64,000 bases of DNA from the IMG/VR virus record IMGVR_UViG_3300031519_004866. The stretch is one strand, 5' to 3'. The notes beneath the pieces are model-generated. The model made no database searches. It saw only the letters and a program-made list of their open reading frames with translations, and had not been told where the DNA came from. Made by a program: the position numbers and the translations under genes. This document shows positions 1-64,000 of this stretch, piece after piece. Source of the DNA: a virus. How positions within the stretch are numbered: the first letter of the stretch is position 1; every line of letters starts with the position of its first letter.

Positions 1-3000
1 TACGTTGATTGGGCATTTAAAACTAGTTTCTTAAATGCAACTCACAATGTTGGAACATTAAAACAAAAAACAAATTATAGAAATGACAGTTTAGAAAGTT
101 ATTTAGATTATATTAATGAAGTTAAACCATATAGTACAACAGTAAGAGAATACATCAGTAAGTATGATACTACTGATACTGCTAATGCAGGCATATCAGA
201 CTTTGATTTACCTCCTTACTACTCAACAGAAGCAGGCAAAATTGTTCCTGTAAGTGCAAACGATAAAATAGTAAGTACATATCCATACAAATATTGGAAT
301 GACAATAAAGGATATGAGATTACAGGTGTTAATATTTCTAATAAAGGTGCTGATTATACAGAAGCTCCTAGAGTATTGATCACTGGCGGCGGAGGCTCTG
401 GAGCCAAAGCAACAGCATATATTACTAGTGGAAAAGTAGTTGGAATTAGACTATCTGAACACGGTGCTGGATACACATCAACCCCAACAGTAACGTTAGT
501 TGGCGGAAATGGTACATCACCTAACACTGCCAACGCTGTTGCTATTCTAGGTAACGGTAAAGCACGTTCAATGCAACTTGGTATTAAGTTTGATAGGCTC
601 TCTAAAACAGGACTTTATCAAAACTTTACTCAAGAAGAGAATTTTGTAGCAACGGGTTCAACTGCGGTGTTTAATTTAACATATCCTCCTACTAGACAAA
701 AGTCAAATATTACAATTATACAGAACGGCCAACTTGTTCTTGACAACGAATACAATATTTCGTTGTACACATTAGACTCTGATGTTTATAAACAACTTAA
801 AGGTAAAATTACCTTTAATACACCACCGGCAGCAAGTGATACAATTAAAATTACATATCAGAAAAACGATGAAATTTTAGATAGTGTTAGTAGAATTAAC
901 AAATACTATTCTCCGGTCTCAGGCATGCTCGGTGACGAGCTTGACCAGCTTATGACAGGAATTGATTTTGGTGGAGTTCAAGTACAAGGAACAACATTTG
1001 AAGTAACTGGAGGCTGGGACGCTCTACCTTGGTTTACTGATAGTTGGGATAGTGTAGAAGCATCGGCTGATTACTACCATGTTGCAGACGGTAGCACACT
1101 TGATGTAGTATTACCATACACACCAGCAGACGGTCAAGTAATTAACATCTACTTAAAACGAGCAGGTATTGTTATACAAGACGATATTCAAGATCTACAA
1201 ATTGAACAAGGTGTACAAGAACCTCCTACACTTAGAATTGACGATCCAAACTACACAGAAAGTTGGGATTCATCAAGTACTGTTAATCCACATGCACAAA
1301 TGCCGACATTTGTTGGAGATGGTAGTACTAACATAGTTCATATTGGAGAAAATGTATCAACACAAACAGGCGATATATTAATATTCCGTCCTGCGGAAAG
1401 CGATGGCGCTGTTACTATTAATGATATTAACTTATTAGATACACAATTAACAGGTGGCACATTGTCAGCAATGGAAGGTGCTTATGCATCAGCAACAGGA
1501 TTAAGAGCTGAAGATATTGTTATTGATGGAGGCTCATATTTTAGTCCAGAACAAGTTGCTGCAACTGAAGAAAATGTTCCAGGACAAGTATTAGATAGTT
1601 TAAGTATTAAAGTATTTCAAAATACAACAGAGGATAGAGGTGCTCCTTTAAATGCAACTGTAAAACTTGGCGATGCTACAACAACTGTGTTTGGAATAGG
1701 TCAAAAAATTCTAGAATCTAAATCAGTTATTGTGTATGTTGATAGTATAAAACAATTACCGGCAACATATATTGTTAATATTGCATCTAGCACTATTGAA
1801 TTTTCAACTGCACCTGCATTAAATGCAAAAATTGAAATACTTTCAATTGGATTAGGCGGCATTGCTATTCTTGATTACCAAGAGTTTATTGCCGACGGCG
1901 AAACTAGCTTGTATCTAACAAATGCAAACTACGATGAAACTGCAACTATCTTTGTAACAGTTAACGGAGTACAAGAAGATACAGGATTTAGAAGTAGTAC
2001 TAACATACTACCCGAAACACCAGATAGAACATTAGTACAATTTGGTACAAATCCTGATAGACTTGCAATTATTAAAATTGTTGCATTAGGTGCGTCTACT
2101 GATGTTGATAGTACATTACAGTCTTTGATTAGAATTAACCAACAAGAATTTGTTTATGAAGGTAGTACTAGAAGTTACGATTTAGATAACTTTGTGCAGC
2201 TAACTAGAGAAAGCGCATTGGCATCTACTATTGTTGAAGTTAATAATAAGAAACTAAAAAGTGCTGATACTATCTATAATGTATACGACGGTGTAGTTAA
2301 AAAGTTTATTTTAGGTATTGATCCTATTGCATCATCTGGTTCTATTGTTCCAACTAATATTAAAGTTTATATTAACAACGAACTTAGAACATTCATTACA
2401 GATTATGTTTATAACGGTACAACTAAAGAATTAGAAATTACTGCTGAAAATCTAGCAGTGGGTGATGTTATTAAAATTGAAAACAATTTAAATGCACAGT
2501 ACTCTGTTGTTGGTAATAACATTATTATTAACGATACTACTTCATTAGTTGCAGGCGACACTATCAACGTAACTTGGTTTAGTGAATATCCGTCAATGCA
2601 AATCGTTACTGATCAATTCGCCGGCGGTAGATCATTTTACCCAATTGCGTTCAAACCACTTTCAGTAAGTTATGTTTGGATTTATAGAAACGGATTAAAG
2701 TTAACTCAGGATATAGATTATCAACTAGATGCAACTAGAGGCGCAATATACATTGAAGGCTCAAACGTAACTAGTGATGTTTTTGATATTGTTGCTTTTG
2801 GCACAAATGTATTTGCATTACCAAGTGCATACGAAGTCAGCAAAGACATGTTAAACAAAAATCATTATACTAGATATGCAATTACTGATAGTCTTGTACT
2901 TGATAAAGATTTAAATTATTACGATACTACTATTACATTAAAAGATGCGTCAACATTGTTTAATCCACAATCAACTATTAATTCAGCTGGTATTGTTGAG

Positions 3001-3597
3001 ATCAATGGAGAGAAAATTGAATACATGACTAAGCAAGGCAATGTGTTAGGACAACTAAGACGTGGCTCGCAGGGTACAGGAATTAATAATGTAACTGTAA
3101 AAGGTTCATTTGTAGTTGATCTAAGCAAAAACGAAATTATACCTTACAAAGATGTACATGAAAGATATGACTTTGTAAGTGATGGCAGTAGTCAGTTAAT
3201 AGGACCATTACCGTTCGTTCCTAAGCTAAGTACTGTTACAGATTGGTATGCAGGCGCAATTCCAGCTATTTACGGAAGATGTGATTCGATTGAAGTGTTT
3301 GCAGGCGGTAGAAGATTACGCAAGACTTACATTGAAGAATACGATGAAACTCTTAGCGCAACTAGCCCAATGGGTGATAAAAAAGTTGAAGCTGAATTTA
3401 GTGTTGACGGAGATACAGCGTATATTAGGCTAACAACGGTACCATCCGCAGGTACACGTATTAGTATTATTAAACAACAAGGAAAAGTATGGTACGATAG
3501 AGGCACAACCACTGCTACAACCGGCGCTACGCTGCTTAAAAACAGTTCACCGATTAGTCAGTTCATTGCTGCCAAGACATCAAAGTTACCGGAATAA
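1..3597 (+). CDS. Very large virion structural protein (baseplate/tail-associated), 5'-truncated by the window edge
   Basis: Frame 1 is open from base 1 (YVDWAFKTSFLNATHNVG...) through the 376..3597 ORF, so the true start lies upstream. Gly/Thr/Ser-rich beta-type sequence, located upstream of the tail-fibre genes. Confidence 0.7.
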   Translation, partial: YVDWAFKTSFLNATHNVGTLKQKTNYRNDSLESYLDYINEVKPYSTTVREYISKYDTTDTANAGISDFDLPPYYSTEAGKIVPVSANDKIVSTYPYKYWNDNKGYEITGVNISNKGADYTEAPRVLITGGGGSGAKATAYITSGKVVGIRLSEHGAGYTSTPTVTLVGGNGTSPNTANAVAILGNGKARSMQLGIKFDRLSKTGLYQNFTQEENFVATGSTAVFNLTYPPTRQKSNITIIQNGQLVLDNEYNISLYTLDSDVYKQLKGKITFNTPPAASDTIKITYQKNDEILDSVSRINKYYSPVSGMLGDELDQLMTGIDFGGVQVQGTTFEVTGGWDALPWFTDSWDSVEASADYYHVADGSTLDVVLPYTPADGQVINIYLKRAGIVIQDDIQDLQIEQGVQEPPTLRIDDPNYTESWDSSSTVNPHAQMPTFVGDGSTNIVHIGENVSTQTGDILIFRPAESDGAVTINDINLLDTQLTGGTLSAMEGAYASATGLRAEDIVIDGGSYFSPEQVAATEENVPGQVLDSLSIKVFQNTTEDRGAPLNATVKLGDATTTVFGIGQKILESKSVIVYVDSIKQLPATYIVNIASSTIEFSTAPALNAKIEILSIGLGGIAILDYQEFIADGETSLYLTNANYDETATIFVTVNGVQEDTGFRSSTNILPETPDRTLVQFGTNPDRLAIIKIVALGASTDVDSTLQSLIRINQQEFVYEGSTRSYDLDNFVQLTRESALASTIVEVNNKKLKSADTIYNVYDGVVKKFILGIDPIASSGSIVPTNIKVYINNELRTFITDYVYNGTTKELEITAENLAVGDVIKIENNLNAQYSVVGNNIIINDTTSLVAGDTINVTWFSEYPSMQIVTDQFAGGRSFYPIAFKPLSVSYVWIYRNGLKLTQDIDYQLDATRGAIYIEGSNVTSDVFDIVAFGTNVFALPSAYEVSKDMLNKNHYTRYAITDSLVLDKDLNYYDTTITLKDASTLFNPQSTINSAGIVEINGEKIEYMTKQGNVLGQLRRGSQGTGINNVTVKGSFVVDLSKNEIIPYKDVHERYDFVSDGSSQLIGPLPFVPKLSTVTDWYAGAIPAIYGRCDSIEVFAGGRRLRKTYIEEYDETLSATSPMGDKKVEAEFSVDGDTAYIRLTTVPSAGTRISIIKQQGKVWYDRGTTTATTGATLLKNSSPISQFIAAKTSKLPE

Positions 3598-3600
3598 ATA
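3594..3600 (+). promoter_or_regulatory. T4-late-like promoter (ATAAATA)
   Basis: ATAAATA overlaps the upstream stop codon, 5-25 nt before the next start; the same motif recurs before many structural genes. Confidence 0.6.
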
Positions 3601-3625
3601 CACTATGAAACTGGAAGATAAACAC

Positions 3626-4267
3626 ATGTCAGATAAACAAAATAAAACGCCAAACAAACCTGGATTAAATGAGACCGGAGGGTTCCATTTTGAAGGGCAT
3701 ATTAAGATCTTCGATCCAGAAACAGGAGAAGTGTTTCAGGATAAGCGCAATGCTATTCATTATGAAAATATGAGTGTTGCAATAGTTAACAGTCTTTCAA
3801 ATCAAGGGATAGGCACTGTCTACGAAATGGCGTTTGGTAGCGGCGGTACTACTGTTGATCCTACAGGCTTAATTACATATCTAACACCTAACACAATCGG
3901 TGCAAACTCCAGTCTTTATAATCAAACATATACTAAAGTTGTTGATCAAAACTCAATTGCTAATGCTGACCCAGTAAGAAATAAAATGGAAATTAGACAT
4001 ATTAGCGGAGCAACATATAGTGATATTGTTATAACTTGTACATTAGATTACGGTGAGCCAGACGATCAACAAGCATTTGATAACAGTGTTGACATGGACA
4101 GTAACTTTGTTTTTGACGAGCTTGGACTTAAATGGTATGATCCAGCAGGAACAGGCAAACTTTTAACACATGTAGTTTTCCACCCAGTTCAAAAGTCGCT
4201 AAACAGACTCTTACAAATTGATTACACAATTAGGGTACAGAGCTTAACCGGCTTTACGGAGGTTTAA
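3626..4267 (+). CDS. Putative virion structural protein (tail/baseplate module)
   Basis: 214-aa ORF from ATG 3626 with GGAAGA upstream (alternative ATG 3605); lies in the structural operon. Confidence 0.6.
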   Translation: MSDKQNKTPNKPGLNETGGFHFEGHIKIFDPETGEVFQDKRNAIHYENMSVAIVNSLSNQGIGTVYEMAFGSGGTTVDPTGLITYLTPNTIGANSSLYNQTYTKVVDQNSIANADPVRNKMEIRHISGATYSDIVITCTLDYGEPDDQQAFDNSVDMDSNFVFDELGLKWYDPAGTGKLLTHVVFHPVQKSLNRLLQIDYTIRVQSLTGFTEV

Positions 4268-4270
4268 TAG

Positions 4271-6412
4271 ATGCCATATATTGTTAATTTTACAGACAGC
4301 GAAAACAAAACTCCAATTACAGTTTTCGATAATACGTCTAGTCAGGATACTAGTTTAACATTTCCAGGACGTAACGTTACTGGATACGGACAAATTATTG
4401 CTGAAAACTTTCTTTCTGTTTTAGAAAACTTTGCAAGTGCTAATGCACCAGTTAATCCAGTCGAAGGCCAGTTATGGTACGATACTACTAACGGTGTACT
4501 ACAATTATTTGATAACACTGCATGGAAAGCAGCATCAAACATTCAAAAGAGTGTTACTGAGCCAAGCGTAGAAAATTCTAAAGTTGGTGAACTTTGGGTT
4601 GATACAACAAACCAGCAGCTAAGAATTTACACAGGAACTAGATGGCTGTTAGTTGGACCAGCAGAAAGTTCAATTGACGGGTTACGATACGGCCCAGCAG
4701 TTGAAAATATTGCAGACTCAGATAACCAAACAAAAAGTATTTTAACTTTATATATTGCTGACCAACCGATTGTTGTTGTTTCAAAAGATTCATTTACTCC
4801 TAAAGTTAATATTAAAGGATTTGCAACTATTAAAGCAGGTCTTAATGTTGCTACTCCTGCAAACGACACAGAAAGAACTGAATTTGCTTCATTATTCTTA
4901 GGCGGCAACCTTCCTAAACTAATTGGTACTGCAAAAAATGCAGATGCGTTAAACATAGGCGGAGTTGAAGTATCAGCAGGTAAGTTTTTAAGAAGCGATA
5001 TTATTAATACAACTGATTTTGGTTTTAATGTTAGAAATAATGCAGGTTTAACTATTGGAGTTGACGGCAACTTCCAAGTAACAACATCAGCAACAGCAGC
5101 AAAGATTTATAATTCAGCAGCAGGTAGTTCATTAGATCTACAAATTAACAGAAACGGCATTCCAACTACAATTCTTAGAGTGCTTGATAATAAAATTGGC
5201 ATTAACCTTGCTGCTCCAGAAGAAGCACTTGATGTTGACGGTAATTTTGGATTAACTGGCGCAATTAAGATCACTAACGTTGCTGAAACAACAAACTTAT
5301 CAACAGGTAGTATTATTACAGCAGGCGGTATTGCTGTTGCTAAAAATATTTTAGTTGGCGGCACAGCAGATATTACTGGCACGATTAAATCACAGACTTT
5401 AAGACCGCAAACAAATGACACATATAATGTTGGTGAAGAGACTAATCGGTGGAACACAGTATATGCTAAATCAATTAAAGCTGATGAAATTATTGGTACA
5501 ATTAACGGTAACATTACAGGTAATGCTAATACTGCAACAAACTTAAAAAATGTTACTAGTTTTTCACTTGTAGGTGACGTTGTGTCGCCAGCAGTACAAT
5601 TTGACGGACAAGTTGGAAACTATACTAAAACTTTCCAAACTACACTAACAGCTAACATTGTTAAAGATAGAGATGAACCAGCACCAAACATATCAGATAA
5701 AAATGATTTTTTGCTGGTATACAGATCTTCAGCAGAAGCTGGAGGCGCAACTGGGCTATTAAAACAAACTAGAGATACATTCGTCGGCGACTTAGGTATT
5801 CCACTAGGCGGTATTATGCCATATGCAGGATCAGCAACACCCAATGGTTTTTTATTATGTGATGGTGGCGAAGTTGAAAGATCTAAGTTTCCAGAATTGT
5901 TTGACATTATTGGAACAACATATAACGGATCAGCAGCACTTAACGGTGTAGGAACATTTAGACTTCCAGACTTACGTGGACGTTTTGCATTAGGTAAACA
6001 TAATATGGATAACAATATTAATGTTCCAAATGCAATTGGCGGATTTGTTGACAATGGCGGCGGTGAACCAAGCCCATCAAGAGTTGAAGGTACAGAAGCT
6101 CAAACACTTGCAGGCGCAGCTGGTGCATCTGCGGTAGGACTAACACTTGGCAACTTACCAGATCACGAACACAACATGACAGCAAACGGAGTTCAATACT
6201 CGGCAGTTAGAATTGACTCTGCTATTGTTAGCCCAGGTACAACTGGATTAGGTCCAACAGCAGTTGGCCAAGCACAGTACTTGCAACAGTCCGGCGGTAT
6301 TAAAAAGCCAAGCACTGACTTTGCATTAGGTTCGTTAGTGGGTATTATGAATCCGTATTTAACACTTAACTATATTATACGATCTGGACCACCAGCGTTT
6401 ACAACGACATAA
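4271..6412 (+). CDS. Tail fibre/baseplate protein with phage tail-collar domain
   Basis: C-terminal tail-collar signature GGIMPYAG...GFLLCDG...FPELFDIIGTTY...FRLPDLRGRF; N-terminal GRNVTGYGQIIAENF...LENFA domain shared with three downstream paralogues. Confidence 0.8.
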   Translation: MPYIVNFTDSENKTPITVFDNTSSQDTSLTFPGRNVTGYGQIIAENFLSVLENFASANAPVNPVEGQLWYDTTNGVLQLFDNTAWKAASNIQKSVTEPSVENSKVGELWVDTTNQQLRIYTGTRWLLVGPAESSIDGLRYGPAVENIADSDNQTKSILTLYIADQPIVVVSKDSFTPKVNIKGFATIKAGLNVATPANDTERTEFASLFLGGNLPKLIGTAKNADALNIGGVEVSAGKFLRSDIINTTDFGFNVRNNAGLTIGVDGNFQVTTSATAAKIYNSAAGSSLDLQINRNGIPTTILRVLDNKIGINLAAPEEALDVDGNFGLTGAIKITNVAETTNLSTGSIITAGGIAVAKNILVGGTADITGTIKSQTLRPQTNDTYNVGEETNRWNTVYAKSIKADEIIGTINGNITGNANTATNLKNVTSFSLVGDVVSPAVQFDGQVGNYTKTFQTTLTANIVKDRDEPAPNISDKNDFLLVYRSSAEAGGATGLLKQTRDTFVGDLGIPLGGIMPYAGSATPNGFLLCDGGEVERSKFPELFDIIGTTYNGSAALNGVGTFRLPDLRGRFALGKHNMDNNINVPNAIGGFVDNGGGEPSPSRVEGTEAQTLAGAAGASAVGLTLGNLPDHEHNMTANGVQYSAVRIDSAIVSPGTTGLGPTAVGQAQYLQQSGGIKKPSTDFALGSLVGIMNPYLTLNYIIRSGPPAFTTT

Positions 6413-6424
6413 GGCGAGATATAA

Positions 6425-8293
6425 ATGGCATATCAAATTAATAAAACAGACGGCACAATAGTTTCAACAGTCGCAGACGGTCAAATTGATAATATCTCAA
6501 CTGACATTACGCTGATTGGTAAGAACTATAGTGGCTTCGGCGAAGTACTTAATGAAAACTTTATTAAAATACTTGAAAACTTTTCAAACGTAACTGCACC
6601 AACTGCTCCAATTAAAGGGCAAATTTGGTTTGATGCATCTGAATCAAAACTAAAAGTATATAGCGGAACAGCATTTGTTCCTGTAAGTTCTGCAACAATT
6701 GCTAACACACAACCAGCTACACTAGGTGTAGGTGACTTGTGGTTTAACGACATTGCTAAACAGCTATATTTCTTTGATGGTACAAGTACAATCTTACTAG
6801 GCCCAGCATATTCTGATGCACAAGGAGTAAGTGGTATTGTTGTAACAAGCATACTTGATACGCTAAACCAAACTCGTGTTATTTCGTCATTATATAATAA
6901 TGGTATTTTGTTAGGTATATTTGCTAAAGATACGTTTACTCCTAAAAATGATATTGATGGATTTAGCGGAGCAATCATTCCAGGATTTAACCAAGGTACA
7001 CTAGCAGGAATTAAATTTGATGTTACTTGTACAAACTCTGAAAAGTTAGCCAACGTTGATTCTACAAACTATGTTAGAAAAGACACTGCTAACTCTTTAA
7101 CTAATACACTTAGAATTGAAAGTGATTTAGGACTAGTTGTAGGATCTGCATCACAAGCTAACTTGTCAGTTGACAACGGTAACGTTAAACTATCAAACGC
7201 TGCTGAAAATAAATTATTGATTTTAGATGTAAGAAAAGGCATTTCGCAAGAGATTGCAATAAAAATTGATCCAGCTAATAGACAGATTGATTTATACGAA
7301 GGTGCTATAGATAGTGCTGTTAAACTTGGTGGAGAGTTAGAAGTTGCAGGTGATGTTACTATTAGAGGAAGTTTAGTTATTAATGATGGCGATCTTGCTA
7401 CAATTAGACAAACCGAACTAGTAGTTGAAGACAAATACATTGTACTAGCACAAACAGGCGACAGTGGATCTAATTCAGATGAGATTGCTGACGGTGGAGG
7501 CTTAGTATTAAAAGGCACAACAGACAAAGTGTTGATGTACTCAAAAGACGGCCTCGGAGCAACAGCAGAATATCCAGCACTAGCATCACAAGCATGGACA
7601 AGTTCAGAACATGTAAACCTTGCAACAGGCAAAGAATTTAAAATTAACGGCGTTACAGTACTAAGCGGAAATTCATTAGGTACTGGTATTACAGCGATTC
7701 CAGGTGTTACTAGCTTTGGTGCGCAAAACGTTGTTAACGTTGGCCCTGGGCTACCACCTGTAGCGCAGATGAGACTCGAAGATAATAAAATTTCAACTCT
7801 TGCTAATAACGATAACTTAGAAATAGAACCAGATGGTACAGGTAACGTTGCATTAATTGGATCTCCTAAAATTACAGGAATGTTAGATCCAACTGATCCG
7901 CAAGATGCCGCAACAAAAGAATATGTAGACGATATTGCTGAAACTAGATCACTAGCATTTAGCATGGACTTATCAGATGGTAAACCAAACAGTTATATTG
8001 CATCAGAAATTTTAACAAACTTAGCACCACCAGCAGAGTATAGAACTGGGACAATAGCAAGAATCTTAGCAACACTTTTAAGTAACTCAACAGTTTCAGT
8101 TAATTTAAATCCGTTATTAGATCAAGCTACAGCTACATTTAATACTCCAACAGGTACAGCCCCAGGAGTGGTAAATGTGTCGCTTGATACTGCAAGTATT
8201 CCAGCAGCAGGTATTACAACATCTAGAATTATTAAAACGTTCCAGTTGTTAGGTGGTAATTGGCAACATCTTAACGATCAGGTGCTACCATAA
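6425..8293 (+). CDS. Tail fibre/baseplate protein, paralogue 2
   Basis: N-terminus MAYQINKTDG...GKNYSGFGEVLNENFIKILENF...GQIWFD matches the neighbouring paralogues. Confidence 0.7.
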   Translation: MAYQINKTDGTIVSTVADGQIDNISTDITLIGKNYSGFGEVLNENFIKILENFSNVTAPTAPIKGQIWFDASESKLKVYSGTAFVPVSSATIANTQPATLGVGDLWFNDIAKQLYFFDGTSTILLGPAYSDAQGVSGIVVTSILDTLNQTRVISSLYNNGILLGIFAKDTFTPKNDIDGFSGAIIPGFNQGTLAGIKFDVTCTNSEKLANVDSTNYVRKDTANSLTNTLRIESDLGLVVGSASQANLSVDNGNVKLSNAAENKLLILDVRKGISQEIAIKIDPANRQIDLYEGAIDSAVKLGGELEVAGDVTIRGSLVINDGDLATIRQTELVVEDKYIVLAQTGDSGSNSDEIADGGGLVLKGTTDKVLMYSKDGLGATAEYPALASQAWTSSEHVNLATGKEFKINGVTVLSGNSLGTGITAIPGVTSFGAQNVVNVGPGLPPVAQMRLEDNKISTLANNDNLEIEPDGTGNVALIGSPKITGMLDPTDPQDAATKEYVDDIAETRSLAFSMDLSDGKPNSYIASEILTNLAPPAEYRTGTIARILATLLSNSTVSVNLNPLLDQATATFNTPTGTAPGVVNVSLDTASIPAAGITTSRIIKTFQLLGGNWQHLNDQVLP

Positions 8294-8315
8294 CATGAAA
8301 ATAGGAGCGTTTTAA

Positions 8316-10547
8316 ATGGCTTATGTAATTAATAAAACCGACGGTACTCAATTAGTTGTACTACAAGATGCAGCAGTTGATTCAACAACAAGTTTATCGT
8401 TTGTTGGTAGAAACTACGTTGGATACGGTGAAATTCAAAATGAAAACTTTTTATTCCTTTTAGAGAATTTTGCAAACCGTTCAGCTCCTGCTACACCTAT
8501 TGTAGGGCAATGTTGGTTTGACTCAATATTAAATATTTTAAAGATTTACAATGGTGAAGACTGGGTAGAAGTAGGTGCAGCATCAGTAGGTGCAACATCG
8601 CCAACAACACCAGCAACAGGATCTTTTTGGTTAAAAAGTGCGCCAACAGCACTAACACCAGCAATACCATCACTACATGTTTATAACGGCATTGAATGGA
8701 TTAAAATAGGTCCAGAGAGTGCAGAAGGATTTCTTGAAACTAGATCTAAATCTACGTCATTAGTATCAGACGCAGGAGCAACGTATCCAGTTATACAGCT
8801 CGTTGTTAATGATCTTGTAATAGGGATAGTAACATCGAGTCCATTTACAATTGCATCATCAAATGCAGTTCCAGGATTTACCGATTTAATTGCAGGTATT
8901 AACCTAGCAGCAACTACAAAAGTAATGGCCACACTACAAGGTGTTGCTGACAAGGCAGTAAGACTAGAACATCCAGTACTAGTTAATGGTGTTACTTTTG
9001 ACGGATCGTCAGACCTTACAGTTAGAGCGCAAACACCTCACAGTCTACAAGCAGGCGGGTACCTTACAGGTACAGACTTTGATGGTGGAAGTACTTTATC
9101 TTGGGCAGTTGATGCATCTAGTTTAAATCAAATTGGAAAAATTGTAGCAAGAGATAGTTCAGGTAATTTTGCAGCAGGAACAATTACTGCAAACTTAACA
9201 GGTGACGTTGCAGGTGACGTTGCAGGGGCAACAGCAAGTTTTACAGGTGATGTTACAGCAGCAAGATTTATAGGAGCATCTCTTTCAGGAACAGCAGCCG
9301 CAGCACAGCGTTTATCAACAGCAAGAAATATTAACGGTGTTGGGTTTGACGGAACAACTGACATTACAGTTACATCTGATGCTAATACACTAACAGGTAC
9401 TAATTTACATAATACTGTAATTTCATCTGCATTAACAAGTGTAGGTACATTAACAACACTTAACACTGCTGGAAATATTACAATTAATGGAAATTTAGTG
9501 CTTGACGGTACAGTTAATGCTACTGAAATAAAAGCAACTAACCAAATTAGTTTAGCTGCAACAGAAGGTGTAGATTATCAATTAAATTTATACGGACCAA
9601 CAAGATCACCTAGTTTAAATGCAGGATTTATTCCAAGCAATGATGTAAATTTAGATCTTGGATCTAGTGCATTACGTTTTAAGAATACATACTCACAAAA
9701 CTTTACAGGTAACTTGACTGGTAATGTTACAGGTAATGCAACTACTGCAACTACTGCAACAAACGTTGCTGGCGGAGCAGGCGGAACAATGCCGTATCAA
9801 ACTGCTGCAGGAACAACGGCTCATATACCATCAGGCGTTGCAGGTCAGTTATTAAAATCAACTGGATCAGGGCAGCCGGTATGGGATACTATTACATTTT
9901 CAACACTAACAGCTGGTAGTTATATTACAGGGTTAGCATATGACGGTATTACTAGCACCTCATTTAATGTAGATGCAACAACTGCAAACACAGCAAATAA
10001 AGTAGTTGCTCGTGATGCAAGTGGTAACTTTAGTGCTGGTACAATTACTGCAAACTTAACAGGTAATGCAACTACAGCAACTACAGCAACTACAGCAATT
10101 ACAGCAACGTCGGCGACTACTGCAACTACTGCAACTAATGCAACTAATGCATCTTATGCAGTTACTCAAGCAACAGCAGATAGTTCAACATTAATTGCTA
10201 CAACAGCATTTGTACAAAACGTTGTTAACACTACAATTAAAAGAACTATGACAATTAGTTCACCAGCTCCAAATACTAGCTCACCTGATGCACAATATGC
10301 TGATCTTATTCAAGCATATCTACCAGCAAGTACAGCAAGTGGACAGACATTTGAATTAATTATTAACAACATTTATGCAGGAAGTTCAAGTAGCTTTAGC
10401 GCAGGAAGATGGATCTTAGCATATCGTTGGGCCACTGCAAGTGTATCAACTAGTACTTCGATTTATAATAGTAGTACAGGATATAAATTGATTTATCAAT
10501 CCAATGGTAGTACTTGGGCATATACAGGAACCTGGAGTACGATTTAA
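8316..10547 (+). CDS. Tail fibre protein, paralogue 3, with Thr/Ala repeats
   Basis: Same N-terminal domain; internal duplicated VARD(S/A)SGNF(A/S)AGTITANLTG; TATTA repeats. Confidence 0.75.
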   Translation: MAYVINKTDGTQLVVLQDAAVDSTTSLSFVGRNYVGYGEIQNENFLFLLENFANRSAPATPIVGQCWFDSILNILKIYNGEDWVEVGAASVGATSPTTPATGSFWLKSAPTALTPAIPSLHVYNGIEWIKIGPESAEGFLETRSKSTSLVSDAGATYPVIQLVVNDLVIGIVTSSPFTIASSNAVPGFTDLIAGINLAATTKVMATLQGVADKAVRLEHPVLVNGVTFDGSSDLTVRAQTPHSLQAGGYLTGTDFDGGSTLSWAVDASSLNQIGKIVARDSSGNFAAGTITANLTGDVAGDVAGATASFTGDVTAARFIGASLSGTAAAAQRLSTARNINGVGFDGTTDITVTSDANTLTGTNLHNTVISSALTSVGTLTTLNTAGNITINGNLVLDGTVNATEIKATNQISLAATEGVDYQLNLYGPTRSPSLNAGFIPSNDVNLDLGSSALRFKNTYSQNFTGNLTGNVTGNATTATTATNVAGGAGGTMPYQTAAGTTAHIPSGVAGQLLKSTGSGQPVWDTITFSTLTAGSYITGLAYDGITSTSFNVDATTANTANKVVARDASGNFSAGTITANLTGNATTATTATTAITATSATTATTATNATNASYAVTQATADSSTLIATTAFVQNVVNTTIKRTMTISSPAPNTSSPDAQYADLIQAYLPASTASGQTFELIINNIYAGSSSSFSAGRWILAYRWATASVSTSTSIYNSSTGYKLIYQSNGSTWAYTGTWSTI
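10068..10151 (+). repeat. Degenerate 9-bp coding tandem repeat (GCAACTACA-like) encoding ATTATTATAITATSATTATTATNATNA
   Basis: Directly visible: gca act aca gca act aca gca act aca gca att aca gca acg ... Confidence 0.9.
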
Positions 10548-11044
10548 TGGCACAGGTATCGTTGATACCGAACTATTGTAAAAATGTTGATGAAATAGTA
10601 AGGTTAGTAGAGGCAAACGAAGAAAGTTTTTTTGTAAGAGAACAAGGCGCAGAGTTTAATTTTGTTACTGCATACGGCGAAAGTAAACTAAAAAGTATGT
10701 TCCGTTGGAACATGCCAAACGAATTAAAGGAGTTGATAAATGAATCAATTCCAGAAGAAGATAAGACTTGTGATAGTTTTTGTATAAACAAATACGATCC
10801 AGGCGATTATTTAAAAAGGCACCGAGATAGTGCAGGCGGGTATTGGAAGTTTAAACTAATATTTTTAAGAGCTGATGCTCCGCACTTTTGTTGGTACGAT
10901 GAAGAAGGTAACAGTAATTTGGTTGACGAAACACCTGGAATGTTTATTGATATGCCAGTTAATTTAGAACACGAAGTTACTAAAATAGAACAAAATGAAA
11001 GACCTAAGATAAGTCTTGCATTAAGTTGGGGAAGAACTAGATGA
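10547..11044 (+). CDS. 2OG-Fe(II) dioxygenase superfamily protein
   Basis: INKYDPGDYLKRHRD (HxD), EHEV (distal His) and KISLALS as in 2OG-Fe(II) oxygenases; ATG 10547 overlaps the upstream TAA. Confidence 0.75.
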   Translation: MAQVSLIPNYCKNVDEIVRLVEANEESFFVREQGAEFNFVTAYGESKLKSMFRWNMPNELKELINESIPEEDKTCDSFCINKYDPGDYLKRHRDSAGGYWKFKLIFLRADAPHFCWYDEEGNSNLVDETPGMFIDMPVNLEHEVTKIEQNERPKISLALSWGRTR

Positions 11045-11484
11045 GCAAACAAATTATAATTTTTAACACTGATCGATCACAAGTGATCTCAGCACAAGAC
11101 TACGACAGCGAGTTTTCGGAAAGACTTACTGAAGGCGGAGTGCCACATAAAACAATAGACATTGATACTGAAAATGAATATTGGTGGGGCGACTATGCTA
11201 GTGGCGGTGTAAGATCGTTAAATGATGTGCCGTTAATTGAAGAAGTTGCTATTGAAGAAGTTATCAATAAACAAATTCTTGTAAAATATCCTGTTCACAA
11301 GCAATTAAATATTATTGCAACTTGTTTAGAAGCAGCTGGAATTCCGCTTACAAGCGAGTTTACTGAAATGCGTGAATATATTAATCAAAAATCAGTAAAT
11401 TACAATTCTGCACTACAAACATATAAAGATAACCCAAGTGTATACAGTTTTTACCCTAAGCCTGTAGCACCAGAAGAAGAGTAA
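11041..11484 (+). CDS. Hypothetical protein, possibly a tail-fibre assembly chaperone
   Basis: 147 aa, ATGA-coupled to the oxygenase gene and located between fibre genes; function inferred from position only. Confidence 0.5.
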   Translation: MSKQIIIFNTDRSQVISAQDYDSEFSERLTEGGVPHKTIDIDTENEYWWGDYASGGVRSLNDVPLIEEVAIEEVINKQILVKYPVHKQLNIIATCLEAAGIPLTSEFTEMREYINQKSVNYNSALQTYKDNPSVYSFYPKPVAPEEE

Positions 11485-11490
11485 AGGTTG

Positions 11491-11497
11491 ATAAATA
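11491..11497 (+). promoter_or_regulatory. T4-late-like promoter (ATAAATA)
   Basis: Intergenic GATAAATACA 29 nt before ATG 11526. Confidence 0.65.
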
Positions 11498-11525
11498 CAA
11501 CTACAAACTAGGAAGATAAAGCACA

Positions 11526-13292
11526 ATGGCATACCAAGTAGATAAATTTAACGGAACTTTTTTAACGTCAGTCGAAGACGGAACTATCGATACCAGTACG
11601 GATTTACGCTTCGTTGGTAAAAATTATGCAGGTTATGGCGAAGTACAGAACGAAAACTTCTTACATTTGTTAGAAAACTTTGCAAATACTACTGCTCCAC
11701 CAAAAGCAGTTTTAGGCCAAATCTGGTTTGATAGTGCTTCTTTAAGACTTAAATTTTATGATGGAACAAAATGGAAAACAGCAAACGGTGCTGAAGTTGC
11801 ATCAGTTGCTCCGTCAGGACTAGCAGTAGGTGAAATTTGGTGGGATACATCAGCAAAGCAGTTATATGCATGGTCAGGCGGTGAGTTTGTATTAGTAGGT
11901 CCAGAAGCATCTCCAGACTTAGGTGCTAGTGGTGCAATTGCACAAGTTGTCAAAGACACAGGCAACACTAACCATTCTATTTTAAAAATTAATTCAGGTG
12001 GAAAAACTGTTTCAATTGTTTCACAAACAGAATTTACACTAAACAGTTCAATTAACCCAATTGATGACTTTACATTAATCAAGAAAGGTATTACTATGGC
12101 AAAAGCAGATGCCAATGGTATTACCACAGATGATTATGTTTATTGGGGAACATCATCAAATGCATTAAAGCTAGGCGGAGTTGCCGCAACAGAATACTTA
12201 CAAAAAGGTAGCATTACCTTTAACCAAGAAATTAATTTCCAAGATGCAGGTTATAGAGTTGGTGACCAAAGTGACTTTAGACTTAGAGTTGAAAACGATG
12301 ATGAAATTGTTTTAGAGAGTGTACTTGGTAACCCTGTTAAATTTATTATTAACGATAGCGGAACAACAAGAAAAAATGTTATGACGTTAGCGTCAACAGG
12401 ATTATTGCCTGGCGTAACAAGTTCATACACACTTGGTTCAGCTTCATTAAAATGGTCAGCAGTACATGCTGATACATTTACAGGAGCATTTACAGGACCA
12501 CTTACGGGTAATATAAATGGTAATACTCAAGGTAGCTTACTTGCAACAGATTCAACCATTATGGTTAATGGTATAACAAAAACTATTGGTTACACAGGAG
12601 CTTCATTATACGGAACACTATTTGGATCAGTACAAGGTAACTTAACAGGTACTGCATCTGATGCAAGTGCGTTAAACGGTATTACTCCATCTATTCCAGT
12701 TCCTGCATCAGGAAACAGTATTGCAGTTAGAGATGCTACAGGTACAATTTACGCTACTACGTTTAACGGCACAGCAAGTAAAGCAGACAGAATTAAAATT
12801 GACGACACAGCTACAGATTCAGATCCAAACTATAAAACAGCTAAGACTACTGCAACAGCAAATAGTATTGCAGCAAGAAATAGTTCAGGAGACTTAATTG
12901 CTAATCTATTCCAAGGTACTGCAACAGCAGCACGTTATGCTGATCTTGCAGAAAAATATTTAACTGATGATGAATACGAAGCAGGAACAGTTGTATCAGT
13001 AGGTGGCGAAGAAGAAGTTACACAATGTAAAGATGGCGATAGAGCGTTAGGTGTTATTTCAGCACAACCTGCATACATGATGAATGCATGGCTAGAAGGC
13101 GGTCAGTACATTGCACTTAAAGGTAGAGTTCCGGTTAAAGTAATTGGAGCTGTCGCTAAAGGTAATAAACTAGTTGCAGCCGCTGACGGGTATGCAAAAG
13201 TTGCTCAAGCACTTGACCCTGATGTGTTTGCAATTGCGTTAGAGTCTAATTCAAATTCAGGAACAAAAGTTATTGAAGCGGTAGTATTATAA
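11526..13292 (+). CDS. Tail fibre/spike protein, paralogue 4
   Basis: N-terminal GKNYAGYGEVQNENFLHLLENFA domain; distinct C-terminal domain ARYADLAEKY...GTVVSVGG...IALKGRVPVKV. Confidence 0.75.
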   Translation: MAYQVDKFNGTFLTSVEDGTIDTSTDLRFVGKNYAGYGEVQNENFLHLLENFANTTAPPKAVLGQIWFDSASLRLKFYDGTKWKTANGAEVASVAPSGLAVGEIWWDTSAKQLYAWSGGEFVLVGPEASPDLGASGAIAQVVKDTGNTNHSILKINSGGKTVSIVSQTEFTLNSSINPIDDFTLIKKGITMAKADANGITTDDYVYWGTSSNALKLGGVAATEYLQKGSITFNQEINFQDAGYRVGDQSDFRLRVENDDEIVLESVLGNPVKFIINDSGTTRKNVMTLASTGLLPGVTSSYTLGSASLKWSAVHADTFTGAFTGPLTGNINGNTQGSLLATDSTIMVNGITKTIGYTGASLYGTLFGSVQGNLTGTASDASALNGITPSIPVPASGNSIAVRDATGTIYATTFNGTASKADRIKIDDTATDSDPNYKTAKTTATANSIAARNSSGDLIANLFQGTATAARYADLAEKYLTDDEYEAGTVVSVGGEEEVTQCKDGDRALGVISAQPAYMMNAWLEGGQYIALKGRVPVKVIGAVAKGNKLVAAADGYAKVAQALDPDVFAIALESNSNSGTKVIEAVVL

Positions 13293-14194
13293 TGGCTACA
13301 ACCGGCGCACAAATATTATCTACAGACCTAAACACGTTAAGAAACAAAGTTTCTGACGTAATTGGTAGTGGCACCGGCACATTCGGATACGGCCAAACTG
13401 TAAACAGCTCAACAGTTATTTCAGGGCAAACAGTTTTAAAGTCTCACTTTGATGCAATTAGGTTTGACATTGTTAATGCATATTTTCATCAAAACGGTTT
13501 AGTTCCAGCAGCAACAATTGCACAAATTGGTGATCCTATTTCAGCAGGAGCAAGTGATCCGTTTAATGGGTACAATGCTCTTGCAGATGAAATTAGAAGT
13601 GATAGATTTGATTGCGATCCTGGTCTACTAACAGTTACTCCAAAAGCTACTACAACTTACACATCAGCATGGAGTAGTGCTGCTGAACATGTGGTTACTA
13701 TGACATTTGCCAATGCAGACGATGCAAGGCATTTTTGGAATTCAGGAAGCAGACTTAGAATTACAGCAAACAGAGCGTTTGGATCTGCAACACAACAAAA
13801 TGGTGCATGGACAGATTTGTTATCAGCAGCTGGTTCACAAACGTTTGGCGGCAGATTACCTACACCTTTAGCTCACACATACATGCTGACTAACACATAT
13901 CAGCAACTTTATACGTTAGCTGCAAGTACACCTTATTCAAACAACGAATACAAAATTTTAGGCAAATGTGATGTTGCTAGTAATGCAGCTGGAACAGCTA
14001 GAATCTTTGATTTTAAAGTTTTATTATCAGACAACTATACAGATCCAGGAGCACCAGCTCCGGGAGATTCAGTAGACGGCACTCTTTCTATTACTGTAGA
14101 AGAATTAAAAGCTACAGGAACAATATTGCCTGCTAATACTGCATTTTCTATCACATCGCCAGCATACACAGCCGCCGCGATCAGTGCTTCTTAG
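13292..14194 (+). CDS. Putative virion structural protein (paralogue of next gene)
   Basis: Shares A..ARHF(W/F)NSG...W..LLS.AG(S/T)Q.FGG and AS(T/S)PY(S/T).N.Y.I with 14229..15257. Confidence 0.6.
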   Translation: MATTGAQILSTDLNTLRNKVSDVIGSGTGTFGYGQTVNSSTVISGQTVLKSHFDAIRFDIVNAYFHQNGLVPAATIAQIGDPISAGASDPFNGYNALADEIRSDRFDCDPGLLTVTPKATTTYTSAWSSAAEHVVTMTFANADDARHFWNSGSRLRITANRAFGSATQQNGAWTDLLSAAGSQTFGGRLPTPLAHTYMLTNTYQQLYTLAASTPYSNNEYKILGKCDVASNAAGTARIFDFKVLLSDNYTDPGAPAPGDSVDGTLSITVEELKATGTILPANTAFSITSPAYTAAAISAS

Positions 14195-14205
14195 TTGCTG
14201 GTACA

Positions 14206-14212
14206 ATAAATA
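14206..14212 (+). promoter_or_regulatory. T4-late-like promoter (ATAAATA)
   Basis: Intergenic motif 17 nt before ATG 14229, followed by GAGGA. Confidence 0.65.
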
Positions 14213-14228
14213 CTGTTGAGGAAAACAT

Positions 14229-15257
14229 ATGTCCGGCATCGGCGATAAAATTGATAAAAACGAATACAACAACCTAGTAGAAATCATGAATCTCTACATA
14301 GGGAATTCTACGAACACATCCTCTCATGTATATGCAAAAAGTGGATATGGCCAAGCTATTAATGCACTAGGTGTTAGTGAATCAGATAAAATTACTGTTG
14401 AACAATATGGTAGAGTTATTACAGACCTGTATAACTGGTATCGACATATTTACGGTTCAAATCCTCCATCTAACTACGGTGGCTGGCCAAATAACGTTGG
14501 CCTTGATAAAATCATTGATAGTAGCAACAGTACAAATGACGCTGGCCCTTCACGTCCGTTTAATAGATGGTCTCAGCTTCTAGTGCCACTACTAAACAAT
14601 AAAAACATTGTTCCACCAGCAGCAGTTGCAACTACTACTAACCATAGTAATGTTTCGTATGCAGGTACGTGGGCAGGTTCTGCAACATGTGTTGTTAGTG
14701 TGTCATGGCCTACTGCACAACAAGCAAGACACTTTTTTAACAGTGGCGGCCAAATACAATTTACATCAGCATTAACTGCAACTTCTGGGTCAGCTCAAGA
14801 TGCATCGTGGGCAAGTTTATTATCAGTAGCAGGCACACAGAGCTTTGGTGGCCAAACGCCGGCAACTGGCGGAACTCCCGCAGACGGATATAATTGGTTT
14901 AGATGCCAATCTACATATCAACAACCGTTTTATACTGCAACAGCATCTTCACCATACACAGCAAACTACTATAGAATATATGCAAGAACTCCAGGGGTTA
15001 CTAATTCACTCGGAACTGCTTCGAGTATAGAATTTACGTTATTCTTTAATGACGGACACGTTGGATTAGGTGGCCCTCCAGCTCAAGGATCAGTAGGTAG
15101 TAATACATACGGTCCAGACGTAGTTGGTCCTGCATCACTCCAAATTGCTACAACATCAAGAAAAGCCTCTGGATTTATTAGCTTATACCCGTCAGGCAGC
15201 ACAGGGTTTAACATTACAACCCCAACTGTAAGCGTCGGAGCAATCACAGTCAGTTAA
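14229..15257 (+). CDS. Putative virion structural protein (paralogue of previous gene)
   Basis: Shared motifs with 13292..14194; Ser/Thr/Gly-rich. Confidence 0.6.
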   Translation: MSGIGDKIDKNEYNNLVEIMNLYIGNSTNTSSHVYAKSGYGQAINALGVSESDKITVEQYGRVITDLYNWYRHIYGSNPPSNYGGWPNNVGLDKIIDSSNSTNDAGPSRPFNRWSQLLVPLLNNKNIVPPAAVATTTNHSNVSYAGTWAGSATCVVSVSWPTAQQARHFFNSGGQIQFTSALTATSGSAQDASWASLLSVAGTQSFGGQTPATGGTPADGYNWFRCQSTYQQPFYTATASSPYTANYYRIYARTPGVTNSLGTASSIEFTLFFNDGHVGLGGPPAQGSVGSNTYGPDVVGPASLQIATTSRKASGFISLYPSGSTGFNITTPTVSVGAITVS

Positions 15258-15280
15258 CTTAGTCCACAGCTATACAGCGC

Positions 15281-15287
15281 ATAAATA
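15281..15287 (+). promoter_or_regulatory. T4-late-like promoter (ATAAATA) heading the glycan cluster
   Basis: GCATAAATATT in the intergenic gap, followed by GGAGG and ATG 15318. Confidence 0.65.
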
Positions 15288-15317
15288 TTATAAGTGCTAC
15301 TATAACTCGGAGGCTAC

Positions 15318-15668
15318 ATGCAAGAACAACTAAAACAAGCATTAGATTTTTCAAAATACAGAGAAACTTTTGCAATTCAACGTAAAACCCTAAAAGAAAA
15401 AATTGATGCTAGATTAACCTATGGCATTAATGGCGGAATCTTTAAAATTAATAGAGAACTGATTAACTTTGTTCAAATGCTTATTGGAGCAGAACGGACT
15501 GAAGGCGTAGTTCTACTTGACGTTAACAACAATCCTATTCTAATTGATAATTTAGTAGAATTTAAAGATGAAATTTTAGATAGATACATGACATCAACTC
15601 TAGAATACTACGAAGAATATCAAAAACTTAAAAAAAGCAGGTCAGTTGAAAGTTTAATTGCGGATTAA
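15318..15668 (+). CDS. Hypothetical protein
   Basis: 116-aa ORF with GGAGG RBS. Confidence 0.75.
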   Translation: MQEQLKQALDFSKYRETFAIQRKTLKEKIDARLTYGINGGIFKINRELINFVQMLIGAERTEGVVLLDVNNNPILIDNLVEFKDEILDRYMTSTLEYYEEYQKLKKSRSVESLIAD

Positions 15669-15669
15669 T

Positions 15670-16530
15670 ATGGATAACGGAATTGTAATATTTGCGCATA
15701 ATAATCGACAGATGGATTATGCTAAAATGGCAGTAGTAGCGGGTGGCCTTGCTAAAAAACATCTCGGCTATCCGGTATCATTAGTAACTGATGACTCTAC
15801 AGTTGACTATATGAAAACATCTGAGACTTATAAAAACGCTAACAACGTGTTTGACAGCATTATTTTAGTTGATCGTCCGCCCCAATTACAGCAAAGAACT
15901 TTTCATGATGGCAAAGAGTTTGAAGTAGCACCTTTTAATAACTCTAATAGGCCTAATGTTTGGGATATTACTCCTTATGAAAGAACACTTATGATTGATT
16001 GTGATTATTTAGTGTTCTCAGATACGTTAAACAACTATTGGGATGTTGATCAAGATATACTTATATCACACAAGTATAACGATATCATTGGACAAAGCAG
16101 AACAGGCTACCACGATACATACGTTTCGGATACTGGCGTTAAGTTATTATGGGCAACTACTGTAATGTTTACAAAAAACGATCAAACTAAAATATTTTTT
16201 AGACTAGTACAGTATATTAAAGACAATTACAAGTTTTTTGCAGACACATATAGGTTTGATTCTAGAATGTATAGGAATGATATCAGTTTTGCAATTGCTA
16301 ATCATATTTTAAATGGTTTCCAAGACCAAGAAGAATACACATTACCACCAGTATTCTCAACTGTAGACAAAGACATACTAGTTGATGTTAAGAATTCTAC
16401 TTTACAATTTTTAAGTTCACCTACATTAGGTGAAAACTACTTAGCAGTATCATCAAAAGGCAACGATATTCATATTATGAATAAGAAAAGTCTAGAACGT
16501 AATGTTGATAAACTAATGGAGTTGATATGA
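15670..16530 (+). CDS. GT-A-fold glycosyltransferase-like protein (GT8-like)
   Basis: DxD motif in TPYERTLMIDCDYLV; LLWATTVMF and ...NDISFAIA pattern; paralogous to the next gene. Confidence 0.6.
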   Translation: MDNGIVIFAHNNRQMDYAKMAVVAGGLAKKHLGYPVSLVTDDSTVDYMKTSETYKNANNVFDSIILVDRPPQLQQRTFHDGKEFEVAPFNNSNRPNVWDITPYERTLMIDCDYLVFSDTLNNYWDVDQDILISHKYNDIIGQSRTGYHDTYVSDTGVKLLWATTVMFTKNDQTKIFFRLVQYIKDNYKFFADTYRFDSRMYRNDISFAIANHILNGFQDQEEYTLPPVFSTVDKDILVDVKNSTLQFLSSPTLGENYLAVSSKGNDIHIMNKKSLERNVDKLMELI

Positions 16531-17366
16531 ACTTTGGATATTTAATTGTTGTTGCTACATCAGCAGAACATAACTATGCACAACTAGCATATGCACTTGC
16601 ATTAAGTATTAAAAATACGCAAAAGCCTGGCTATGACAAAGTTGCCTTAGTGATTGATGATAAAAGCCAAATTGAAAACTTTAATTCGCCTTGGGTATTT
16701 GATGAAATTATCGAGTGGGATAAAAAAGGACACTGGGACGGCCGATCATATATGGACGAATTAAGTCCTTGGGAACACACAGTGTGTTTAGATGCAGATA
16801 TGCTATTTTTTAGAGATTATAGCCATTGGATTGACTATTTTATTAAGAATTCTGAATTATATATTGCTAACACTGCGTATACTTACAGGGGAGAACTAGT
16901 AACTAGTGACATATATAGAAGAACATTTACTAAAAATTCTCTTCCAAACTTGTATTCTTTCTTTACATTCTTTAAAAAAGATAGTATACTAGCAGCAGAG
17001 TTCTTTATGCTGCAACGTTCAATAATGGATAATCCAAACGAATATATAAACATGTTTTTAAAAGAACATACTCCTAAAGTTATAGGAACAGACGAAGCGT
17101 TTTCTATTGCTGCAAAGATTTTAGATATTACAGACGAAATTGCGTACCCTATGCAGTTTCCAAGAGTAGTACATCTAAAAGGCGGAGTACAAAATTGGCC
17201 ATGGCCGGCAAACAAAGCAACAGATCATGTGGGATATTATTTAAATGACAAGGGTAAACTTAAAATAGGAAGTTATCAGCAAAACGATATTGTACATTAT
17301 GTTGAAAAAGACAAGGTTACATTAGAAACAATTAATGTATTAGAGGAGTTAGTATGGAAGAGTTAG
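16527..17366 (+). CDS. GT-A-fold glycosyltransferase-like protein (GT8-like)
   Basis: SPWEHTVCLDADMLFF (DxD); GTDEAFSIA; VHLKG. Confidence 0.6.
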   Translation: MNFGYLIVVATSAEHNYAQLAYALALSIKNTQKPGYDKVALVIDDKSQIENFNSPWVFDEIIEWDKKGHWDGRSYMDELSPWEHTVCLDADMLFFRDYSHWIDYFIKNSELYIANTAYTYRGELVTSDIYRRTFTKNSLPNLYSFFTFFKKDSILAAEFFMLQRSIMDNPNEYINMFLKEHTPKVIGTDEAFSIAAKILDITDEIAYPMQFPRVVHLKGGVQNWPWPANKATDHVGYYLNDKGKLKIGSYQQNDIVHYVEKDKVTLETINVLEELVWKS

Positions 17367-17998
17367 AAGAATTTATGCCGGACTTTGACGAATGGCTTAA
17401 AAACTATGTAGAACCAGAAAGAAAATTTGGTGCAGCATTTGAACCTGATACAGGACAGTTAGTTTGTGTAGGACCGTTTGTAGCAGTACAATTAGAGTAC
17501 GAACACATTACAGAAATTGATGAAGATATTGCTGTTAAAATTATTGATGGCGAAATTAAAATTTCAAATTGTTTCTTTGACACTAACGAAGGAAAGTTTG
17601 AGATTACTGAAGAAAAAGTTCTTAATAAAATTGATGACGTATTACATAGAATTGTTGACAAGCGTTGGACAGACGATTGTAAACCCGATATCTATCTTAC
17701 ATATAATAAAGACGCAAAAACTCTTAAGGTAGAGCTTAGTGAAGAATTTAATGGAACTAAAGTACTAGATAATGAATGGCAGCCAGCTGGAAAACGTAAA
17801 ATGTTTTGGTCTGGAGAAACTATTTTATCTTTTACAGTCGCTGACTATAATGATCCTCATTTTCCACAACAAATGTTTGATGTTAAACTTGAAGACCTAA
17901 ATGAAAAATTTGTTGTAATTGACGATGTTGATATTACAGGAAAGTTTAGTATCTTTACTAGAAGATTATTTAAGAACTATGTGCTAGAGGAGATTTAA
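17354..17998 (+). CDS. Hypothetical protein (acidic)
   Basis: 214-aa ORF overlapping its neighbours in the same operon. Confidence 0.7.
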   Translation: MEELEEFMPDFDEWLKNYVEPERKFGAAFEPDTGQLVCVGPFVAVQLEYEHITEIDEDIAVKIIDGEIKISNCFFDTNEGKFEITEEKVLNKIDDVLHRIVDKRWTDDCKPDIYLTYNKDAKTLKVELSEEFNGTKVLDNEWQPAGKRKMFWSGETILSFTVADYNDPHFPQQMFDVKLEDLNEKFVVIDDVDITGKFSIFTRRLFKNYVLEEI

Positions 17999-18904
17999 AT
18001 GCGAGTAGTCGAGTTTGACATATTCTTTTTAAGCTACGATGAACCGTTTGCTGATTTACACTATGCAGATTTATGTAATAAAGTTCCGTGGGCAAAGCGT
18101 GTACATGGTGTAAAAGGTAGCGATGCAGCACACAAAGCAGCAGCAAAACAAAGCGAAACTGATTGGTTTATAACTGTTGATGCTGATAATATTATATATC
18201 CTGAATTTTTAAATCTTGATCTTGATATGTCAAATGCAGAAATTCAAGTATATAGTTGGTGTGGAAAAAACACAATTAACGGATTAAGATACGGCAATGG
18301 TGGATTAAAACTTTGGAATACTGAGCATGTTTTAAATATGAAAACACATGAACATGCAGATAGCGAACGTGCCCAAGTAGATTTTTGTTGGGAGACCGGC
18401 TATCGTAATTTTCCAGTTACATACAGTGATACAAAGATTAATAGTAATCCCTATCATGCTTGGCGTGCAGGGTTTCGAGAAGGTGTCAAGATGACATTGT
18501 TTGATGGATTAAAAGTTCCTCCTATGGAAATTAAAGATAGGATATGGTGGCATAATATTCACAGACTTAGAATGTGGTCAACTGTAGGTTCGCATTGTGA
18601 AAACGGGTTAATGGCAATACTTGGTGCAAGACAAGGTACACATATGACTAACTGTACAGATTGGGATCATATTGAAGTTAGAGACTTTGAACTGTTAGGT
18701 GATATCTATAAAGAAAAAGCAGAATGCTATGCTCAAGATAATGAAGCCTGTATACAAGAAATAAAACGATTAGGTAATGAAATTAAAGTTAACTTAGGAC
18801 TCGATTGGGTTTGGCTAGAACCAGACACAAGTAAGTATATGCTTGAACTATATGACGAGTCATTAAATTTAGGACAAACGTACTACAGTAAAAAATATGT
18901 ATGA
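17999..18904 (+). CDS. GT-A-like glycosyltransferase
   Basis: DIFFLSYDEP...KRVHGVKG...AHKAAA...WFITVDADN (DxD); homologous to the C-terminal domain of the next gene. Confidence 0.6.
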   Translation: MRVVEFDIFFLSYDEPFADLHYADLCNKVPWAKRVHGVKGSDAAHKAAAKQSETDWFITVDADNIIYPEFLNLDLDMSNAEIQVYSWCGKNTINGLRYGNGGLKLWNTEHVLNMKTHEHADSERAQVDFCWETGYRNFPVTYSDTKINSNPYHAWRAGFREGVKMTLFDGLKVPPMEIKDRIWWHNIHRLRMWSTVGSHCENGLMAILGARQGTHMTNCTDWDHIEVRDFELLGDIYKEKAECYAQDNEACIQEIKRLGNEIKVNLGLDWVWLEPDTSKYMLELYDESLNLGQTYYSKKYV

Positions 18905-20531
18905 TATCTTTTTTGTTAGTCTTGGAAAAATAAATGATAGTGCTTGGAGTAAATTCAAAGCACGATTTCCTAACGCACAAAAAATAGATAACTGTGATAG
19001 CTTTTCAGTAGTAAACAATAAGTCGTTAACAAAAAACTTTTGGGTAGTTTGGGATTATTTAGAAGTTGCAGATAGTTTTGATCTAACATACAGAGTTACT
19101 GAATGGGATAACCAATACATTCATATTTTTAAAAACGGTATGCATTATGACGGAATTTGTTTGTTTCCAAAAAATACAGACATCTCTCGCAACGAATGGA
19201 AATACAGATTTTTTACTAACAAAAAAGAAATAGATGTTGTTGCAAGTACACCCGTTGATTATAATATAGTAGCATGTAGTACGTATGAAGAATTATTAGA
19301 AGGCCAGAAAAATAGCACATCAGATTATATATGGGCAGTTCCGTCTGATGTAAATGTTTTAAATTTTCCTACGTATCAAGTACCAACATGGGAAAAAGAT
19401 ACTGTACATATTTTTAAAAACGCAACGACCTATGACGGTGTGTTTATTTGTCATAAAAATAATGTAGTATCAAAAAGAGAGTTTGAGCATAGGTTTTTTA
19501 TTAACAAAAAAGAAATAGATATTATTGTAAGTAATCCTACTCCGTTTGAAATGTATCAATTAGAGTCATATCAAGATTATGTAAATGCATTATCTTCTTG
19601 CAAACTTGATATGTTTTGGGGTGTGTACACTAATCTAAATGTTAATTTTAATTTTGATTATTACATTCCTAAATATGATAGCTATCATAGAAAACTTACA
19701 CACGTATTTCTAAATGGAATTCACTATGACGGTGTTGTACTATTTTCAAAAGAGCGTCCAGTTACAGAGCGTGAATTTAATTCTAGATTCTATACAAACA
19801 AAAAAGATGTAAATATTATTTCAAGTACTCCAGAGTTGTTTGACATTGTTTTTATTAGTTACCAAGAACCTAATGCAGAAAAAACGTTTGCACAACTGCA
19901 AGATCATATTAGATCAGTTAACCCTAAGCTAAAATTAAAACGTGTACATGGTGTAAAAGGAATTCATCAAGCACACATTGCAGCAGCAAGGTTATGTAGT
20001 ACAAATATGTTTTGGGTAGTAGATGGTGATTCTCAAATAGTATCTAATTTTAAATTTGATTACACAGTTCCGTATTGGGATCAAGATATGGTACATGTAT
20101 GGAGAAGTAAAAATCCTGTTAACGACTTAGAATATGGTTATGGCGGCACAAAGTTATTACCAACTCAAGCAGTACTAGATATAACTGATACAACTACAGA
20201 TATGACCACAAGCCTTTCTTCCAAGTTTAAACCAATGCCAGAAGTAAGTAACGTTAGTGTATTCAATACAGATCCTTATAGTACATGGAAAAGTGCATTT
20301 AGAGAATGTTGTAAATTAGCTAGTAGAGCCATTAACAGACAAGAACATTCTGAAACAGATGACCGCTTAGATGTTTGGACAACTGAAGGATACGAAAGAC
20401 CATTTGGTAAGTTTGCAGTAGAAGGAGCAATTGCAGGCCGAAAGTACGGAATTGAAAATAGTAATAAGCCAGACAATTTACGTAAAATAAATGATTTTAA
20501 TTGGCTACAGGAACAATTTGATGCAAGATAA
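18897..20531 (+). CDS. Multi-repeat glycosyltransferase-like protein (3 degenerate + 1 intact GT-A-like unit)
   Basis: Three ~95-aa repeats ending YDG...RF(F/Y).NKK(E/D), then DIVFISYQEP...KRVHGVKGIHQAH...FWVVDGD. Confidence 0.6.
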   Translation: MYDIFFVSLGKINDSAWSKFKARFPNAQKIDNCDSFSVVNNKSLTKNFWVVWDYLEVADSFDLTYRVTEWDNQYIHIFKNGMHYDGICLFPKNTDISRNEWKYRFFTNKKEIDVVASTPVDYNIVACSTYEELLEGQKNSTSDYIWAVPSDVNVLNFPTYQVPTWEKDTVHIFKNATTYDGVFICHKNNVVSKREFEHRFFINKKEIDIIVSNPTPFEMYQLESYQDYVNALSSCKLDMFWGVYTNLNVNFNFDYYIPKYDSYHRKLTHVFLNGIHYDGVVLFSKERPVTEREFNSRFYTNKKDVNIISSTPELFDIVFISYQEPNAEKTFAQLQDHIRSVNPKLKLKRVHGVKGIHQAHIAAARLCSTNMFWVVDGDSQIVSNFKFDYTVPYWDQDMVHVWRSKNPVNDLEYGYGGTKLLPTQAVLDITDTTTDMTTSLSSKFKPMPEVSNVSVFNTDPYSTWKSAFRECCKLASRAINRQEHSETDDRLDVWTTEGYERPFGKFAVEGAIAGRKYGIENSNKPDNLRKINDFNWLQEQFDAR

Positions 20532-21888
20532 AGATAGAATAGAACAGTTTATACCTATTATGGACGCATTAAGTCCTACGTTTTGTATGGCTAAATGGCA
20601 CCACACAACTATATATTTAGGCACAGGTGAAACACACAGTTGTTATCATCCTGCTCCCCACAAGATCCCATTAGAAGAATTAAAAGATAATCCTAGTGCA
20701 TTACATAATACAAAACAAAAGAAATCCGAACGTCAAGCAATGATGAACGGTGAAAAGCCAAGTGGTTGTCAATACTGCTGGAATGTTGAATGTATGGGCA
20801 AAGACTATATTAGTGACCGTAAAGAACGTAATGCAAGTATCTATACACCAGAACGTTTTGATGCTATTAAAGAAGATCCTATGGCAAACGTTAATCCGCA
20901 ATATGTAGAAGTTAGTTTTGGTAATGAGTGTAATTTTAAATGCGGTTATTGCCATCCTAAGCATAGTAGTGCATATTATAAAGAGATTGAACAAAATGGT
21001 CCTTACAGCATGGTTAAGAATCATAGGAATGATATTGATTGGTTTGAAATACACAAAGACGAAGAAACCAATCCTTATGTAAAAGCATGGTGGGAATGGT
21101 GGCCTGAACTACGTAAGACATTAACTATTTTGCGTATTACTGGAGGCGAGCCTTTACTACAGCAAAGCACATGGCGTATGTTTGACGAGTTAGAAAAGAA
21201 CCCATGTCCTAATTTAGAACTTAATATTAACACTAACTTAGGTGTTAAGCCAATTCTTATTGAACGTTTTACTGATAAAGTAAACAGTCTAGTAAGCAAA
21301 GGCTGTATTAAAGACTTTAAAATATTTACAAGTATGGACACTTGGGGTAAACAAGCAGAGTATATTAGAACAGGACTAGACTTGGAGTTATGGGAAAAGA
21401 ACCTAGACACCTACATGACTAAGACTAATATGCCATTAACATTTATGATTACATTTAACATACTAACAGTAACTAATTTTAGCAAACTGTTAGAAAAGAT
21501 TCTAGAATGGCGTGTAAAGTATAACAGTGATGATCAAACTAAATGGCAGCGTATTAGATTCGACTCACCATATTTAAAAGAGCCGTTGCAGTACGACATG
21601 AATATTTTACCTAAAGACAAATTTATGCCTTACATGAAACAGCACTTACAGTATATTGTTGATCACCAAGATGATAAAGATAGACACAAGTTTAGTGAAT
21701 TAGAATATGAAAAATTTCGTCGTGTTGTTGACTATATGGAAAGTACACATTATACTGTTGAAAAATTGACAGAAGGCCGCAGAGATTTTTATCAATGGTT
21801 TACTGAATACGATCGTAGACGTAATGTAAACTTTGTAGAAACATTCCCGGAGTTAGAGGAGTTTTACTTTGACTGCGCCGGTGTCTAA
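20521..21888 (+). CDS. Radical SAM protein with N-terminal Cys-rich (twitch/SPASM-like) domain
   Basis: CNFKCGYC (CxxxCxxC) and ITGGEP; N-terminal Cys in FCMAKW, HSCYH, CQYC. Confidence 0.85.
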   Translation: MQDKDRIEQFIPIMDALSPTFCMAKWHHTTIYLGTGETHSCYHPAPHKIPLEELKDNPSALHNTKQKKSERQAMMNGEKPSGCQYCWNVECMGKDYISDRKERNASIYTPERFDAIKEDPMANVNPQYVEVSFGNECNFKCGYCHPKHSSAYYKEIEQNGPYSMVKNHRNDIDWFEIHKDEETNPYVKAWWEWWPELRKTLTILRITGGEPLLQQSTWRMFDELEKNPCPNLELNINTNLGVKPILIERFTDKVNSLVSKGCIKDFKIFTSMDTWGKQAEYIRTGLDLELWEKNLDTYMTKTNMPLTFMITFNILTVTNFSKLLEKILEWRVKYNSDDQTKWQRIRFDSPYLKEPLQYDMNILPKDKFMPYMKQHLQYIVDHQDDKDRHKFSELEYEKFRRVVDYMESTHYTVEKLTEGRRDFYQWFTEYDRRRNVNFVETFPELEEFYFDCAGV

Positions 21889-23047
21889 AACATTTTGCAT
21901 ATTGCCTTGGGTACATGTGTATGCCAACCCTGATGGTAACGTGTTACCTTGCTGTGTAGGCGATTATCGATTGCCGATGGGCAATATTCAAAACTCTACA
22001 TTAGAACAAACGTTTAATAACGATAAGTTTAAGACTATGCGTAAGAACATGCTGCAAGGAAAAAGTTGCAAAGAGTGTTCGGCATGTTATCGTGACGAAG
22101 CTGACAACAATGATAGTTTTAGAAAATCATCAAATTTACAATTTAAAAAATATATTCCTAATGCACTAACCAACACAAATGATGACGGATCACTTGATGA
22201 TTATAAATTAAGGTATTTAGACATTAGATGGAGTAACATCTGTAATTACAAATGTCGTTCATGCAGCGGCACATATTCATCTAGTTGGGCAAAAGAAGAA
22301 GGTAAGAAAAATGTGTTTACCTTTGCAGGCGGAACTTCTAATGACAATCTATACAATCAGTTTTTGCCACACTTTGATACTATAGAAGAATTTTATTTTG
22401 CAGGTGGCGAACCGTTACTAACAGATAAACATTATGACATTTTAGAATATCTTATTAAGCATAACAGAACTGATGTAAAGCTACGTTACAACACTAATGT
22501 TTCTGTATTAAAGTATAAAAATAAAAATATATTAGATTTGTGGAAACAGTTTAGTAATGTTTATATTGGTGCAAGTTTAGATCATTACGGTAGTCGTGCT
22601 GAATATATTAGAAACGGTACTGATTGGAAAAATGTAGAAACTAATATGAGAAAGATACGTACTGAAACTCCGCATATTAGTTTACAAACTAACACAGTAG
22701 TATCGTTGTTTAATGTTTCTACACTACCAGAATTTATGCATTACCTTATTGATAACGAACTTGTTAATGATGATTATGATCCGCACTTTTATAATATTTT
22801 ACATCCTGACTTTTATAGCTTTGATGTATTACCAGAAGAATTTAAAAAACAAACTGTAGAAAAATTATTAGAGTTTAACAACGAACAGAAAAATGTAAAC
22901 TTGCAACCTGTAATTAACGGGTTAACATCTGCTACATACAAACCAAACCTTGTAAGTACGTTTTTACAAAAAACAGAACACTATGATATAATAAGAAATG
23001 AAAATTTTAATAAAACATTTCCAGAACTAGTAGGATTATTTCAATGA
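21869..23047 (+). CDS. Radical SAM protein with N-terminal Cys-rich domain (paralogue)
   Basis: CNYKCRSC and FAGGEP; N-terminal FCILPW, PCC, CSAC; TTG start with GAGGA RBS. Confidence 0.85.
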   Translation: MTAPVSKTFCILPWVHVYANPDGNVLPCCVGDYRLPMGNIQNSTLEQTFNNDKFKTMRKNMLQGKSCKECSACYRDEADNNDSFRKSSNLQFKKYIPNALTNTNDDGSLDDYKLRYLDIRWSNICNYKCRSCSGTYSSSWAKEEGKKNVFTFAGGTSNDNLYNQFLPHFDTIEEFYFAGGEPLLTDKHYDILEYLIKHNRTDVKLRYNTNVSVLKYKNKNILDLWKQFSNVYIGASLDHYGSRAEYIRNGTDWKNVETNMRKIRTETPHISLQTNTVVSLFNVSTLPEFMHYLIDNELVNDDYDPHFYNILHPDFYSFDVLPEEFKKQTVEKLLEFNNEQKNVNLQPVINGLTSATYKPNLVSTFLQKTEHYDIIRNENFNKTFPELVGLFQ

Positions 23048-24285
23048 TGCATTTTTACTTTGATACTCTTGACGAAGAAACTTCAAATTTAGATTATCTA
23101 TCAACTACTCCTAAAACAGATTTTTACTTAACGTCTAACGGTACAGTTATTAAACAGACTTTGCGTAAAATGAAAAGACCTGTTTCAGAATTAGTTAATT
23201 GCGAACACACCCCTGGCATATATTATATTGACGTTAATGGTGATCCTTGTTGGTGGACTGGGTTGTCAAGTGTGCATAACGGCCCAACTGATATTTTTAC
23301 TAACTTACCTGAACATATAGTTGATTATGTTAAGAGAGGCAAACTTAGACTAGTAATAGGTGCTGATAAAGAAGGCGGTCCGTTTCAGCATAAAGCACTC
23401 GGTGACGGGTTTGCTGCAATTACTAAATCAGCAATCGCAAGGGGATTGCCGCCACTGTCAGTCTATATTATGCAAGGTAGTCAGCTAGTAGTACAGCACT
23501 ACGAAGAATGGTTAGAAACTAGTGGAAGTGTGAGAATGTTTGAAGTAGCATATTCTAATCACTTTTTAAAAATATTCTTAGACGGAAATTTACCTTATAA
23601 GCCTCTAATCCAAGCTGCTATGTATGTAGACAATGCTAAATCGTTTAACAGTCTTAATAGAGTGCATAGACCTCACAGAGCTGCACATGTAACAGACTTA
23701 GGAATTAAAGGCCTACTTGACGAAGGTATTGTAAGTTGCAACGAAGTAAAAGAAGGCGAGGATCTAAGAGCTGAAGAATTAATAGGCAAAGAAAACTACG
23801 CAAGACATCATGAGTTTACTCCTAGGTTTATAGACGGAGACTGGAGCACAAACAATGCAGCAAACTCGTATAACGCAACAGTATATTCTGATACACTGTT
23901 AACAGTAGTAACTGAAACAATTTATTTTGATAATAGCGTATTTTTAACTGAAAAATTATTCAAACCTATTACAATGGGACATCCGTTTATAGTTCTTGGA
24001 TCTAGAGGAACACTTGCAGGATTGCGATCTTTAGGGTTTAGAACAGATTTTAATTTGTTTAGTAAGCCCTATGATTTAATAGTTGACCCGATTGAGCGAT
24101 TTCGTACTGTACAACAAAATTTAATTGAATGGATTGGTCTTAGTAAACAAACAAAAGTAAACAGATTGCTAAAAGCATTTCCTGCTGTTCAACACAACTT
24201 TACCCATGCAAGAATGAAAGACTTTTATACAGATGCTATTGTAGCTTGTACTGATTCAGCGGAGAAATACTTTGAAAAACTTTAG
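23044..24285 (+). CDS. Putative glycosyltransferase-like protein (GT10/fucosyltransferase-like C-terminal motif)
   Basis: VVTETIYFDNSVFLTEKLFKPITMGHPFIVLG resembles the GT10 ENS...Y(I/V)TEK nucleotide-sugar motif; paralogue of 25048..26193. Confidence 0.45.
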   Translation: MMHFYFDTLDEETSNLDYLSTTPKTDFYLTSNGTVIKQTLRKMKRPVSELVNCEHTPGIYYIDVNGDPCWWTGLSSVHNGPTDIFTNLPEHIVDYVKRGKLRLVIGADKEGGPFQHKALGDGFAAITKSAIARGLPPLSVYIMQGSQLVVQHYEEWLETSGSVRMFEVAYSNHFLKIFLDGNLPYKPLIQAAMYVDNAKSFNSLNRVHRPHRAAHVTDLGIKGLLDEGIVSCNEVKEGEDLRAEELIGKENYARHHEFTPRFIDGDWSTNNAANSYNATVYSDTLLTVVTETIYFDNSVFLTEKLFKPITMGHPFIVLGSRGTLAGLRSLGFRTDFNLFSKPYDLIVDPIERFRTVQQNLIEWIGLSKQTKVNRLLKAFPAVQHNFTHARMKDFYTDAIVACTDSAEKYFEKL

Positions 24286-25048
24286 TGATTATAAACGTTG
24301 CTTTACATTTGGGTGTAGCATAACTAGATATAGATGGCCAACTTGGTCAGATATAATTAAACAAGAAATTCCTTCTACTTATAATTTTGCACAAAGCGGC
24401 GCAGGCAATTTGTTTATTGCTAATAGTATAACTGAAGCAAATTTACGTTATGAATTTAATAAAGATGATCTTGTAATTGTAATGTGGAGTTCAATATCAA
24501 GAGAAGATAGGTACCTTGACAATACTTGGATAACTCCTGGTAACATTACATCTCAAAATTTTTATAGTGCCGAGTGGGTTGACAAATGGTATGATGCTAG
24601 ATTTTATTTACTACGAGATCTTGCATTAATTGAATCTACTAGACAAGCTATGAAAGCTATTAATACAAATTTTCATATGTGGACTATGACAAAATTACCT
24701 ATAGTTCCTGCAGATCAATATAAGCAATCAAAGCCAGACACTGACATTCAAGAACTATATAAACACACTATTGCTGATTTAAAGCCTAGTATAGTTGATA
24801 CTATCTATCATGGCCAATGGCCAGTAACTCCAATTAAAGGACACGGAAAACATAGTCAGACTGCTGACTATCATCCTACACCTAAAGGACATGTAAAATA
24901 CATAGAAAAAATGCTACCTACTCATCGTGTTACTTCTAACATGACAGAATATGCACATCAATCTGAAATGAAAGTGCGTGAAGCAAAATCTTTTAAAGAC
25001 TTAGAAACTTGGTGGAATGAACACAATAACAAGCAAAGTAGATTATAA
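24272..25048 (+). CDS. SGNH/GDSL-fold hydrolase or acyltransferase-like protein
   Basis: Block I FGCS, block II SGAGN, block V DYHP. Confidence 0.6.
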   Translation: MKNFSDYKRCFTFGCSITRYRWPTWSDIIKQEIPSTYNFAQSGAGNLFIANSITEANLRYEFNKDDLVIVMWSSISREDRYLDNTWITPGNITSQNFYSAEWVDKWYDARFYLLRDLALIESTRQAMKAINTNFHMWTMTKLPIVPADQYKQSKPDTDIQELYKHTIADLKPSIVDTIYHGQWPVTPIKGHGKHSQTADYHPTPKGHVKYIEKMLPTHRVTSNMTEYAHQSEMKVREAKSFKDLETWWNEHNNKQSRL

Positions 25049-26193
25049 TGGCCTGTTTAAATTCTAAAGATTTATTTTATCTACAAACATACAATTCAAA
25101 TAATCCTAATAAGATTCCGATGGATAGTAATCCTGCTGAAAATGCAAAACTAAAACTTAACTTAGATTACGTGTATATACAATTTTCTGGCCCAAACAGT
25201 TTTGAATGTTATCCGTTAGATACTATTTTAGATCAACACACTATTCATGAATTGCAGATTAACAATATATATTTGGTGTTAGATAACTCGTTAGAATACT
25301 TCTACGAAAGTGTAGATGCAATATACAAACACATAGTTAATAAGTACAACATTCCAGCAAGTCAAGTTGTATTCTTGTCAGGTGTGCCAACTATGTTACG
25401 CTATACACTAAGCTATTGTAAAAAGAATAATGCTGAACAAATTAAAATTATGTGGTATAGCTTGTTTGAAACAACCGGTAAAGATACTATACGACAACGA
25501 AACGCTCTACCAACGTTAGAAAAGAAACGTAAGTATACTAAAAAGTTTCTTAATTTAAATAGAAGATGGAGATTGCATCGTCCTTTATTAGTTACAATGC
25601 TATATGATAGAGGATTATTAGATGAAGGGTATGTTAGCCTAGCACCATCAGATGATCGTAGAGAGTGGAAACAAATATGGAATTGGTTAAGTAAAAAACA
25701 TTATGGCCACAAAGAAATTACTAAGATATTAAAAAGATCTGAAGGAGTGCAGCAGTTGCCTCCTATGTATCTTGATGAGAAAGATTTAGTTACTAATAGA
25801 GCAGAACACCAACCTTCAATTGAATCTTACTATCAAGAAACATTTTTTAGTGTAGTTAGTGAAACTACATTTTATGAAAACGTGCCATTTCTAAGCGAAA
25901 AAATATTTAAAACTATTGCTATGGGTCATCCGTTTATACTTGTAGGTTCACCAAATACGTTACAGTATCTTAAAAAATTAGGATATAAAACGTTTGCTCC
26001 GCACATTAACGAGCATTACGATTCGATAGAAGATCATGGTGATAGAGCTATTGCTATTGTAGATGAAATTGAACGGATATGCAAATTAAATAAAACTGAA
26101 TGGCGAGAATGGATGTCCAAAGTACGCCCAATTGCAGAGCATAATTACAAGGTATTATACCGTAGACAACAGCTTATAAAGCCTATGAATTAG
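25048..26193 (+). CDS. Putative glycosyltransferase-like protein (GT10-like), paralogue of 23044..24285
   Basis: FLNLNRRWRLHR and VVSETTFYENVPFLSEKIFKTIAMGHPFILVG. Confidence 0.45.
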   Translation: MACLNSKDLFYLQTYNSNNPNKIPMDSNPAENAKLKLNLDYVYIQFSGPNSFECYPLDTILDQHTIHELQINNIYLVLDNSLEYFYESVDAIYKHIVNKYNIPASQVVFLSGVPTMLRYTLSYCKKNNAEQIKIMWYSLFETTGKDTIRQRNALPTLEKKRKYTKKFLNLNRRWRLHRPLLVTMLYDRGLLDEGYVSLAPSDDRREWKQIWNWLSKKHYGHKEITKILKRSEGVQQLPPMYLDEKDLVTNRAEHQPSIESYYQETFFSVVSETTFYENVPFLSEKIFKTIAMGHPFILVGSPNTLQYLKKLGYKTFAPHINEHYDSIEDHGDRAIAIVDEIERICKLNKTEWREWMSKVRPIAEHNYKVLYRRQQLIKPMN

Positions 26194-26301
26194 GTGCCTA
26201 AGACGTATTTTAAGCGTCATACAGCGTGTTTAACATGTACTACTAACACTTAACGCTCTCTGCTTAAAACCAGGCTTAAACGGTCTTTTAAGTATATTTT
26301 G

Positions 26302-26307
26302 TAAATA
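26302..26307 (+). promoter_or_regulatory. T4-late-like promoter (TAAATA)
   Basis: GTAAATATA 30 nt before ATG 26337. Confidence 0.45.
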
Positions 26308-26336
26308 TATACAGTTATTTGAAAAGGAAAAATGTA

Positions 26337-27515
26337 ATGAAAATTGGATTCATAGGACTAGGCAAATTGGGGTTACCATGCGCTGAAGCTATTGCTCAAA
26401 AAGGACATAACGTTTCTGGATATGATACTAGAGAAGTTACAAGTAATTTAGTAACAGTACATTCGTCAATATCAACAATGGTTAAAGATCGAGATATTGT
26501 TTTTGTAGCAGTACCTACACCTCATGATCCTTCATATGATGGTAGAGCACCAACAGCACATTTAGAACCTAAAGATTTTAGTTATGACATTGTAATAGAT
26601 GTACTAAAAGAAGCAAACGCTAATATGAGCAAAGACCAATTACTAGTCCTTATTAGCACAGTACTACCAGGAACAACAAGAGAAGAATTTGTACCTTTAA
26701 TACATAACACACGGTTTGTATACAACCCATACTTAATTGCAATGGGTACTGTTGCACACGACATGGTCAATCCAGAGATGGTAATGATTGGTACAGAAGA
26801 TGGTAGTGAAACCGGTGATGCCAAACAACTTGTAGACTTCTATAAAACAATTATGGAAAACAATCCAAGATACGAAATTGGCACCTGGGATGAATGCGAG
26901 TGTATCAAAGTTTTTTATAATACATTTATTAGCACGAAACTTGGACTTGTTAATATGATTCAAGATGTTGCTGAAAAGCAAGGACACATTAATGTAGATG
27001 TTGTTACAGATGCGTTAGCTAACAGTACACAACGTATTATGGGACCTAGTTATATGAAAGCAGGACTAGGCGATGGCGGTGGATGTCATCCACGTGACAA
27101 TATTGCACTGCGCTACATGGCAGACAAATTAGATTTGGGCTATGATATTTTTGATGCTATTATGAATGCTAGAGAAATACAAGCAAAGAATATGGCACAG
27201 GTATTAATTGACAACGCTACGCAGTACGATCTTCCTATCTTACTTAACGGTATTGCTTATAAGCCTGGAGTTCCGTATGTTGATGGCAGTTATGCACTAC
27301 TAGTAGGACATTATTGTAACGAAGCAGGATTTCCGCCAATTCAAATTGATCCGTTAGCATTTGAACCAAACAATAGAACATACAGTGCTGTTGTTCTTAT
27401 GTCTCATCCTGAGCTGTATGTATCGTTAAATGACGATAGTGTTGTAGTTGATCCGTGGAGAGAATACAAATCTAACAGACATAAAGTAATTCATTACGGT
27501 AATACTAGAACATAA
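26337..27515 (+). CDS. ugd: UDP-glucose/GDP-mannose dehydrogenase family protein
   Basis: Rossmann IGFIGLGKLG, FVAVPTP, STVLPGTT, YNP, KVFYNTF and catalytic GGGCHPRD. Confidence 0.9.
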   Translation: MKIGFIGLGKLGLPCAEAIAQKGHNVSGYDTREVTSNLVTVHSSISTMVKDRDIVFVAVPTPHDPSYDGRAPTAHLEPKDFSYDIVIDVLKEANANMSKDQLLVLISTVLPGTTREEFVPLIHNTRFVYNPYLIAMGTVAHDMVNPEMVMIGTEDGSETGDAKQLVDFYKTIMENNPRYEIGTWDECECIKVFYNTFISTKLGLVNMIQDVAEKQGHINVDVVTDALANSTQRIMGPSYMKAGLGDGGGCHPRDNIALRYMADKLDLGYDIFDAIMNAREIQAKNMAQVLIDNATQYDLPILLNGIAYKPGVPYVDGSYALLVGHYCNEAGFPPIQIDPLAFEPNNRTYSAVVLMSHPELYVSLNDDSVVVDPWREYKSNRHKVIHYGNTRT

Positions 27516-27545
27516 AAAAAAAGCTAGTATTTCTACTAGCTCTTT
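27514..27545 (-). terminator. Intrinsic terminator between convergent operons (possibly bidirectional)
   Basis: On the minus strand, stem GCTAGTA-GAAA-TACTAGC followed by T9. Confidence 0.85.
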
Positions 27546-27556
27546 AATTTGAGAAA

Positions 27557-27865
27557 CTACAATAGTTTATTTGTTCGATCTTGAATCTCTTTCTTAAGAA
27601 GATCTATATTAATTTTAAAATCTACCTTCTTTATAGAATCTTTATATTCATTCATTGTTTGTAGCAATTTTTTTGCTACAGAATCTGGGTCATCTTGAAC
27701 AAGATGTTCTTTGATGTTAATCTCCCAAATCCTTCCATCATTAAATTCTAATAGCATTGCATCCAAATACGCAACGGGCATAGTATTCATATAGAGGTCG
27801 TCGAACACTTCTGGCCATTCCTTGACCAGATGCTTCGGTGGACGAAAGTACTGTTTGCTAGACAC
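27557..27865 (-). CDS. Hypothetical protein
   Basis: 102-aa ORF in the minus-strand operon. Confidence 0.7.
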   Translation of the reverse strand: MSSKQYFRPPKHLVKEWPEVFDDLYMNTMPVAYLDAMLLEFNDGRIWEINIKEHLVQDDPDSVAKKLLQTMNEYKDSIKKVDFKINIDLLKKEIQDRTNKLL

Positions 27866-28496
27866 TCTCAGACACTTTAGTTGCCGTCTTAGCTTTACGC
27901 TTAGTTGGAACTAGGTCTTCTGCTTGGCGTCTTAATTCAGCAGCTTCTTTGCTGAGTCTATCAGCTTGTGATCTAAATGACTTAGCAAGATCATCATCAC
28001 TCAATACACCGTTATCTGATGCTTGTGTAACTGGAGCAGCTTCTGCAATTGGAGCAGCTTTCTTAGGCTCTAGACTATTGTCTCTTTGAGCTTTTGGAGC
28101 ACCGCTTACAAATGTATGCAAGTCGTCAATAGCACAATTTTTTTGTTCAGCAATAAATCCATTTAATTCATTTAATTGAATTGCTTGAACAGACGTTGGT
28201 GTCATAGTAACGTTCGCTGTTGGAACTTTCTTAAGACGATTGTCTGCCTGCATTGCTTGAAGCATAGGACGTCCGTCTGGGAAAGAGTTTCTAAACATAA
28301 ACTCACCTAGTTCAAACGCTTCTTGTGCTTGTTCTGTTTCGATAAGCTTCATTAAGCTATCGTGATAGTTATCAGGTAGTGTTGCTGTTTGCAATACTAG
28401 TGCGTTATCTGATTCTCCTGGAAGAGTTCTAAATACAACAGCAACGTGGTCACCGGTATTAGTCATCTTTCCAACATGTTTAATATTTCTAGCCAT
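27858..28496 (-). CDS. Hypothetical protein with C-terminal coiled coil
   Basis: Start ATG 28496 (MARNIKHVG) with AGGAG RBS. Confidence 0.75.
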   Translation of the reverse strand: MARNIKHVGKMTNTGDHVAVVFRTLPGESDNALVLQTATLPDNYHDSLMKLIETEQAQEAFELGEFMFRNSFPDGRPMLQAMQADNRLKKVPTANVTMTPTSVQAIQLNELNGFIAEQKNCAIDDLHTFVSGAPKAQRDNSLEPKKAAPIAEAAPVTQASDNGVLSDDDLAKSFRSQADRLSKEAAELRRQAEDLVPTKRKAKTATKVSESV

Positions 28497-28758
28497 TATC
28501 TGCTTCTCCTTGATCTTTCTGTTGTTGTGAAACAACGTGATCTAAAAACGTTGACAATTTATTAAATGCTTTACCTACTGCTTCAAGTTCTGCAGCTTTA
28601 AAAGCACCTCGTTGTGTTGCAACTTCAATAATGCTTTTTACAGCAGTTAAGTCACTAATGTTTAAGTCAGGTGCTGCTGGAGCATCTGCTTGGGGAGTAG
28701 GAACAGGACCACCAACTGGTGCTTCTGTAGCTACTGGGTCTTTTGTTTCTTCAGCCAT
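28489..28758 (-). CDS. Hypothetical protein
   Basis: 89 aa with AAGGAG RBS; LNISDL...RGAFKAAEL pattern. Confidence 0.75.
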   Translation of the reverse strand: MAEETKDPVATEAPVGGPVPTPQADAPAAPDLNISDLTAVKSIIEVATQRGAFKAAELEAVGKAFNKLSTFLDHVVSQQQKDQGEADNG

Positions 28759-28759
28759 T

Positions 28760-29029
28760 CTAGTTTCTCCTTAAGTATGGACAAGCTAACATAAAATACG
28801 TTAACTCTTTTTCTTCTTCAAACCCTACAAATGTAGATGTTTTGAATTGGTTACTACTAACGTTAGGGTATGCATTAATGCTAAACCTTCCGATAGTTTT
28901 TTCTTTGATCCAATCAATAATTTGATAATCATATCTTTCATTATCAGATATCTTCATGGTAGAAAAGTGCGGAGGCATGCTCTTTACTTCTCTAGATCTT
29001 AGTACGTCTAATGGATTAAGTTCAATCAT
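28760..29029 (-). CDS. Hypothetical protein
   Basis: 89-aa ORF directly after a perfect TATAAATA. Confidence 0.7.
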   Translation of the reverse strand: MIELNPLDVLRSREVKSMPPHFSTMKISDNERYDYQIIDWIKEKTIGRFSINAYPNVSSNQFKTSTFVGFEEEKELTYFMLACPYLRRN

Positions 29030-29036
29030 TGTATAA

Positions 29037-29044
29037 TATTTATA
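29037..29044 (-). promoter_or_regulatory. T4 late promoter consensus TATAAATA
   Basis: Exact TATAAATA on the minus strand, 8 nt before ATG 29029. Confidence 0.7.
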
Positions 29045-29064
29045 ATATGCTCAGTTAATGGGAG

Positions 29065-29469
29065 TTAATCTTGGTTCTTAGTTTCTTCAGTAATTCTTTT
29101 AGCTAATGCTTTGTTATAGCCCATTTTACTTATATCGCCACTAAACAGATATAATTCAAACGCTGACTTCTCTTTAAGCACACTAATAGACGTCTTAGTT
29201 ATATAATACGGCGATTCGATAAAATTGTCAAGCCATAAAAGTACTTGTGGTGTAATTTTAAACTGTTTTGGAAATTTTACTTGATATGTTTTAATCTGTG
29301 CAACATCATGTATAAATGTAACAGCATCATCTGTTAATCTTAAACCACCATTGGATTTACTTCTTACATTCCACCACCATTGAGGTTTCTTTTCTTTGAT
29401 GTCTTCTGTTCCCGCTGACAACCCTGCTGCTTTTAAAAAAACCCTAGTGTAATTGTCTTTGTGATCCAT
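29065..29469 (-). CDS. Hypothetical protein
   Basis: 134-aa ORF. Confidence 0.7.
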   Translation of the reverse strand: MDHKDNYTRVFLKAAGLSAGTEDIKEKKPQWWWNVRSKSNGGLRLTDDAVTFIHDVAQIKTYQVKFPKQFKITPQVLLWLDNFIESPYYITKTSISVLKEKSAFELYLFSGDISKMGYNKALAKRITEETKNQD

Positions 29470-29473
29470 ACCA

Positions 29474-29758
29474 TTACTCTTCCACCGCTCCAGAAGTTAG
29501 TGTGTAGACTTTAAATTCAGTAGTATTAAACATTGAGTTTAATTTCTTTGCTAAGTTTCTAGCATGTCCAGGATTAGAAAAAGACACCTTTTTATATTTA
29601 GGTCCCGGGTAACTAGACACCATACTTCCGCTTTTTAAGTTAAACGGTTTTCCTTTATAGAAGACCGCCCAAATTGCTTCGCTCTCTAAGATTTGTTCTG
29701 CTTTATATGTTTCTCGATTGATATGTTCGAGAATAACATTTGGTTTTGGCCTGCTCAT
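29474..29758 (-). CDS. Hypothetical protein
   Basis: 94-aa ORF with AAGGG RBS. Confidence 0.7.
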   Translation of the reverse strand: MSRPKPNVILEHINRETYKAEQILESEAIWAVFYKGKPFNLKSGSMVSSYPGPKYKKVSFSNPGHARNLAKKLNSMFNTTEFKVYTLTSGAVEE

Positions 29759-29789
29759 ATACGTAACCCTTTTTAATTAACTACGTATA

Positions 29790-29796
29790 TATTTAT
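29790..29796 (-). promoter_or_regulatory. T4-late-like promoter (ATAAATA)
   Basis: GGATAAATAT in the intergenic gap upstream of 29758. Confidence 0.55.
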
Positions 29797-29802
29797 CCTT
29801 TT

Positions 29803-30051
29803 TTAGAACTGTCCGCCTTCAAACTTTACGTCTACTTGCTCACTATTTTGTCTAATCTGCTTTAATTGTTCGTTAATGTCTGTAACAACCACGCCTAGCT
29901 TAGCCGTAAACAACGATAATTCAAGTGTCAATGCTCTTGCTTCAGCAATAGTAATTCTTACTTCTTTTTGATGAGTTTGCTCTGCAACAGCAATACGTTG
30001 TAGCACCTTCTCTATGCTGGGAAGCGATTGAGGAAGGTTACTTGTTGACAT
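29803..30051 (-). CDS. Hypothetical protein (coiled coil)
   Basis: 82-aa ORF overlapping the upstream gene. Confidence 0.65.
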   Translation of the reverse strand: MSTSNLPQSLPSIEKVLQRIAVAEQTHQKEVRITIAEARALTLELSLFTAKLGVVVTDINEQLKQIRQNSEQVDVKFEGGQF

Positions 30052-30514
30052 TTGATAGTACCTGTTTCATTTCTAAATCAGTCTTAAATGGCCCTTTATA
30101 CGCATATCGTTGCAGTGTAATGAGCTTAGGACAGAATGATTTAACCCATCCTTTATCGAATTTAATTACATAATAGCCTGCACAGTACAAACTCTTTGAG
30201 TCTTTACTTTTTGTAAACAGTGGCAAACGTTTCTGTATATCATACATTGAGTTATGCGGTGAAGTGCTACACTTATACCCTTGTACTTCGTTAGGTAAAG
30301 CATCTGTAGCTTCTTTTATAATCTTAGCAACAAAAAAGTCTTTTCCGTACTCTTTTACAATGCTTGATTTACTATTATAGAACTTAACACCGTGTTCGTT
30401 ACTAAAAACAAACTTGTCTTCGTTCTTTCTAAGTGTTCCTACTTTTTGTCCTGCATTTTCTACAATCCAAAACTTTCCATCTAAAATGGGTTTTGCTTTT
30501 AGGTCTAGTGTCAT
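30038..30514 (-). CDS. Hypothetical protein
   Basis: 158 aa, ATGA-coupled to rnh. Confidence 0.75.
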   Translation of the reverse strand: MTLDLKAKPILDGKFWIVENAGQKVGTLRKNEDKFVFSNEHGVKFYNSKSSIVKEYGKDFFVAKIIKEATDALPNEVQGYKCSTSPHNSMYDIQKRLPLFTKSKDSKSLYCAGYYVIKFDKGWVKSFCPKLITLQRYAYKGPFKTDLEMKQVLSNVNK

Positions 30515-31500
30515 ACTGTGTTATACCTCGCATTTAATGGCTCAGCATATGCCTGCGCCTGATCTGTAATTCTTTTTAAGTCATATAAATGACAGAACTT
30601 CATTAGCCTAATACCAACTTGACTAACGTCCTTGTTAGCAACCATTGCTTCTTCAATTACATCATTAATAATAGTTCTAATGTTACTAGGTTGCATTGAT
30701 AAATCAATTAGTACACGGTTACGTTCGTAATCGTCTAGTACACGATGTTCTGCACCGTTATGATCTACCCAACGTTGCAACATCAAGTTATTCCAGTTGT
30801 AACCTTTTGTAGTCTTATCTTCAAACGCTTCAGTTAAACCAACTTTGTTCTTAGTGCCTTTCTTACGTACACCAGGGTAAGCACTAAACACATTATCACT
30901 TGTGTCACCACGCATACACTTTTCAAACAATAACCATTGAGGATCTGGAATAGCTTTAGGCAGCTTAGTTTTATTATCAATAACAAACTTGCCTTTCTTA
31001 TCAAAGAAGCCTTCATGTGTAGTTGTTACTTCTTGTACACCATTATACAGTTTACAGTTAGGTGCAACTAGTTGCTGAAAGTCTGTATCTGTACTAATAA
31101 TAACATGATCAACATCAGGATGTGCTTGTACCCAACCTGCAATAAGATCATCTGCTTCTAGCTGTTTGTGTTGCATAACAGTACAGTTAGTCTTATCTGT
31201 AACAAAGTCTTTAAATGTATCAAACGCTTCCCAAAAGATCTTTTCTTCTTCTTGCTGTTGTTCGTTATGTGCTGCACGAGCATCACTTCTATTACGTTTG
31301 TAAGGCTCGTAATAGTCTTTGCGCCAACTACGACCTTCTAAGCAGAATATAACATGAGTGCCATCGAAGTCTTGCCATGCTTTCTTAATACTGTTAAGTG
31401 TAATATGAAAAGCCATACCTAACTTAATGTCTGCACTACCATTAATAACGTGTCTTGCACGGAAAAATGTATTTGCTGTATCTACTATAATATGTGTCAT
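30511..31500 (-). CDS. rnh: T4-type RNase H / 5'-3' flap exonuclease (FEN family)
   Basis: IVDTANTFFRA, WRKDYYEPYKRNR, LEADDLIA, ISTDTDFQQL, GDTSDNV. Confidence 0.9.
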   Translation of the reverse strand: MTHIIVDTANTFFRARHVINGSADIKLGMAFHITLNSIKKAWQDFDGTHVIFCLEGRSWRKDYYEPYKRNRSDARAAHNEQQQEEEKIFWEAFDTFKDFVTDKTNCTVMQHKQLEADDLIAGWVQAHPDVDHVIISTDTDFQQLVAPNCKLYNGVQEVTTTHEGFFDKKGKFVIDNKTKLPKAIPDPQWLLFEKCMRGDTSDNVFSAYPGVRKKGTKNKVGLTEAFEDKTTKGYNWNNLMLQRWVDHNGAEHRVLDDYERNRVLIDLSMQPSNIRTIINDVIEEAMVANKDVSQVGIRLMKFCHLYDLKRITDQAQAYAEPLNARYNTV

Positions 31501-31528
31501 TACGTTGCCTTTAATTGTTTATAGTGTT

Positions 31529-31557
31529 ATTATACGCTCTTTTACGCACAATGTCAA
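31529..31557 (-). promoter_or_regulatory. sigma70-type promoter for rnh
   Basis: TTGACA-17 nt-TATAAT, perfect consensus. Confidence 0.85.
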
Positions 31558-31934
31558 TCATTATTTCTTTTTACATTGTTAATATCAATGTTGCCAGTTT
31601 GAAGACCATCTAAAGGCCCGCCAAAGTCACCATCAACAACTACGTTAGCACATAGTTCACGAAACCATCGATCAACAATTTCTTCATGCTTGTCATTGTC
31701 AACTCCGTATCCTTCTTTGATCAAACGTTTAATAAACAGATCATTCCAGTCGAGTTCAAAGAACCCGTTCTTTACATTATCTTTATTAATGTGTGTATCA
31801 ATTACACCTACCCACGGTTGCTTCTTTTTAGTTGCTAAATCTTTAGCACTAAGCAGTTTATTCTGTTCTTCGTCTTTAGCTTTGTTAATTTCTTTAATTT
31901 TATCTAAGCCAAGTATTTTTGTTAAAAATGACAT
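31554..31934 (-). CDS. Hypothetical protein
   Basis: 126 aa with AAGGAG RBS. Confidence 0.75.
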   Translation of the reverse strand: MSFLTKILGLDKIKEINKAKDEEQNKLLSAKDLATKKKQPWVGVIDTHINKDNVKNGFFELDWNDLFIKRLIKEGYGVDNDKHEEIVDRWFRELCANVVVDGDFGGPLDGLQTGNIDINNVKRNND

Positions 31935-31943
31935 ATATTCTCC

Positions 31944-32867
31944 TTAAGTTCCAATTGCATTACCAAATAAGTATACATGTACTCTAGCAGCTACATTATA
32001 ACCTTTCTGAAATGCCATTTTTGCAACATGCCCTGCGGTTGCGGTTTGTTCTTCTTCTCTAGCACCAACGGGCATTACCCAAATAGGAAAGTCAACATCT
32101 ACTTCACGAAATTGTGCTATAGCTGCCTCCATGTCATCCCACTCACGTTGTAAACTACCAACAACAAACTTTAATTGTCCTTTGCTAGATAATTTACGAT
32201 ACTGCTCAACTACTTCGGGTCTAATTGCTTTCTTAGCAAGTTCGCCTGATGTGCTAAACAGTTTAGGTGATACACTAAAGAATAATTCAATTTCTGTTTC
32301 TTGTTGCCAGAAGTTAATAAACTCTTGTGTAAGATTTTGTGTACCGTTAGTTTCAAATGTAATACTAGCGGGTAAATTATTTTGTGCTTTAAGCTCTCGC
32401 ATAATACCTATAAACGCTTTCTGACTTTGTGGCATCATAGGTTCGCCGCCTGTAACACAGAAGTGTTGCCTCTGTTGCGATACAGGATGTAAGAATAACC
32501 CTTCCGGGTTACTCTCTGTTTTTAAGATATCAATAATCTTATGTGCTAATGCCTTAGGAGTTTCTTGCCCCATTAAGTGTTTATATCGTTTAGCCCATGT
32601 GTAACTGCTGTCACAACCTTTATCCCAAACAGGTAAGTCTTCTACTTTATCAATTTTAGATAAATCAAAAGTTTCAAACGGAAGTTCGTATGTATCAGGA
32701 TTAGTTGGATCTAATTGTCCAAACCCGTTACATTGCAAGTTACATAAAAAGAATCTAATCCAAGCAGTAGGAACACCAGTGTATTGTCCTTCACCTTGAA
32801 TACTGTGAAAAATTTCACTGTAGTAATACTTCTTAGTATCTTCGGTAGTTGCGATTGTTTCATTCAT
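31944..32867 (-). CDS. queE: 7-carboxy-7-deazaguanine synthase (QueE-like radical SAM)
   Basis: YSEIFHSIQGEG..TG.PT..IRF..CNLQC...CD, VTGGEP, FETNGT, SVSPKL. The third Cys follows a ~35-aa insertion. Confidence 0.9.
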   Translation of the reverse strand: MNETIATTEDTKKYYYSEIFHSIQGEGQYTGVPTAWIRFFLCNLQCNGFGQLDPTNPDTYELPFETFDLSKIDKVEDLPVWDKGCDSSYTWAKRYKHLMGQETPKALAHKIIDILKTESNPEGLFLHPVSQQRQHFCVTGGEPMMPQSQKAFIGIMRELKAQNNLPASITFETNGTQNLTQEFINFWQQETEIELFFSVSPKLFSTSGELAKKAIRPEVVEQYRKLSSKGQLKFVVGSLQREWDDMEAAIAQFREVDVDFPIWVMPVGAREEEQTATAGHVAKMAFQKGYNVAARVHVYLFGNAIGT

Positions 32868-32873
32868 ACTACT

Positions 32874-32903
32874 ATTATACCTTCTTTTCATCGGTGTTGT
32901 CAA
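32874..32903 (-). promoter_or_regulatory. sigma70-type promoter for queE (probably leaderless mRNA)
   Basis: TTGACA-18 nt-TATAAT, then 6 nt, then ATG 32867. Confidence 0.7.
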
Positions 32904-33063
32904 CCTTTTTCTTTATTGAAAAGGTGCCATTAAGATTGTCATCCCAAATAAGAGTATCACCAAAATCCCATCCCATTTGGCTGAGAAGATCCGGCGGAAA
33001 AGGTAAAATTACCTCTCCTGTCTCCGGGTCTTCTTCTACTTTAACTGTCCATTGCTTAGACAA
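32875..33063 (-). CDS. AbrB/MazE/SpoVT-like DNA-binding protein
   Basis: WTVKVEEDPETGEVILPFPPDLLSQMGWDFGDTLIW fits the swapped-hairpin pattern. Confidence 0.6.
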   Translation of the reverse strand: MSKQWTVKVEEDPETGEVILPFPPDLLSQMGWDFGDTLIWDDNLNGTFSIKKKVDNTDEKKV

Positions 33064-33262
33064 AATATTTGTCTAACATTTCTAGACGATCGTGTGCAGA
33101 AGCCATTTTATCTAGTTCTTTTTGGATCGTTTCGATAATATCCGAATGTTCTCCAATACCTACAACTTTCTGCATGTATACTTCTACATTTGTTTTGTGT
33201 AGTTCAATTTCAGCTTCAGCGTGTTTACGTGCTGCATTAATCATTTGCTGTCTCAATTCCAT
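33056..33262 (-). CDS. Small hypothetical protein
   Basis: MELRQQMINAARKHAEAEIE...GIGEHSDII; AAAGG RBS. Confidence 0.7.
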   Translation of the reverse strand: MELRQQMINAARKHAEAEIELHKTNVEVYMQKVVGIGEHSDIIETIQKELDKMASAHDRLEMLDKYFV

Positions 33263-33275
33263 ACCCTTTCCTTTT

Positions 33276-33650
33276 TTAGTATTGTTGTTTTGACGGAATG
33301 ACGCCTCGAACGCCGCCCTTAGGATCTTCCGTATCACCGTCTCTACGAAAGATTAAATGTACATGCGGATACATAACAGTTTGTCCTGCACTCTCACCTA
33401 CATTTAAACCAATATTGTAACCTGTGATATTAGTCTTATCACTGATTACGTTATCGTACCCCATAGTAACAGCAAAGTTAAAACATTTCATAATGCCTTC
33501 ACTGTCTGCTGTTTTAGGTACAATTAATGTGTGACCTTCAGTAACCGGATACTTGTCACGAAACACTGTAAAATCTCTAGTGTCAATTTCAATGTCATTC
33601 CAAGGAGCACGGCCTTCGCTTTTTGCTAACTCTAATGTATCAGCTTTCAT
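33276..33650 (-). CDS. HIT-family nucleotide hydrolase
   Basis: DKYPVTEGHTLIVPK, GYNIGLNVGESAGQTV, histidine triad variant PHVHLIFRR. Confidence 0.85.
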   Translation of the reverse strand: MKADTLELAKSEGRAPWNDIEIDTRDFTVFRDKYPVTEGHTLIVPKTADSEGIMKCFNFAVTMGYDNVISDKTNITGYNIGLNVGESAGQTVMYPHVHLIFRRDGDTEDPKGGVRGVIPSKQQY

Positions 33651-33873
33651 AACGACCTCGTCCAGTTTTTACTTTAAATTCTCTTGGACCCGGTGTAGTA
33701 AATTCCATACCAGCCATTCCGCCGACGTATGTTTTACCATTCCATCGCATGTGAATTTTATTTGTTGCAATATATACTTCAACAAACTCTTTAGATTTAA
33801 AATTGCCAACTTCTGCATCTACAACTTTGTCGTTGTGTGTGCATGTTACTGCGCATTGATCGTCATAACTCAT
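33640..33873 (-). CDS. Hypothetical protein
   Basis: 77 aa from ATG 33873, AGGAG RBS. Confidence 0.7.
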   Translation of the reverse strand: MSYDDQCAVTCTHNDKVVDAEVGNFKSKEFVEVYIATNKIHMRWNGKTYVGGMAGMEFTTPGPREFKVKTGRGRYES

Positions 33874-34418
33874 GTGTACTCTCCTACATTTTCCCAAGGA
33901 TAAACAAGCCAAACATCTTCTTCAAATTTGTTTATTTCGTGACATGTGTAACTAACAGGAACTGTAGCGTCACTTGCTAGATTATTAGTTAGGGTAGCAA
34001 ACCGAACGTTACTATACCAAACTTTCTCCCATCTCGGATCATCAGGCAAACAACTAGCAGGCCAGTCTTCCTTAATCCAATTGAAAGTAGCACCAGTATC
34101 GTTAATGTCGTCTACAATAAGGATTTTCTTTGCTGTAGTAGGACCACCAATATTTGGATCACTTGCGTATCCGTATGCATCTTCTGCCATCCATAAGTTG
34201 CTTTCGCTTTGACTGTTATCGTCACGTAGACTTACTTTAAGTGCTTCGCAACGTATGCCAGTCATGTTGCTAATAATAGTAGCAGGCACATTTCCGCCTC
34301 GTGTTAGACCTACAATGTAATCAGGCCGCCAACTGTCAGCGTACATCTGATTAACAATGCTTACACACATTTTTTCTACGTCAGCCCAGCTATAATAATG
34401 TTTCTTAATATCACCCAT
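33870..34418 (-). CDS. Purine (xanthine/hypoxanthine-guanine) phosphoribosyltransferase-like protein
   Basis: IVGLTRGG and PRPP-binding loop ILIVDDINDTGAT; C-terminal WLVYPWE as in Gpt. Confidence 0.85.
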   Translation of the reverse strand: MGDIKKHYYSWADVEKMCVSIVNQMYADSWRPDYIVGLTRGGNVPATIISNMTGIRCEALKVSLRDDNSQSESNLWMAEDAYGYASDPNIGGPTTAKKILIVDDINDTGATFNWIKEDWPASCLPDDPRWEKVWYSNVRFATLTNNLASDATVPVSYTCHEINKFEEDVWLVYPWENVGEYT

Positions 34419-34839
34419 GATTTAAATAATCCTCGTTGTGTATCCATTTACCATCTTTAACAAAACCCCATTCTTGAGCTTTCTTGCCCATATAAAAAAT
34501 GCTCCAGCATGGAATTTCGTTTCCGTCTGCGTCTTTAGCAAGTTCTAACCAATGCAAATCTTTTGCTGTTCTAAAACGTATACTACCAGGCCCACGCCAA
34601 AACTTACCTTCTGAAGTGTGTTCCCAATAGCCACCTTTAATAATTAATGCTCCCCAACTCCACGGATGATCGTGTAGTGTAGGTTCGTCACTTACTAGTA
34701 CTTTGTGCATAGTAATATTAAACGGAAAGTTTTTTCTGTCTTTTAAAAATAGATAGTATCTAATTAGATACGGAATTGTGTTATCTCTATCGTAGATAAT
34801 ACGCTCTCGTCCAATTAGTTTTAAAAACTTAAGAAACAT
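34411..34839 (-). CDS. Cupin-fold metalloprotein
   Basis: LHDHPW...GGYWEH...DLHWLEL gives an H-x-H...E...H metal set. Confidence 0.65.
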   Translation of the reverse strand: MFLKFLKLIGRERIIYDRDNTIPYLIRYYLFLKDRKNFPFNITMHKVLVSDEPTLHDHPWSWGALIIKGGYWEHTSEGKFWRGPGSIRFRTAKDLHWLELAKDADGNEIPCWSIFYMGKKAQEWGFVKDGKWIHNEDYLNHG

Positions 34840-35035
34840 CTGTTAGCCAATCCGTTTTAATATTTTTATATAACTCAACAACTCTGCAATTATATTCATC
34901 TTCGTTAACAGCAAGATCGTTCAGTTTTCTTTTCCACATTCCTTGAACACCTTCATCCAATTGAGGATTAGTGTCGAGTAATGTTTGAATAGATTTTGAT
35001 CTACGCAATTGTACTTGTTCGTTCCACGGTCCCAT
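34829..35035 (-). CDS. Hypothetical protein
   Basis: 68 aa with AAGGA RBS. Confidence 0.6.
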   Translation of the reverse strand: MGPWNEQVQLRRSKSIQTLLDTNPQLDEGVQGMWKRKLNDLAVNEDEYNCRVVELYKNIKTDWLTDVS

Positions 35036-35228
35036 GATTTAGATCCTTCCTGCTTAGTTTTAAACGGTTAATAGTCATTCCGTGCCTCTCAGTCATATCA
35101 ACTAACGGTATTCCTCGAAGATTGTACATAAACGCTTCAGCCGGTGTAAGTATCATACAGTCGTTAGCTGATGTTGGCGGAACAACGGAATAGACTCTTT
35201 TTTTGTGTAAATCTAATTTGTCTTGCAT
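35001..35228 (-). CDS. Hypothetical protein
   Basis: 75-aa ORF filling the operon. Confidence 0.5.
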   Translation of the reverse strand: MQDKLDLHKKRVYSVVPPTSANDCMILTPAEAFMYNLRGIPLVDMTERHGMTINRLKLSRKDLNHGTVERTSTIA

Positions 35229-35413
35229 AATGGCTTACTGGACGACCTATCGTTCCAGTCATCTTTATTTTGTGAATACTCACGAGTGTGAATTTGACGT
35301 ACTAGTAACCCGTTTATAATTTTATGGATTACTACTTCTTTCATTAGGACCCCGTCATCTAAATTCTCTTCAAGTGCTTTTGCAAATGGTCCGTCTTTAA
35401 CTTCAATTAGCAT
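35213..35413 (-). CDS. Hypothetical protein
   Basis: 66 aa from ATG 35413 (MLIEVKDG), GAGGAG upstream. Confidence 0.6.
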   Translation of the reverse strand: MLIEVKDGPFAKALEENLDDGVLMKEVVIHKIINGLLVRQIHTREYSQNKDDWNDRSSSKPLCKTN

Positions 35414-35628
35414 TAAACTATCTCCTCTAATATGCCAAGTGCCTCTGCAATTACAAAGCCTACTCCGGCGATTATAAATGGCGTACCCCAATATTCTAAG
35501 TAGTAGCCTCCGTATATCATTGACACTCCTGCCACAATGCGTACTGCACTTTTAACAAGGCTTACGTAAAAGTGTCCCATGCTTGGGTCTTTTGTTGCTG
35601 GCATAATTATTCTTTCTGGTATTGGCAT
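35413..35628 (-). CDS. Small membrane protein
   Basis: Two hydrophobic segments; AGGAGA RBS before ATG 35628. Confidence 0.65.
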   Translation of the reverse strand: MPIPERIIMPATKDPSMGHFYVSLVKSAVRIVAGVSMIYGGYYLEYWGTPFIIAGVGFVIAEALGILEEIV

Positions 35629-35636
35629 ACTATCTC

Positions 35637-36326
35637 CTATTTTCCACAAGCAAATTCTTGCTGTAGTTTAATGTTATCAAAAAATTCCTTCTTAGTGCCA
35701 GCGTCATCTTTAAACGCACCTTTTAAAACAGTTGTCTGTGTAAGACTGCTATTTGCCATAATGCCTCTGTTCTCACAACACCCGTGTGTTGCTTGGATGT
35801 AAACACCTACGTTAGTAGATCCAGTTGAACTCATAATCTCTCTAGCAATATCATTACATAGTTCTTCTTGTAATGTGCCACGTCTAGCACACCATTGTGC
35901 AATACGTGTATATTTGCTAAGTCCAATTAAAGTTTCTCCAGCAATAATTCCAATATATGCAACACCAGTTACGGGTTGATGATGATGTGAGCAAACACTT
36001 TTAAGCTCACTGCGTACAACTAGCATACCTTCGTATCCGTTATCTATGTGATTAGGAAATGCAGTTGCATTAGGCATAGGATCATATCGACCTGCCATTA
36101 ATTCATTTACATACATTTTTGCTAGGCGTTTACCAGTATCCATACTGTTAGGATCTGTATAACGATCAATTACAAGACCGTCTAATACTGCTTCGAACTT
36201 AGGTGTAAGTTCTTCAATTAATAATTGTTTGTCGCCCTCTTGCAGGACTTCACTAATGTTGTCGCCAGCCCAAAATCTAACGCCTGCGTCTTGTAGTTTT
36301 GTTTTAATTTTTTCACTTATACTCAA
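35637..36326 (-). CDS. folE: GTP cyclohydrolase I
   Basis: Zn ligands in SVCSHH and HGCCENRG; GLSKYTRI...RRGTLQE; TTG start with GGAGA RBS. Confidence 0.95.
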   Translation of the reverse strand: MSISEKIKTKLQDAGVRFWAGDNISEVLQEGDKQLLIEELTPKFEAVLDGLVIDRYTDPNSMDTGKRLAKMYVNELMAGRYDPMPNATAFPNHIDNGYEGMLVVRSELKSVCSHHHQPVTGVAYIGIIAGETLIGLSKYTRIAQWCARRGTLQEELCNDIAREIMSSTGSTNVGVYIQATHGCCENRGIMANSSLTQTTVLKGAFKDDAGTKKEFFDNIKLQQEFACGK

Positions 36327-36369
36327 TTTTATTCTCCGATGTTTAGGCAGTGGATTGCCAACTTTTATA

Positions 36370-37419
36370 TTATTTTAACACATTTAATAGATCTGAGCAA
36401 CTAAAATATTGCTCATTTAGTACTTGTACCTGTTTATTTAGGCGAGGTAAGTACTTTTTATAATTTTCCATGTAATCTATAATTTGTGCAACCACTTGTT
36501 CTTTGTGTTCTTTGTATGCAGCAAATGACGTTGTCCAATCACTAGGATATTTAAACTCGTCTAATGCCATTTCAGTATAGCTTAAACGGTCCGGAACCAT
36601 AGGAATAGTGTCTACAAGCGCACCCTCATACCAACTAATGCCAAGTGTTTCTTGCAAATTAGCACTGAATACTAGTTTAGCTTCACCTAATAAGTTGTGG
36701 TATTCGTTCTTCGATAGTTGCTTTTCTTGACAAACAACAAATTCATATTGCGGAAGTGCTTCTCTAAGATCTTCAAATATGTCAACTTGCTTCTCAGGAG
36801 CAACACGATGCGGAAACAAAATAAGATCTCGTTTCGGCATACCTTTGTACATTGTTAATGTATTTGCCATATACTCAAATGGCCAACCAGTTCTAATTGC
36901 TTTGTCCATGTCAACACTGTAGTTGTCATTAAACGCTTCTAAAAACATGTCAATGTGAAAGTTACTTGCAAAAAAGTTATGATTATAACATTCATACATT
37001 GACATTTCAGCATGTCTTACCCACGGTTTGTCTCCGATCAGTCTGCCTAAAAAATCAGCAGGGTCATAACTACCAGCATGCCATAAGCCACCAATTCGAA
37101 TGTCCACGCCCAACAGTTCAGCCATGTAGCGCAACTGAATAACAGTTGGGTTCCACGCATCCGTATATAGGAAATAATCTCCATCTTTTACTTCTCCTTT
37201 ACAAAATGCTTCAGCAATAATTTCTAACTGCTTACTTTTGTAAACATTAGTTCCACCGAAGTTGAGGAACGCCCCAGGAGTTGTTGCCTGAGGCGTATCC
37301 CCACCGTTGACTACGGTTACTGTATGGCCATGTCCTCGCAACAGATTTGGAAACTGCGTTTTCCACTGCTTAGTGTAACGTGTTTCTACTGCTTCTAAGT
37401 CAACTAGCCATATGTTCAT
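36370..37419 (-). CDS. GT-B-fold glycosyltransferase (GT4 / Glycos_transf_1-like)
   Basis: ILFPHRVAPEKQ and the E-x7-E donor motif QETLGISWYE followed by PMVPDRLSYTEM. Confidence 0.75.
   Translation of the reverse strand: MNIWLVDLEAVETRYTKQWKTQFPNLLRGHGHTVTVVNGGDTPQATTPGAFLNFGGTNVYKSKQLEIIAEAFCKGEVKDGDYFLYTDAWNPTVIQLRYMAELLGVDIRIGGLWHAGSYDPADFLGRLIGDKPWVRHAEMSMYECYNHNFFASNFHIDMFLEAFNDNYSVDMDKAIRTGWPFEYMANTLTMYKGMPKRDLILFPHRVAPEKQVDIFEDLREALPQYEFVVCQEKQLSKNEYHNLLGEAKLVFSANLQETLGISWYEGALVDTIPMVPDRLSYTEMALDEFKYPSDWTTSFAAYKEHKEQVVAQIIDYMENYKKYLPRLNKQVQVLNEQYFSCSDLLNVLK
36372..36400 (-). promoter_or_regulatory. Possible sigma70 promoter for folE
   Basis: TTGCTC-17 nt-TAAAAT; short GGCA/TGCC hairpin in the leader. 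Confidence 0.45.
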
Positions 37420-37620
37420 TTAGTTTCTCCGTTTATTAAATTTCTTTTGGAATGACTTCTTATAGCCATGGCGGTTTTCAAACGCTCTAAAAGCTCTACT
37501 TTCTCGCTTATAAAGATCACGTTCATCAAATTTAAAACCGTTGAATCGACAAAATTCTTTGTACGCTTCGAGATCCGTAAAGATCTTAACCACGTCTGGC
37601 CGATCTGCAAAATAACCCAT
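37420..37620 (-). CDS. Small basic hypothetical protein
   Basis: 66 aa with AAGGAG RBS; abuts the GT start. Confidence 0.65.
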   Translation of the reverse strand: MGYFADRPDVVKIFTDLEAYKEFCRFNGFKFDERDLYKRESRAFRAFENRHGYKKSFQKKFNKRRN

Positions 37621-37632
37621 TGTAGGTCTCCT

Positions 37633-38094
37633 TTAATACTTTGCATATTCAATATGGGCACCGTTTTCTCCGTCTTCGGAGACATCGATGTGGACTTCAC
37701 GTCCGGGGTGTTTTGTTGTGATTTGTTCATACAAATCATCTGACATCATTTCACAAGATTTATAATCTACATTAAGTTCACCTTCATACAGTTTCTCAAG
37801 CCAACGCTTGAATTGAATAAACTCAATATCTCTGTCGTTATGTGTTACAGTGATACCTACTCTAAAATGAAAGATGTGTCTGTGGGGATAACCCAAAAAA
37901 CTAACATCGTATTCATCACCTGTTGCAAGACTAGGATCATCTAGTGCCGCAGGATACTTATGGATACCTTCTTTAGTGAAAGTAACCCAAATCATTCGCT
38001 TTGCATTTTGCATAGCATTTTCTTTATCGTTTGCCATATTTTCTTCTTTCATACGTCTTAACATATAGTTGTAATAAGATTCACGTTGTTGCAT
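37633..38094 (-). CDS. T-fold QueD paralogue (DpdL-like, predicted CDG decarboxylase type)
   Basis: EGIHKYP...FLGYPHRHIFHF: QueD-like His metal ligands with Leu in place of the QueD catalytic Cys (L-x3-HRH-x-F); SCEM and SEDGENGA T-fold tail. Confidence 0.65.
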   Translation of the reverse strand: MQQRESYYNYMLRRMKEENMANDKENAMQNAKRMIWVTFTKEGIHKYPAALDDPSLATGDEYDVSFLGYPHRHIFHFRVGITVTHNDRDIEFIQFKRWLEKLYEGELNVDYKSCEMMSDDLYEQITTKHPGREVHIDVSEDGENGAHIEYAKY

Positions 38095-38121
38095 TTAGTA
38101 TAACACCTTTCTTGATTGAAG

Positions 38122-38652
38122 TCAATCAATAAGTTTGTCTTTGTCATATTCACTCCAATGAGTAAATTTAGTATGATCCATAAGGTCACGAACCCTATGA
38201 CACCAAACACCTGGATTAGATGCCTTAAAGCCTTTGTCATCAATTTTTAGCATAGCGTTGTAACCAAGTTGATCAACATACGGCAATGGTACACGGATCT
38301 GCGGAATAAAGTAGATATTTTCTACTAATCCACTGTCCATAAAGTCTTCTACAGCAGCAATTGGAATATCTAAGCTACAAAAAATTTCGTCATTAACGAA
38401 CACTTCGATCATGTCTTCCCACTCTTCCCAGTCTGCAGCTACCCACGACTTTTGTGGATCAAAGCTATGATTAGCACCAAAAAAGATATGTTCACAGCCA
38501 TATGTGCTAAACATGTCACGAATGTCAGATACATCATGAATACCGGTAACGAACAATGTTTTCTTTCCAAATGCAGGAGTTTTTTCAACTTCTACACCTA
38601 CAAAAAATTTTGCTGTACTTGATACGTGACCATCTTCGTATGTACGTTCCAT
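38122..38652 (-). CDS. Uncharacterised protein in the deazaguanine locus
   Basis: 176 aa with AGGAGA RBS; motifs FFGANHSF and KIDDKGFKASNPGVWCH; no family recognised. Confidence 0.75.
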   Translation of the reverse strand: MERTYEDGHVSSTAKFFVGVEVEKTPAFGKKTLFVTGIHDVSDIRDMFSTYGCEHIFFGANHSFDPQKSWVAADWEEWEDMIEVFVNDEIFCSLDIPIAAVEDFMDSGLVENIYFIPQIRVPLPYVDQLGYNAMLKIDDKGFKASNPGVWCHRVRDLMDHTKFTHWSEYDKDKLID

Positions 38653-38653
38653 A

Positions 38654-40201
38654 TTATTCTCCTGTTAACTCAGTTTCTAATTTAGCTAGTTCGTCATCTT
38701 CTCTGTCATCAGTCCACGGAACAATTTCGTCACCTGCATCGTCAACTTCAACAAACAGCGAGTTAGCAATGTTTGTAACACCACCACGTAGTCTAGAACC
38801 TTCACAGTTCTTAAGGAACGCATCAGCTTCTTTAATCATTGCAAATGCTGCTTCTTTTGTAGGCTGTTCAAATAGTTCTTCAACAAAACGATCGAAGTAA
38901 AGAATATTACGTGGTACCCAGTCAGAGTACTCATCACTCTTATCTGCTTCTTTAACTTTTCTCCAATGTCTCCAGTCTGGACGTTCTTTTGCTAATTCAA
39001 TATCTGTTAAGTTGTTAGCACGTTGTACAGCAACAATATGTTGATACACGTTGTGTGACATCATTAGTGCATAACCAAAGCTATCCCAACTTGTTTTACC
39101 TTCTTTACCAATCTTGTTAAGCATACCTGGTGCATAATGACAAATGTCTGCAACACTTAAACGCCTACCAATTTCACTTTCAAACGGAAACGGAATGTCA
39201 TGTCTGCCAGCAAGTGCTTTATTATCCATTGCTTTGTCCATAATAACTGACCAACGCTTTGAAGTGTGTTGACTGTTAGTGTAAACAAGACCATGTGCAG
39301 TTGCAATAAACGGTGATGCACAATCAAAACTTACTGTAAAGTTAGGATTAATATGTTTACGTACTTGTCTTTGAATACTAGTTAAGTAACATGACCAATC
39401 AAGTTGTGCAGTACCTAAGAAGTGCATCCAGTCTTTACCTTCTAGCATACCGTCAAATTTCATTGTCATAAGTCTGCGTAGTGTAATAGGCATCTTGCAC
39501 ATATTAGCACCACCCATTGCCCAGCCTTCACAAGCCTTGTCACCCCAAATAGCAGGATCACTAAACTCTTTAACACCTTCGTACCACTTTTCAGCAGTGT
39601 CCCAGTCTGAGCCTTGTAGTACATTTAAAAACTTAGTTACGCCTAGTCTACGCTCTAACCAATACTTGTTATTAAAACGTGTTTTATCTAAGCAGTCTTG
39701 AAAGTCTTTAAGTCCTGTTTTAGGAGCATGAATATGATCACATGCCCAAGTCGGAACATCAAGTAGCATTGACCAATCTGCTGTAAGCTCTAGCCAATTA
39801 AGAATGTCATCTCTAGTCTTGTTTGCAGCAGGACCATCAAAGTTTAACCAATCAAACTTAAGAACACCTTTACCAACCTGATATCCACCCGAGTCACCTA
39901 AAATCATTGTTTTACCACGATCTCTATCTTGTACCATAGCATCTTGTACCATAGTCTTTTCAAGATTCAATTGTGCGTGACCTGCTGAATACAAACCATA
40001 CTTGTATGTAAAGTATCCTTGTTCTTCGTTTAAGAAGTTCATGCCTTCAATTCCGCGGTCAAAGCCCGCAGGAATTCTTTCTTTTGGAATAAATTCACCT
40101 AGTCGCTGTTTAGCAACGTAGGTACTATAGAAAGAACTAATAGCTGGCAAATACACAGCGTAGTCTTTCTGTAATGGTGATAAGTTGACTGGTTCTTTCA
40201 T
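38654..40201 (-). CDS. dpdA: DpdA-like DNA deazaguanine transglycosylase (TGT fold)
   Basis: TGT motifs in order: DSGGYQ, SMLLD, NVLQG, GWAMGG, HFLG, SFDCASP (nucleophile Asp position); sits with folE and queE. Confidence 0.8.
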   Translation of the reverse strand: MKEPVNLSPLQKDYAVYLPAISSFYSTYVAKQRLGEFIPKERIPAGFDRGIEGMNFLNEEQGYFTYKYGLYSAGHAQLNLEKTMVQDAMVQDRDRGKTMILGDSGGYQVGKGVLKFDWLNFDGPAANKTRDDILNWLELTADWSMLLDVPTWACDHIHAPKTGLKDFQDCLDKTRFNNKYWLERRLGVTKFLNVLQGSDWDTAEKWYEGVKEFSDPAIWGDKACEGWAMGGANMCKMPITLRRLMTMKFDGMLEGKDWMHFLGTAQLDWSCYLTSIQRQVRKHINPNFTVSFDCASPFIATAHGLVYTNSQHTSKRWSVIMDKAMDNKALAGRHDIPFPFESEIGRRLSVADICHYAPGMLNKIGKEGKTSWDSFGYALMMSHNVYQHIVAVQRANNLTDIELAKERPDWRHWRKVKEADKSDEYSDWVPRNILYFDRFVEELFEQPTKEAAFAMIKEADAFLKNCEGSRLRGGVTNIANSLFVEVDDAGDEIVPWTDDREDDELAKLETELTGE

Positions 40202-40209
40202 AATATTAT

Positions 40210-40947
40210 TTAGGCCGCCTGTGCTGGAATGATATATTTGTATGTTGCTAAACCACTGTCTAATTCGATCTGGATAGCACCTTCGTTACTAAGACTCATC
40301 TTAGTGTTGTTTACATCTGCAATTTTAAGAATTGCTAAGATACTTGCAACAGGCCAAGTCCAACCACGATCCAATGTACCTATAGTGTCAGTAGCAAACA
40401 CAAACTCGCCACCATGCGAACCTGCATCACCAAAGATAAACTTCAAATTGCCGTCCTCAGTTTTAGCTAAGAATGTTGGATGCTCACTATTAGCACCTGC
40501 TTGGAAGTTAAAACGTTGCACACCAGCAAGTGATGGAACAACTTCTACATCCCACTTAACACCGCGGAACTTAACAGTTTTCATCTTCTCATTAATAATT
40601 TCCATAAGCATAAACTTATAGTCGTTTTTAAAATCGCCTGTTGCGTTTTCAAATTTAATTCCTGTTGGAATAGTTTGGTCGTTACGCACACCAGTTGTTA
40701 CACTAATCTTAGCGTCAGTTTTATATTCACTACCATCTAGCAAATACTTTAACTTTTGAAGCTGTGGCATACCAAACGTGCCAAGCATGTCTGGATAAGG
40801 ATTGTGCGTCTTTGCTTCCATAATAACTGATCTATCATCAGCCATAGAAAACATTGTAGTTTCACTTTCTTCACCAGATACCTTGACAGTTGTCAAGAAT
40901 CCCAAGTTCTGTGTGTGATCTACGATATCTTTTAGTATGTCTTTCAT
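40210..40947 (-). CDS. DNA polymerase sliding clamp (gp45/PCNA-like)
   Basis: 245 aa, alternating beta/alpha pattern, C-terminal TYKYIIPAQ; directly downstream of the polymerase. A clamp loader is also in the window. Confidence 0.65.
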   Translation of the reverse strand: MKDILKDIVDHTQNLGFLTTVKVSGEESETTMFSMADDRSVIMEAKTHNPYPDMLGTFGMPQLQKLKYLLDGSEYKTDAKISVTTGVRNDQTIPTGIKFENATGDFKNDYKFMLMEIINEKMKTVKFRGVKWDVEVVPSLAGVQRFNFQAGANSEHPTFLAKTEDGNLKFIFGDAGSHGGEFVFATDTIGTLDRGWTWPVASILAILKIADVNNTKMSLSNEGAIQIELDSGLATYKYIIPAQAA

Positions 40948-40974
40948 TTTTAGAGTTCTCCGTTTGTTATATAC

Positions 40975-41003
40975 ATTATATTTAGGTTTTTGTTAAAGAG
41001 CAA
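40975..41003 (-). promoter_or_regulatory. sigma70-type promoter for the clamp-dpdA operon
   Basis: TTGCTC-17 nt-TATAAT upstream of GGAGA and ATG 40947. Confidence 0.6.
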
Positions 41004-41020
41004 GAATTTTTTTATCCAAA

Positions 41021-43690
41021 CTACTCAAAGTCAAACAAGCTATTAAAGTTATTATCACTTCTAGTAGATTTAATATCCCAATCCAATACTCCAATAAGGT
41101 TGCCAAGTTTTTCGTCAATGACTGCATTTTCCATAGCCTCGCCATCAAATGGCAGTTCTTTAAACCATTGCGGTATTCTTAGTTCGTCTACAGGATATGC
41201 AATACTTGTATAGCCCATAGGATTCTGTTTAACTTTACAAACAATAACTTTAGCACCGTCAGTGATAGTAATAGAATACTTGTCATCATTCATACGCTTT
41301 AGCGTGTTCCAGTTAATACTTGCTCGAACATGTCCGGGCATGTTAGCTTTACCTTGCTTCTTTTCTTTAGCTTGGTATTCAGTAACTTTGTTTGCACGTT
41401 TAGGTGATCCTTTCTCCCAACCAGGTCTTGCTTTAAATTCTGTTCTAAATTCAGTAATGTAATCTAGTACATTTTGTTGTTCGGCACCTGCAAGTACACG
41501 AGTCAACACTTCATTTAAAAATTCCTGAATAATAACAGGAGTATCCGAACGTTTAAGATCTAAGCCCATTGCTTTAATCTTTCCGTCTTTGCCGTCTACA
41601 TCTGTACGTTTGCCTTCAATATCGTAATACAATACAGCATAACGCTTTTTAGTAATAAACAGACCTTTGGTTGCAACAATTTCTCTAGCTGCCGCAATAA
41701 CATCTGAACGACTCTTTGGACAATGGAATGCATCCATCATAAACTTAGGAAACGTTGTATTGCAGTTGTCGCCTATTGTGTCATACAAGTTCATAACACT
41801 TTCACGATCCCACGGAATATTACCTGCATCTATCTCATCTTTAAGTGTGCTATATGCACTAAAGTATGTAGAGTCAGTATCACCATATACAATTGACTTG
41901 CCAGTGTGATCATACTCGCCAGTGATAATTTCGTTAATCTTTGCAGCCATATGTTTAACAATAGCTCTGCCACTTAGTGTTGTTGATTGTCCAATACGGT
42001 TATCAAAGAATCTACAACCTGGATTAAGAATAGCACCATATAAACTGTTAAGCAAAATCTTTTTAACTAACTGCCTTTTAGCCCAGTATTCTTCTTCAAT
42101 TGGATTATTTGCAGAAATAGCATCACGCATCTTGCCTTGCATTTCTTTACGTTCTTTATACCAACGTTTTAGTAGTCCAGGAATGATACCTTCTTTTTCG
42201 TGTGTAAAGATAGTACCGTTAGCACTAAGCATCCATGGCTGGTTACTTTCGTAAATTAGATCGTATACCTGAGCAGCACTAAGAGTGTCTTCACCGCCGC
42301 CTTCTTCCCAATCAATAGTAAGTTGTCTACCAACTTCTTTAGCCATTACAGCTTCGTATTCTACAGAACCAAACTGACCTTCCCAAGCACTAGCAAAACT
42401 TTTACCTTTAGCCATCTCAGCCTCAATACGTGCTTTAGTACCATCTTGACGTAGTTGACCAACAATAGTTTCTGGACCCATGTTTAACGCACGAATCACA
42501 CTAGGATATAGTGAGTTCAAGTCAACACTACCAATCCACTCGTGAATACCTTTTTTAGGATATGCTACATAAGCACCAGCTGCTGGCTCGCTGCCTGGCT
42601 CTCTGCGAATTCTGTTTGGAACAATAAAGCCACGTCTGTGTGCTTCGTTAATAATGCCTTGTTCTGTAACAGCAACAGCACCCATAGTTGTTTGAATAAG
42701 AACTGTGTTTTCGTGTGCAATAGTATTTGCAAGATCAATAAACTTCAGTTTCTTATCTAACTTGTCTAGTAGTGCAGTATCTTGAATGTTATATTCAATA
42801 AACGTTCTAAAATTGTTGTTGTATAGTGCATCAAGTGAACCATCATAAACAGTTTTGTTCTCACCGATCTCTAACTCACCAATAGCATCTAGTCGATATG
42901 TATGGCGTTCTTCATAATTATATTTTCTATATAGTTCTAATGAGTCTACATGCACTCGTCCAATTAAATCATAAGTTACAGATGTTTTACCAAACTTCTC
43001 ATACTCACGCTTTTTAGGATATTGATTCCAAAGACACAACCGTTTTGTATCTTCTTTGCTTAATGTTTTAGTAATACGATTAACTGTGTACGGAATATCA
43101 AAGCCTTCGCTGTTCCATCCACTTAGTACATCAGCTTCTTGAATTACATCAAGAAATGCATCAAGCATTTCACTTTCTTTCTTAAACAGCATTACATTAG
43201 GAATGCCTTCGATAGCTTTCTCTGCTTCTTCCATGCTTAGTGTCTTAGGTGGAATTGCAAAACACACCATTGTTTCCATCCACTGCAAATACACAGAAAC
43301 AGATGTAATTGGCATAAACGCATCTTCTGGTGAAGCGTATCCACGCTCGGGATCAAAGTCAACCTCAATATCAAAAAACGCAACGTTTAGTTTAGGAGCG
43401 TCTTGATTGAGATAGTTATCTTCAAGCATTCTGTAAATTGGATTAATATCGCTTTCAAACAGTTTTTTGTTGCTATGGATAGCAAGTTCTTTGCGAAGCT
43501 CTTTGATGTTTTTACAAGTTACCCTTGATAGCGGTTGTCCATATATACTCTGGAACTTACCTCTAGGGTCTGCGTAATAAAAAATATGTCTTGGGTTGTA
43601 TTCTCGGTAATGTCTATTACCTTTTGCATCACGTTCAACAACGTTAATAACGTCCTGATCGCGATTATAGAAAGCGTCTACGTAACTCAT
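41021..43690 (-). CDS. Family B DNA polymerase with 3'-5' exonuclease (T4 gp43-like)
   Basis: ExoI FDIEVD, ExoII GWNSEGFD, ExoIII YNIQD; Pol motifs DLNSLYPS, KILLNSLYG, YGDTDS; C-terminal clamp-binding-like NSLFDF. Confidence 0.97.
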   Translation of the reverse strand: MSYVDAFYNRDQDVINVVERDAKGNRHYREYNPRHIFYYADPRGKFQSIYGQPLSRVTCKNIKELRKELAIHSNKKLFESDINPIYRMLEDNYLNQDAPKLNVAFFDIEVDFDPERGYASPEDAFMPITSVSVYLQWMETMVCFAIPPKTLSMEEAEKAIEGIPNVMLFKKESEMLDAFLDVIQEADVLSGWNSEGFDIPYTVNRITKTLSKEDTKRLCLWNQYPKKREYEKFGKTSVTYDLIGRVHVDSLELYRKYNYEERHTYRLDAIGELEIGENKTVYDGSLDALYNNNFRTFIEYNIQDTALLDKLDKKLKFIDLANTIAHENTVLIQTTMGAVAVTEQGIINEAHRRGFIVPNRIRREPGSEPAAGAYVAYPKKGIHEWIGSVDLNSLYPSVIRALNMGPETIVGQLRQDGTKARIEAEMAKGKSFASAWEGQFGSVEYEAVMAKEVGRQLTIDWEEGGGEDTLSAAQVYDLIYESNQPWMLSANGTIFTHEKEGIIPGLLKRWYKERKEMQGKMRDAISANNPIEEEYWAKRQLVKKILLNSLYGAILNPGCRFFDNRIGQSTTLSGRAIVKHMAAKINEIITGEYDHTGKSIVYGDTDSTYFSAYSTLKDEIDAGNIPWDRESVMNLYDTIGDNCNTTFPKFMMDAFHCPKSRSDVIAAAREIVATKGLFITKKRYAVLYYDIEGKRTDVDGKDGKIKAMGLDLKRSDTPVIIQEFLNEVLTRVLAGAEQQNVLDYITEFRTEFKARPGWEKGSPKRANKVTEYQAKEKKQGKANMPGHVRASINWNTLKRMNDDKYSITITDGAKVIVCKVKQNPMGYTSIAYPVDELRIPQWFKELPFDGEAMENAVIDEKLGNLIGVLDWDIKSTRSDNNFNSLFDFE

Positions 43691-43700
43691 TTATTCTCCT

Positions 43701-43749
43701 GTATGTCACTTCTGGCTGACAAATACCCATTAAGCAGTTTATGGCCTGC
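43701..43749 (-). promoter_or_regulatory. Twin hairpins in the polymerase 5' leader (candidate translational operator)
   Basis: GCAG-GCCATAAA-CTGC and TGTCA-GCCAGAAG-TGACA directly before the AGGAGA RBS. Confidence 0.45.
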
Positions 43750-43782
43750 GATTACCTTCTTCACTTTTATTTACCCTGTGTA

Positions 43783-44028
43783 TCATAACGTGTACAACAA
43801 TCCGGCTAACCCTACTACAGTTAAGATTGCATTAGTAACTATTAATGCTGGTTCTTTCCACATAATGCTGACACTAAGCCAAATAGCACTGCCAACTGTT
43901 AATATAGCAGGACCTGCAGGATAATAGCCTAAGGCATTAACTCCAGTTCCAAAAACTAAAATTACAGTAGCTAACCATTTTAAGTAGTGACTCATGCTTG
44001 TAAAAAAGCTATTATTGTGTTTAATCAT
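43783..44028 (-). CDS. Small three-TM membrane protein
   Basis: Three hydrophobic segments; alternative ATG at 43995. Confidence 0.7.
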   Translation of the reverse strand: MIKHNNSFFTSMSHYLKWLATVILVFGTGVNALGYYPAGPAILTVGSAIWLSVSIMWKEPALIVTNAILTVVGLAGLLYTL

Positions 44029-44034
44029 ACTTGT

Positions 44035-44063
44035 ATTATAGCATGATTAACGCCGGGTGTCAA
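44035..44063 (-). promoter_or_regulatory. sigma70-type promoter (probably leaderless mRNA)
   Basis: TTGACA-17 nt-TATAAT, 6 nt, ATG 44028. Confidence 0.8.
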
Positions 44064-44069
44064 GTAGTT

Positions 44070-44351
44070 TTATATGATGTGTGTAGCAACAAGATATCCG
44101 TAGATGTTTACTATTCCAAAGTAGCCTGTTAGTAGCATTACCCATGCCGCTCCCCTTCTATAAGCAGCGTAGCATTGTGTTGTGCTACCTACAAAAAAGA
44201 AAGGATATATGAGCGACATGTTAGGGTCTGTTGCGTTCATAGCAAGTGTGAGACTTGCAGCAACAGTGAATACAAAACTAACAAGTTCAAATGCAAAAGC
44301 AACTTTATCAGATTGATAGCTATCAATCCAAAATGATTTGATCTTGTTCAA
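44070..44351 (-). CDS. Small three-TM membrane protein
   Basis: 93 aa with three hydrophobic segments; TTG start. Confidence 0.7.
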   Translation of the reverse strand: MNKIKSFWIDSYQSDKVAFAFELVSFVFTVAASLTLAMNATDPNMSLIYPFFFVGSTTQCYAAYRRGAAWVMLLTGYFGIVNIYGYLVATHII

Positions 44352-44356
44352 GTGAA

Positions 44357-44626
44357 TTATTCTTTATCGTCGGGGAGGTTTTTGGTAATACCTAAGATAC
44401 CTTCAATTTCTTCCCACTCTTCTAATTGGGAATTCCAGCTATCTTTGTGTGCAATTTTAATTGCTTTATTAATAATACTCGGTTTAATTTGCAGTTCTTC
44501 TGCAACTGCTTTTACAGTGTCTTTTAAGCCTTCGTTCAAATCTTCTACTTCACGTAGTACATTGGAACCTTCTTTAATTAGACGTTCAAGTTTTGCCTTT
44601 TCTTCGGGCCCGTACATTTTTGACAT
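44357..44626 (-). CDS. dsbA: T4 DsbA / GapR-like dsDNA-binding protein
   Basis: 89-aa helical protein L..LIKEG.....EVEDLNE.LKD....AEEL.IKP..INKAI...HK, matching the T4 DsbA pattern. Confidence 0.65.
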   Translation of the reverse strand: MSKMYGPEEKAKLERLIKEGSNVLREVEDLNEGLKDTVKAVAEELQIKPSIINKAIKIAHKDSWNSQLEEWEEIEGILGITKNLPDDKE

Positions 44627-44650
44627 AAGTTATCTCCTAGTTGAAGTTAT

Positions 44651-44679
44651 ATTATATAGTCATAAAAAAAGCCAGTCAA
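44651..44679 (-). promoter_or_regulatory. sigma70-type promoter for dsbA, overlapping the terminator
   Basis: TTGACT-17 nt-TATAAT. Confidence 0.7.
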
Positions 44680-44699
44680 CCTGCAACTGGCTTTTTTAT
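44662..44699 (-). terminator. Intrinsic terminator after the late head-protein operon
   Basis: ATAAAAAAAGCCAGT-loop-ACTGGCTTTTTTAT inverted repeat with A/T tails on both sides. Confidence 0.85.
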
Positions 44700-44720
44700 G
44701 TAGAATTGGATAAATTCTTT

Positions 44721-45878
44721 TTACTTGTCTTCAGCTAGTACGTCAAACATTTTAAATGTTCCACCGTTACGCTCGTAAATTAGTCCTGCAAAAATTTCTG
44801 CTTTGTTAGACTCTTCTACTTTAGAAGCAGCAACTCGTTGTGCCCATGTCCAAAGTACATCGTCTACTGGATCAATTTGTTGTTGTCCGCCGCTCTCTTG
44901 TACAAGTTTAATCATTTCCTTGTAAGTTAGATTGGAAGGATCTTTAATTACTTCAATTGATTCGTTAGTTTTTGTTTTCTTTGCTTTAACTTCAGACATA
45001 CATGCTTCAATCATTTCTTTTAGTTTCTTTTGATCGCAACCTGAATATTCTTTGCAAATTGCTGACTTAGTCATTCCCTTGCCGCACATCATTAAAATCT
45101 TTTTCTTGTTAGGCATTTTTTCTGCTGTAATTACTTCGGCAGCTTCTTCAACTGATTCTTTCTTTTTGCCAAAGAATTTTTTCTGCTTATCTGACATTTC
45201 TTTTTTGCCTTTAGGTGCATCTTTCTTAGCATCCTTAGCAGCTTTCTTCATTGGCTCTTTTTTATCGCCGTCTTTGTCAATGTCTAAGAAGTCTGGCTTA
45301 CCAGCTTCAGCTACCATGTTTTCAAACTTGCTACGGAACTTTGATTCATTGTTCATTGGATCATTGTCAGCTTGAGCTTCGCCTGTACCATCACACTTTT
45401 TACAATCTTTAGCACCATGTTTACCTGTGCCATCACAATGATCACAATCCATATCACGGCCACCGCCTTCTTTAACTGCTGTATCTTTGGACTTTACATC
45501 TTCTTTTTTGGCTTTCTTCTTCTTAGCACCGTGGGACTCAGTAACTAAAATTTCCATATCAGAAGCTGGAACTTTCTTTTCAATACCATGTTTAAACTGC
45601 ACATCGTACCATGCAACGTTACCGCTATCATCTGGAATAGCATGGCTTTCGTAAACTGGTTTACCTTTACCGTACACAGAATGTACTACTGTTGTTGCAC
45701 AGTCGTGGTCTTTAGAATGACATAAGTCTCTAATCTCGTTATCAGTATAACCTTCAAACACAACTTTTTTATATGCGTTGCCTGATGATTCAACTAATTG
45801 CTGTAATGAACCGCTATGTGTGTTAGCGTTTTTACTTTCTTCCTTTGGAAGTTTATTTAATATATCTCTAAAGTCCAT
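44721..45878 (-). CDS. Modular late protein (putative head-internal/scaffold polyprotein) with a CxxCxGxG pair and an EF-hand-like motif
   Basis: CDHCDGTG...CKKCDGTG; KPDFLDIDKDGDKKEPM; modules separated by xxE-(S/A/G). Confidence 0.55.
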   Translation of the reverse strand: MDFRDILNKLPKEESKNANTHSGSLQQLVESSGNAYKKVVFEGYTDNEIRDLCHSKDHDCATTVVHSVYGKGKPVYESHAIPDDSGNVAWYDVQFKHGIEKKVPASDMEILVTESHGAKKKKAKKEDVKSKDTAVKEGGGRDMDCDHCDGTGKHGAKDCKKCDGTGEAQADNDPMNNESKFRSKFENMVAEAGKPDFLDIDKDGDKKEPMKKAAKDAKKDAPKGKKEMSDKQKKFFGKKKESVEEAAEVITAEKMPNKKKILMMCGKGMTKSAICKEYSGCDQKKLKEMIEACMSEVKAKKTKTNESIEVIKDPSNLTYKEMIKLVQESGGQQQIDPVDDVLWTWAQRVAASKVEESNKAEIFAGLIYERNGGTFKMFDVLAEDK

Positions 45879-45882
45879 AATT

Positions 45883-46176
45883 TTATCCTTTGGTTTTGTC
45901 CCATTGCTCTTTTAATTTATTGCGAATACTTTCACAAGCATTAGCTTCGTACTCACGTGGTCCTTTTTCTCTAGTGCTGTTAGCCTGAAAGTCATAGGAC
46001 ATTTTTTCGTGAACGGAATTAATATGATCATTAGATATAGTAATATAACTGCTAACCCATCCGTCAAGTTCGTCACCTTCTTCAATCATCTTAAATAGAT
46101 CCATAGCGTTCTTAGCAATGTTTACTAATTCCGATTTGGCCATTTTAGCTTCGTGATCTGGGTGTTTGTTTTCCAT
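45883..46176 (-). CDS. Hypothetical late protein
   Basis: 97 aa directly after an ATAAATA motif. Confidence 0.7.
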   Translation of the reverse strand: MENKHPDHEAKMAKSELVNIAKNAMDLFKMIEEGDELDGWVSSYITISNDHINSVHEKMSYDFQANSTREKGPREYEANACESIRNKLKEQWDKTKG

Positions 46177-46181
46177 ATTAA

Positions 46182-46188
46182 TATTTAT
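46182..46188 (-). promoter_or_regulatory. T4-late-like promoter (ATAAATA)
   Basis: Overlaps the stop codon of the upstream gene, 6 nt before ATG 46176. Confidence 0.55.
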
Positions 46189-46574
46189 CTCTTTATCGCC
46201 GCACCGCCACCAAAAATGTTGCCCTTCATATCGAGCCCATTTTTAGCTGTTCCATTAGCAGCTTTTGGTTGCTTTACTTTAGGTTGAGGTGGAGCTTTTG
46301 TGCCTGATTTGCCGCCCCATGGGTCGCCTGTATAAGACTTTTTACCACGTGCTTTGCCTGGACTTAAATGAGGTGCTTCTACACTAGCAATGTTTCCTGC
46401 TGCTGTAGCGCCTGCTGTAGCACTTTCTTCTACGCCTTTATTCTTTTCATAGCAGTCACAATGTTTGCAGTCTGGTCCACAAGAACATTCTGTTACAGGC
46501 TTACCGCAACATGCTTCTGAGCACATTTCGACTTTAGCTTCGAGCTTAACTGCAAATAATTCACTTAATAACAT
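46185..46574 (-). CDS. Hypothetical late protein with Cys-rich motif
   Basis: MLLSELF N-terminus; CSEACCGKPVTECSCGPDCKHCDC; ESATAGAT. Confidence 0.7.
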   Translation of the reverse strand: MLLSELFAVKLEAKVEMCSEACCGKPVTECSCGPDCKHCDCYEKNKGVEESATAGATAAGNIASVEAPHLSPGKARGKKSYTGDPWGGKSGTKAPPQPKVKQPKAANGTAKNGLDMKGNIFGGGAAIKR

Positions 46575-46578
46575 ACTA

Positions 46579-47454
46579 CTATTTACCTTTCTTCTTGGCC
46601 TTACCAGCTTTCATATTGGCCATCCAATGAGCCATACGTTGTTTTTCACCGCTTGAACTTTTAGCAGTCTTTCTTAAACTACCAACACTAGCTTTAGTGT
46701 TTACTCCACTGCGCTTGGCTAGACCTTTACGCCCTGGCTTTTTACCATCAGCAAAGTTTTCAGTTGCTGGCTCTTGCATATGTTGTTTAATTTCTTTAGC
46801 TGTGCGCTCAAACTTATGATCTTTATGTTTGAATCCAATACCGCCAGCTGCTTCCCATGCATTAATGTTAACACCGTAATCATCAATTAATATATTAGGT
46901 GCACCATCGTTTGTTTTAGCAAACTGTGGCTTGTCGTGTGTAATGTGTATATTCTTAGGTGGAAAAAATGCTAAATTCTTTTTAATCCATTCACGCTTAT
47001 GCGGTTCTGAATTTGGATCATTTGCTAACGGACTTGTACAAATGTTGTATTCGCCTTTGACTTCTTTAATTAATGACAGTAGTTTTTTTGCTTCTGGAAG
47101 TAATGGTAACTTTAACCAAAAGTCATCTGTTGCTCTAATTTTTGCAAGTGCAGGACCAGGGTCTTTAATATCACGGAAACTATCTACACCCATTAGTTTA
47201 GCCCAGTCACCAAAAAAGTCTGCAAGTACTCCGTCCATATCTACATATATTTCAGTAGAAGGATCTAGTTCTCCTAGTTCTTCTGTAAAGTTTTTAAGTT
47301 TAAAGTTTTCTACAATAAAAGATTTCATCATGTTGATGAAAACAGCTTCGTTAGCATGTATAGCAGCTTGTTGCTTTTTGCGCTTAGGATGACCTTTGCC
47401 GTGGATACCTTTCTTACGCCCGTCGCCTTCAATCATTATTTCAGATATTTTCAT
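46579..47454 (-). CDS. HAD-superfamily 5'(3')-deoxyribonucleotidase-like domain flanked by basic extensions
   Basis: IYVDMDGVLADF, ICTSP, K...WIKKNL, ILIDD...N..AWEAAGGIG. Confidence 0.75.
   Translation of the reverse strand: MKISEIMIEGDGRKKGIHGKGHPKRKKQQAAIHANEAVFINMMKSFIVENFKLKNFTEELGELDPSTEIYVDMDGVLADFFGDWAKLMGVDSFRDIKDPGPALAKIRATDDFWLKLPLLPEAKKLLSLIKEVKGEYNICTSPLANDPNSEPHKREWIKKNLAFFPPKNIHITHDKPQFAKTNDGAPNILIDDYGVNINAWEAAGGIGFKHKDHKFERTAKEIKQHMQEPATENFADGKKPGRKGLAKRSGVNTKASVGSLRKTAKSSSGEKQRMAHWMANMKAGKAKKKGK
46580..46585 (-). promoter_or_regulatory. T4-late-like promoter (TAAATA)
   Basis: GGTAAATAGT 6 nt before ATG 46574. Confidence 0.5.
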
Positions 47455-47651
47455 ATCGCTTTTTCGCCTGTCAACTTAGGTAATGAAAACCATAGTTTAA
47501 ACCATTCAGGGGTGCCTGGTTTAATATCATGCTGTTTCATTAGCTCGCCTTTTTCATTTCCACTAATACTAATATTGCTGCCTTCCCAAGGAGTATATCC
47601 TTTGAATTCATTAATGCCGGCAAGTCTAACAATATCGTCTAGTTCAGTCAT
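47451..47651 (-). CDS. Small hypothetical late protein
   Basis: 66 aa coupled to both neighbours. Confidence 0.7.
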   Translation of the reverse strand: MTELDDIVRLAGINEFKGYTPWEGSNISISGNEKGELMKQHDIKPGTPEWFKLWFSLPKLTGEKAI

Positions 47652-48862
47652 TACATTTTAACACAGTTGTCTACAGTCTTGCCACCTTTTTTCTTGGTGC
47701 CCATACGCTTGTAGCCTTTCCAGCATACTTTGCCGTCAACGCCTTTTTGTTTTTCTTCGTTAACAGTGCTGTATTGCTTTTGAATTGACTCTGGCATAGC
47801 AACAAATCTAGGCTTGTTACATTCTGAACACACTGATTCATTTGTGCCGTTTACTGCACTATACAGATCTTCTGCAAATTCGCCCACTTTGTCAACAGCA
47901 TAATGTACGTCTAAACTGTTTGCTAGGTCTATTGCTTTAAACACTGCGTCTACTAGTTCTTTATCAGTTAAGTTAGCACTTTCTTTAACTGCTTCATTTG
48001 TTCTTTGTAGTGCTTTTGCAACACTAGGATGATCTGCAAGGCCGGGTGCAATTTTGTTAATCACTTCAACAGCACCTGAATAGTTACCTCCCTTGTATCT
48101 CGGATCGTTTAAAACACCATATGCCATTTTAATTTGTTTATCTGTAAAGCCCATATTGTCTTTACCTTGCATATCTTCGTCAAACTCTCCATCTTCTCCA
48201 TCTGGTTCATCGCTTGGTTTAGGATCTTTAACTTTAGATATGCTAGTATCTTTTTGTGAATCAGCCCATGACATGAGTTTCATAATTTTTGCTTGAGGTA
48301 ATTTTGTTCTCTTCTCAAGCTCTGCAATATCTCTTGCTCCGCCTGGTGCGCCATAACGTGTTAGCTCGTCTCCAACTCTTGACAGTACATTTGATAATGC
48401 ATCGTCTTTAGTTGTAATTGCTTTGTCCATAAGTATTCTACCAAGACGTGATAGCTTCGCTCCTTCTGGATGATCGTACGCATCTGTAAGTTTTGCCTTG
48501 TCTTTTTCTAATGCGTTTTTGCGTTTAATTAATTCTTTTCTAAGTTCTGGATCTTTTGAAGTTTCAGGATCTAACTGAATACCTTGTAAGACCTTTGCTT
48601 TAGCATCGTAATCATCTTTGTCTTTTGTAGGAGTGTACGATTCTTTTTTCATTGCGGCAAATCTATCTCTTTGTGCTTTTTTAGCGGCTTCATCTTCATC
48701 ACGCATCCTTGCAACACCAGCATCTTTATCTGCTTGTGAACGTTTCATTTGCCCGGGTTTTTTATTTTGCTTACCGATACTCTTGCCACCATTATAAGCG
48801 CCAGCTGCTGCCGCTTGGTCTGATGCACTTGATCTAGCTTCATTTCTTATTTTATTATTCAT
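47651..48862 (-). CDS. Modular late protein (putative head-internal polyprotein)
   Basis: Charged modules separated by xxE-(S/A); C-terminal CWKGYKRMGTKKKGGKTVDNCV. Confidence 0.6.
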   Translation of the reverse strand: MNNKIRNEARSSASDQAAAAGAYNGGKSIGKQNKKPGQMKRSQADKDAGVARMRDEDEAAKKAQRDRFAAMKKESYTPTKDKDDYDAKAKVLQGIQLDPETSKDPELRKELIKRKNALEKDKAKLTDAYDHPEGAKLSRLGRILMDKAITTKDDALSNVLSRVGDELTRYGAPGGARDIAELEKRTKLPQAKIMKLMSWADSQKDTSISKVKDPKPSDEPDGEDGEFDEDMQGKDNMGFTDKQIKMAYGVLNDPRYKGGNYSGAVEVINKIAPGLADHPSVAKALQRTNEAVKESANLTDKELVDAVFKAIDLANSLDVHYAVDKVGEFAEDLYSAVNGTNESVCSECNKPRFVAMPESIQKQYSTVNEEKQKGVDGKVCWKGYKRMGTKKKGGKTVDNCVKM

Positions 48863-49469
48863 TGTCTTCCCCTGTGTTTTCATCTTTAATACCTAGTCCT
48901 TTTCTTACTGCGCTATAAAGTTCGTCAGCAAATTCACCTGCACCAGTATGTTGTGCAAATTTATTTATGTCACCATTAGCAGCATCAGCTCTTGCTAGTG
49001 TACCACTAATACCTTCTACACCTTCAGCACCATCTTCTCTTTGACCACTGGATTTAAGATCGATTGTTTCAAAATTGTAATACCCATGAGGGCCTTCTTT
49101 GCCGTTATAATCTTTAAGTAGTTTGCCCATAGCTTCAACTCTATCACTACCAGCAACAAATGTTACATGATTATAATTTTGGTCTTCTAACGATACTGCT
49201 ACTTTAAGAATGGTATTAAGGTTTGTATCTTCAACTACGTTATCAGCATATGAAGGATGTATTTTACGAATAAAATTTACTTTAGTAGCATAGTCTAGGG
49301 GATCTTTTTTATTATTTTGGGTTTGACTAGTATAGATTTTATAATCGCCACCAACACTTTTTAAAGTGTCAAACACTTGTTTATGACCTAAGGTAGGTGG
49401 ATTAAAACGTCCAAAGCAAAAAGACACATGCTTGTCTCCAGCAGCTTCGAATAGATCTCTAATTCTCAT
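48855..49469 (-). CDS. Cytidylyltransferase-like (HxGH nucleotidyltransferase) protein
   Basis: FGRFNPPTLGH, VAGSDR, ISGTLAR; start MRIRDLFEA. Confidence 0.8.
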   Translation of the reverse strand: MRIRDLFEAAGDKHVSFCFGRFNPPTLGHKQVFDTLKSVGGDYKIYTSQTQNNKKDPLDYATKVNFIRKIHPSYADNVVEDTNLNTILKVAVSLEDQNYNHVTFVAGSDRVEAMGKLLKDYNGKEGPHGYYNFETIDLKSSGQREDGAEGVEGISGTLARADAANGDINKFAQHTGAGEFADELYSAVRKGLGIKDENTGEDNE

Positions 49470-49797
49470 AATCACCATTCTCTATATGTTCGTCTTGTTC
49501 CTTAGCCATTGCTCTAGCAAGTGAAATAAGGTTTTCTCTAGTGAACTTTTCTTCAGGGTTTTGAATATCAAATTTAATGCAGTACATTTCTTTGCACTGT
49601 TCTAAAGGTCTAATATAAATTTTATATGCGTTTGGGTGACCTTTAAATTTTTGATGTTTCTTAATAGCAGGAAATAACACGTTGGTCATTGCTTCGTTGT
49701 CATTGTCAATAAAGACTCTTAAGTCGTCATGCCAATTAACTTCTTCACGTTCGTGTTCTGCTCTACCAATACTTGAGAATAGTTCGTTTAATAACAT
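49459..49797 (-). CDS. Hypothetical late protein
   Basis: ATG 49797 (MLLNELF) follows the upstream stop. Confidence 0.7.
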   Translation of the reverse strand: MLLNELFSSIGRAEHEREEVNWHDDLRVFIDNDNEAMTNVLFPAIKKHQKFKGHPNAYKIYIRPLEQCKEMYCIKFDIQNPEEKFTRENLISLARAMAKEQDEHIENGDYEN

Positions 49798-49798
49798 A

Positions 49799-50572
49799 TT
49801 ACCACTTCCTACATGACCAGTAACGTGCTTTAGTACGCGGTCCTGGATTATCACAGTTGTGTCTTGCTCTAAAGCTCTTGCGTCTTTTTGGATTATTCTT
49901 TTTAATGCTCATAGCTTTACCTTTAACACTGCTTCCGCCGTGTCCAAAGTTTACTTTTTTAACATTACCTGTTTTAGGATCTTTAACATAAACTTTAAAC
50001 TTCTTAACATCACCTTGCATTGGCTTGCCAAGTTTAACTGTACGTCCTTGATACTCTGCTTCGTCTATGATGTCATCTTCATTGTACCACATTTCACCAT
50101 ACGCTTCATAGAATGCATCATCGTCATCATATGTTTCATCAATATTAGTATCTTCGTTAGTTGATTCATTACCGTCACTATTCATTACCTGATCAATTAT
50201 TTTTGCGTTATCTTCAAGGTCATCATTGCCTGTAATTGCTTCAAGCTCATCTATACATGCTTTTGTGATTGGCATCTCATCAATAAATGACATCGGATCG
50301 TTTTCAAATTTATCTTCGCCATGTTTTTTTATCATTGCGTCAGCTTCATTAGTTTCAACAAAGTCTGTAGTGATGCCTGAGTTTAATGCCCACTGCAAAT
50401 AGCCTTCTGGTAATGTGTCGCCATTGCCACCAATGTATGTGTCAAACGTAGCAATCCACGCACCAATTTTGTCTCTTATTTCAGATGACACTTCTGTTTC
50501 TTCAACAGCAAAAGTTTCTGTATCGATTACAGCACTTTCTAGTAGTTTAAGTTTGTTCAATAGATCCCGCAT
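49799..50572 (-). CDS. Acidic/basic bipartite late protein
   Basis: Acidic N-terminal two-thirds; basic C-terminal EAEYQGR...KVNFG...RRKSFRARHNC...ARYWSCRKW. Confidence 0.7.
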   Translation of the reverse strand: MRDLLNKLKLLESAVIDTETFAVEETEVSSEIRDKIGAWIATFDTYIGGNGDTLPEGYLQWALNSGITTDFVETNEADAMIKKHGEDKFENDPMSFIDEMPITKACIDELEAITGNDDLEDNAKIIDQVMNSDGNESTNEDTNIDETYDDDDAFYEAYGEMWYNEDDIIDEAEYQGRTVKLGKPMQGDVKKFKVYVKDPKTGNVKKVNFGHGGSSVKGKAMSIKKNNPKRRKSFRARHNCDNPGPRTKARYWSCRKW

Positions 50573-50600
50573 AGTATAATCCTTTAATAGAGTTATACTG

Positions 50601-50606
50601 TATTTA
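50601..50606 (-). promoter_or_regulatory. T4-late-like promoter (TAAATA)
   Basis: GCTAAATACA 29 nt before ATG 50572. Confidence 0.55.
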
Positions 50607-50622
50607 GCTGTTTAATGCAAAC

Positions 50623-50985
50623 TTAATAGTTATAAAGAACTTGGATAATACGCCCGTCTTGTACATTATGTCCTACACGTAACCAGATAAATTTACCTGT
50701 AAAGGTCTGTGTACCGATGTAATCTGCTGAATCATTAGCAGAGTAGTATGCACTATCTCCACCCCATTCAATTACATCTACCCAGTCATACTCACCTGGA
50801 TCTTCGGCTAATGTTCCCTGGATTTTAATAGTTCCAGTGAAGGCGTTCACTTGATACGCTACAGTATGTACACCGTCGTTATTACGATGATACCCTGCGC
50901 CTTTTGATTTAGACCCGTACGTATACGCTGAGTCGGATACTACCGAATCAATTAGGCCTAATAATTGTCTACTCTCATTACTCAT
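50623..50985 (-). CDS. Hypothetical beta-rich late protein
   Basis: 120 aa directly after a TAAATA motif. Confidence 0.7.
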   Translation of the reverse strand: MSNESRQLLGLIDSVVSDSAYTYGSKSKGAGYHRNNDGVHTVAYQVNAFTGTIKIQGTLAEDPGEYDWVDVIEWGGDSAYYSANDSADYIGTQTFTGKFIWLRVGHNVQDGRIIQVLYNY

Positions 50986-50989
50986 ACTA

Positions 50990-51721
50990 CTATTTACCTG
51001 TTTCTACATATTTACAAACTGTGCCTATATTGTCAGAACACCTTAATTTAAGTAACATTAATGTTTGTTCGTCTTGTACATAGATGTATCTTCGAGTCTG
51101 CATATAAGGGCGATTAACATAAAACCATTTTTTAATAGATTCTGTAAATGTAATACGTGGACGTTGTGCTTCAAAAAAATTGCATAATTTATCTATATCG
51201 TCCCATGCTAATTTAGTTGGCCACTTTAAATCAACTCGATAATTATATCGACCATACGGCAATTTATCTACAAATATCTCTTTTGTACTATTAAGTAGAA
51301 TGTCTTCCATACCAGCAGCAGGTTGCGATCTTTGGAGTGTTATATCATTAAATTGCTGGCTTACTTCATTATATAAACTAACATCGTTTGTATATACGTC
51401 TACACTTTCACCTTCAACTCGAAACGAAAGATCTTTTTTTGGCACTCCAGAAAATAAAGATATAATTTTAGACCAAGTTTTGGCGTTGTTGTGTATTGTA
51501 TTGCCTACTTTTACTCTCCAGTCCATATAGCCTCGATTAGGAACAGGTTGAAAATGGCTATGTGGCGGTGGAACAGAAATAAAGTTAATAATTTGAGCAT
51601 ATGAAAGCAGCCGAAGAGCGCGAGCTCCCGGCAACTTTAAACTAACTTTATATATAAACTTATTATAAAATTTCTTATTGGTTATCTTGGGTTTCTGTAA
51701 CACTCTTAGTAGCCTCTTCAA
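50990..51721 (-). CDS. Hypothetical protein (start uncertain, possibly GTG 51703)
   Basis: ~240-aa ORF overlapping the clpA end. Confidence 0.65.
   Translation of the reverse strand: MKRLLRVLQKPKITNKKFYNKFIYKVSLKLPGARALRLLSYAQIINFISVPPPHSHFQPVPNRGYMDWRVKVGNTIHNNAKTWSKIISLFSGVPKKDLSFRVEGESVDVYTNDVSLYNEVSQQFNDITLQRSQPAAGMEDILLNSTKEIFVDKLPYGRYNYRVDLKWPTKLAWDDIDKLCNFFEAQRPRITFTESIKKWFYVNRPYMQTRRYIYVQDEQTLMLLKLRCSDNIGTVCKYVETGK
50991..50996 (-). promoter_or_regulatory. T4-late-like promoter (TAAATA)
   Basis: GGTAAATAGT 6 nt before ATG 50985. Confidence 0.5.
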
Positions 51722-54032
51722 TTTTAGCTTTAGCTTCTAACTTTTTTGCTTTACGTTGATCTTTAGTTAAAGGCTTTGGCATCGGCGTTACTTTAAATTC
51801 AGGTGTATCATTTACAATGCTAACAGCAACCTTGCCACCCTCTGCTAAATCACCAAACAGCACTCTTCGACTTAGAGGCGTTTTAATATTAGTATCAATA
51901 ACTCTTGCTAACGGTCTTGCACCCATCTTAGGATTGTAACCTTTCTTTGCTACCCAGTCAACAGCATCTTTATCTAATGTAATTAAAATGTTTTTCTCTT
52001 TGAGTTGAGTATTAAGTTCAGCAATAAATTTACCAACAATGCTCTTAACAACAGTTTTAGAAAGTTTAGCAAATTTAACAGTGCCATCAAGTCTATTTCT
52101 AAACTCTGGAGCAAAGAACTTTTTAACTGCTTTATCGTCTTCAGTATCTTTTTCATTGTCAGCAAAACCAATAAGTTTTGATTCGTTATCAGCAGCACCT
52201 AAGTTTGATGTCATAATAAGAATAGTATTACGTCCGTCTGCTTTCTTACCATTTGAGCCTGTAACAAATCCATTATCCATAAATTGTAACAAAATATTTG
52301 ATACATCCTTATGTGCTTTTTCAATTTCGTCTAATAGTAATACTGCATTAGGAGTTTCTTGTAGTTTATTAATTAGCTGTCCAGCATCATCATCGTAACC
52401 TACGTACCCTGGAGGCGCACCAATTAATCTTGCAACACTATGCTTTTCTTGGTATTCACTCATATCAAATCTAATAAGTGTCATGCCCATTTTATCAGCA
52501 AGTGATTTTGCAGTTTCAGTTTTACCTGTGCCAGTTGGGCCTAAGAATAAAAAGCTACCAATAGGTTTATTAGGATCTTTCATTCCACTTTGTGCAACAA
52601 AGATTTTATCAAGAATAGATTCAACTGCGGTATCTTGTCCAAACACTGCTTTCTTCATAGCAACATCAAGTCCTGCAAGGTTACCACTTTCTTTTTGTGA
52701 TACAGTTTCTAAAGGCATACTGATCATTTTAGAAAGTTCAAATGTAACTTGTTCAATATCAACTAACTGAACGATGCCTTCATTTTCTTTAGCATCATTA
52801 AGTTTGTACCTTGCAGATGCACAATCAATAATATCAATTGCTTTGTCTGGTAATTTCTTATCAGCCATATATTTAATTGAAAGATTTACTGCTTGTTGGA
52901 TAGCATCGTCAGTAATTTTAACATTATGATGTTGCTCATAGTACTTGCGTAGTCCTCTAATAATCTTTACAGTAAGTTCAGGTGTAGGTTCATCAACAGT
53001 TACACGTTGGAATCGACGCATTAATGCACGATCCTTTTCAAAGTACTTGCGATACTCTTCCCAAGTAGTTGAAGCAATAACTTTCATGTTGCCTTTAGTA
53101 AGTGCAGGCTTTAACATGTTAGCAAGATCGTTTGAACCTTGTGATGCTGATCCAGCTCCGCTCATCATATGTGCTTCGTCGATGAACAAAATAATATTAC
53201 CTTTGCGTTCTAATGCTGTTAATACTGCTTTAATACGTTCTTCAAAGTCGCCTCTATATTTACTACCAGCAACTAATGCACTAATATCTAAACTAAACAC
53301 AAGGTGGTCTTGAATAAACTTAGGAACTTTCTTTTCAAAAATCTTACGTGCAAGGCCTTCTGCAATAGCAGTTTTACCAACTCCTGGATCACCAACCATT
53401 AGTACATTTGCTTTATTACGTCTAGCTAGTACTAATTCAATTTTTTCAATTTCATCATCACGCCCGATAACAGGATCAATTACACGCTGTTTAGCTTTCA
53501 TAGATAAGTTAGTACAGAATTGATTAATAATCCTGTCAAGCTGATCTGGACTCAAATTAACTTCTCCTTCGTCGCCTTCAAAAAATTCTTCGTTGTTTAC
53601 GTGATGCTTTTGGAAATGCTGGACAAATTTTTCTTTATTAATTCCGCCTTTTGATAAGAAGTAAAATGCAAAAGAATTCTTTTCACTCATAACACTAATA
53701 ATAACATCAGCTGTTTCAATTTGATTACGTCCACTGAATAACACTTGTGTAAAGCATCTATTTAAAACACGTTCGACTGATGCAGTTTTTTTAGGTACAA
53801 TTTGTGGATCGTTAGATGTAATATCAGCTAAATTATTTTTTAGATAGTGCTCTAAGTTAGTTTTAATAAAATCAACATCGGCACCAAACTCTTGTAGTCC
53901 TGCTGCGGTTTCAGTATCACTAAAAATAGCACATACTAAGTGTTCAATAGTAATGTTGGTATGTGTATACTTTTGTGCAATACTAACTGATGAGTCAAAA
54001 ATTGCTTGTAGTTGTTTACTAGGTTCAATCAT
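51675..54032 (-). CDS. clpA: ClpA-type AAA+ unfoldase (two ATPase domains)
   Basis: Clp N-domain; GDPGVGKT/LFIDEAH; GPTGTGKT/LLDEIEKAH; FDMSEY; IGF loop (KLIGFA); GARPL. Confidence 0.92.
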   Translation of the reverse strand: MIEPSKQLQAIFDSSVSIAQKYTHTNITIEHLVCAIFSDTETAAGLQEFGADVDFIKTNLEHYLKNNLADITSNDPQIVPKKTASVERVLNRCFTQVLFSGRNQIETADVIISVMSEKNSFAFYFLSKGGINKEKFVQHFQKHHVNNEEFFEGDEGEVNLSPDQLDRIINQFCTNLSMKAKQRVIDPVIGRDDEIEKIELVLARRNKANVLMVGDPGVGKTAIAEGLARKIFEKKVPKFIQDHLVFSLDISALVAGSKYRGDFEERIKAVLTALERKGNIILFIDEAHMMSGAGSASQGSNDLANMLKPALTKGNMKVIASTTWEEYRKYFEKDRALMRRFQRVTVDEPTPELTVKIIRGLRKYYEQHHNVKITDDAIQQAVNLSIKYMADKKLPDKAIDIIDCASARYKLNDAKENEGIVQLVDIEQVTFELSKMISMPLETVSQKESGNLAGLDVAMKKAVFGQDTAVESILDKIFVAQSGMKDPNKPIGSFLFLGPTGTGKTETAKSLADKMGMTLIRFDMSEYQEKHSVARLIGAPPGYVGYDDDAGQLINKLQETPNAVLLLDEIEKAHKDVSNILLQFMDNGFVTGSNGKKADGRNTILIMTSNLGAADNESKLIGFADNEKDTEDDKAVKKFFAPEFRNRLDGTVKFAKLSKTVVKSIVGKFIAELNTQLKEKNILITLDKDAVDWVAKKGYNPKMGARPLARVIDTNIKTPLSRRVLFGDLAEGGKVAVSIVNDTPEFKVTPMPKPLTKDQRKAKKLEAKAKIEEATKSVTETQDNQ

Positions 54033-54553
54033 TGTTTTTTTAATCTCTTTTTTAATTTCGTCATAGCTAATTGTAACTTCAATCGCCCCACTTTGTCAAC
54101 GAAACAAATGCCATTTAGGTGATCTAATTCGTGTTGAAAGCATGTAGCAAGGTATCCTTCAATTTTTGCTTCTTTTGTTACGCCTTTAGAGTTTTGATAT
54201 TGTGCTATAATTGACTTGGGTCTTTTTAAATGCAACCATAGTCCTGGAAAACTCAAACATCCTTCTTTCTGCAAAACTTTATCTTCGCTGGATTCTAAAA
54301 TTACAGGATTAAAAACAGCAAATGGTTCAGGAAAGCCTGGAACATTTTGAGAGCCAATTGTAAATACTCTCTTTCTAATATTTAATTGATTAGCAGCAAG
54401 ACCAATGCCGTTGTGATTTAACATAAAGTTACACATATCATGTTCGAGTTCTTCAGGATCTAACTCTTCTTTTTCAAAATCCCATATATCGCTTTGTTCT
54501 TTTAACGATTGATGCATACCTAACTTATAATCTAAATCTAATTTATAATCCAT
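54029..54553 (-). CDS. def: Peptide deformylase
   Basis: GIGLAANQ, EGCLS, QHELDHL. Confidence 0.95.
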   Translation of the reverse strand: MDYKLDLDYKLGMHQSLKEQSDIWDFEKEELDPEELEHDMCNFMLNHNGIGLAANQLNIRKRVFTIGSQNVPGFPEPFAVFNPVILESSEDKVLQKEGCLSFPGLWLHLKRPKSIIAQYQNSKGVTKEAKIEGYLATCFQHELDHLNGICFVDKVGRLKLQLAMTKLKKRLKKQ

Positions 54554-55343
54554 GTTTTACTTCCATAATCTTTTTTCGTTGTTCTGGTGTTAGGTTAGAT
54601 GGAACAATTGCTTTAATTCTAACTAGTAAGTTGCCTTTCCTTCCTGTTTTTATGTTTGGTAGTCCTTCTCCGTTACAGCTTAATGTTGTATCAGGTTGTG
54701 AGCCAGCGGGTATATTAAGTCTTAACTGTCTGCCTGATAGTGTTGTAATGTCTACAGTTGATCCTAACATTAAATCCCACACAAGCATTTTTTTCTCACA
54801 TAGTATATTATCACCGTGACGTTGATAGTCTCGGTGATTGCGAATGCGAATATGCACCATTAAGTCGCCTGGTGCAATGTTTGGAACAGAATTATCGCCC
54901 ATTCCTGCATATCTGACAGTATGACCGTGATCGGCTCCTGCTGGAATATTAATATCGATTAATTTAGTTCTACCGGTTGGTAGTTGGATTTCCATTGCAA
55001 TCTGTTTACCTTCAAACACTTCTTCTAGTGTTAGGTCAATTGCAATGTCAACTTGTCTATTTTGAGGACGTCTTTGTTGTTGTTGGAACCCTTGGCCGAA
55101 CATACTACCAAATATATCGTTGAAGTTGCCATAGTTTTGCTCGAACCCCTGTGGCTGAGGACTGTCGTACTGCTGTCTTTTAACGGGATCTTTTAGAGTG
55201 CTGTATGCTTCGTTGATTTCTTTAAACTTAGATTCATCACCACCCCTGTCGGGGTGATGTTGCATACTTGATTTCTTATATGCTTTCTTAAGTTCTTCTT
55301 GTGAAGCATTTTTGCTAACGCCTAGTACAGTGTAATAATCCAT
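54543..55343 (-). CDS. dnaJ: DnaJ-class co-chaperone lacking the zinc finger (CbpA/type II-like)
   Basis: J domain with HPD, G/F/Q linker, C-terminal GDL.V and G.GLP motifs. Confidence 0.88.
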   Translation of the reverse strand: MDYYTVLGVSKNASQEELKKAYKKSSMQHHPDRGGDESKFKEINEAYSTLKDPVKRQQYDSPQPQGFEQNYGNFNDIFGSMFGQGFQQQQRRPQNRQVDIAIDLTLEEVFEGKQIAMEIQLPTGRTKLIDINIPAGADHGHTVRYAGMGDNSVPNIAPGDLMVHIRIRNHRDYQRHGDNILCEKKMLVWDLMLGSTVDITTLSGRQLRLNIPAGSQPDTTLSCNGEGLPNIKTGRKGNLLVRIKAIVPSNLTPEQRKKIMEVKHGL

Positions 55344-55372
55344 ACTAGTACTTATTTTTAAATGCTAACGGA

Positions 55373-55669
55373 CTACTTCTTACTGGTTCCAGTGTATAAA
55401 CCAAACCATGCTGCGCCAGCACCAACAACAATTGATACAAGCCCACTTTGTTCCATAGTAACTGCTGTGCCGATGCCCATATACCAAATTACTACTTTGT
55501 ATAGTAGTACAATGTAAACAGTTAGGAATGCTCTTGGAAAAATTCTCCAAGCGTCTACTGCTTTAGCAAGATCGATTAAGCCTTGATATCTATTTTTAGA
55601 ACTATCAACGATACTTGTATCAACTTCTAATTCAATATTTACTTTTTTAGTTTGTGATTCGTCACTCAT
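55373..55669 (-). CDS. Small two-TM membrane protein (holin candidate)
   Basis: DAWRIFPRAF followed by two TM segments; in a late operon. Confidence 0.55.
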   Translation of the reverse strand: MSDESQTKKVNIELEVDTSIVDSSKNRYQGLIDLAKAVDAWRIFPRAFLTVYIVLLYKVVIWYMGIGTAVTMEQSGLVSIVVGAGAAWFGLYTGTSKK

Positions 55670-55956
55670 TTCTTCGCTCCTTTAGATTCTAACTTATTGA
55701 TTCGCTTTTCTAGTTCATCAATCTTCTTAGTTACATGCGGGTACTTTTTACGCCACGCATCATCTGGTTGTTGTAACCAAGTCCATCCCCAACGTGTAAC
55801 TAAAAAGTCTACAGTTAAATCAAACTTAGCATAAAGCCAAAGCCCAATTCTTGTACCTTTAAAATACGTTGAGAAAGCAAGTCCAAAAAGAGATCCAACT
55901 AGTGCGGTATAAATCCAAAGGCGATCACTCACCATTCTTTCAATCATTTCCAACAT
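55666..55956 (-). CDS. Small membrane protein (holin/antiholin candidate)
   Basis: N-terminal TM and C-terminal basic coiled coil; AAGGAG RBS. Confidence 0.55.
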   Translation of the reverse strand: MLEMIERMVSDRLWIYTALVGSLFGLAFSTYFKGTRIGLWLYAKFDLTVDFLVTRWGWTWLQQPDDAWRKKYPHVTKKIDELEKRINKLESKGAKK

Positions 55957-55978
55957 AATGTTTTCGCTCCTTATACTG

Positions 55979-55985
55979 TATTTAT
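55979..55985 (-). promoter_or_regulatory. T4-late-like promoter (ATAAATA)
   Basis: GATAAATACA 23 nt before ATG 55956. Confidence 0.6.
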
Positions 55986-55991
55986 CATTAA

Positions 55992-56318
55992 CTACTTTTT
56001 AAGAGTGAATGATTCGCCACAGCCGCAAGTTGCGTCTTCCCAAGGATTTTTGAATTGAAACCCTTCGTTGAGTCCTTCTTTGACATAATCTAGATGAGTT
56101 CCGTCTATCATTACTAGTGACTTTTTATCAACAATAATCTTTATACCGTTGGAGTCAAACACAGTATCATCATCATTAAGTGTATCAACAAACTCTAAAA
56201 CATATGCATATCCTGAGCAACCAGTAGTTTTTATCTTAACTCTAAGTCCTAGGCCTTTGCCACGAGTTTCTAAGAAGCCAGATACACGGGTTGCACCATC
56301 CTCAGTAATTGTTATCAC
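55992..56318 (-). CDS. iscA: A-type Fe-S carrier protein IscA
   Basis: [20 protein letters not shown]. Confidence 0.93.
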
Positions 56319-56683
56319 TTAGATTTATAATCTGCAATAGCAGCTTTGATAGCATCTTCTGCTAGTACACTGCAATGTATCTTTACTGGAGGTAGAGCAA
56401 GTTCAGTTGCAAGGTCTGTGTTCTTTATCTCACTTGCGCCTTCTAATGTCATTCCTTTAACCCATTCAGTGAGTAAGCTACTACTTGCAATAGCACTACC
56501 ACATCCATATGTTTTAAACTTAGCATCAGTGATTATGTTATCTTCTACTTTAATTTGCAGACGCATAACATCGCCACACGCAGGAGCTCCTACCATTCCA
56601 GTTCCAATGCTATCATCTATTTCCCACTTACCAACATTACGAGGGTTTTCGTAATGGTCCATCACTTTATCTGAATACGCCAC
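56315..56683 (-). CDS. iscU: Fe-S scaffold IscU (copy 1)
   Basis: [40 protein letters not shown]. Confidence 0.95.
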
Positions 56684-56716
56684 GGCTGCGTCCTCTTAGT
56701 TAATGTATCTTTTATT

Positions 56717-56752
56717 GCTAGTTTATTACTAGCTACTAGTTTATTACTAGCT
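56717..56752. repeat. 18-bp tandem duplication with internal palindromes
   Basis: CTAGTTTATTACTAGCT at 56718-56734 and 56736-56752; each copy has CTAGT/ACTAG arms. Confidence 0.9.
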
Positions 56753-56935
56753 TAATTGGCCTCTACGAGTAAGTTCGTTACGTAGCTTTTGTTTAAATTT
56801 TGGAGTAGTATTGTGTGCTTCATATGCACTTGTTAACTCTGTTAACGGAGTAGATTGCATATAAAAGTTTTGAATAGATTTTTTTCCTGTAGATCGATCT
56901 ACAGTGATTTGTGTTGGTTTAAATTTAATTGGCAT
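56747..56935 (-). CDS. Small hypothetical protein between the two iscU genes
   Basis: 62 aa, TAATG-coupled to iscU copy 2. Confidence 0.65.
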   Translation of the reverse strand: MPIKFKPTQITVDRSTGKKSIQNFYMQSTPLTELTSAYEAHNTTPKFKQKLRNELTRRGQLS

Positions 56936-57363
56936 TATTCAGGTCCTCTGTTGTGTTTGCGCTTTGCTTTCTTTTCGTCCCAATCTTGCAGGGCACGTTT
57001 AATTGAATCTTCAGCTAACACTGAACAATGTAATTTAATTGGAGGAAGTTCTAATGCAGCAGCAATATCTTTATCTTTGATCTCTAATGCTTGTGTCATT
57101 GTAAGACCAGTAAGCATTTCAACAAACATTGTTGAACTTGCTATTGCACTGCCACATCCATATGTTTTAAATTTTACATCTTCAATAACATCAGTGTCAG
57201 GATTAACTTTTAAATCAAGTTTCATAACATCACCACACGCCGGTGCTCCTGTCATTCCTGTTGCTACATTAGGATCGTTTGGATCAAAGCGGCCCACGCC
57301 ATGCTTTGCCGGATTGTTTAGAACGTCTTCAAAACGATCTACTACTTTTTGTGAATATGCCAT
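56935..57363 (-). CDS. iscU: Fe-S scaffold IscU (copy 2, divergent)
   Basis: [24 protein letters not shown]; N-terminal insertion VDRFEDVLNNPAKHG. Confidence 0.93.
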   Translation of the reverse strand: MAYSQKVVDRFEDVLNNPAKHGVGRFDPNDPNVATGMTGAPACGDVMKLDLKVNPDTDVIEDVKFKTYGCGSAIASSTMFVEMLTGLTMTQALEIKDKDIAAALELPPIKLHCSVLAEDSIKRALQDWDEKKAKRKHNRGPE

Positions 57364-57386
57364 AAATTTTTAGTTATTATTTTAAT

Positions 57387-57415
57387 AGTATAACAAAACT
57401 ATTCTTATTTGTCAA
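57387..57415 (-). promoter_or_regulatory. sigma70-type promoter for the iscU-orf-iscU-iscA cassette
   Basis: TTGACA-17 nt-TATACT. Confidence 0.8.
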
Positions 57416-57423
57416 CCAATTTA

Positions 57424-57579
57424 TTAAATGTCACAACTAAATGTTGCACGAGGTGTGACTTTATCTATGTCGATCTTTTTTGCGTCTTCGACACTTACGC
57501 TTGATGAAATTTTACAGTTCTTTGCAGAGCAACTAGATATCATCGTAGATAGAAAAACTACTAATATTAGTTTTAACAT
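57424..57579 (-). CDS. Small lipoprotein (51 aa; absent from the ORF track)
   Basis: Hand translation MLKLILVVFLSTMISSCSAKNCKISSSVSVEDAKKIDIDKVTPRATFSCDI; lipobox ISSC; TAATG-coupled to the o-spanin. Confidence 0.7.
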   Translation of the reverse strand: MLKLILVVFLSTMISSCSAKNCKISSSVSVEDAKKIDIDKVTPRATFSCDI

Positions 57580-57947
57580 TACTCTACGCTATCAGGTTTT
57601 CCTGATTCGTAGTACTCTTTGTATTCGTTTATAATGGCGTCTTGTTTAAGCATATACGCCCGTATATGCGCAAAGTTCTTAGCAAGGGACTCATACCCTT
57701 CATCTGTTAAACCGAACAACACAGCGTCTGTATTTTTCTTTTTAAGTTTAGCAAATACTTCTTCTGCGTTTTCGCTAGTAATAATAATAAATTTAAGTTG
57801 CTCTAACTCAGCAACTTCAGGCTTAGAAAGATTTAATGGTGTTCTTTCAATAGGTTTACTAAACACGTCTAACTGAGATACAGTTGAACAACCAGTAAGT
57901 GCTACTCCTAGTAGCACAACTAAAAATATATTTTTAATATGGTACAT
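57579..57947 (-). CDS. Outer-membrane spanin (Rz1-like lipoprotein)
   Basis: Signal peptide with lipobox LTGC; overlaps the i-spanin 3' end. Confidence 0.75.
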   Translation of the reverse strand: MYHIKNIFLVVLLGVALTGCSTVSQLDVFSKPIERTPLNLSKPEVAELEQLKFIIITSENAEEVFAKLKKKNTDAVLFGLTDEGYESLAKNFAHIRAYMLKQDAIINEYKEYYESGKPDSVE

Positions 57948-58419
57948 AGTTTGGGTTCGCTATACTTGGGCATTCAGGATTAATTTCAGATTTCTTAGTT
58001 GCCGTTTCTTCTTTTTCGGTTAATGGAGAGCCCATCGCTATTTCTACACAACGCATGGCGTTCTTTGTTCCGGTGTTAATTGCACGTTCAATTAGTCTAG
58101 GCTTTTGTTGAGCCAAGTTACCAATGTCACGTTTCTCACCACTTGCATTTATTTTGTTAAACTTATCGTTAAGATTATTAAGTTCAGCGTTTAACACTCT
58201 AGTTTGATCTTCAAGATTGTTTTTAGCAACATTAATTGCTGTAAAATCTTTTTGCATTTGTTCTAGTGCTGCTTTTTGTTCACCTACTGCTGTTGTTAGC
58301 TTTACGTTGTTAGCTTCGCTAACAGCAAGATCTGACTTTAAAGTTTTAACGTACACTACGCCACCACCTGCACCAGCTAACATTATTAATACTATTGCAA
58401 TCTTGATTGAACTAAACAT
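57934..58419 (-). CDS. Inner-membrane spanin (Rz-like)
   Basis: Single N-terminal TM then a long coiled coil; directly after the endolysin. Confidence 0.75.
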   Translation of the reverse strand: MFSSIKIAIVLIMLAGAGGGVVYVKTLKSDLAVSEANNVKLTTAVGEQKAALEQMQKDFTAINVAKNNLEDQTRVLNAELNNLNDKFNKINASGEKRDIGNLAQQKPRLIERAINTGTKNAMRCVEIAMGSPLTEKEETATKKSEINPECPSIANPNYVPY

Positions 58420-58423
58420 ACGT

Positions 58424-59290
58424 TTATCCTAGTAATTTCTCAAGTGTTTTTGGACCAGCAATACCATCAGCAGTTAAGCCGTTAGTAGTTTGCCATTCTT
58501 TTAATGCACGTTCTGTGCCAGGACCAAATGCTCCGTCTGCGCCAACACCTAATGCTTCTTGCATCATTTTAACGCCTTCGCCACGTGAACCTTTACGTAG
58601 TACACCAATGTCATCAATTTCAAAATCGTCATCACCTGCATCATCTGTAAGTGTTACGGGGTTACCAAATACTTCCATTGCTTTCTTATAACGTGTCTGA
58701 CGCGACTCAAGTCCAATGTTACCACCGTTAATAATTTTAGTCATCTTTGTAACATCATCTGTGTCTGCAATGTTATTTAGGTTCTTTGCATTCCAAAACC
58801 AACATGCTGACTCTACTGCACCAGCTGGAGTTGCAACATATTCTGCTGCTTCTTCTGCTGTCATATTTACACTAGCACCAAACTTGGTGTAGTTCTCACG
58901 ACCAGTAAGTTGTTTTAGTCCACGTCCGCGGAACAACCAACCGTCACCTTCGTTTGTATTGCCCATCTTGTACTTACGATACTTGTCGAAGTAAACACGG
59001 TTTGCAATCTTTTCTGGGTTACGTGCATATTCTGCTGCACTAGCTTTTGGTGCATCACCAAAGTAACGTCCAAATACAGCAAGTAGTGATTTTTCACTGT
59101 AGTTTAAGTTTTCTTCTAAACTACGGAAGTTATTTGATTCATGAGCACATTGGCTAATAAAGTGCGCCATGCGTCTTTCTGTGTCAATACCGTATTTAGG
59201 TAGCACATCTACAAGTGCCGCATGCCATCCGTCTACATTTTTATTACCTGGAATAAGTTTTTCCAGATGCCCTTTTTCTAATTTAAACAT
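58424..59290 (-). CDS. Endolysin: GH19 (chitinase-like) domain plus C-terminal peptidoglycan-binding domain
   Basis: AHFISQCAHES, FRGRGLKQLTGRENY, INGG; PG-binding LRKGSRG..V..MQEAL...DG.FGPGT...DGIAGPKT. Confidence 0.9.
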   Translation of the reverse strand: MFKLEKGHLEKLIPGNKNVDGWHAALVDVLPKYGIDTERRMAHFISQCAHESNNFRSLEENLNYSEKSLLAVFGRYFGDAPKASAAEYARNPEKIANRVYFDKYRKYKMGNTNEGDGWLFRGRGLKQLTGRENYTKFGASVNMTAEEAAEYVATPAGAVESACWFWNAKNLNNIADTDDVTKMTKIINGGNIGLESRQTRYKKAMEVFGNPVTLTDDAGDDDFEIDDIGVLRKGSRGEGVKMMQEALGVGADGAFGPGTERALKEWQTTNGLTADGIAGPKTLEKLLG

Positions 59291-60030
59291 TAATCTGCCC
59301 TTTGTAATAACATGGCTTTGTCGCCATTTGTGAACAAGAAGTTATCGCCCATTTTGCTAATATTGTAGTCGCCTAACACTTTGCTTAACCAAAATGTTTC
59401 TGAACTGGCGCCTACATCAATTTGCGTTGGTGCATCGATCCCTTCGATTATATCTTTCGTTCTTCCTTCTTTAATCCATCTTAACTTAACAGTTTTATTA
59501 AATGGTTTATAGATAGTAATTAAGTCGTCTTGTAATTCTAAGTTATCCATTAAGGTTTTACTAAAGAAAGATTTAACTTCGTTGACTCTAAACTTTGCCA
59601 TCTTTGCTTCGTACATTTGCCCATCAGCTGGAATTACTTCTTTTAAATTTTCAGTAGTTACATCTCTAGTAGTATCGTCTTTGTAGTACTGAAACTTCCA
59701 CTCGTTAATATTAGTTAGTTTTGAAATACCGTAAATTAATTCTTTAACTTGTTCTGCTATTTGTTTACTTCTTTCAATCTCAACAAATACTGAATATTCG
59801 CCTTCTTCGTTTTCACCTGAACTAACATCTGCGTCTAGAACAAAAGAAAATCCTTTTTCAATAAACTCCATTAAATCTTTTGCAGGATATCTATCTTTAG
59901 CTTGAAACGTAACAACACATACGTCTCGGTCTTCACCCATTTTAGATCTAAACTTATCTACTTCAAAAATTGGATAGATTAGATCTTCTAAATCACCTTT
60001 GCGTAATCCTTCTTCTAATACTTTATACAT
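59290..60030 (-). CDS. Hypothetical late protein
   Basis: Likely start ATG 60030 (MYKVLEEGLR), overlapping the upstream gene. Confidence 0.7.
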   Translation of the reverse strand: MYKVLEEGLRKGDLEDLIYPIFEVDKFRSKMGEDRDVCVVTFQAKDRYPAKDLMEFIEKGFSFVLDADVSSGENEEGEYSVFVEIERSKQIAEQVKELIYGISKLTNINEWKFQYYKDDTTRDVTTENLKEVIPADGQMYEAKMAKFRVNEVKSFFSKTLMDNLELQDDLITIYKPFNKTVKLRWIKEGRTKDIIEGIDAPTQIDVGASSETFWLSKVLGDYNISKMGDNFLFTNGDKAMLLQRAD

Positions 60031-60556
60031 CTGCTGGGACCTCTGATGTTTCTGCTGCTTGAGCTTGTTCGTCTGCAGGTTCAAGGTTCATGTTAACAGC
60101 ATTATTAGACAATATGTCTTGTACTTTGTTCTTGTCAAGGTTTTTATATCCACGGTCGATATTTTTCATTAAACGTTTTGGCATAGTAATCTTTACCATC
60201 CAAATGTCTTCGTAGTCGATCTTACCTTTTCTAGTTCCAGGACGGATATCATTTACATCTTTAATTTTTCTAACTTTAGCAACTGCTGATTCTGCAAACT
60301 GTACCTTACACCCGTACTCTAAAAGTCTCTTTCCACCCTCAGGTTCAGGCATTTCTTTGTGAGGCCACATAAATGTACACTCAACAAAGTATCTACTTTC
60401 TTTTGGACCGGCTACTAATTCACCGTCAAGCCATCCGTCAAACACATATACATCTAATTCGTCGAATACACGCTCAAAGTCTTTGAGTAGGTTTAAACTG
60501 TTGTTAGACCCGTAAATTTGTTCAATGTTTGCAATGATATCTTTAGTACTTGCCAT
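60023..60556 (-). CDS. Hypothetical late protein
   Basis: 177 aa after an ATAAATA motif. Confidence 0.75.
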   Translation of the reverse strand: MASTKDIIANIEQIYGSNNSLNLLKDFERVFDELDVYVFDGWLDGELVAGPKESRYFVECTFMWPHKEMPEPEGGKRLLEYGCKVQFAESAVAKVRKIKDVNDIRPGTRKGKIDYEDIWMVKITMPKRLMKNIDRGYKNLDKNKVQDILSNNAVNMNLEPADEQAQAAETSEVPADV

Positions 60557-60584
60557 GTTAGTCTTGTCCCTATTTGTATATATG

Positions 60585-60591
60585 TATTTAT
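60585..60591 (-). promoter_or_regulatory. T4-late-like promoter (ATAAATA) heading the lysis operon
   Basis: GCATAAATACA in the divergent intergenic region. Confidence 0.6.
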
Positions 60592-60633
60592 GCTCAAAAT
60601 TAAACTAAGAGCTTTATAAATGGATAGAACGAG

Positions 60634-60639
60634 TAAATA
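60634..60639 (+). promoter_or_regulatory. T4-late-like promoter (TAAATA) for phoH
   Basis: GTAAATACT, divergent from the 60585 motif. Confidence 0.45.
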
Positions 60640-60727
60640 CTTATATGTTCGAACACGGACCTATGTCATCAATACTGTTGTTACGTCCTTGCTCGAATAC
60701 CCACAAAGCACGGAGGATATGCTTAAT

Positions 60728-61453
60728 ATGAAGTCAAAAAGAAAACAACAATCTCATCAACAAACTTCCCACTCCACATATAATAATGTAATCAACATTA
60801 ATCAAAAGAAAAAACGTGTAGTAATTACACCTAAAAACAAATCTCAAGAAACATATTTAGAAATGTTAAATGACAATCGCACACACATTGTGTTTGCAAT
60901 TGGACCAGCAGGCACAGGTAAAACTATGCTGGGTGTACAATGGGCTATTGATCAATGGAAAGATACGAATTTTGAAAAAATTGTTATTACGAGACCGGCA
61001 GTTAGTGTTGACGAGCAGCATGGGTTTTTACCAGGTACGCTAGAAGAAAAGATGGCGCCATGGACGAGACCTATATTTGATGTGTTCGGAGACAATTTTA
61101 ATCAGGCTGAAGTTGAAAGACAGATGCGTGAAAAGGTACTTGAAATTAGTCCTTTAGCATACATGCGTGGCAGAACATTTAAAAACTCTGTGATTATAGC
61201 AGATGAAATGCAAAATGCAACGCCTAATCAGATGAAAATGCTTCTCACTAGGTTAGGTGAAGGAAGCAAGATGGTGGTAACCGGTGACTTAGGACAGGCT
61301 GATAGGCCTTCGAGTAACGGGTTATTAGAGTTCCTTGGGTTGTATAACAACTTCCAGAACCATCAATATGTTGATATCTGTCAGTTTGATCACAGTGATA
61401 TCGAAAGACATGAAGCTGTAAGAGAAATTTTACAAATGTACGGCGACGAGTAA
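60728..61453 (+). CDS. phoH: PhoH-family ATPase
   Basis: GPAGTGKT, ITRPAV, PLAYMRGRTF, IADEMQN, VTGD..Q.DR; GGAGG RBS before ATG 60728. Confidence 0.95.
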   Translation: MKSKRKQQSHQQTSHSTYNNVININQKKKRVVITPKNKSQETYLEMLNDNRTHIVFAIGPAGTGKTMLGVQWAIDQWKDTNFEKIVITRPAVSVDEQHGFLPGTLEEKMAPWTRPIFDVFGDNFNQAEVERQMREKVLEISPLAYMRGRTFKNSVIIADEMQNATPNQMKMLLTRLGEGSKMVVTGDLGQADRPSSNGLLEFLGLYNNFQNHQYVDICQFDHSDIERHEAVREILQMYGDE

Positions 61454-61457
61454 TTAG

Positions 61458-61490
61458 ATAAGGGGGGTTAAACTCCCCCTTATTCTTCTT
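61458..61490. terminator. Bidirectional intrinsic terminator
   Basis: ATAAGGGGG-GTTAAACT-CCCCCTTAT between convergent genes. Confidence 0.75.
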
Positions 61491-61593
61491 GGAATCTATC
61501 GCGGAGCGAGTCTAAAAGCTCAATGAGTTCGTCTATAAGATTTTGATCTTGTTGTTGAGATGTGTCTACTTCTACTTCTATTTTAATTTTCAT
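61480..61593 (-). CDS. Small 37-aa protein (absent from the ORF track)
   Basis: Hand translation [37 protein letters not shown]; TAATG-coupled to the ferredoxin. Confidence 0.65.
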   Translation of the reverse strand: MKIKIEVEVDTSQQQDQNLIDELIELLDSLRDRFQEE

Positions 61594-61937
61594 TAGTCTA
61601 TTTGTATTGCGGGTATAGCCTTAAACAGGTGCGTCTTATCTTCTGCACTCTGAGTATACTTTTCGTATTCATCCATAGGCGGCTTTTGATCTACAATGTT
61701 AGGCCAGTTAGCTGTTTCGGAAAAATACTGATTATGCTTATACCATTTGTTTTCTGTATCATCTGTTTGAAAGATTGCATCTTCGGGGCATTCAGGAATA
61801 CACACGCCGCAATCAATACATTCATCTGGGTTAATTACTAACATGTTTTCACCTTCGTAAAAACAGTCTACTGGGCATACGCTAACACACGTTGTGTGTT
61901 TGCACATTATACATTTGTCATCTACTAAATGAGCCAC
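61593..61937 (-). CDS. fdxA: 7Fe-type dicluster ferredoxin (FdxA-like)
   Basis: [21 protein letters not shown]...[15 protein letters not shown]. Confidence 0.9.
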
Positions 61938-62851
61938 TATAGCCTCGCCAGTTTAATAAGTGTTGCAGCCAAGTTAATTTCTGGATCAGCAACTAATGCG
62001 TGATCAACAAGACCTTGTTTAATAATAATAACTGCTGTATCTTGTTTTTCTTCTTCACCAAATATTTCTAAGTTATCATATAACCAACGATAAATCTCTT
62101 CCATTTCTTCAGCACGTACTTTACCACACAGTAGTTTTCTAGCTTGAGTAATCTTACCTGCTTTAAATAACTCAACCATTTCAAACTTCCAGTCAGCTTC
62201 GCCCTCGTCACCTTTGCTTGGCGCACTAAGTTTAGTTCCGCTTACGTTTTGCTGTACCATGTTAATACATTTACGTAAATCTGGATACGCTACTTTTACA
62301 TAACTGTCAAGAGTGTCAAGATCAAAGTCAATATTTTCAGTTACAAGAATAGTTGCTACACGAGCAGTAAACTCTGTTTGGTCAATCTTTTCAATATGAA
62401 AGCCTTGACAACGACTATGGATAGCAGGAATAATTCTATTAGGATAGTTACACGTTAAAATAAATCTTGATGTACTGTGATACTCTTCCATTACACCACG
62501 CAATGCTGCTTGTGCGTTAGGACTCAAGTAATCAGCCTCATCAAGCAATACAACTTTGAACGGACCAAAAGGAATCATTTGTACAAAGTTTGTAATCTTA
62601 TCTCGAATGTCATCAACTGAATTGTTTCTTGATGCGTTAATTTGTAATACGTCAAACTCTTCAATGCCTAGTTCATTAACTAGTAACTTAGCCATTGTTG
62701 TTTTACCAATGCCTGCACTACCGCTAAACAACAAGTGCGGAATACTTACATCGCTAACCCATGCTTGTACTTGTGCTTTCTGATGATTGTCCTTAAACAC
62801 ATAATCATCTATTGTATTAGGACGATACTTTTCTACCCAAAGTTCTTTCAT
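61937..62851 (-). CDS. Clamp-loader ATPase subunit (T4 gp44 / RFC small subunit-like)
   Basis: [29 protein letters not shown] motif. Confidence 0.93.
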
Positions 62852-63261
62852 TTGTTTGCCTCGCTTATTCGTTTTCTCAAATTAGATGTGCTAAATGAGT
62901 GTTGTCTTTTATTATAATATATTTCTATGCCTTTGTCAACACAAATCTGTTTACCAGAGAAATCTTTTTTCTTATATTCTTCACCAATAAATCTACGATC
63001 AATAGTATAAGTTAGCAGTATATCTAGTAAATCTTGCTCGGTTTCGTAAGGGATAATTTCATCAATATACGAACAACCTTTTAGTTGTACATATCTTTCA
63101 AACACACTTTGGATAGGTTTGTTCTTTTCAGGACGGTCGATAGTAGGATCCGTTTGTAGTCCTACAATTAAGTAGTTACAATGCTCACTTGCTTCTTTAA
63201 GCATAGCAACATGTCCACTATGAAATAAATCAAAACTACTAAACGTAATTCCTACTGTCAT
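62848..63261 (-). CDS. Glycerol-3-phosphate cytidylyltransferase-like (TagD/RfaE-type) protein
   Basis: FSSFDLFHSGH (HxGH), LIVGLQTD, ER...L.GC.YIDEI, RQHSFSTS. Confidence 0.85.
   Translation of the reverse strand: MTVGITFSSFDLFHSGHVAMLKEASEHCNYLIVGLQTDPTIDRPEKNKPIQSVFERYVQLKGCSYIDEIIPYETEQDLLDILLTYTIDRRFIGEEYKKKDFSGKQICVDKGIEIYYNKRQHSFSTSNLRKRISEANK
62911..62939 (-). promoter_or_regulatory. sigma70-type promoter for the clamp loader, internal to the upstream CDS
   Basis: TTGACA-17 nt-TATAAT. Confidence 0.7.
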
Positions 63262-63274
63262 ATCGTTGTCCTTT

Positions 63275-63685
63275 TTAGAGATCGCCATCTTTTCTGTTTT
63301 CGCTATAATGTACATCAAACTCTCCGCCCGGATAACGAGCTTTTAGTTTGTTTACATTTTCAGCAATTACTTCGTTAGGGTCAATACTAAGAGCCCTGCA
63401 GCTATTAATCCAATACCAAATAATATCGCCAAGTTCTCGTTTAGCATGAAATATAGTTTCATCGTCAAGTGGTTTACCTTGGAAGATACATTTTTTAACA
63501 ATTTCTGCAAATTCGCCTCCTTCACTCGCCATTCCAATCGAGCCTGTTAGTAGTAGTGCCATGTTAACACCACTTTGGGTTTCTAGGCTATCTAGTGTTT
63601 TTGATAGTTCAGCAGTATTATTACTTGCTGTACTAGTTACTTCTTTTACAAATTCTTGATAGCGATTTAAGTCTACGTTGTTCAA
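63275..63685 (-). CDS. MazG-like nucleotide pyrophosphohydrolase
   Basis: GMASEGGEFAEIVKK...ELGDIIWY...N..KL..RYP; TTG start with AGGAGA RBS. Confidence 0.9.
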   Translation of the reverse strand: MNNVDLNRYQEFVKEVTSTASNNTAELSKTLDSLETQSGVNMALLLTGSIGMASEGGEFAEIVKKCIFQGKPLDDETIFHAKRELGDIIWYWINSCRALSIDPNEVIAENVNKLKARYPGGEFDVHYSENRKDGDL

Positions 63686-63711
63686 CAGTCTTTCTCCTTA
63701 TGTTACTCTTT

Positions 63712-63740
63712 ATTATATAGTAGTGTTTAATAGTTGTCAA
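63712..63740 (-). promoter_or_regulatory. sigma70-type promoter for the mazG operon
   Basis: TTGACA-17 nt-TATAAT. Confidence 0.85.
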
Positions 63741-63749
63741 CCCCTAAGC

Positions 63750-63755
63750 TAAATA
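63750..63755 (+). promoter_or_regulatory. T4-late-like promoter (TAAATA)
   Basis: GCTAAATAT, back-to-back with the sigma70 promoter. Confidence 0.45.
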
Positions 63756-63793
63756 TTTTTAACAGCAATCGCTGGTTAACAGGAGAACAACCC

Positions 63794-63982
63794 ATGATTA
63801 AGAATCTTTCACTAAACTTAGAAGTAGGTCAAGAAATCCTTGTTGGTAAAAACAACAAGCGAGCAATTATTACTAAGATTGAGTTTCACGAGAAGTCAGG
63901 GGAGGTCACAATAAACACGACCCAAGGTCCGCGAAAAGCATTAACCTTTAGATTAATGCCTGAAATCGCTTACGCTTATTAA
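63794..63982 (+). CDS. Small hypothetical beta-rich protein
   Basis: 62 aa from ATG 63794 with AGGAG RBS. Confidence 0.7.
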   Translation: MIKNLSLNLEVGQEILVGKNNKRAIITKIEFHEKSGEVTINTTQGPRKALTFRLMPEIAYAY

Positions 63983-64000
63983 TTTGCGCCGAACATGCCC

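Follow-up and report, generated by a model that had tools for sequence, protein, structure and literature searches.

A probable DpdL-type 7-deazaguanine DNA-modification locus with a conserved glycosyltransferase in a large uncultured marine phage

Introduction

Which base would a phage place in its DNA if its 7-deazaguanine genes lie beside a glycosyltransferase (GT)? The question is raised by a locus from a large uncultured marine phage, studied here in a 64,000-nucleotide stretch of DNA (IMG/VR record IMGVR_UViG_3300031519_004866), hereafter the window. To our knowledge, the sugar-bearing DNA bases of phages are all pyrimidines, and the eight known 7-deazaguanine DNA bases all carry small substituents. 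An earlier note on the window, made from the sequence alone, proposed a 7-deazaguanine DNA-modification locus around an enzyme of the tRNA-guanine transglycosylase (TGT) fold, with an atypical pathway leading to a base outside those eight. We conclude that the locus is very probably a variant of the DpdL-type system, and that a sugar-decorated deazaguanine is its plausible product.

Results

All of the ORFs named in the earlier note are present, and all are encoded on the minus strand (Table 1). The same order is seen again in 80 related IMG/VR loci, and the block is not a chance arrangement. Conservation within the module is highest for the TGT-like gene (80/80 loci), which the 176-aa gene directly follows in 73 of the 80. 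The 66-aa ORF, found by tblastn in 57, always lies between DpdL and the GT. The perfect sigma70-type promoter upstream of polB is likely the start of an early replication/modification transcript. The -35 box of a second perfect promoter coincides with the TTG given in the ORF list as the start of queE, the true start of which is likely the ATG at 32867.

Table 1. Coordinates of genes and promoters in and around the modification locus
Feature	Coordinates	Strand	Basis or best match
Sigma70-type promoter upstream of polB	44035..44063	-	TTGACA-17-TATAAT, perfect; consensus match alone
Family B DNA polymerase, PolB (context gene)	41021..43690	-	Pfam DNA_pol_B 5.3e-35, exo domain 2.9e-19
245-aa protein	40210..40947	-	phrog_12062 (no assigned function) 4.6e-35
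515-aa TGT-fold protein, DpdA-like candidate DNA guanine transglycosylase	38654..40201	-	Fold, motifs
176-aa orphan protein, conserved partner of the TGT-like protein	38122..38652	-	Co-occurrence, fusion
DpdL, 153-aa T-fold QueD paralogue	37633..38094	-	LGYPHRHIF, homology
66-aa conserved small ORF	37420..37620	-	tblastn
349-aa GT-B/GT4-like glycosyltransferase	36370..37419	-	Predicted fold, motifs
FolE, GTP cyclohydrolase I	35637..36326	-	Pfam 2.9e-37, NCBIfam FolE 4.7e-39
142-aa cupin-like protein	34411..34839	-	phrog_4786 ("cysteine dioxygenase") 5.8e-32
Purine (xanthine/guanine-type) PRTase	33870..34418	-	Pfam Pribosyltran 2e-9
HIT-family (HinT-like) protein	33276..33650	-	Pfam HIT 2.8e-9, NCBIfam HinT 3.2e-11
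ORF called "AbrB-like" in the earlier note	33056..33337	-	phrog_1811 (no assigned function)
Sigma70-type promoter	32874..32903	-	TTGACA-18-TATAAT, perfect
QueE-like radical SAM enzyme (CDG synthase)	31944..32867 (31944-32903 in ORF list)	-	phrog_2076 4.3e-52

Three labels from the first reading are tentative. The 245-aa protein had been called a clamp. Its match is to a PHROG of no assigned function, its homologue in Pseudomonas phage PA5oct (EST35_0314, 37% identity) carries the annotation of a virion structural protein, and no similarity to a T4-type clamp was found by BLASTP. The ORF called "AbrB-like" likewise matches a PHROG of no assigned function. The name "cupin" is kept as a weakly supported one, with the PHROG match as its sole basis. 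The best NCBIfam match of the PRTase is xanthine PRTase (2.9e-12, under the cut-off of that model). The cupin gene occurs in 34 related loci and is missing from the clusters of PA5oct and of Acidovorax phage ACP17. The PRTase and HIT genes are likewise not shared with those two clusters. All three are also lacking in distant clade members in which the TGT-like protein, DpdL, GT, and QueE are retained, and are thus accessories of the marine clade only.

The AF2 model of the 515-aa protein (pLDDT 91.4) has the (beta/alpha)8 TGT fold. In Foldseek searches of the PDB, it matched TGT structures, including that of Zymomonas mobilis (E 3e-8, prob 1.0), and comparison with TGT (VIA) aligned 304 residues with a Z of 18.5 and an rmsd of 4.5. 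Two aspartates, D103 (GDSGGYQ) and D293 (SFDC), are invariant among 61 homologues. An HMM alignment pairs D103, D148, Q196, and a GG motif with D102, D156, Q203, and G229-230 of the Z. mobilis enzyme, and the equivalence of D293 to its D280 is drawn from the FDC motif alone. The TIM barrel, the DSGG(Y/F)Q and FDC aspartates, and the D156/Q203/GG equivalents are thus shared with the TGTs of Z. mobilis and T. maritima. In contrast, the protein is only 15% identical to these enzymes and about 130 residues longer, and the zinc motif CxCxxC...H is absent after D293. Its substrate is inferred to be DNA, whereas that of TGT is tRNA. The 515-aa protein has no Pfam TGT match at the curated threshold, and 3 of the 61 family members match PF01702 (best E 0.0069).

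Among phage proteins, the TGT-like ORF that adjoins dpdL in ACP17 (ASD50403; hhalign prob 96.8) is closer to the 515-aa protein than is DpdA3 of Cellulophaga phage phiST (CGPG_00065/gp042; hhalign prob 70.7, E 3.8e-5, over 83 columns; Foldseek BFVD E 4.9e-4). No DpdA3-type gene was found within the window by tblastn. In five long relative contigs, the homologue of the 515-aa protein is the sole TGT-like gene found. We consider this protein to be probably the inserting enzyme. The 176-aa protein has no match in Pfam, PHROG, NCBIfam, or the PDB. In ACP17, its homologue adjoins ASD50403 (HMM 8.8e-25), and in one metagenome contig only (L051) it is fused to the TGT-like ORF.

What had been described as an HRH-type QueD paralogue belongs to the published DpdL family. 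Its LGYPHRHIF fits the DpdL signature LxxxHRHxF, which stands in place of the QueD motif CxxxHGH in proteins proposed to be decarboxylases of 7-carboxy-7-deazaguanine (CDG) (PMC10516641); we propose the same activity for the DpdL of the window. The motif is retained in 66/67 clade homologues. Identity is 53% to ACP17 ASD50405, a DpdL-like ORF beside queE (E 3e-32), and 32% to phiST gp040 (CGPG_00067; E 1e-10). The QueE-like protein matches Escherichia coli QueE (6nhl) weakly (9e-4) and several NCBIfam QueE models, all under their cut-offs. It carries a cluster motif of unusual cysteine spacing, C-x3-C-x34-38-C-D, found in 32 of 33 clade homologues.

QueC and QueF are absent both from the window (tblastn), as had been noted, and from the five long relative contigs. 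Canonical QueD is likewise absent from the window when searched by tblastn with the QueD of three relatives and of ACP17 and phiST. However, three of the five contigs encode one (CxxxHGH/Y) about 40 kb from the cluster, so its lack is a window-edge effect, and we infer from these relatives that QueD lies elsewhere in the source phage genome. The genome context of DpdL (a DpdA-like protein, FolE, and QueE in the window, QueD in the relatives, no QueC) resembles the published gene set for 2'-deoxy-7-deazaguanosine (dDG), namely DpdL, FolE, QueE, and QueD without QueC (PMC10516641). Since the phiST DpdL system gives dDG, which is among the bases that the earlier note had listed, the core pathway is not atypical as the note had held. 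Its reading of a 7-deazaguanine DNA-modification locus holds, with a TGT fold, FolE, a QueE-like enzyme, and DpdL all found, and the locus is very probably a DpdL-type deazaguanine DNA-modification system.

The GT is predicted to have the two-Rossmann GT-B fold (AF2 pLDDT 82.8). Its top Foldseek matches are all GT-B enzymes (glycogen synthase, BshA, MshA, PimA, and BH4 glucosyltransferase; E 1.7e-9 to 1e-6). E257-x7-E265 (EX7E) and H204-R205...K210 are invariant, with R205 and K210 as the basic phosphate-binding residues, and QE-x7-E was found in all 50 clade homologues checked. The fold, EX7E, and R...K phosphate-binding motif are those of retaining GT4 enzymes such as BshA, MshA, and PimA, whereas identity to these is 12 to 14% and the family does not reach the Pfam Glycos_transf_1 cut-off (6/28 members match, best E 0.0094). 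A divergent copy in a related locus (L081) scores 1.1e-4 and 22.3 bits, short of the 26.4-bit cut-off.

Throughout the marine clade, the GT adjoins DpdL or DpdA. It also lies beside one or the other in PA5oct-like phages, ACP17, Phosso, Xanthomonas phages X1/BUDD, and Burkholderia phage BCSR5. Of 28 phage records that bear DpdL, 17 have a GT homologue next to it. The GT occurs with at least two types of DpdA and thus follows DpdL, not a single DpdA subfamily. Distant clade members carry, in its slot, a divergent GT (hhalign prob 98) and an NDP-sugar epimerase/dehydratase (Pfam 3.9e-45). The co-occurrence check proposed for the GT and 176-aa genes with dpdA and the HRH T-fold gene thus holds across phages. 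Metagenomes contain more than 8000 GT homologues, and the best 120 of those listed are 73 to 99% identical.

The locus overlaps to different degrees with those of three cultured phages. The phiST DpdL/DpdA3 system (Cui, Hutinet et al., Nucleic Acids Res 2023, PMC10516641) likewise has FolE, QueE, QueD, DpdL, and a TGT-fold transglycosylase in a set that adjoins the DNA polymerase, without QueC or QueF. However, its DpdA3 is short (259 aa), with just a marginal relationship to the 515-aa protein, and MazG and a small ATPase take the place of a GT-B enzyme and a 176-aa partner. DNA of phiST carries 100% dDG, made without any GT (PMC10516641). ACP17 (QueD, FolE, ASD50402-ASD50406) has a near-identical order of 176-aa homologue, TGT-like protein, GT (38% identical), DpdL-like ORF, and QueE. 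It differs in being a T4-like phage of 156 kb, with QueD inside the cluster and no cupin, PRTase, or HIT genes. The Pseudomonas jumbo phage PA5oct (Wroclawvirus) has PolB, the 245-aa protein, TGT-like protein (41.6% identical), GT (44%), DpdL (59%), QueE, and RNaseH in the same order. Its 176-aa homologue lies about 28 kb from the cluster, which lacks FolE, cupin, PRTase, and HIT, and its host is Pseudomonas. PA5oct DNA carries a modified G of a structure not assigned in that study, resists five restriction enzymes, and is a target cut by modification-dependent END nucleases (PMC12191111).

Discussion

In the pathway that we propose, FolE would convert GTP to dihydroneopterin triphosphate, from which a canonical QueD, its gene lying outside the window, would form 6-carboxy-tetrahydropterin. 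QueE would then make CDG, and DpdL would strip its carboxyl group to leave 7-deazaguanine. The 515-aa enzyme, probably with the 176-aa protein as its partner, would swap this base for DNA guanine after replication, and the GT4-type enzyme would add a sugar from an NDP-sugar to the deazapurine, either on DNA or as the free base. The purine PRTase may recycle the displaced guanine.

Based on fold, motifs, homology, and synteny, we give this whole pathway, sugar step included, a probability of about 0.5. The module, likely expressed early, would modify the phage's own DNA at guanine and very probably belongs to the DpdL branch of 7-deazaguanine systems. That the base falls outside the eight known ones, as first suggested, is plausible from the conserved GT and orphan partner, which are its only grounds; a sugar or other decoration of this kind has slightly less than an even chance. 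As both genes travel with the deazaguanine set, in this phage as in cultured ones, a purine bearing a sugar may be present in the DNA. More tentatively, glycosylated 7-deazaguanine, made by the GT4-type, DpdL, DpdA-type, and 176-aa proteins, could occur in the DNA of the clade and of PA5oct-like phages, ACP17, Phosso, X1/BUDD, and BCSR5. In the literature searched, we found no glycosylated purine in DNA. Counting against the pathway are the lack of an obvious hydroxyl or amine on 7-deazaguanine to which a sugar could be attached, the full dDG content of phiST DNA without a GT, and the scores of the GT, TGT-like protein, and QueE, all under curated Pfam/NCBIfam cut-offs. The T4 DNA glucosyltransferases are a functional analogy only, as their acceptor, 5-hydroxymethylcytosine, has the hydroxyl that 7-deazaguanine lacks.

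The lack of an acceptor on dDG, together with a gene content equal to the published dDG set, favors a plain dDG system as proposed for phiST, in which the GT would act on a protein, another base, or a host structure, or have a structural role beside DpdA. DpdL also occurs without the GT in phiST-like phages, RHph_I1_18, Ahp1, Bakedbeans, D479, BUCT-ZZ01, and MA9V-3. Such a system does not account for a GT that retains its catalytic motifs and is locked beside DpdL or DpdA of different types in unrelated phage lineages, nor for the other GT and NDP-sugar enzyme that fill its slot in distant relatives. Moreover, dDG was not formed in E. coli from DpdL and DpdA of ACP17 alone; additional enzymes may be required, as its authors propose (PMC10516641). 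We regard plain dDG as rather unlikely here.

Insertion before replication is improbable. The PRTase would make a nucleotide from the free deazapurine, which would reach the polymerase as a dNTP while the TGT-like protein acted elsewhere, for example on tRNA. The cluster directly downstream of polB does include a PRTase of the xanthine/guanine type and a HIT nucleotide hydrolase, and such a route would more readily explain a complete replacement of G. However, these are the two genes missing from ACP17, PA5oct, and the distant clade members that keep the core, no kinase or dGTP-clearing enzyme was seen in the cluster, and the TGT-like gene, present in every locus, is the best conserved of the module. 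Still harder to credit is a locus that modifies no DNA, its FolE, T-fold enzyme, and GT4 making a pterin glycoside comparable to cyanobacterial biopterin glucoside. The structural matches of the GT include tetrahydrobiopterin glucosyltransferases (9v0l, 9v0w, and 5ze7), but these score no better than other GT4 enzymes. QueE and the TGT-fold enzyme, whose genes are the best conserved in the block, have no role in such a pathway, and modified G is present in the DNA of PA5oct, a phage with this core.

The tie of the GT to DpdL and DpdA predicts a new class of hypermodified purine. If true, it would bear on the evasion of restriction, CRISPR, and modification-dependent nucleases, on nanopore and other sequencing artefacts, and on the enzyme toolbox. 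As the GT has so many metagenomic homologues, the modification may be widespread in viromes of the ocean. The cultured phages PA5oct and ACP17 allow an immediate test of the prediction. PA5oct is also a candidate for phage therapy.

Gene content of the locus

The window is a piece of a large uncultured phage genome, with minus-strand genes from about 27.5 kb up to its end, and every open reading frame (ORF) that the earlier note had listed was found at its coordinates. Both polB and queE are preceded by a sigma70-type promoter with perfect consensus. The order polB, 245-aa gene, tRNA-guanine transglycosylase (TGT)-like gene, 176-aa gene, dpdL, 66-aa gene, glycosyltransferase (GT), folE ... cupin, phosphoribosyltransferase (PRTase), HIT ... 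queE, exonuclease is shared by 80 related loci from IMG/VR. None of 50,697 phage records was matched when the locus was searched with megablast. The identification of the 245-aa protein as a clamp is unsupported: it matches phrog_12062, a family with no assigned function, and BLASTP gave no similarity to a T4-type clamp.

The marine clade alone conserves the cupin-like, PRTase, and HIT genes, which are missing from the clusters of Acidovorax phage ACP17 and Pseudomonas phage PA5oct and from distant clade members. The xanthine/guanine-type PRTase could recycle guanine freed by base exchange.

Features of the modification locus and its surroundings in the window
Feature	Coordinates	Strand	Match	Position
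PolB	41021-43690	minus	Pfam 5e-35	first in transcription order
245-aa protein, function unassigned		minus	phrog_12062	after PolB
515-aa protein (TGT-like)	38654-40201	minus		after 245-aa protein
176-aa protein	38122-38652	minus		after 515-aa protein
153-aa protein (DpdL)	37633-38094	minus		after 176-aa protein
66-aa protein	37420-37620	minus		after 153-aa protein
349-aa protein (GT)	36370-37419	minus		after 66-aa protein
FolE		minus	Pfam 2.9e-37	after 349-aa protein
Four small ORFs		minus		after FolE
142-aa protein		minus	phrog_4786 "cysteine dioxygenase"	after small ORFs
Phosphoribosyltransferase		minus	Pfam 2e-9; top NCBIfam match xanthine PRTase, 2.9e-12	
HIT protein		minus	2.8e-9	after phosphoribosyltransferase
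Two small PHROG families		minus		between HIT and QueE-like gene
QueE-like radical SAM enzyme	31944-32903	minus	phrog_2076, 4e-52	
QueE start and promoter region	32865-32903	minus		
MazG-like pyrophosphohydrolase of phage phiST, weak match	63368-63517	minus	tblastn E 0.013	near window's end

A probable DpdL-type core

We conclude, with a probability of about 85%, that the locus is a deazaguanine DNA-modification module of the DpdL type. DpdL is defined by the signature LxxxHRHxF, which takes the place of CxxxHGH in QueD (PMC10516641, Cui, Hutinet et al.), and has been proposed to decarboxylate 7-carboxy-7-deazaguanine, giving 7-deazaguanine (PMC10516641). The protein encoded in the window reads LGYPHRHIF at this motif, which is conserved in 66 of 67 clade homologues, and is 53% identical to the DpdL-like ORF of ACP17 (ASD50405; E 3e-32) and 32% identical to gp040 of Cellulophaga phage phiST (E 1e-10). 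By signature and homology, what the earlier note took for an HRH-type QueD paralogue is DpdL, a published family, and the core of the locus therefore belongs to a published kind of system. The known product of such systems, 2'-deoxy-7-deazaguanosine (dDG), is among the bases that the note itself had listed. The DNA of phiST is fully modified with dDG (PMC10516641). In E. coli, DpdL plus DpdA of ACP17 alone did not yield dDG; in the authors' view, further enzymes may be needed (PMC10516641). The full ACP17 set comprises seven genes: QueD, FolE, the 176-aa homologue, DpdA, GT, DpdL, and QueE.

The 515-aa protein has no match in Pfam, PHROG, or NCBIfam, and 862 relatives were found among 1.8 billion cluster representatives. 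As modeled, it is a TGT-fold enzyme: the AlphaFold prediction is confident (pLDDT 91.4), its best solved-structure matches are all TGTs (Foldseek E 3e-8, probability 1.0; VIA-align Z 18.5 across 304 residues), and its matches in viral structure models include annotated phage transglycosylases. GDSGG(Y/F)Q and D293, within S(F/Y)D, are invariant in an alignment of 61 relatives. A family profile alignment pairs D102, D156, Q203, and G229-G230 of the Z. mobilis TGT with D103, D148, Q196, and a GG pair; the TGT zinc motif is absent from the sequence. In ACP17, the TGT-like ORF beside dpdL (ASD50403) is a relative of the 515-aa protein (hhalign probability 96.8); the relation to DpdA3 of phiST is only marginal (70.7). 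No second TGT-family gene was found in the contigs of five relatives.

A 596-aa member of the TGT-like family occurs in Vibrio phage 2.275.O (related locus L002, 9914-19299) beside QueF, a YhhQ-type transporter, QueC, a Gat-like amidohydrolase, FolE, and QueE. Both DpdL and GT are absent from that cluster; the 370-aa gene after its TGT-like gene was ruled out as a GT homologue, being unrelated. Because QueC, QueF, and Gat occur there without DpdL, the 515-aa family has a place in preQ-type pathways too and is not bound to a single deazaguanine derivative.

QueD, QueC, QueF, and QueE

Canonical QueD, QueC, and QueF were not matched by tblastn in the window, as the earlier note had stated. The related loci led to long contigs from five relatives, with completeness of 28-65%. 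In these, the absence extends to QueC and QueF (0/5) but not to QueD: three contigs encode a PTPS/QueD protein that exceeds the Pfam cut-off and carries CxxxHGH or CxxxHGY, about 40 kb from the cluster. Judged from these relatives, the lack of QueD is an effect of the window's edge, and the missing QueC and QueF fit the DpdL branch.

In the QueE-like protein, the cysteines of the cluster motif are unusually spaced, as C-x3-C-x34-38-C-D, a pattern that 32 of 33 clade homologues share, with an insertion between the second and third Cys; E. coli QueE has its insertion one interval earlier, between the first Cys and the second. The TTG start given for QueE in the ORF list doubles as the -35 box of a promoter with perfect consensus (TTGACA-18-TATAAT). 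From its -10 box to the first ATG is 6 nt, with no Shine-Dalgarno sequence. The mRNA from which QueE (about 307 aa) is translated may thus be leaderless or nearly so.

The glycosyltransferase and the 176-aa protein

The model of the 349-aa protein has a GT-B fold (pLDDT 82.8), and its top structure matches are GT4 enzymes (glycogen synthase, BshA, MshA, PimA, and tetrahydrobiopterin glucosyltransferase; E 1.7e-9 to 1e-6). E257-x7-E265 and R205/K210 are invariant; Pfam scores of the family fall below the cut-off. More than 8000 metagenome homologues exist, Tara samples included, of which the best 120 listed share 73-99% identity, with some on 220-340 kb contigs, indicating that the phage clade is abundant.

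The 176-aa family has no match in Pfam, PHROGs, or NCBIfam, nor among PDB sequences with either a single sequence or a profile, and is not related to the QueE of the window; an Atlas search returned only low-confidence barrel-like look-alikes. It has many invariant polar residues. In 73 of the 80 loci, it is the next gene after the TGT-like one, and in ACP17 a homologue immediately precedes the TGT-like ORF (HMM 8.8e-25). PA5oct-like phages also have homologues; in PA5oct, EST35_0320 was rejected as such, the true copy lying 28 kb from the cluster. In one metagenome contig (L051, 6975-9008), the TGT-like and 176-aa proteins form a single in-frame 677-aa ORF, in which ~15 residues are missing from the start of the 176-aa part. 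This could reflect either a true gene fusion or misassembly.

Co-occurrence of the GT and 176-aa genes with dpdA and the HRH T-fold gene, which the earlier note had proposed as a check, is seen in the clade loci, ACP17, and PA5oct-like phages. GT homologues adjoin DpdL or DpdA in 17 of 28 DpdL-bearing phage records, namely, eleven PA5oct-like phages, Sinorhizobium phage Phosso, ACP17 (two records of one phage), Xanthomonas phages X1 and BUDD, and Burkholderia phage BCSR5. The 515-aa family profile does not detect the DpdA proteins of X1 or BCSR5, so the GT tracks DpdL and not one DpdA subfamily. An apparently catalytically intact GT4 enzyme and an orphan 176-aa putative partner are integral to the module, and the most likely extra step would be attachment of a sugar to the deazapurine, a reading that we put at somewhat less than an even chance. 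7-Deazaguanine offers no obvious acceptor atom for a sugar, and phiST-like phages and several others carry DpdL without the GT. The main alternative, that the end product is plain dDG with the GT serving another target, is in our estimation somewhat less probable than sugar addition. No description of glycosylated deazaguanine in DNA or of a role for this GT was found in the literature searched. The DNA of PA5oct resists five restriction enzymes but is targeted by modification-dependent END nucleases, and the presence of a modified G in it has been inferred (PMC12191111).

Variation among related clusters

Some of the most distant clade members (L080-L082) at first appeared to be without the GT. 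In L081 (2828-4997), the GT slot between the 66-aa ORF and QueE holds, in place of GT-FolE-cupin-PRTase-HIT, a divergent GT (hhalign probability 98, E 1.5e-13; Pfam Glycos_transf_1 1.1e-4) adjoined by an NAD-dependent NDP-sugar epimerase/dehydratase (Pfam 3.9e-45). We infer the same content for L080 and L082 from L081, the one locus read.

The clusters of X1 (L089, 5843-8612) and BCSR5 (L090, 11306-14246) also encode a PAPS-reductase-like PP-loop protein (X1: Pfam 1e-13). Directly upstream of the BCSR5 GT is a weak PIG-L/LmbE-like deacetylase match (4.7e-5, below cut-off); the two genes recall the BshA/BshB and MshA/MshB pairs, an analogy that hints at a GlcNAc-derived decoration.

In other large phage contigs, the 176-aa domain lies within proteins of 309-351 aa (P0271-P0280). 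The two that were read, P0275 and P0280, have a low-complexity acidic tail after the domain and a Lys-rich end, which may contact DNA.

Follow-up and report, generated by a model that had tools for sequence, protein, structure and literature searches.

The closest described relative of the locus analysed here is the DpdL/DpdA3 system of the Cellulophaga phage phiST, whose DNA carries plain dDG (Cui, Hutinet et al., NAR 2023, PMC10516641). In this product, the one known from the DpdL route, position 7 bears nothing but C-H (PMC10516641), and DpdL itself is recognized by the signature LxxxHRHxF (Cui et al. 2023, PMC10516641). The DNA of phage PA5oct resists cutting at G-containing restriction sites, and a modified G is evident (PMC12191111). 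The DNA of phage HY126 contains arabinosylated 5-hydroxycytosine (PMC13326640). In a literature search, no report of a glycosylated deazaguanine in phage DNA turned up, in line with an earlier, sequence-only reading of this locus. To our knowledge, every DNA base so far described with a sugar attached is a pyrimidine, namely glucosyl-hmC, arabinosyl-5-hydroxycytosine and base J.

The window (the whole 64,000-nucleotide stretch of viral DNA that was analysed) has in common with phiST the genes for FolE, QueE, a DpdL with the LxxxHRHxF signature and a TGT-fold DpdA, as well as the absence of QueC and the presence of adjoining DNA polymerase genes. In contrast, phiST has no member of the glycosyltransferase (GT) family described below, and its DpdA3 is a short protein of 259 aa which was never found together with the GT. 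Beyond the phiST set, the window encodes the GT, a 515-aa DpdA3-like enzyme, a 176-aa protein (p176), a phosphoribosyltransferase (PRTase), a HIT-family protein and a cupin.

Gene content of the locus

The GT gene sits between the DpdL gene and folE, with the DpdA3-like gene upstream and the PRTase, HIT and queE genes downstream (Table 1). The identities of dpdA, the DpdL-like gene and folE on the minus strand, which the sequence-only reading had proposed, were confirmed by motifs, by PF01227 and by a TGT-fold model. In the window DpdL, the sequence LGYPHRHIF fits the DpdL signature and replaces the CxxxHGH of QueD; the protein aligned with the DpdL proteins of phiST and ACP17 and was 32% identical to that of phiST. 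The AlphaFold2 (AF2) model of the DpdA3-like protein had a pLDDT of 81.8, and its top 50 PDB matches in Foldseek were all Zymomonas mobilis TGT (E 2.5e-8). Residues D103, S104, G105 and G106 of its DSGG-type motif were invariant in 30 sequences, and a homologue in Vibrio phage 2.275.O adjoins QueF, QueC and FolE. Pfam missed every DpdA3-type protein searched, the best result being TGT at E 0.041 for the BCSR5 protein.

Table 1. Features of the glycosyltransferase locus and the evidence for each assignment
Feature	Coordinates	Strand	Evidence or remarks
QueE, 7-carboxy-7-deazaguanine synthase, radical SAM	31944..32903	minus	phrog_2076 4.3e-52; QueE profile 5.5e-54
HIT-family nucleotide hydrolase or transferase	33276..33650	minus	PF01230 2.8e-09
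Xanthine/guanine phosphoribosyltransferase-like protein (PRTase)	33870..34418	minus	PF00156 2e-09; NF009177 xanthine PRTase 2.9e-12
Cupin-like protein	34411..34839	minus	phrog_4786 5.8e-32
FolE, GTP cyclohydrolase I	35637..36326	minus	PF01227 2.9e-37; phrog_2197
GT-B (GT4-like) glycosyltransferase	36370..37419	minus	349 aa; ORF, motifs, predicted structure, family
DpdL, T-fold QueD paralogue, proposed 7-carboxy-7-deazaguanine decarboxylase	37633..38094	minus	LGYPHRHIF signature; phrog_17812
p176, 176-aa protein, function unassigned	38122..38652	minus	accompanies long DpdA3
DpdA3-like DNA guanine transglycosylase, TGT fold, 515 aa	38654..40201	minus	ILGDSGGYQ motif, model
Sliding-clamp-like gene	40210-40947	minus	phrog_12062; head of same minus-strand run
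Family-B DNA polymerase	41021-43690	minus	PF00136, PF03104; head of same minus-strand run

No family or fold could be assigned to p176 with Pfam, PHROG or NCBIfam, and the ESM Atlas returned only unnamed phage clusters; homologues are present in ACP17 and in Phosso, where the protein is annotated as a 'glycosylase'. An ORF of 107 aa at 37416-37739 overlaps DpdL; as just 6 of the 80 close loci preserve it, it is probably not a gene. The spacer between the GT gene and folE folded no better than shuffled sequence.

In the 64-kb window, QueC gave no profile match, and a true QueD (CxxxHGH PTPS) was found neither by motif nor by QueD profile. The QueD of this phage may be encoded in another part of the genome, which is the situation in PA5oct (gp230 against gp162; PMC12191111). 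PA5oct also carries the GT next to DpdL and DpdA3. With FolE and QueE present, QueC absent and both DpdL and a TGT-fold DpdA present, the window has the composition of a DpdL-type Dpd system, and a 7-deazaguanine derivative is predicted to replace G in the virion DNA of this phage; the evidence for this is indirect, coming from the PA5oct relative with its resistance to G-site restriction enzymes (PMC12191111). Among approximately 60 window ORFs scanned, no hydroxymethylase or TET-like families were found, as had been noted before. The late plus-strand glycan cluster described in the sequence-only reading held up only in part: one UDP-glucose/GDP-mannose dehydrogenase was found (26319-27515), and otherwise only radical-SAM/SPASM proteins were present among the ORFs scanned.

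Sequence and predicted structure of the glycosyltransferase

The GT gene is an uninterrupted ORF with an ATG start. Both motifs earlier quoted as a GT4-type donor-binding signature were present in the product: residues 199-210 (LILFPHRVAPEK) correspond to the first, and residues 256-266 (QETLGISWYEG) contain an intact EX7E motif, E257-x7-E265. In an alignment of 51 family sequences, E265 and E138 were invariant, and E257, R205 and K210 were at least 90% conserved, so that the EX7E motif and the Arg and Lys phosphate binders were all present and conserved. The AlphaFold2 model (pLDDT 95.7, pTM 0.92) had two Rossmann-like domains in a GT-B arrangement, the C-terminal one carrying the donor site. 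Its structural matches included sucrose-phosphate synthase, BshA and glycogen synthase with Z scores of 25.6, 25.0 and 22.6, respectively, over approximately 300-315 residues, and Foldseek matched it to GT4 enzymes at E values of approximately 1e-10. None of the curated GT4 HMMs (PF00534, PF13439 and PF13692) scored above threshold, no Pfam family was found at E<=0.01, and there was no match in PHROG, NCBIfam or PDB sequence searches. Since no curated HMM library recognizes the protein, the GT4-type label rests on fold and motifs. The model confirms a predicted GT-B fold that is nearest to retaining GT4 enzymes and has its donor site intact, and the GT would be expected to be active in retaining-type sugar transfer from an NDP-sugar.

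The GT family was acidic, with a median pI of 5.5, and in the 51-sequence alignment the invariant residues of the acceptor domain were mostly acidic or aromatic, with few basic ones. Such residues would suit a nucleobase pocket and suggest, weakly, no obvious contacts with the DNA backbone. The T4 alpha-GT, used as a control, was also acidic (pI 6.1), and for this reason acidity is weak evidence on DNA binding and the acidic pI was dropped as an argument against it. The sequences LNFGG and FLYTDAWNP were considered as T4 beta-GT-like motifs and rejected, since comparison of the GT family profile A1 by hhalign gave probabilities of 0.2% for T4 beta-GT (GT63) and 1.0% for alpha-GT, indicating no sequence relationship. 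Longer fused forms of the GT were searched for and none were found, a weak line of evidence.

Distribution of the family and co-occurrence with DpdL and DpdA

The GT family comprised at least 1127 clusters at 50% identity, occurred on hundreds of phage contigs from marine, soil and wastewater sources and, as far as sampled, was restricted to phages. Neighbourhoods were taken from IMG/VR scans with clade-specific alignments; the pooled set contained 185 unique GT loci, of which 91 were well flanked (5 kb or more to either side of the GT). DpdA was found within a few kb of the GT in all 91 well-flanked loci and DpdL in 89, at a median GT-DpdL distance of 241 bp. FolE and QueE were present in 87 and 83 of these loci, respectively, and QueD within 10 kb in 33, while QueC was found in none of the 91, nor in any of 228 GT loci. 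The remaining genes were more variable: the PRTase occurred in 53/91 loci and also in the PA5oct-like and BUCT-ZZ01 clusters, the HIT gene in 37/91, and the cupin-like gene, an accessory in part of the clade whose homologue in the PA5oct-like cluster is annotated 'epimerase domain', in 29/91. p176 was present in 104 GT loci compared to 105 with long DpdA3.

The close marine loci (n=80) had the synteny PolB-clamp-DpdA3-p176-DpdL-GT-...-PRT-HIT-FolE-QueE, and the order from PolB to GT was retained in all 80, these being the close loci of sufficient length to reveal it. Within a clade that has diverged deeply, with a GT approximately 37% identical, DpdL adjoined the GT in 75/80 loci, and a different, canonical-type DpdA lay beside the GT in 76/80, with QueE and QueD nearby. 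The GT, DpdL and DpdA3 also occurred together in six cultured lineages: Phosso, 11 Wroclawvirus (PA5oct-like) phages, ACP17, X1/BUDD, BCSR5 and the cyanophage BUCT-ZZ01. The pairing of GT, DpdL and DpdA thus persisted through complete reshuffling of gene order, with three DpdA types and in hosts from Pseudomonas to Synechococcus. As the GT was paired with three DpdA types, its constant partner is the DpdL chemistry. When 185,579 prokaryotic species genomes were scanned with one narrow pattern, only 6 loci matched, all on MAG contigs; five were examined and had DpdA and/or DpdL beside the GT, and the sixth was a duplicate of a viral contig already counted.

The reverse association did not hold. 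DpdL was present without the GT in phages phiST, RHph_I1_18, Ahp1, Bakedbeans and D479 and in 10 of 34 metagenomic DpdL loci (approximately 30%). Moreover, the short phiST-type DpdA3 was found in 0/228 GT-positive loci compared to 10/10 GT-negative DpdL loci. This nested distribution fits a step downstream of DpdL, and the fraction of DpdL loci lacking the GT indicates that the GT is a tailoring step which the DpdL pathway can do without. The Xanthomonas phage PhiXhv-12 encodes a distant relative of the GT in the midst of a Gat-QueC fusion, a PIG-L deacetylase and a GFO/IDH/MocA oxidoreductase, a neighbourhood that reads, from its annotated genes, as sugar tailoring beside a deazaguanine gene.

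These findings show that co-occurrence of the GT with DpdL and DpdA, which extends over hundreds of unrelated phages, is near-obligate and nested. The sequence-only reading would have been contradicted by a GT found mostly without dpdA; the opposite was observed, which strongly supports a functional tie to the 7-deazaguanine pathway. The GT very probably belongs to the QueC-less, DpdL-type pathway.

Proposed pathway and alternative explanations

In the pathway that we propose, GTP would be converted to 7-carboxy-7-deazaguanine by FolE, QueE and a QueD from another part of the genome. DpdL would turn this compound into 7-deazaguanine, which the long DpdA3-like transglycosylase would put in the place of guanine once the phage DNA has been replicated. 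The GT would then flip out the modified base and attach to it a sugar taken from an NDP-sugar; the resulting glycosyl-7-deazaguanine in virion DNA may, through its extra bulk, protect against nucleases. We assign a rough probability of 0.4 to this whole chain, that is, an active GT, the pathway as drawn and sugar transfer on DNA. It is somewhat more likely than not that the DNA comes to contain a sugar-bearing deazaguanine by one route or another. There is about an even chance that these phages, among them the cultured PA5oct-like phages, ACP17, X1, BCSR5, Phosso and BUCT-ZZ01, carry the first known glycosylated purine in any DNA, with the sugar placed on 7-deazaguanine by a phage-specific GT family.

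The earlier reading of the GT as a deazaguanine-DNA glycosyltransferase is partly supported. Its claim that the enzyme adds a sugar to the base inserted by DpdA gains from the tie to the deazaguanine pathway (DpdA in 91/91 loci), and its analogy with T4 does not carry over directly, because dDG has no C7 hydroxyl for T4-style O-glycosylation. GT4 enzymes usually glycosylate hydroxyls. Since 7-deazaguanine has none, either the sugar would have to be attached in an unusual way, through C, N2 or O6, or DpdL would have to yield a different product. The linkage may be unprecedented for a GT4-type enzyme, for example an N-glycoside, or a C-glycoside formed on the pyrrole carbon.

The avoidance of the short phiST-type DpdA3 by GT loci speaks against transfer on DNA, and the DpdA of GT-positive loci could itself handle a different, pre-glycosylated base. 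The GT would in that case glycosylate free 7-deazaguanine or CDG, and the long and canonical DpdA types, with which it is always found, would insert the finished base, leading to the same end product. We regard this route as unlikely. Eukaryotic TGT inserts the bulky queuine, which provides a parallel, and the acidic and aromatic pocket of the acceptor domain, with few conserved basic residues, would be compatible with a free base. HuiG, a PF13439 enzyme, puts the sugar of UDP-GlcNAc on a free 7-deazapurine (bioRxiv 10.64898/2026.04.15.718813). Moreover, ACP17 dpdL and dpdA without the GT made no dDG in E. coli, where the authors suspected missing enzymes, but the phiST pair, naturally without a GT, failed in the same experiment (PMC10516641), so that this result does not discriminate. 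The split between DpdA types could also be plain phylogenetic inheritance, and TGT-type pockets bury the base at its N2/N1 face, so a huimycin-like N2-glycoside should not fit. Every nucleic-acid glycosylation known to us adds the sugar to the polymer (T4 alpha- and beta-GT, base J, QTMAN/QTGAL). By our own reading of the work on HY126, its arabinosyl transfer also occurs at the polymer level.

It is improbable that the product of the GT is a soluble metabolite outside DNA, a deazapurine glycoside or nucleoside-like compound serving as a storage or masked base pool or as an antimetabolite against the host, with the PRTase and HIT proteins in the same branch. A xanthine/guanine-type PRTase and a HIT protein do recur in the cluster, and actinomycetes make tubercidin- and huimycin-type compounds from CDG or preQ0 with PRTases and GTs (bioRxiv 10.64898/2026.04.15.718813). 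However, a DNA transglycosylase was present in every well-flanked GT locus, and ACP17 has the GT with neither PRTase nor HIT in the surrounding 17 kb. The PRTase was patchy among GT loci and was also found in GT-negative DpdL loci, indicating that it is not a specific partner of the GT; it is more simply explained by salvage of the guanine released by DpdA.

A GT unrelated to deazaguanine, merely co-located in the early replication module and acting on a hydroxylated DNA pyrimidine, a virion or host protein or a host envelope glycan, is very improbable: GT-B enzymes are promiscuous for acceptors, the fold tells nothing of the acceptor, and UDP-sugar dehydrogenase and radical-SAM sugar-type enzymes are encoded elsewhere in the window, but the pairing with DpdL and DpdA survives reshuffled gene order, three DpdA types and diverse hosts, and holds in the five MAG loci examined, the GT is lacking in DpdL-positive phages with similar replication modules, and no hydroxymethylase was seen among the window ORFs scanned. 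A pterin-glycoside route (FolE, T-fold protein and GT, as for the cyanobacterial BH4 glucoside), for which the model matched BH4 glucosyltransferase at Z 20.3, was rejected because QueE and DpdA almost always accompany the GT.

If the proposed transfer of a sugar to 7-deazaguanine in DNA is correct, the GT of this marine giant phage, set within a deazaguanine gene set, predicts a sugar-bearing purine in DNA, and with glycosylated 7-deazaguanine a new class would be added to the DNA hypermodifications. This would matter for defences based on restriction, CRISPR and type IV or glycosylase-type enzymes, for attempts to sequence or clone such DNA and for the development of enzymes that label 7-deaza-G. 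The family also occurs in therapeutic-candidate Pseudomonas jumbo phages with an experimentally evident modified G, and a requirement for the GT may explain the failed reconstitution of the ACP17 DpdL/DpdA pair without further enzymes.

Comparison with other glycosyltransferase systems

BshA was the second-best structural match of the window GT (Z 25.0, rmsd 3.0, 303 residues), and BshA/MshA and the window GT have the EX7E, Arg and Lys donor-site residues in common. In PhiXhv-12, a PIG-L deacetylase comes directly after the distant family member, an arrangement that resembles the BshA/BshB pairing. Sequence identity to BshA/MshA was only 9-14%, however, and the window GT has a family-specific acceptor domain and no Pfam GT4 score.

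The GT4-type enzyme QTMAN (GTDC1) reportedly mannosylates queuosine in tRNA. Like the proposed window GT, it is a GT-B enzyme that adds a sugar to a 7-deazaguanine derivative already within nucleic acid. QTMAN acts on tRNA, at the hydroxyl of the queuosine cyclopentenediol, and is likened to the window GT by description; neither Pfam DUF3524 nor a GT1 domain was detectable in the window GT. The setting of HuiG in huimycin formation resembles the window in that a GT, with PF13439, acts on a 7-deazaguanine-derived acceptor from FolE, QueD and QueE (bioRxiv 10.64898/2026.04.15.718813). In contrast, HuiG belongs to a DpdA-less secondary-metabolite cluster of actinomycetes and acts on a QueC-made preQ0 derivative to give a soluble product, and this likeness to the phage GT is also one of description only.

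Among enzymes that act on DNA, the T4 alpha-GT (GT72) in complex with DNA (1y6f) and the glycosyltransferase of phage HY126 (PDB 9iqz, PMC13326640) share the GT-B fold with the window GT, with Z scores of 18.5 and 19.2, respectively. The fold match to the DNA-bound alpha-GT was no better than that to generic GT-B enzymes, and generic GT4 enzymes (Z 22-26) were structurally nearer to the window GT than either T4 alpha-GT or 9iqz. The T4 alpha- and beta-GT, the HY126 GT and the window GT are all encoded amid early replication and modification genes, with a presumed role in DNA protection. The T4 and HY126 enzymes O-glycosylate hydroxylated pyrimidines, whereas the pathway partnered with the window GT would make a purine analogue that carries no hydroxyl.

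The glycosyltransferase gene and its neighborhood

The gene under study has an ATG start and an uninterrupted reading frame for a putative GT-B glycosyltransferase (GT), and was found between DpdL and FolE on the minus strand, where the sequence-only reading had placed it. Both donor motifs named in that reading were located in the product, at residues 199-210 (LILFPHRVAPEK) and 256-266 (QETLGISWYEG, giving E257-x7-E265).

Minus-strand genes around the putative glycosyltransferase in the window
Feature	Position	Strand	Remarks
Family-B polymerase	41021-43690	-	
Clamp-like gene	40210-40947	-	
DpdA3-like DNA transglycosylase (predicted), 515 aa	38654-40201	-	ILGDSGGYQ; TGT-fold model
p176, 176 aa	38122-38652	-	no family or confident fold
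DpdL (T-fold), 153 aa	37633-38094	-	LGYPHRHIF
GT (putative), 349 aa	36370-37419	-	motifs, fold
FolE	35637-36326	-	
Cupin-like gene	in the run after FolE	-	
Xanthine/guanine-type phosphoribosyltransferase (PRTase)	33870-34418	-	
HIT protein	33276-33650	-	
QueE	31944-32903	-	

The GT stop codon is separated from the start of folE by 43 nt (36327-36369), in which a 4-bp GGCA/UGCC hairpin precedes a GGAG ribosome-binding site; the fold of this spacer was no more stable than that of shuffled sequence (z -0.08). Neither QueC nor a true QueD (CxxxHGH) was found by motif and profile searches of the 64-kb window; the QueD of this phage is probably encoded in another part of the genome, the arrangement seen in PA5oct. 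A modified G was inferred by the authors for PA5oct from QueE and PTPS genes, its chemical identity not being given (PMC12191111). On the plus strand, a block with radical-SAM/SPASM enzymes (20491-23047) ends in a UDP-glucose/GDP-mannose dehydrogenase (26319-27515) that lies about 9 kb from the GT and may supply an unusual nucleotide sugar. A separate minus-strand run (51675-56683) combines a complete DnaJ and a peptide deformylase with a ClpB-like double AAA+ chaperone (785 aa) and a NifU-like Fe-S scaffold; such a set of proteostasis and Fe-S functions is unusual in a phage.

Structure and relatives of the glycosyltransferase

The GT protein had no match in Pfam, PHROGs or NCBIfam, nor in a PDB sequence search. 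Searched exhaustively with HMMER, 1.84 billion cluster representatives yielded 1127 relatives at E<=1e-3, of which 258 reached E<=1e-30, and a word-index search gave at least 8000 matches, mainly marine metagenome proteins, with 73-99% identity. The AlphaFold2 model, built from a 51-sequence alignment (pLDDT 95.7, pTM 0.92), predicts a GT-B fold. Foldseek matched it to glycogen synthase, BshA, MshA and PimA (E about 1e-10), and VIA-align gave Z scores of 25.6 for sucrose-phosphate synthase, 25.0 for BshA, 22.6 for glycogen synthase and 20.3 for a pterin glucosyltransferase. The donor site looks intact, since E265 and E138 were invariant and E257, R205, K210 and H114 at least 90% conserved in the alignment.

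Identity of DpdL and DpdA

The T-fold protein of the window matches exactly the LxxxHRHxF signature that defines DpdL (Cui, Hutinet et al., PMC10516641), and it can be aligned with DpdL of phiST and ACP17. DpdL is the proposed 7-carboxy-7-deazaguanine decarboxylase of phages such as phiST, in whose DNA all dG is replaced by 2'-deoxy-7-deazaguanosine (dDG); dpdL and dpdA of ACP17 or phiST gave no dDG in E. coli, and the authors suspected missing enzymes (PMC10516641). In ACP17, the GT is located between dpdL and dpdA.

No Pfam family was found for the 515-aa protein. The top 50 PDB matches of its model (pLDDT 81.8) in Foldseek were all tRNA-guanine transglycosylases (E 2.5e-8), its D103-S-G-G was invariant across 30 homologues, and the homologue in Vibrio phage 2.275.O adjoins QueF, QueC and FolE. 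Taken together, these features predict a DpdA3-like DNA transglycosylase. In loci L007-L086, the DpdA3-like proteins were 38-45% identical to that of the window compared to 68-80% for the GTs, indicating a much higher rate of evolution in the transglycosylase. p176 co-occurs nearly one to one with long DpdA3 (104 versus 105 loci) and is possibly a partner of DpdA; it has homologues in ACP17 and in Phosso, where the annotation reads 'glycosylase'.

Association of the glycosyltransferase with DpdL and DpdA

Three scans of IMG/VR gave 185 unique GT loci. Among the 91 with at least 5 kb on either side of the GT, DpdA (three types) was present in all, DpdL in 89, FolE in 87, QueE in 83 and QueC in none, and the median GT-DpdL distance was 241 bp. 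The GT was thus not found mostly apart from dpdA, an outcome that the sequence-only reading had named as refuting its proposal. The order PolB-clamp-DpdA3-p176-DpdL-GT was kept in 80 of 80 close marine loci. In a deeply divergent clade (L087-L166, 80 loci), the GT was flanked by DpdL in 75 (73 of these with the signature) and in 76 by a DpdA of canonical type that carries an LDSGAHSLY-like motif in its N-terminal part. A radical-SAM enzyme of ~440 aa immediately preceded the GT in 77 of the 80 (e.g., L150:8685-10004). QueE, QueD and additional radical-SAM genes were also present, with radical-SAM genes following the clamp.

With tblastn and the family profile, the GT was found in cultured Sinorhizobium phage Phosso, eleven PA5oct-like Wroclawviruses, Acidovorax ACP17, Xanthomonas X1 and BUDD, Burkholderia BCSR5 and Synechococcus phage BUCT-ZZ01. 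In every one, DpdL was within about 3 kb, with FolE and QueE near, and a DpdA3-type gene adjoined the GT in all except Phosso, where a DpdA3-like gene lies about 170 kb off. The pairing is not a single inherited block, because gene order varies among lineages. A prokaryotic scan (185,579 species genomes, single narrow pattern) gave six loci, all on MAG contigs; each of the five examined had DpdA, DpdL or both next to the GT, and the sixth repeats a viral contig already counted. We consider it likely (probability about 0.85) that the GT acts in the deazaguanine pathway.

No member of the GT family was found in the DpdL phages phiST, Rhizobium RHph_I1_18, Aeromonas Ahp1, and Vibrio Bakedbeans and D479, and 34 well-flanked metagenomic DpdL loci comprised 24 with the GT and 10 without. 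The distribution is nested: in the close family GT implies DpdL, and DpdL does not imply GT, a pattern that fits an optional step acting after DpdL. The PRTase is not tied to the GT, occurring in 53 of the 91 GT loci and also in GT-negative loci; we infer that it salvages DpdA-released guanine towards GTP. Whether or not the GT is there, PRTase and HIT recur in the deazaguanine clusters of marine phages, of PA5oct-like phages and of a cyanophage, and such salvage is a possible role for them.

Variant clusters

Xanthomonas phage PhiXhv-12 (PV764601.1) and its kin carry a remote member of the GT family (E 4e-31 to the profile, residues 70-292), near which DpdL was not found. In the run (L169:4669-8755), a Gat-QueC fusion comes first, followed by a PIG-L-type de-N-acetylase, the GT relative and a GFO/IDH/MocA oxidoreductase; a GNAT protein is encoded upstream. 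This makes a second type of cluster in which sugar and deazaguanine genes are combined. The annotation of the fusion as L-glutamine-D-fructose-6-phosphate aminotransferase (GlmS) was rejected (PF06508, 2e-49). Because PIG-L-type deacetylases act on acceptor-bound GlcNAc (compare BshA/BshB and MshA/MshB), this context supports real sugar transfer by the GT relative, the sugar probably being a HexNAc. In BUCT-ZZ01, a second, unrelated glycosyltransferase (L175:3388-4728; Glyco_trans_1_4, 3.4e-05) within the FolE-DpdA3-DpdL-GT cluster may point to a disaccharide or to a further acceptor.

Proposed order and chemistry

It is somewhat more likely than not that a sugar-bearing deazaguanine ends up in DNA. 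We tentatively propose that DpdA would insert the deazaguanine first and that the GT would then transfer the sugar on DNA, an order preferred because, to our knowledge, nucleic-acid sugar modifications are made at the polymer level. Addition of the sugar to the free base before DpdA insertion is a serious rival, judged unlikely; it draws on the acidic/aromatic acceptor pocket of the GT and on the split in DpdA type between GT-positive and GT-negative loci. Short phiST-type DpdA3 (about 260-290 aa) was found in 10 of 10 well-flanked GT-negative DpdL loci and in 0 of 228 GT loci, which use DpdA3 of 420-540 aa or a canonical-type DpdA of 326 aa. This exclusion could reflect substrate specificity or phylogeny alone. 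dDG itself lacks a hydroxyl, and no candidate hydroxylase was seen in the smallest GT-positive gene set, that of ACP17. The link must accordingly be at C7/C8, N2 or O6, or at a carboxyl if DpdL acts other than proposed.

Comparison with known systems

Literature searches (deazaguanine/DpdA with glycosyl terms; DpdL) yielded no description of a sugar-bearing deazaguanine in DNA, in agreement with the sequence-only reading. Profile comparison found no sequence relationship between the GT family and T4 alpha-GT or beta-GT; the GT model aligned with T4 alpha-glucosyltransferase bound to DNA at Z 18.5 and with the phage HY126 glycosyltransferase at Z 19.2 (VIA-align). The glycosylated DNA bases known so far are pyrimidines (PMC13326640). 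The nearest chemical precedent is HuiG of huimycin biosynthesis, an enzyme with a GT4-type Pfam domain that attaches a sugar to a free 7-deazapurine base (bioRxiv 10.64898/2026.04.15.718813).
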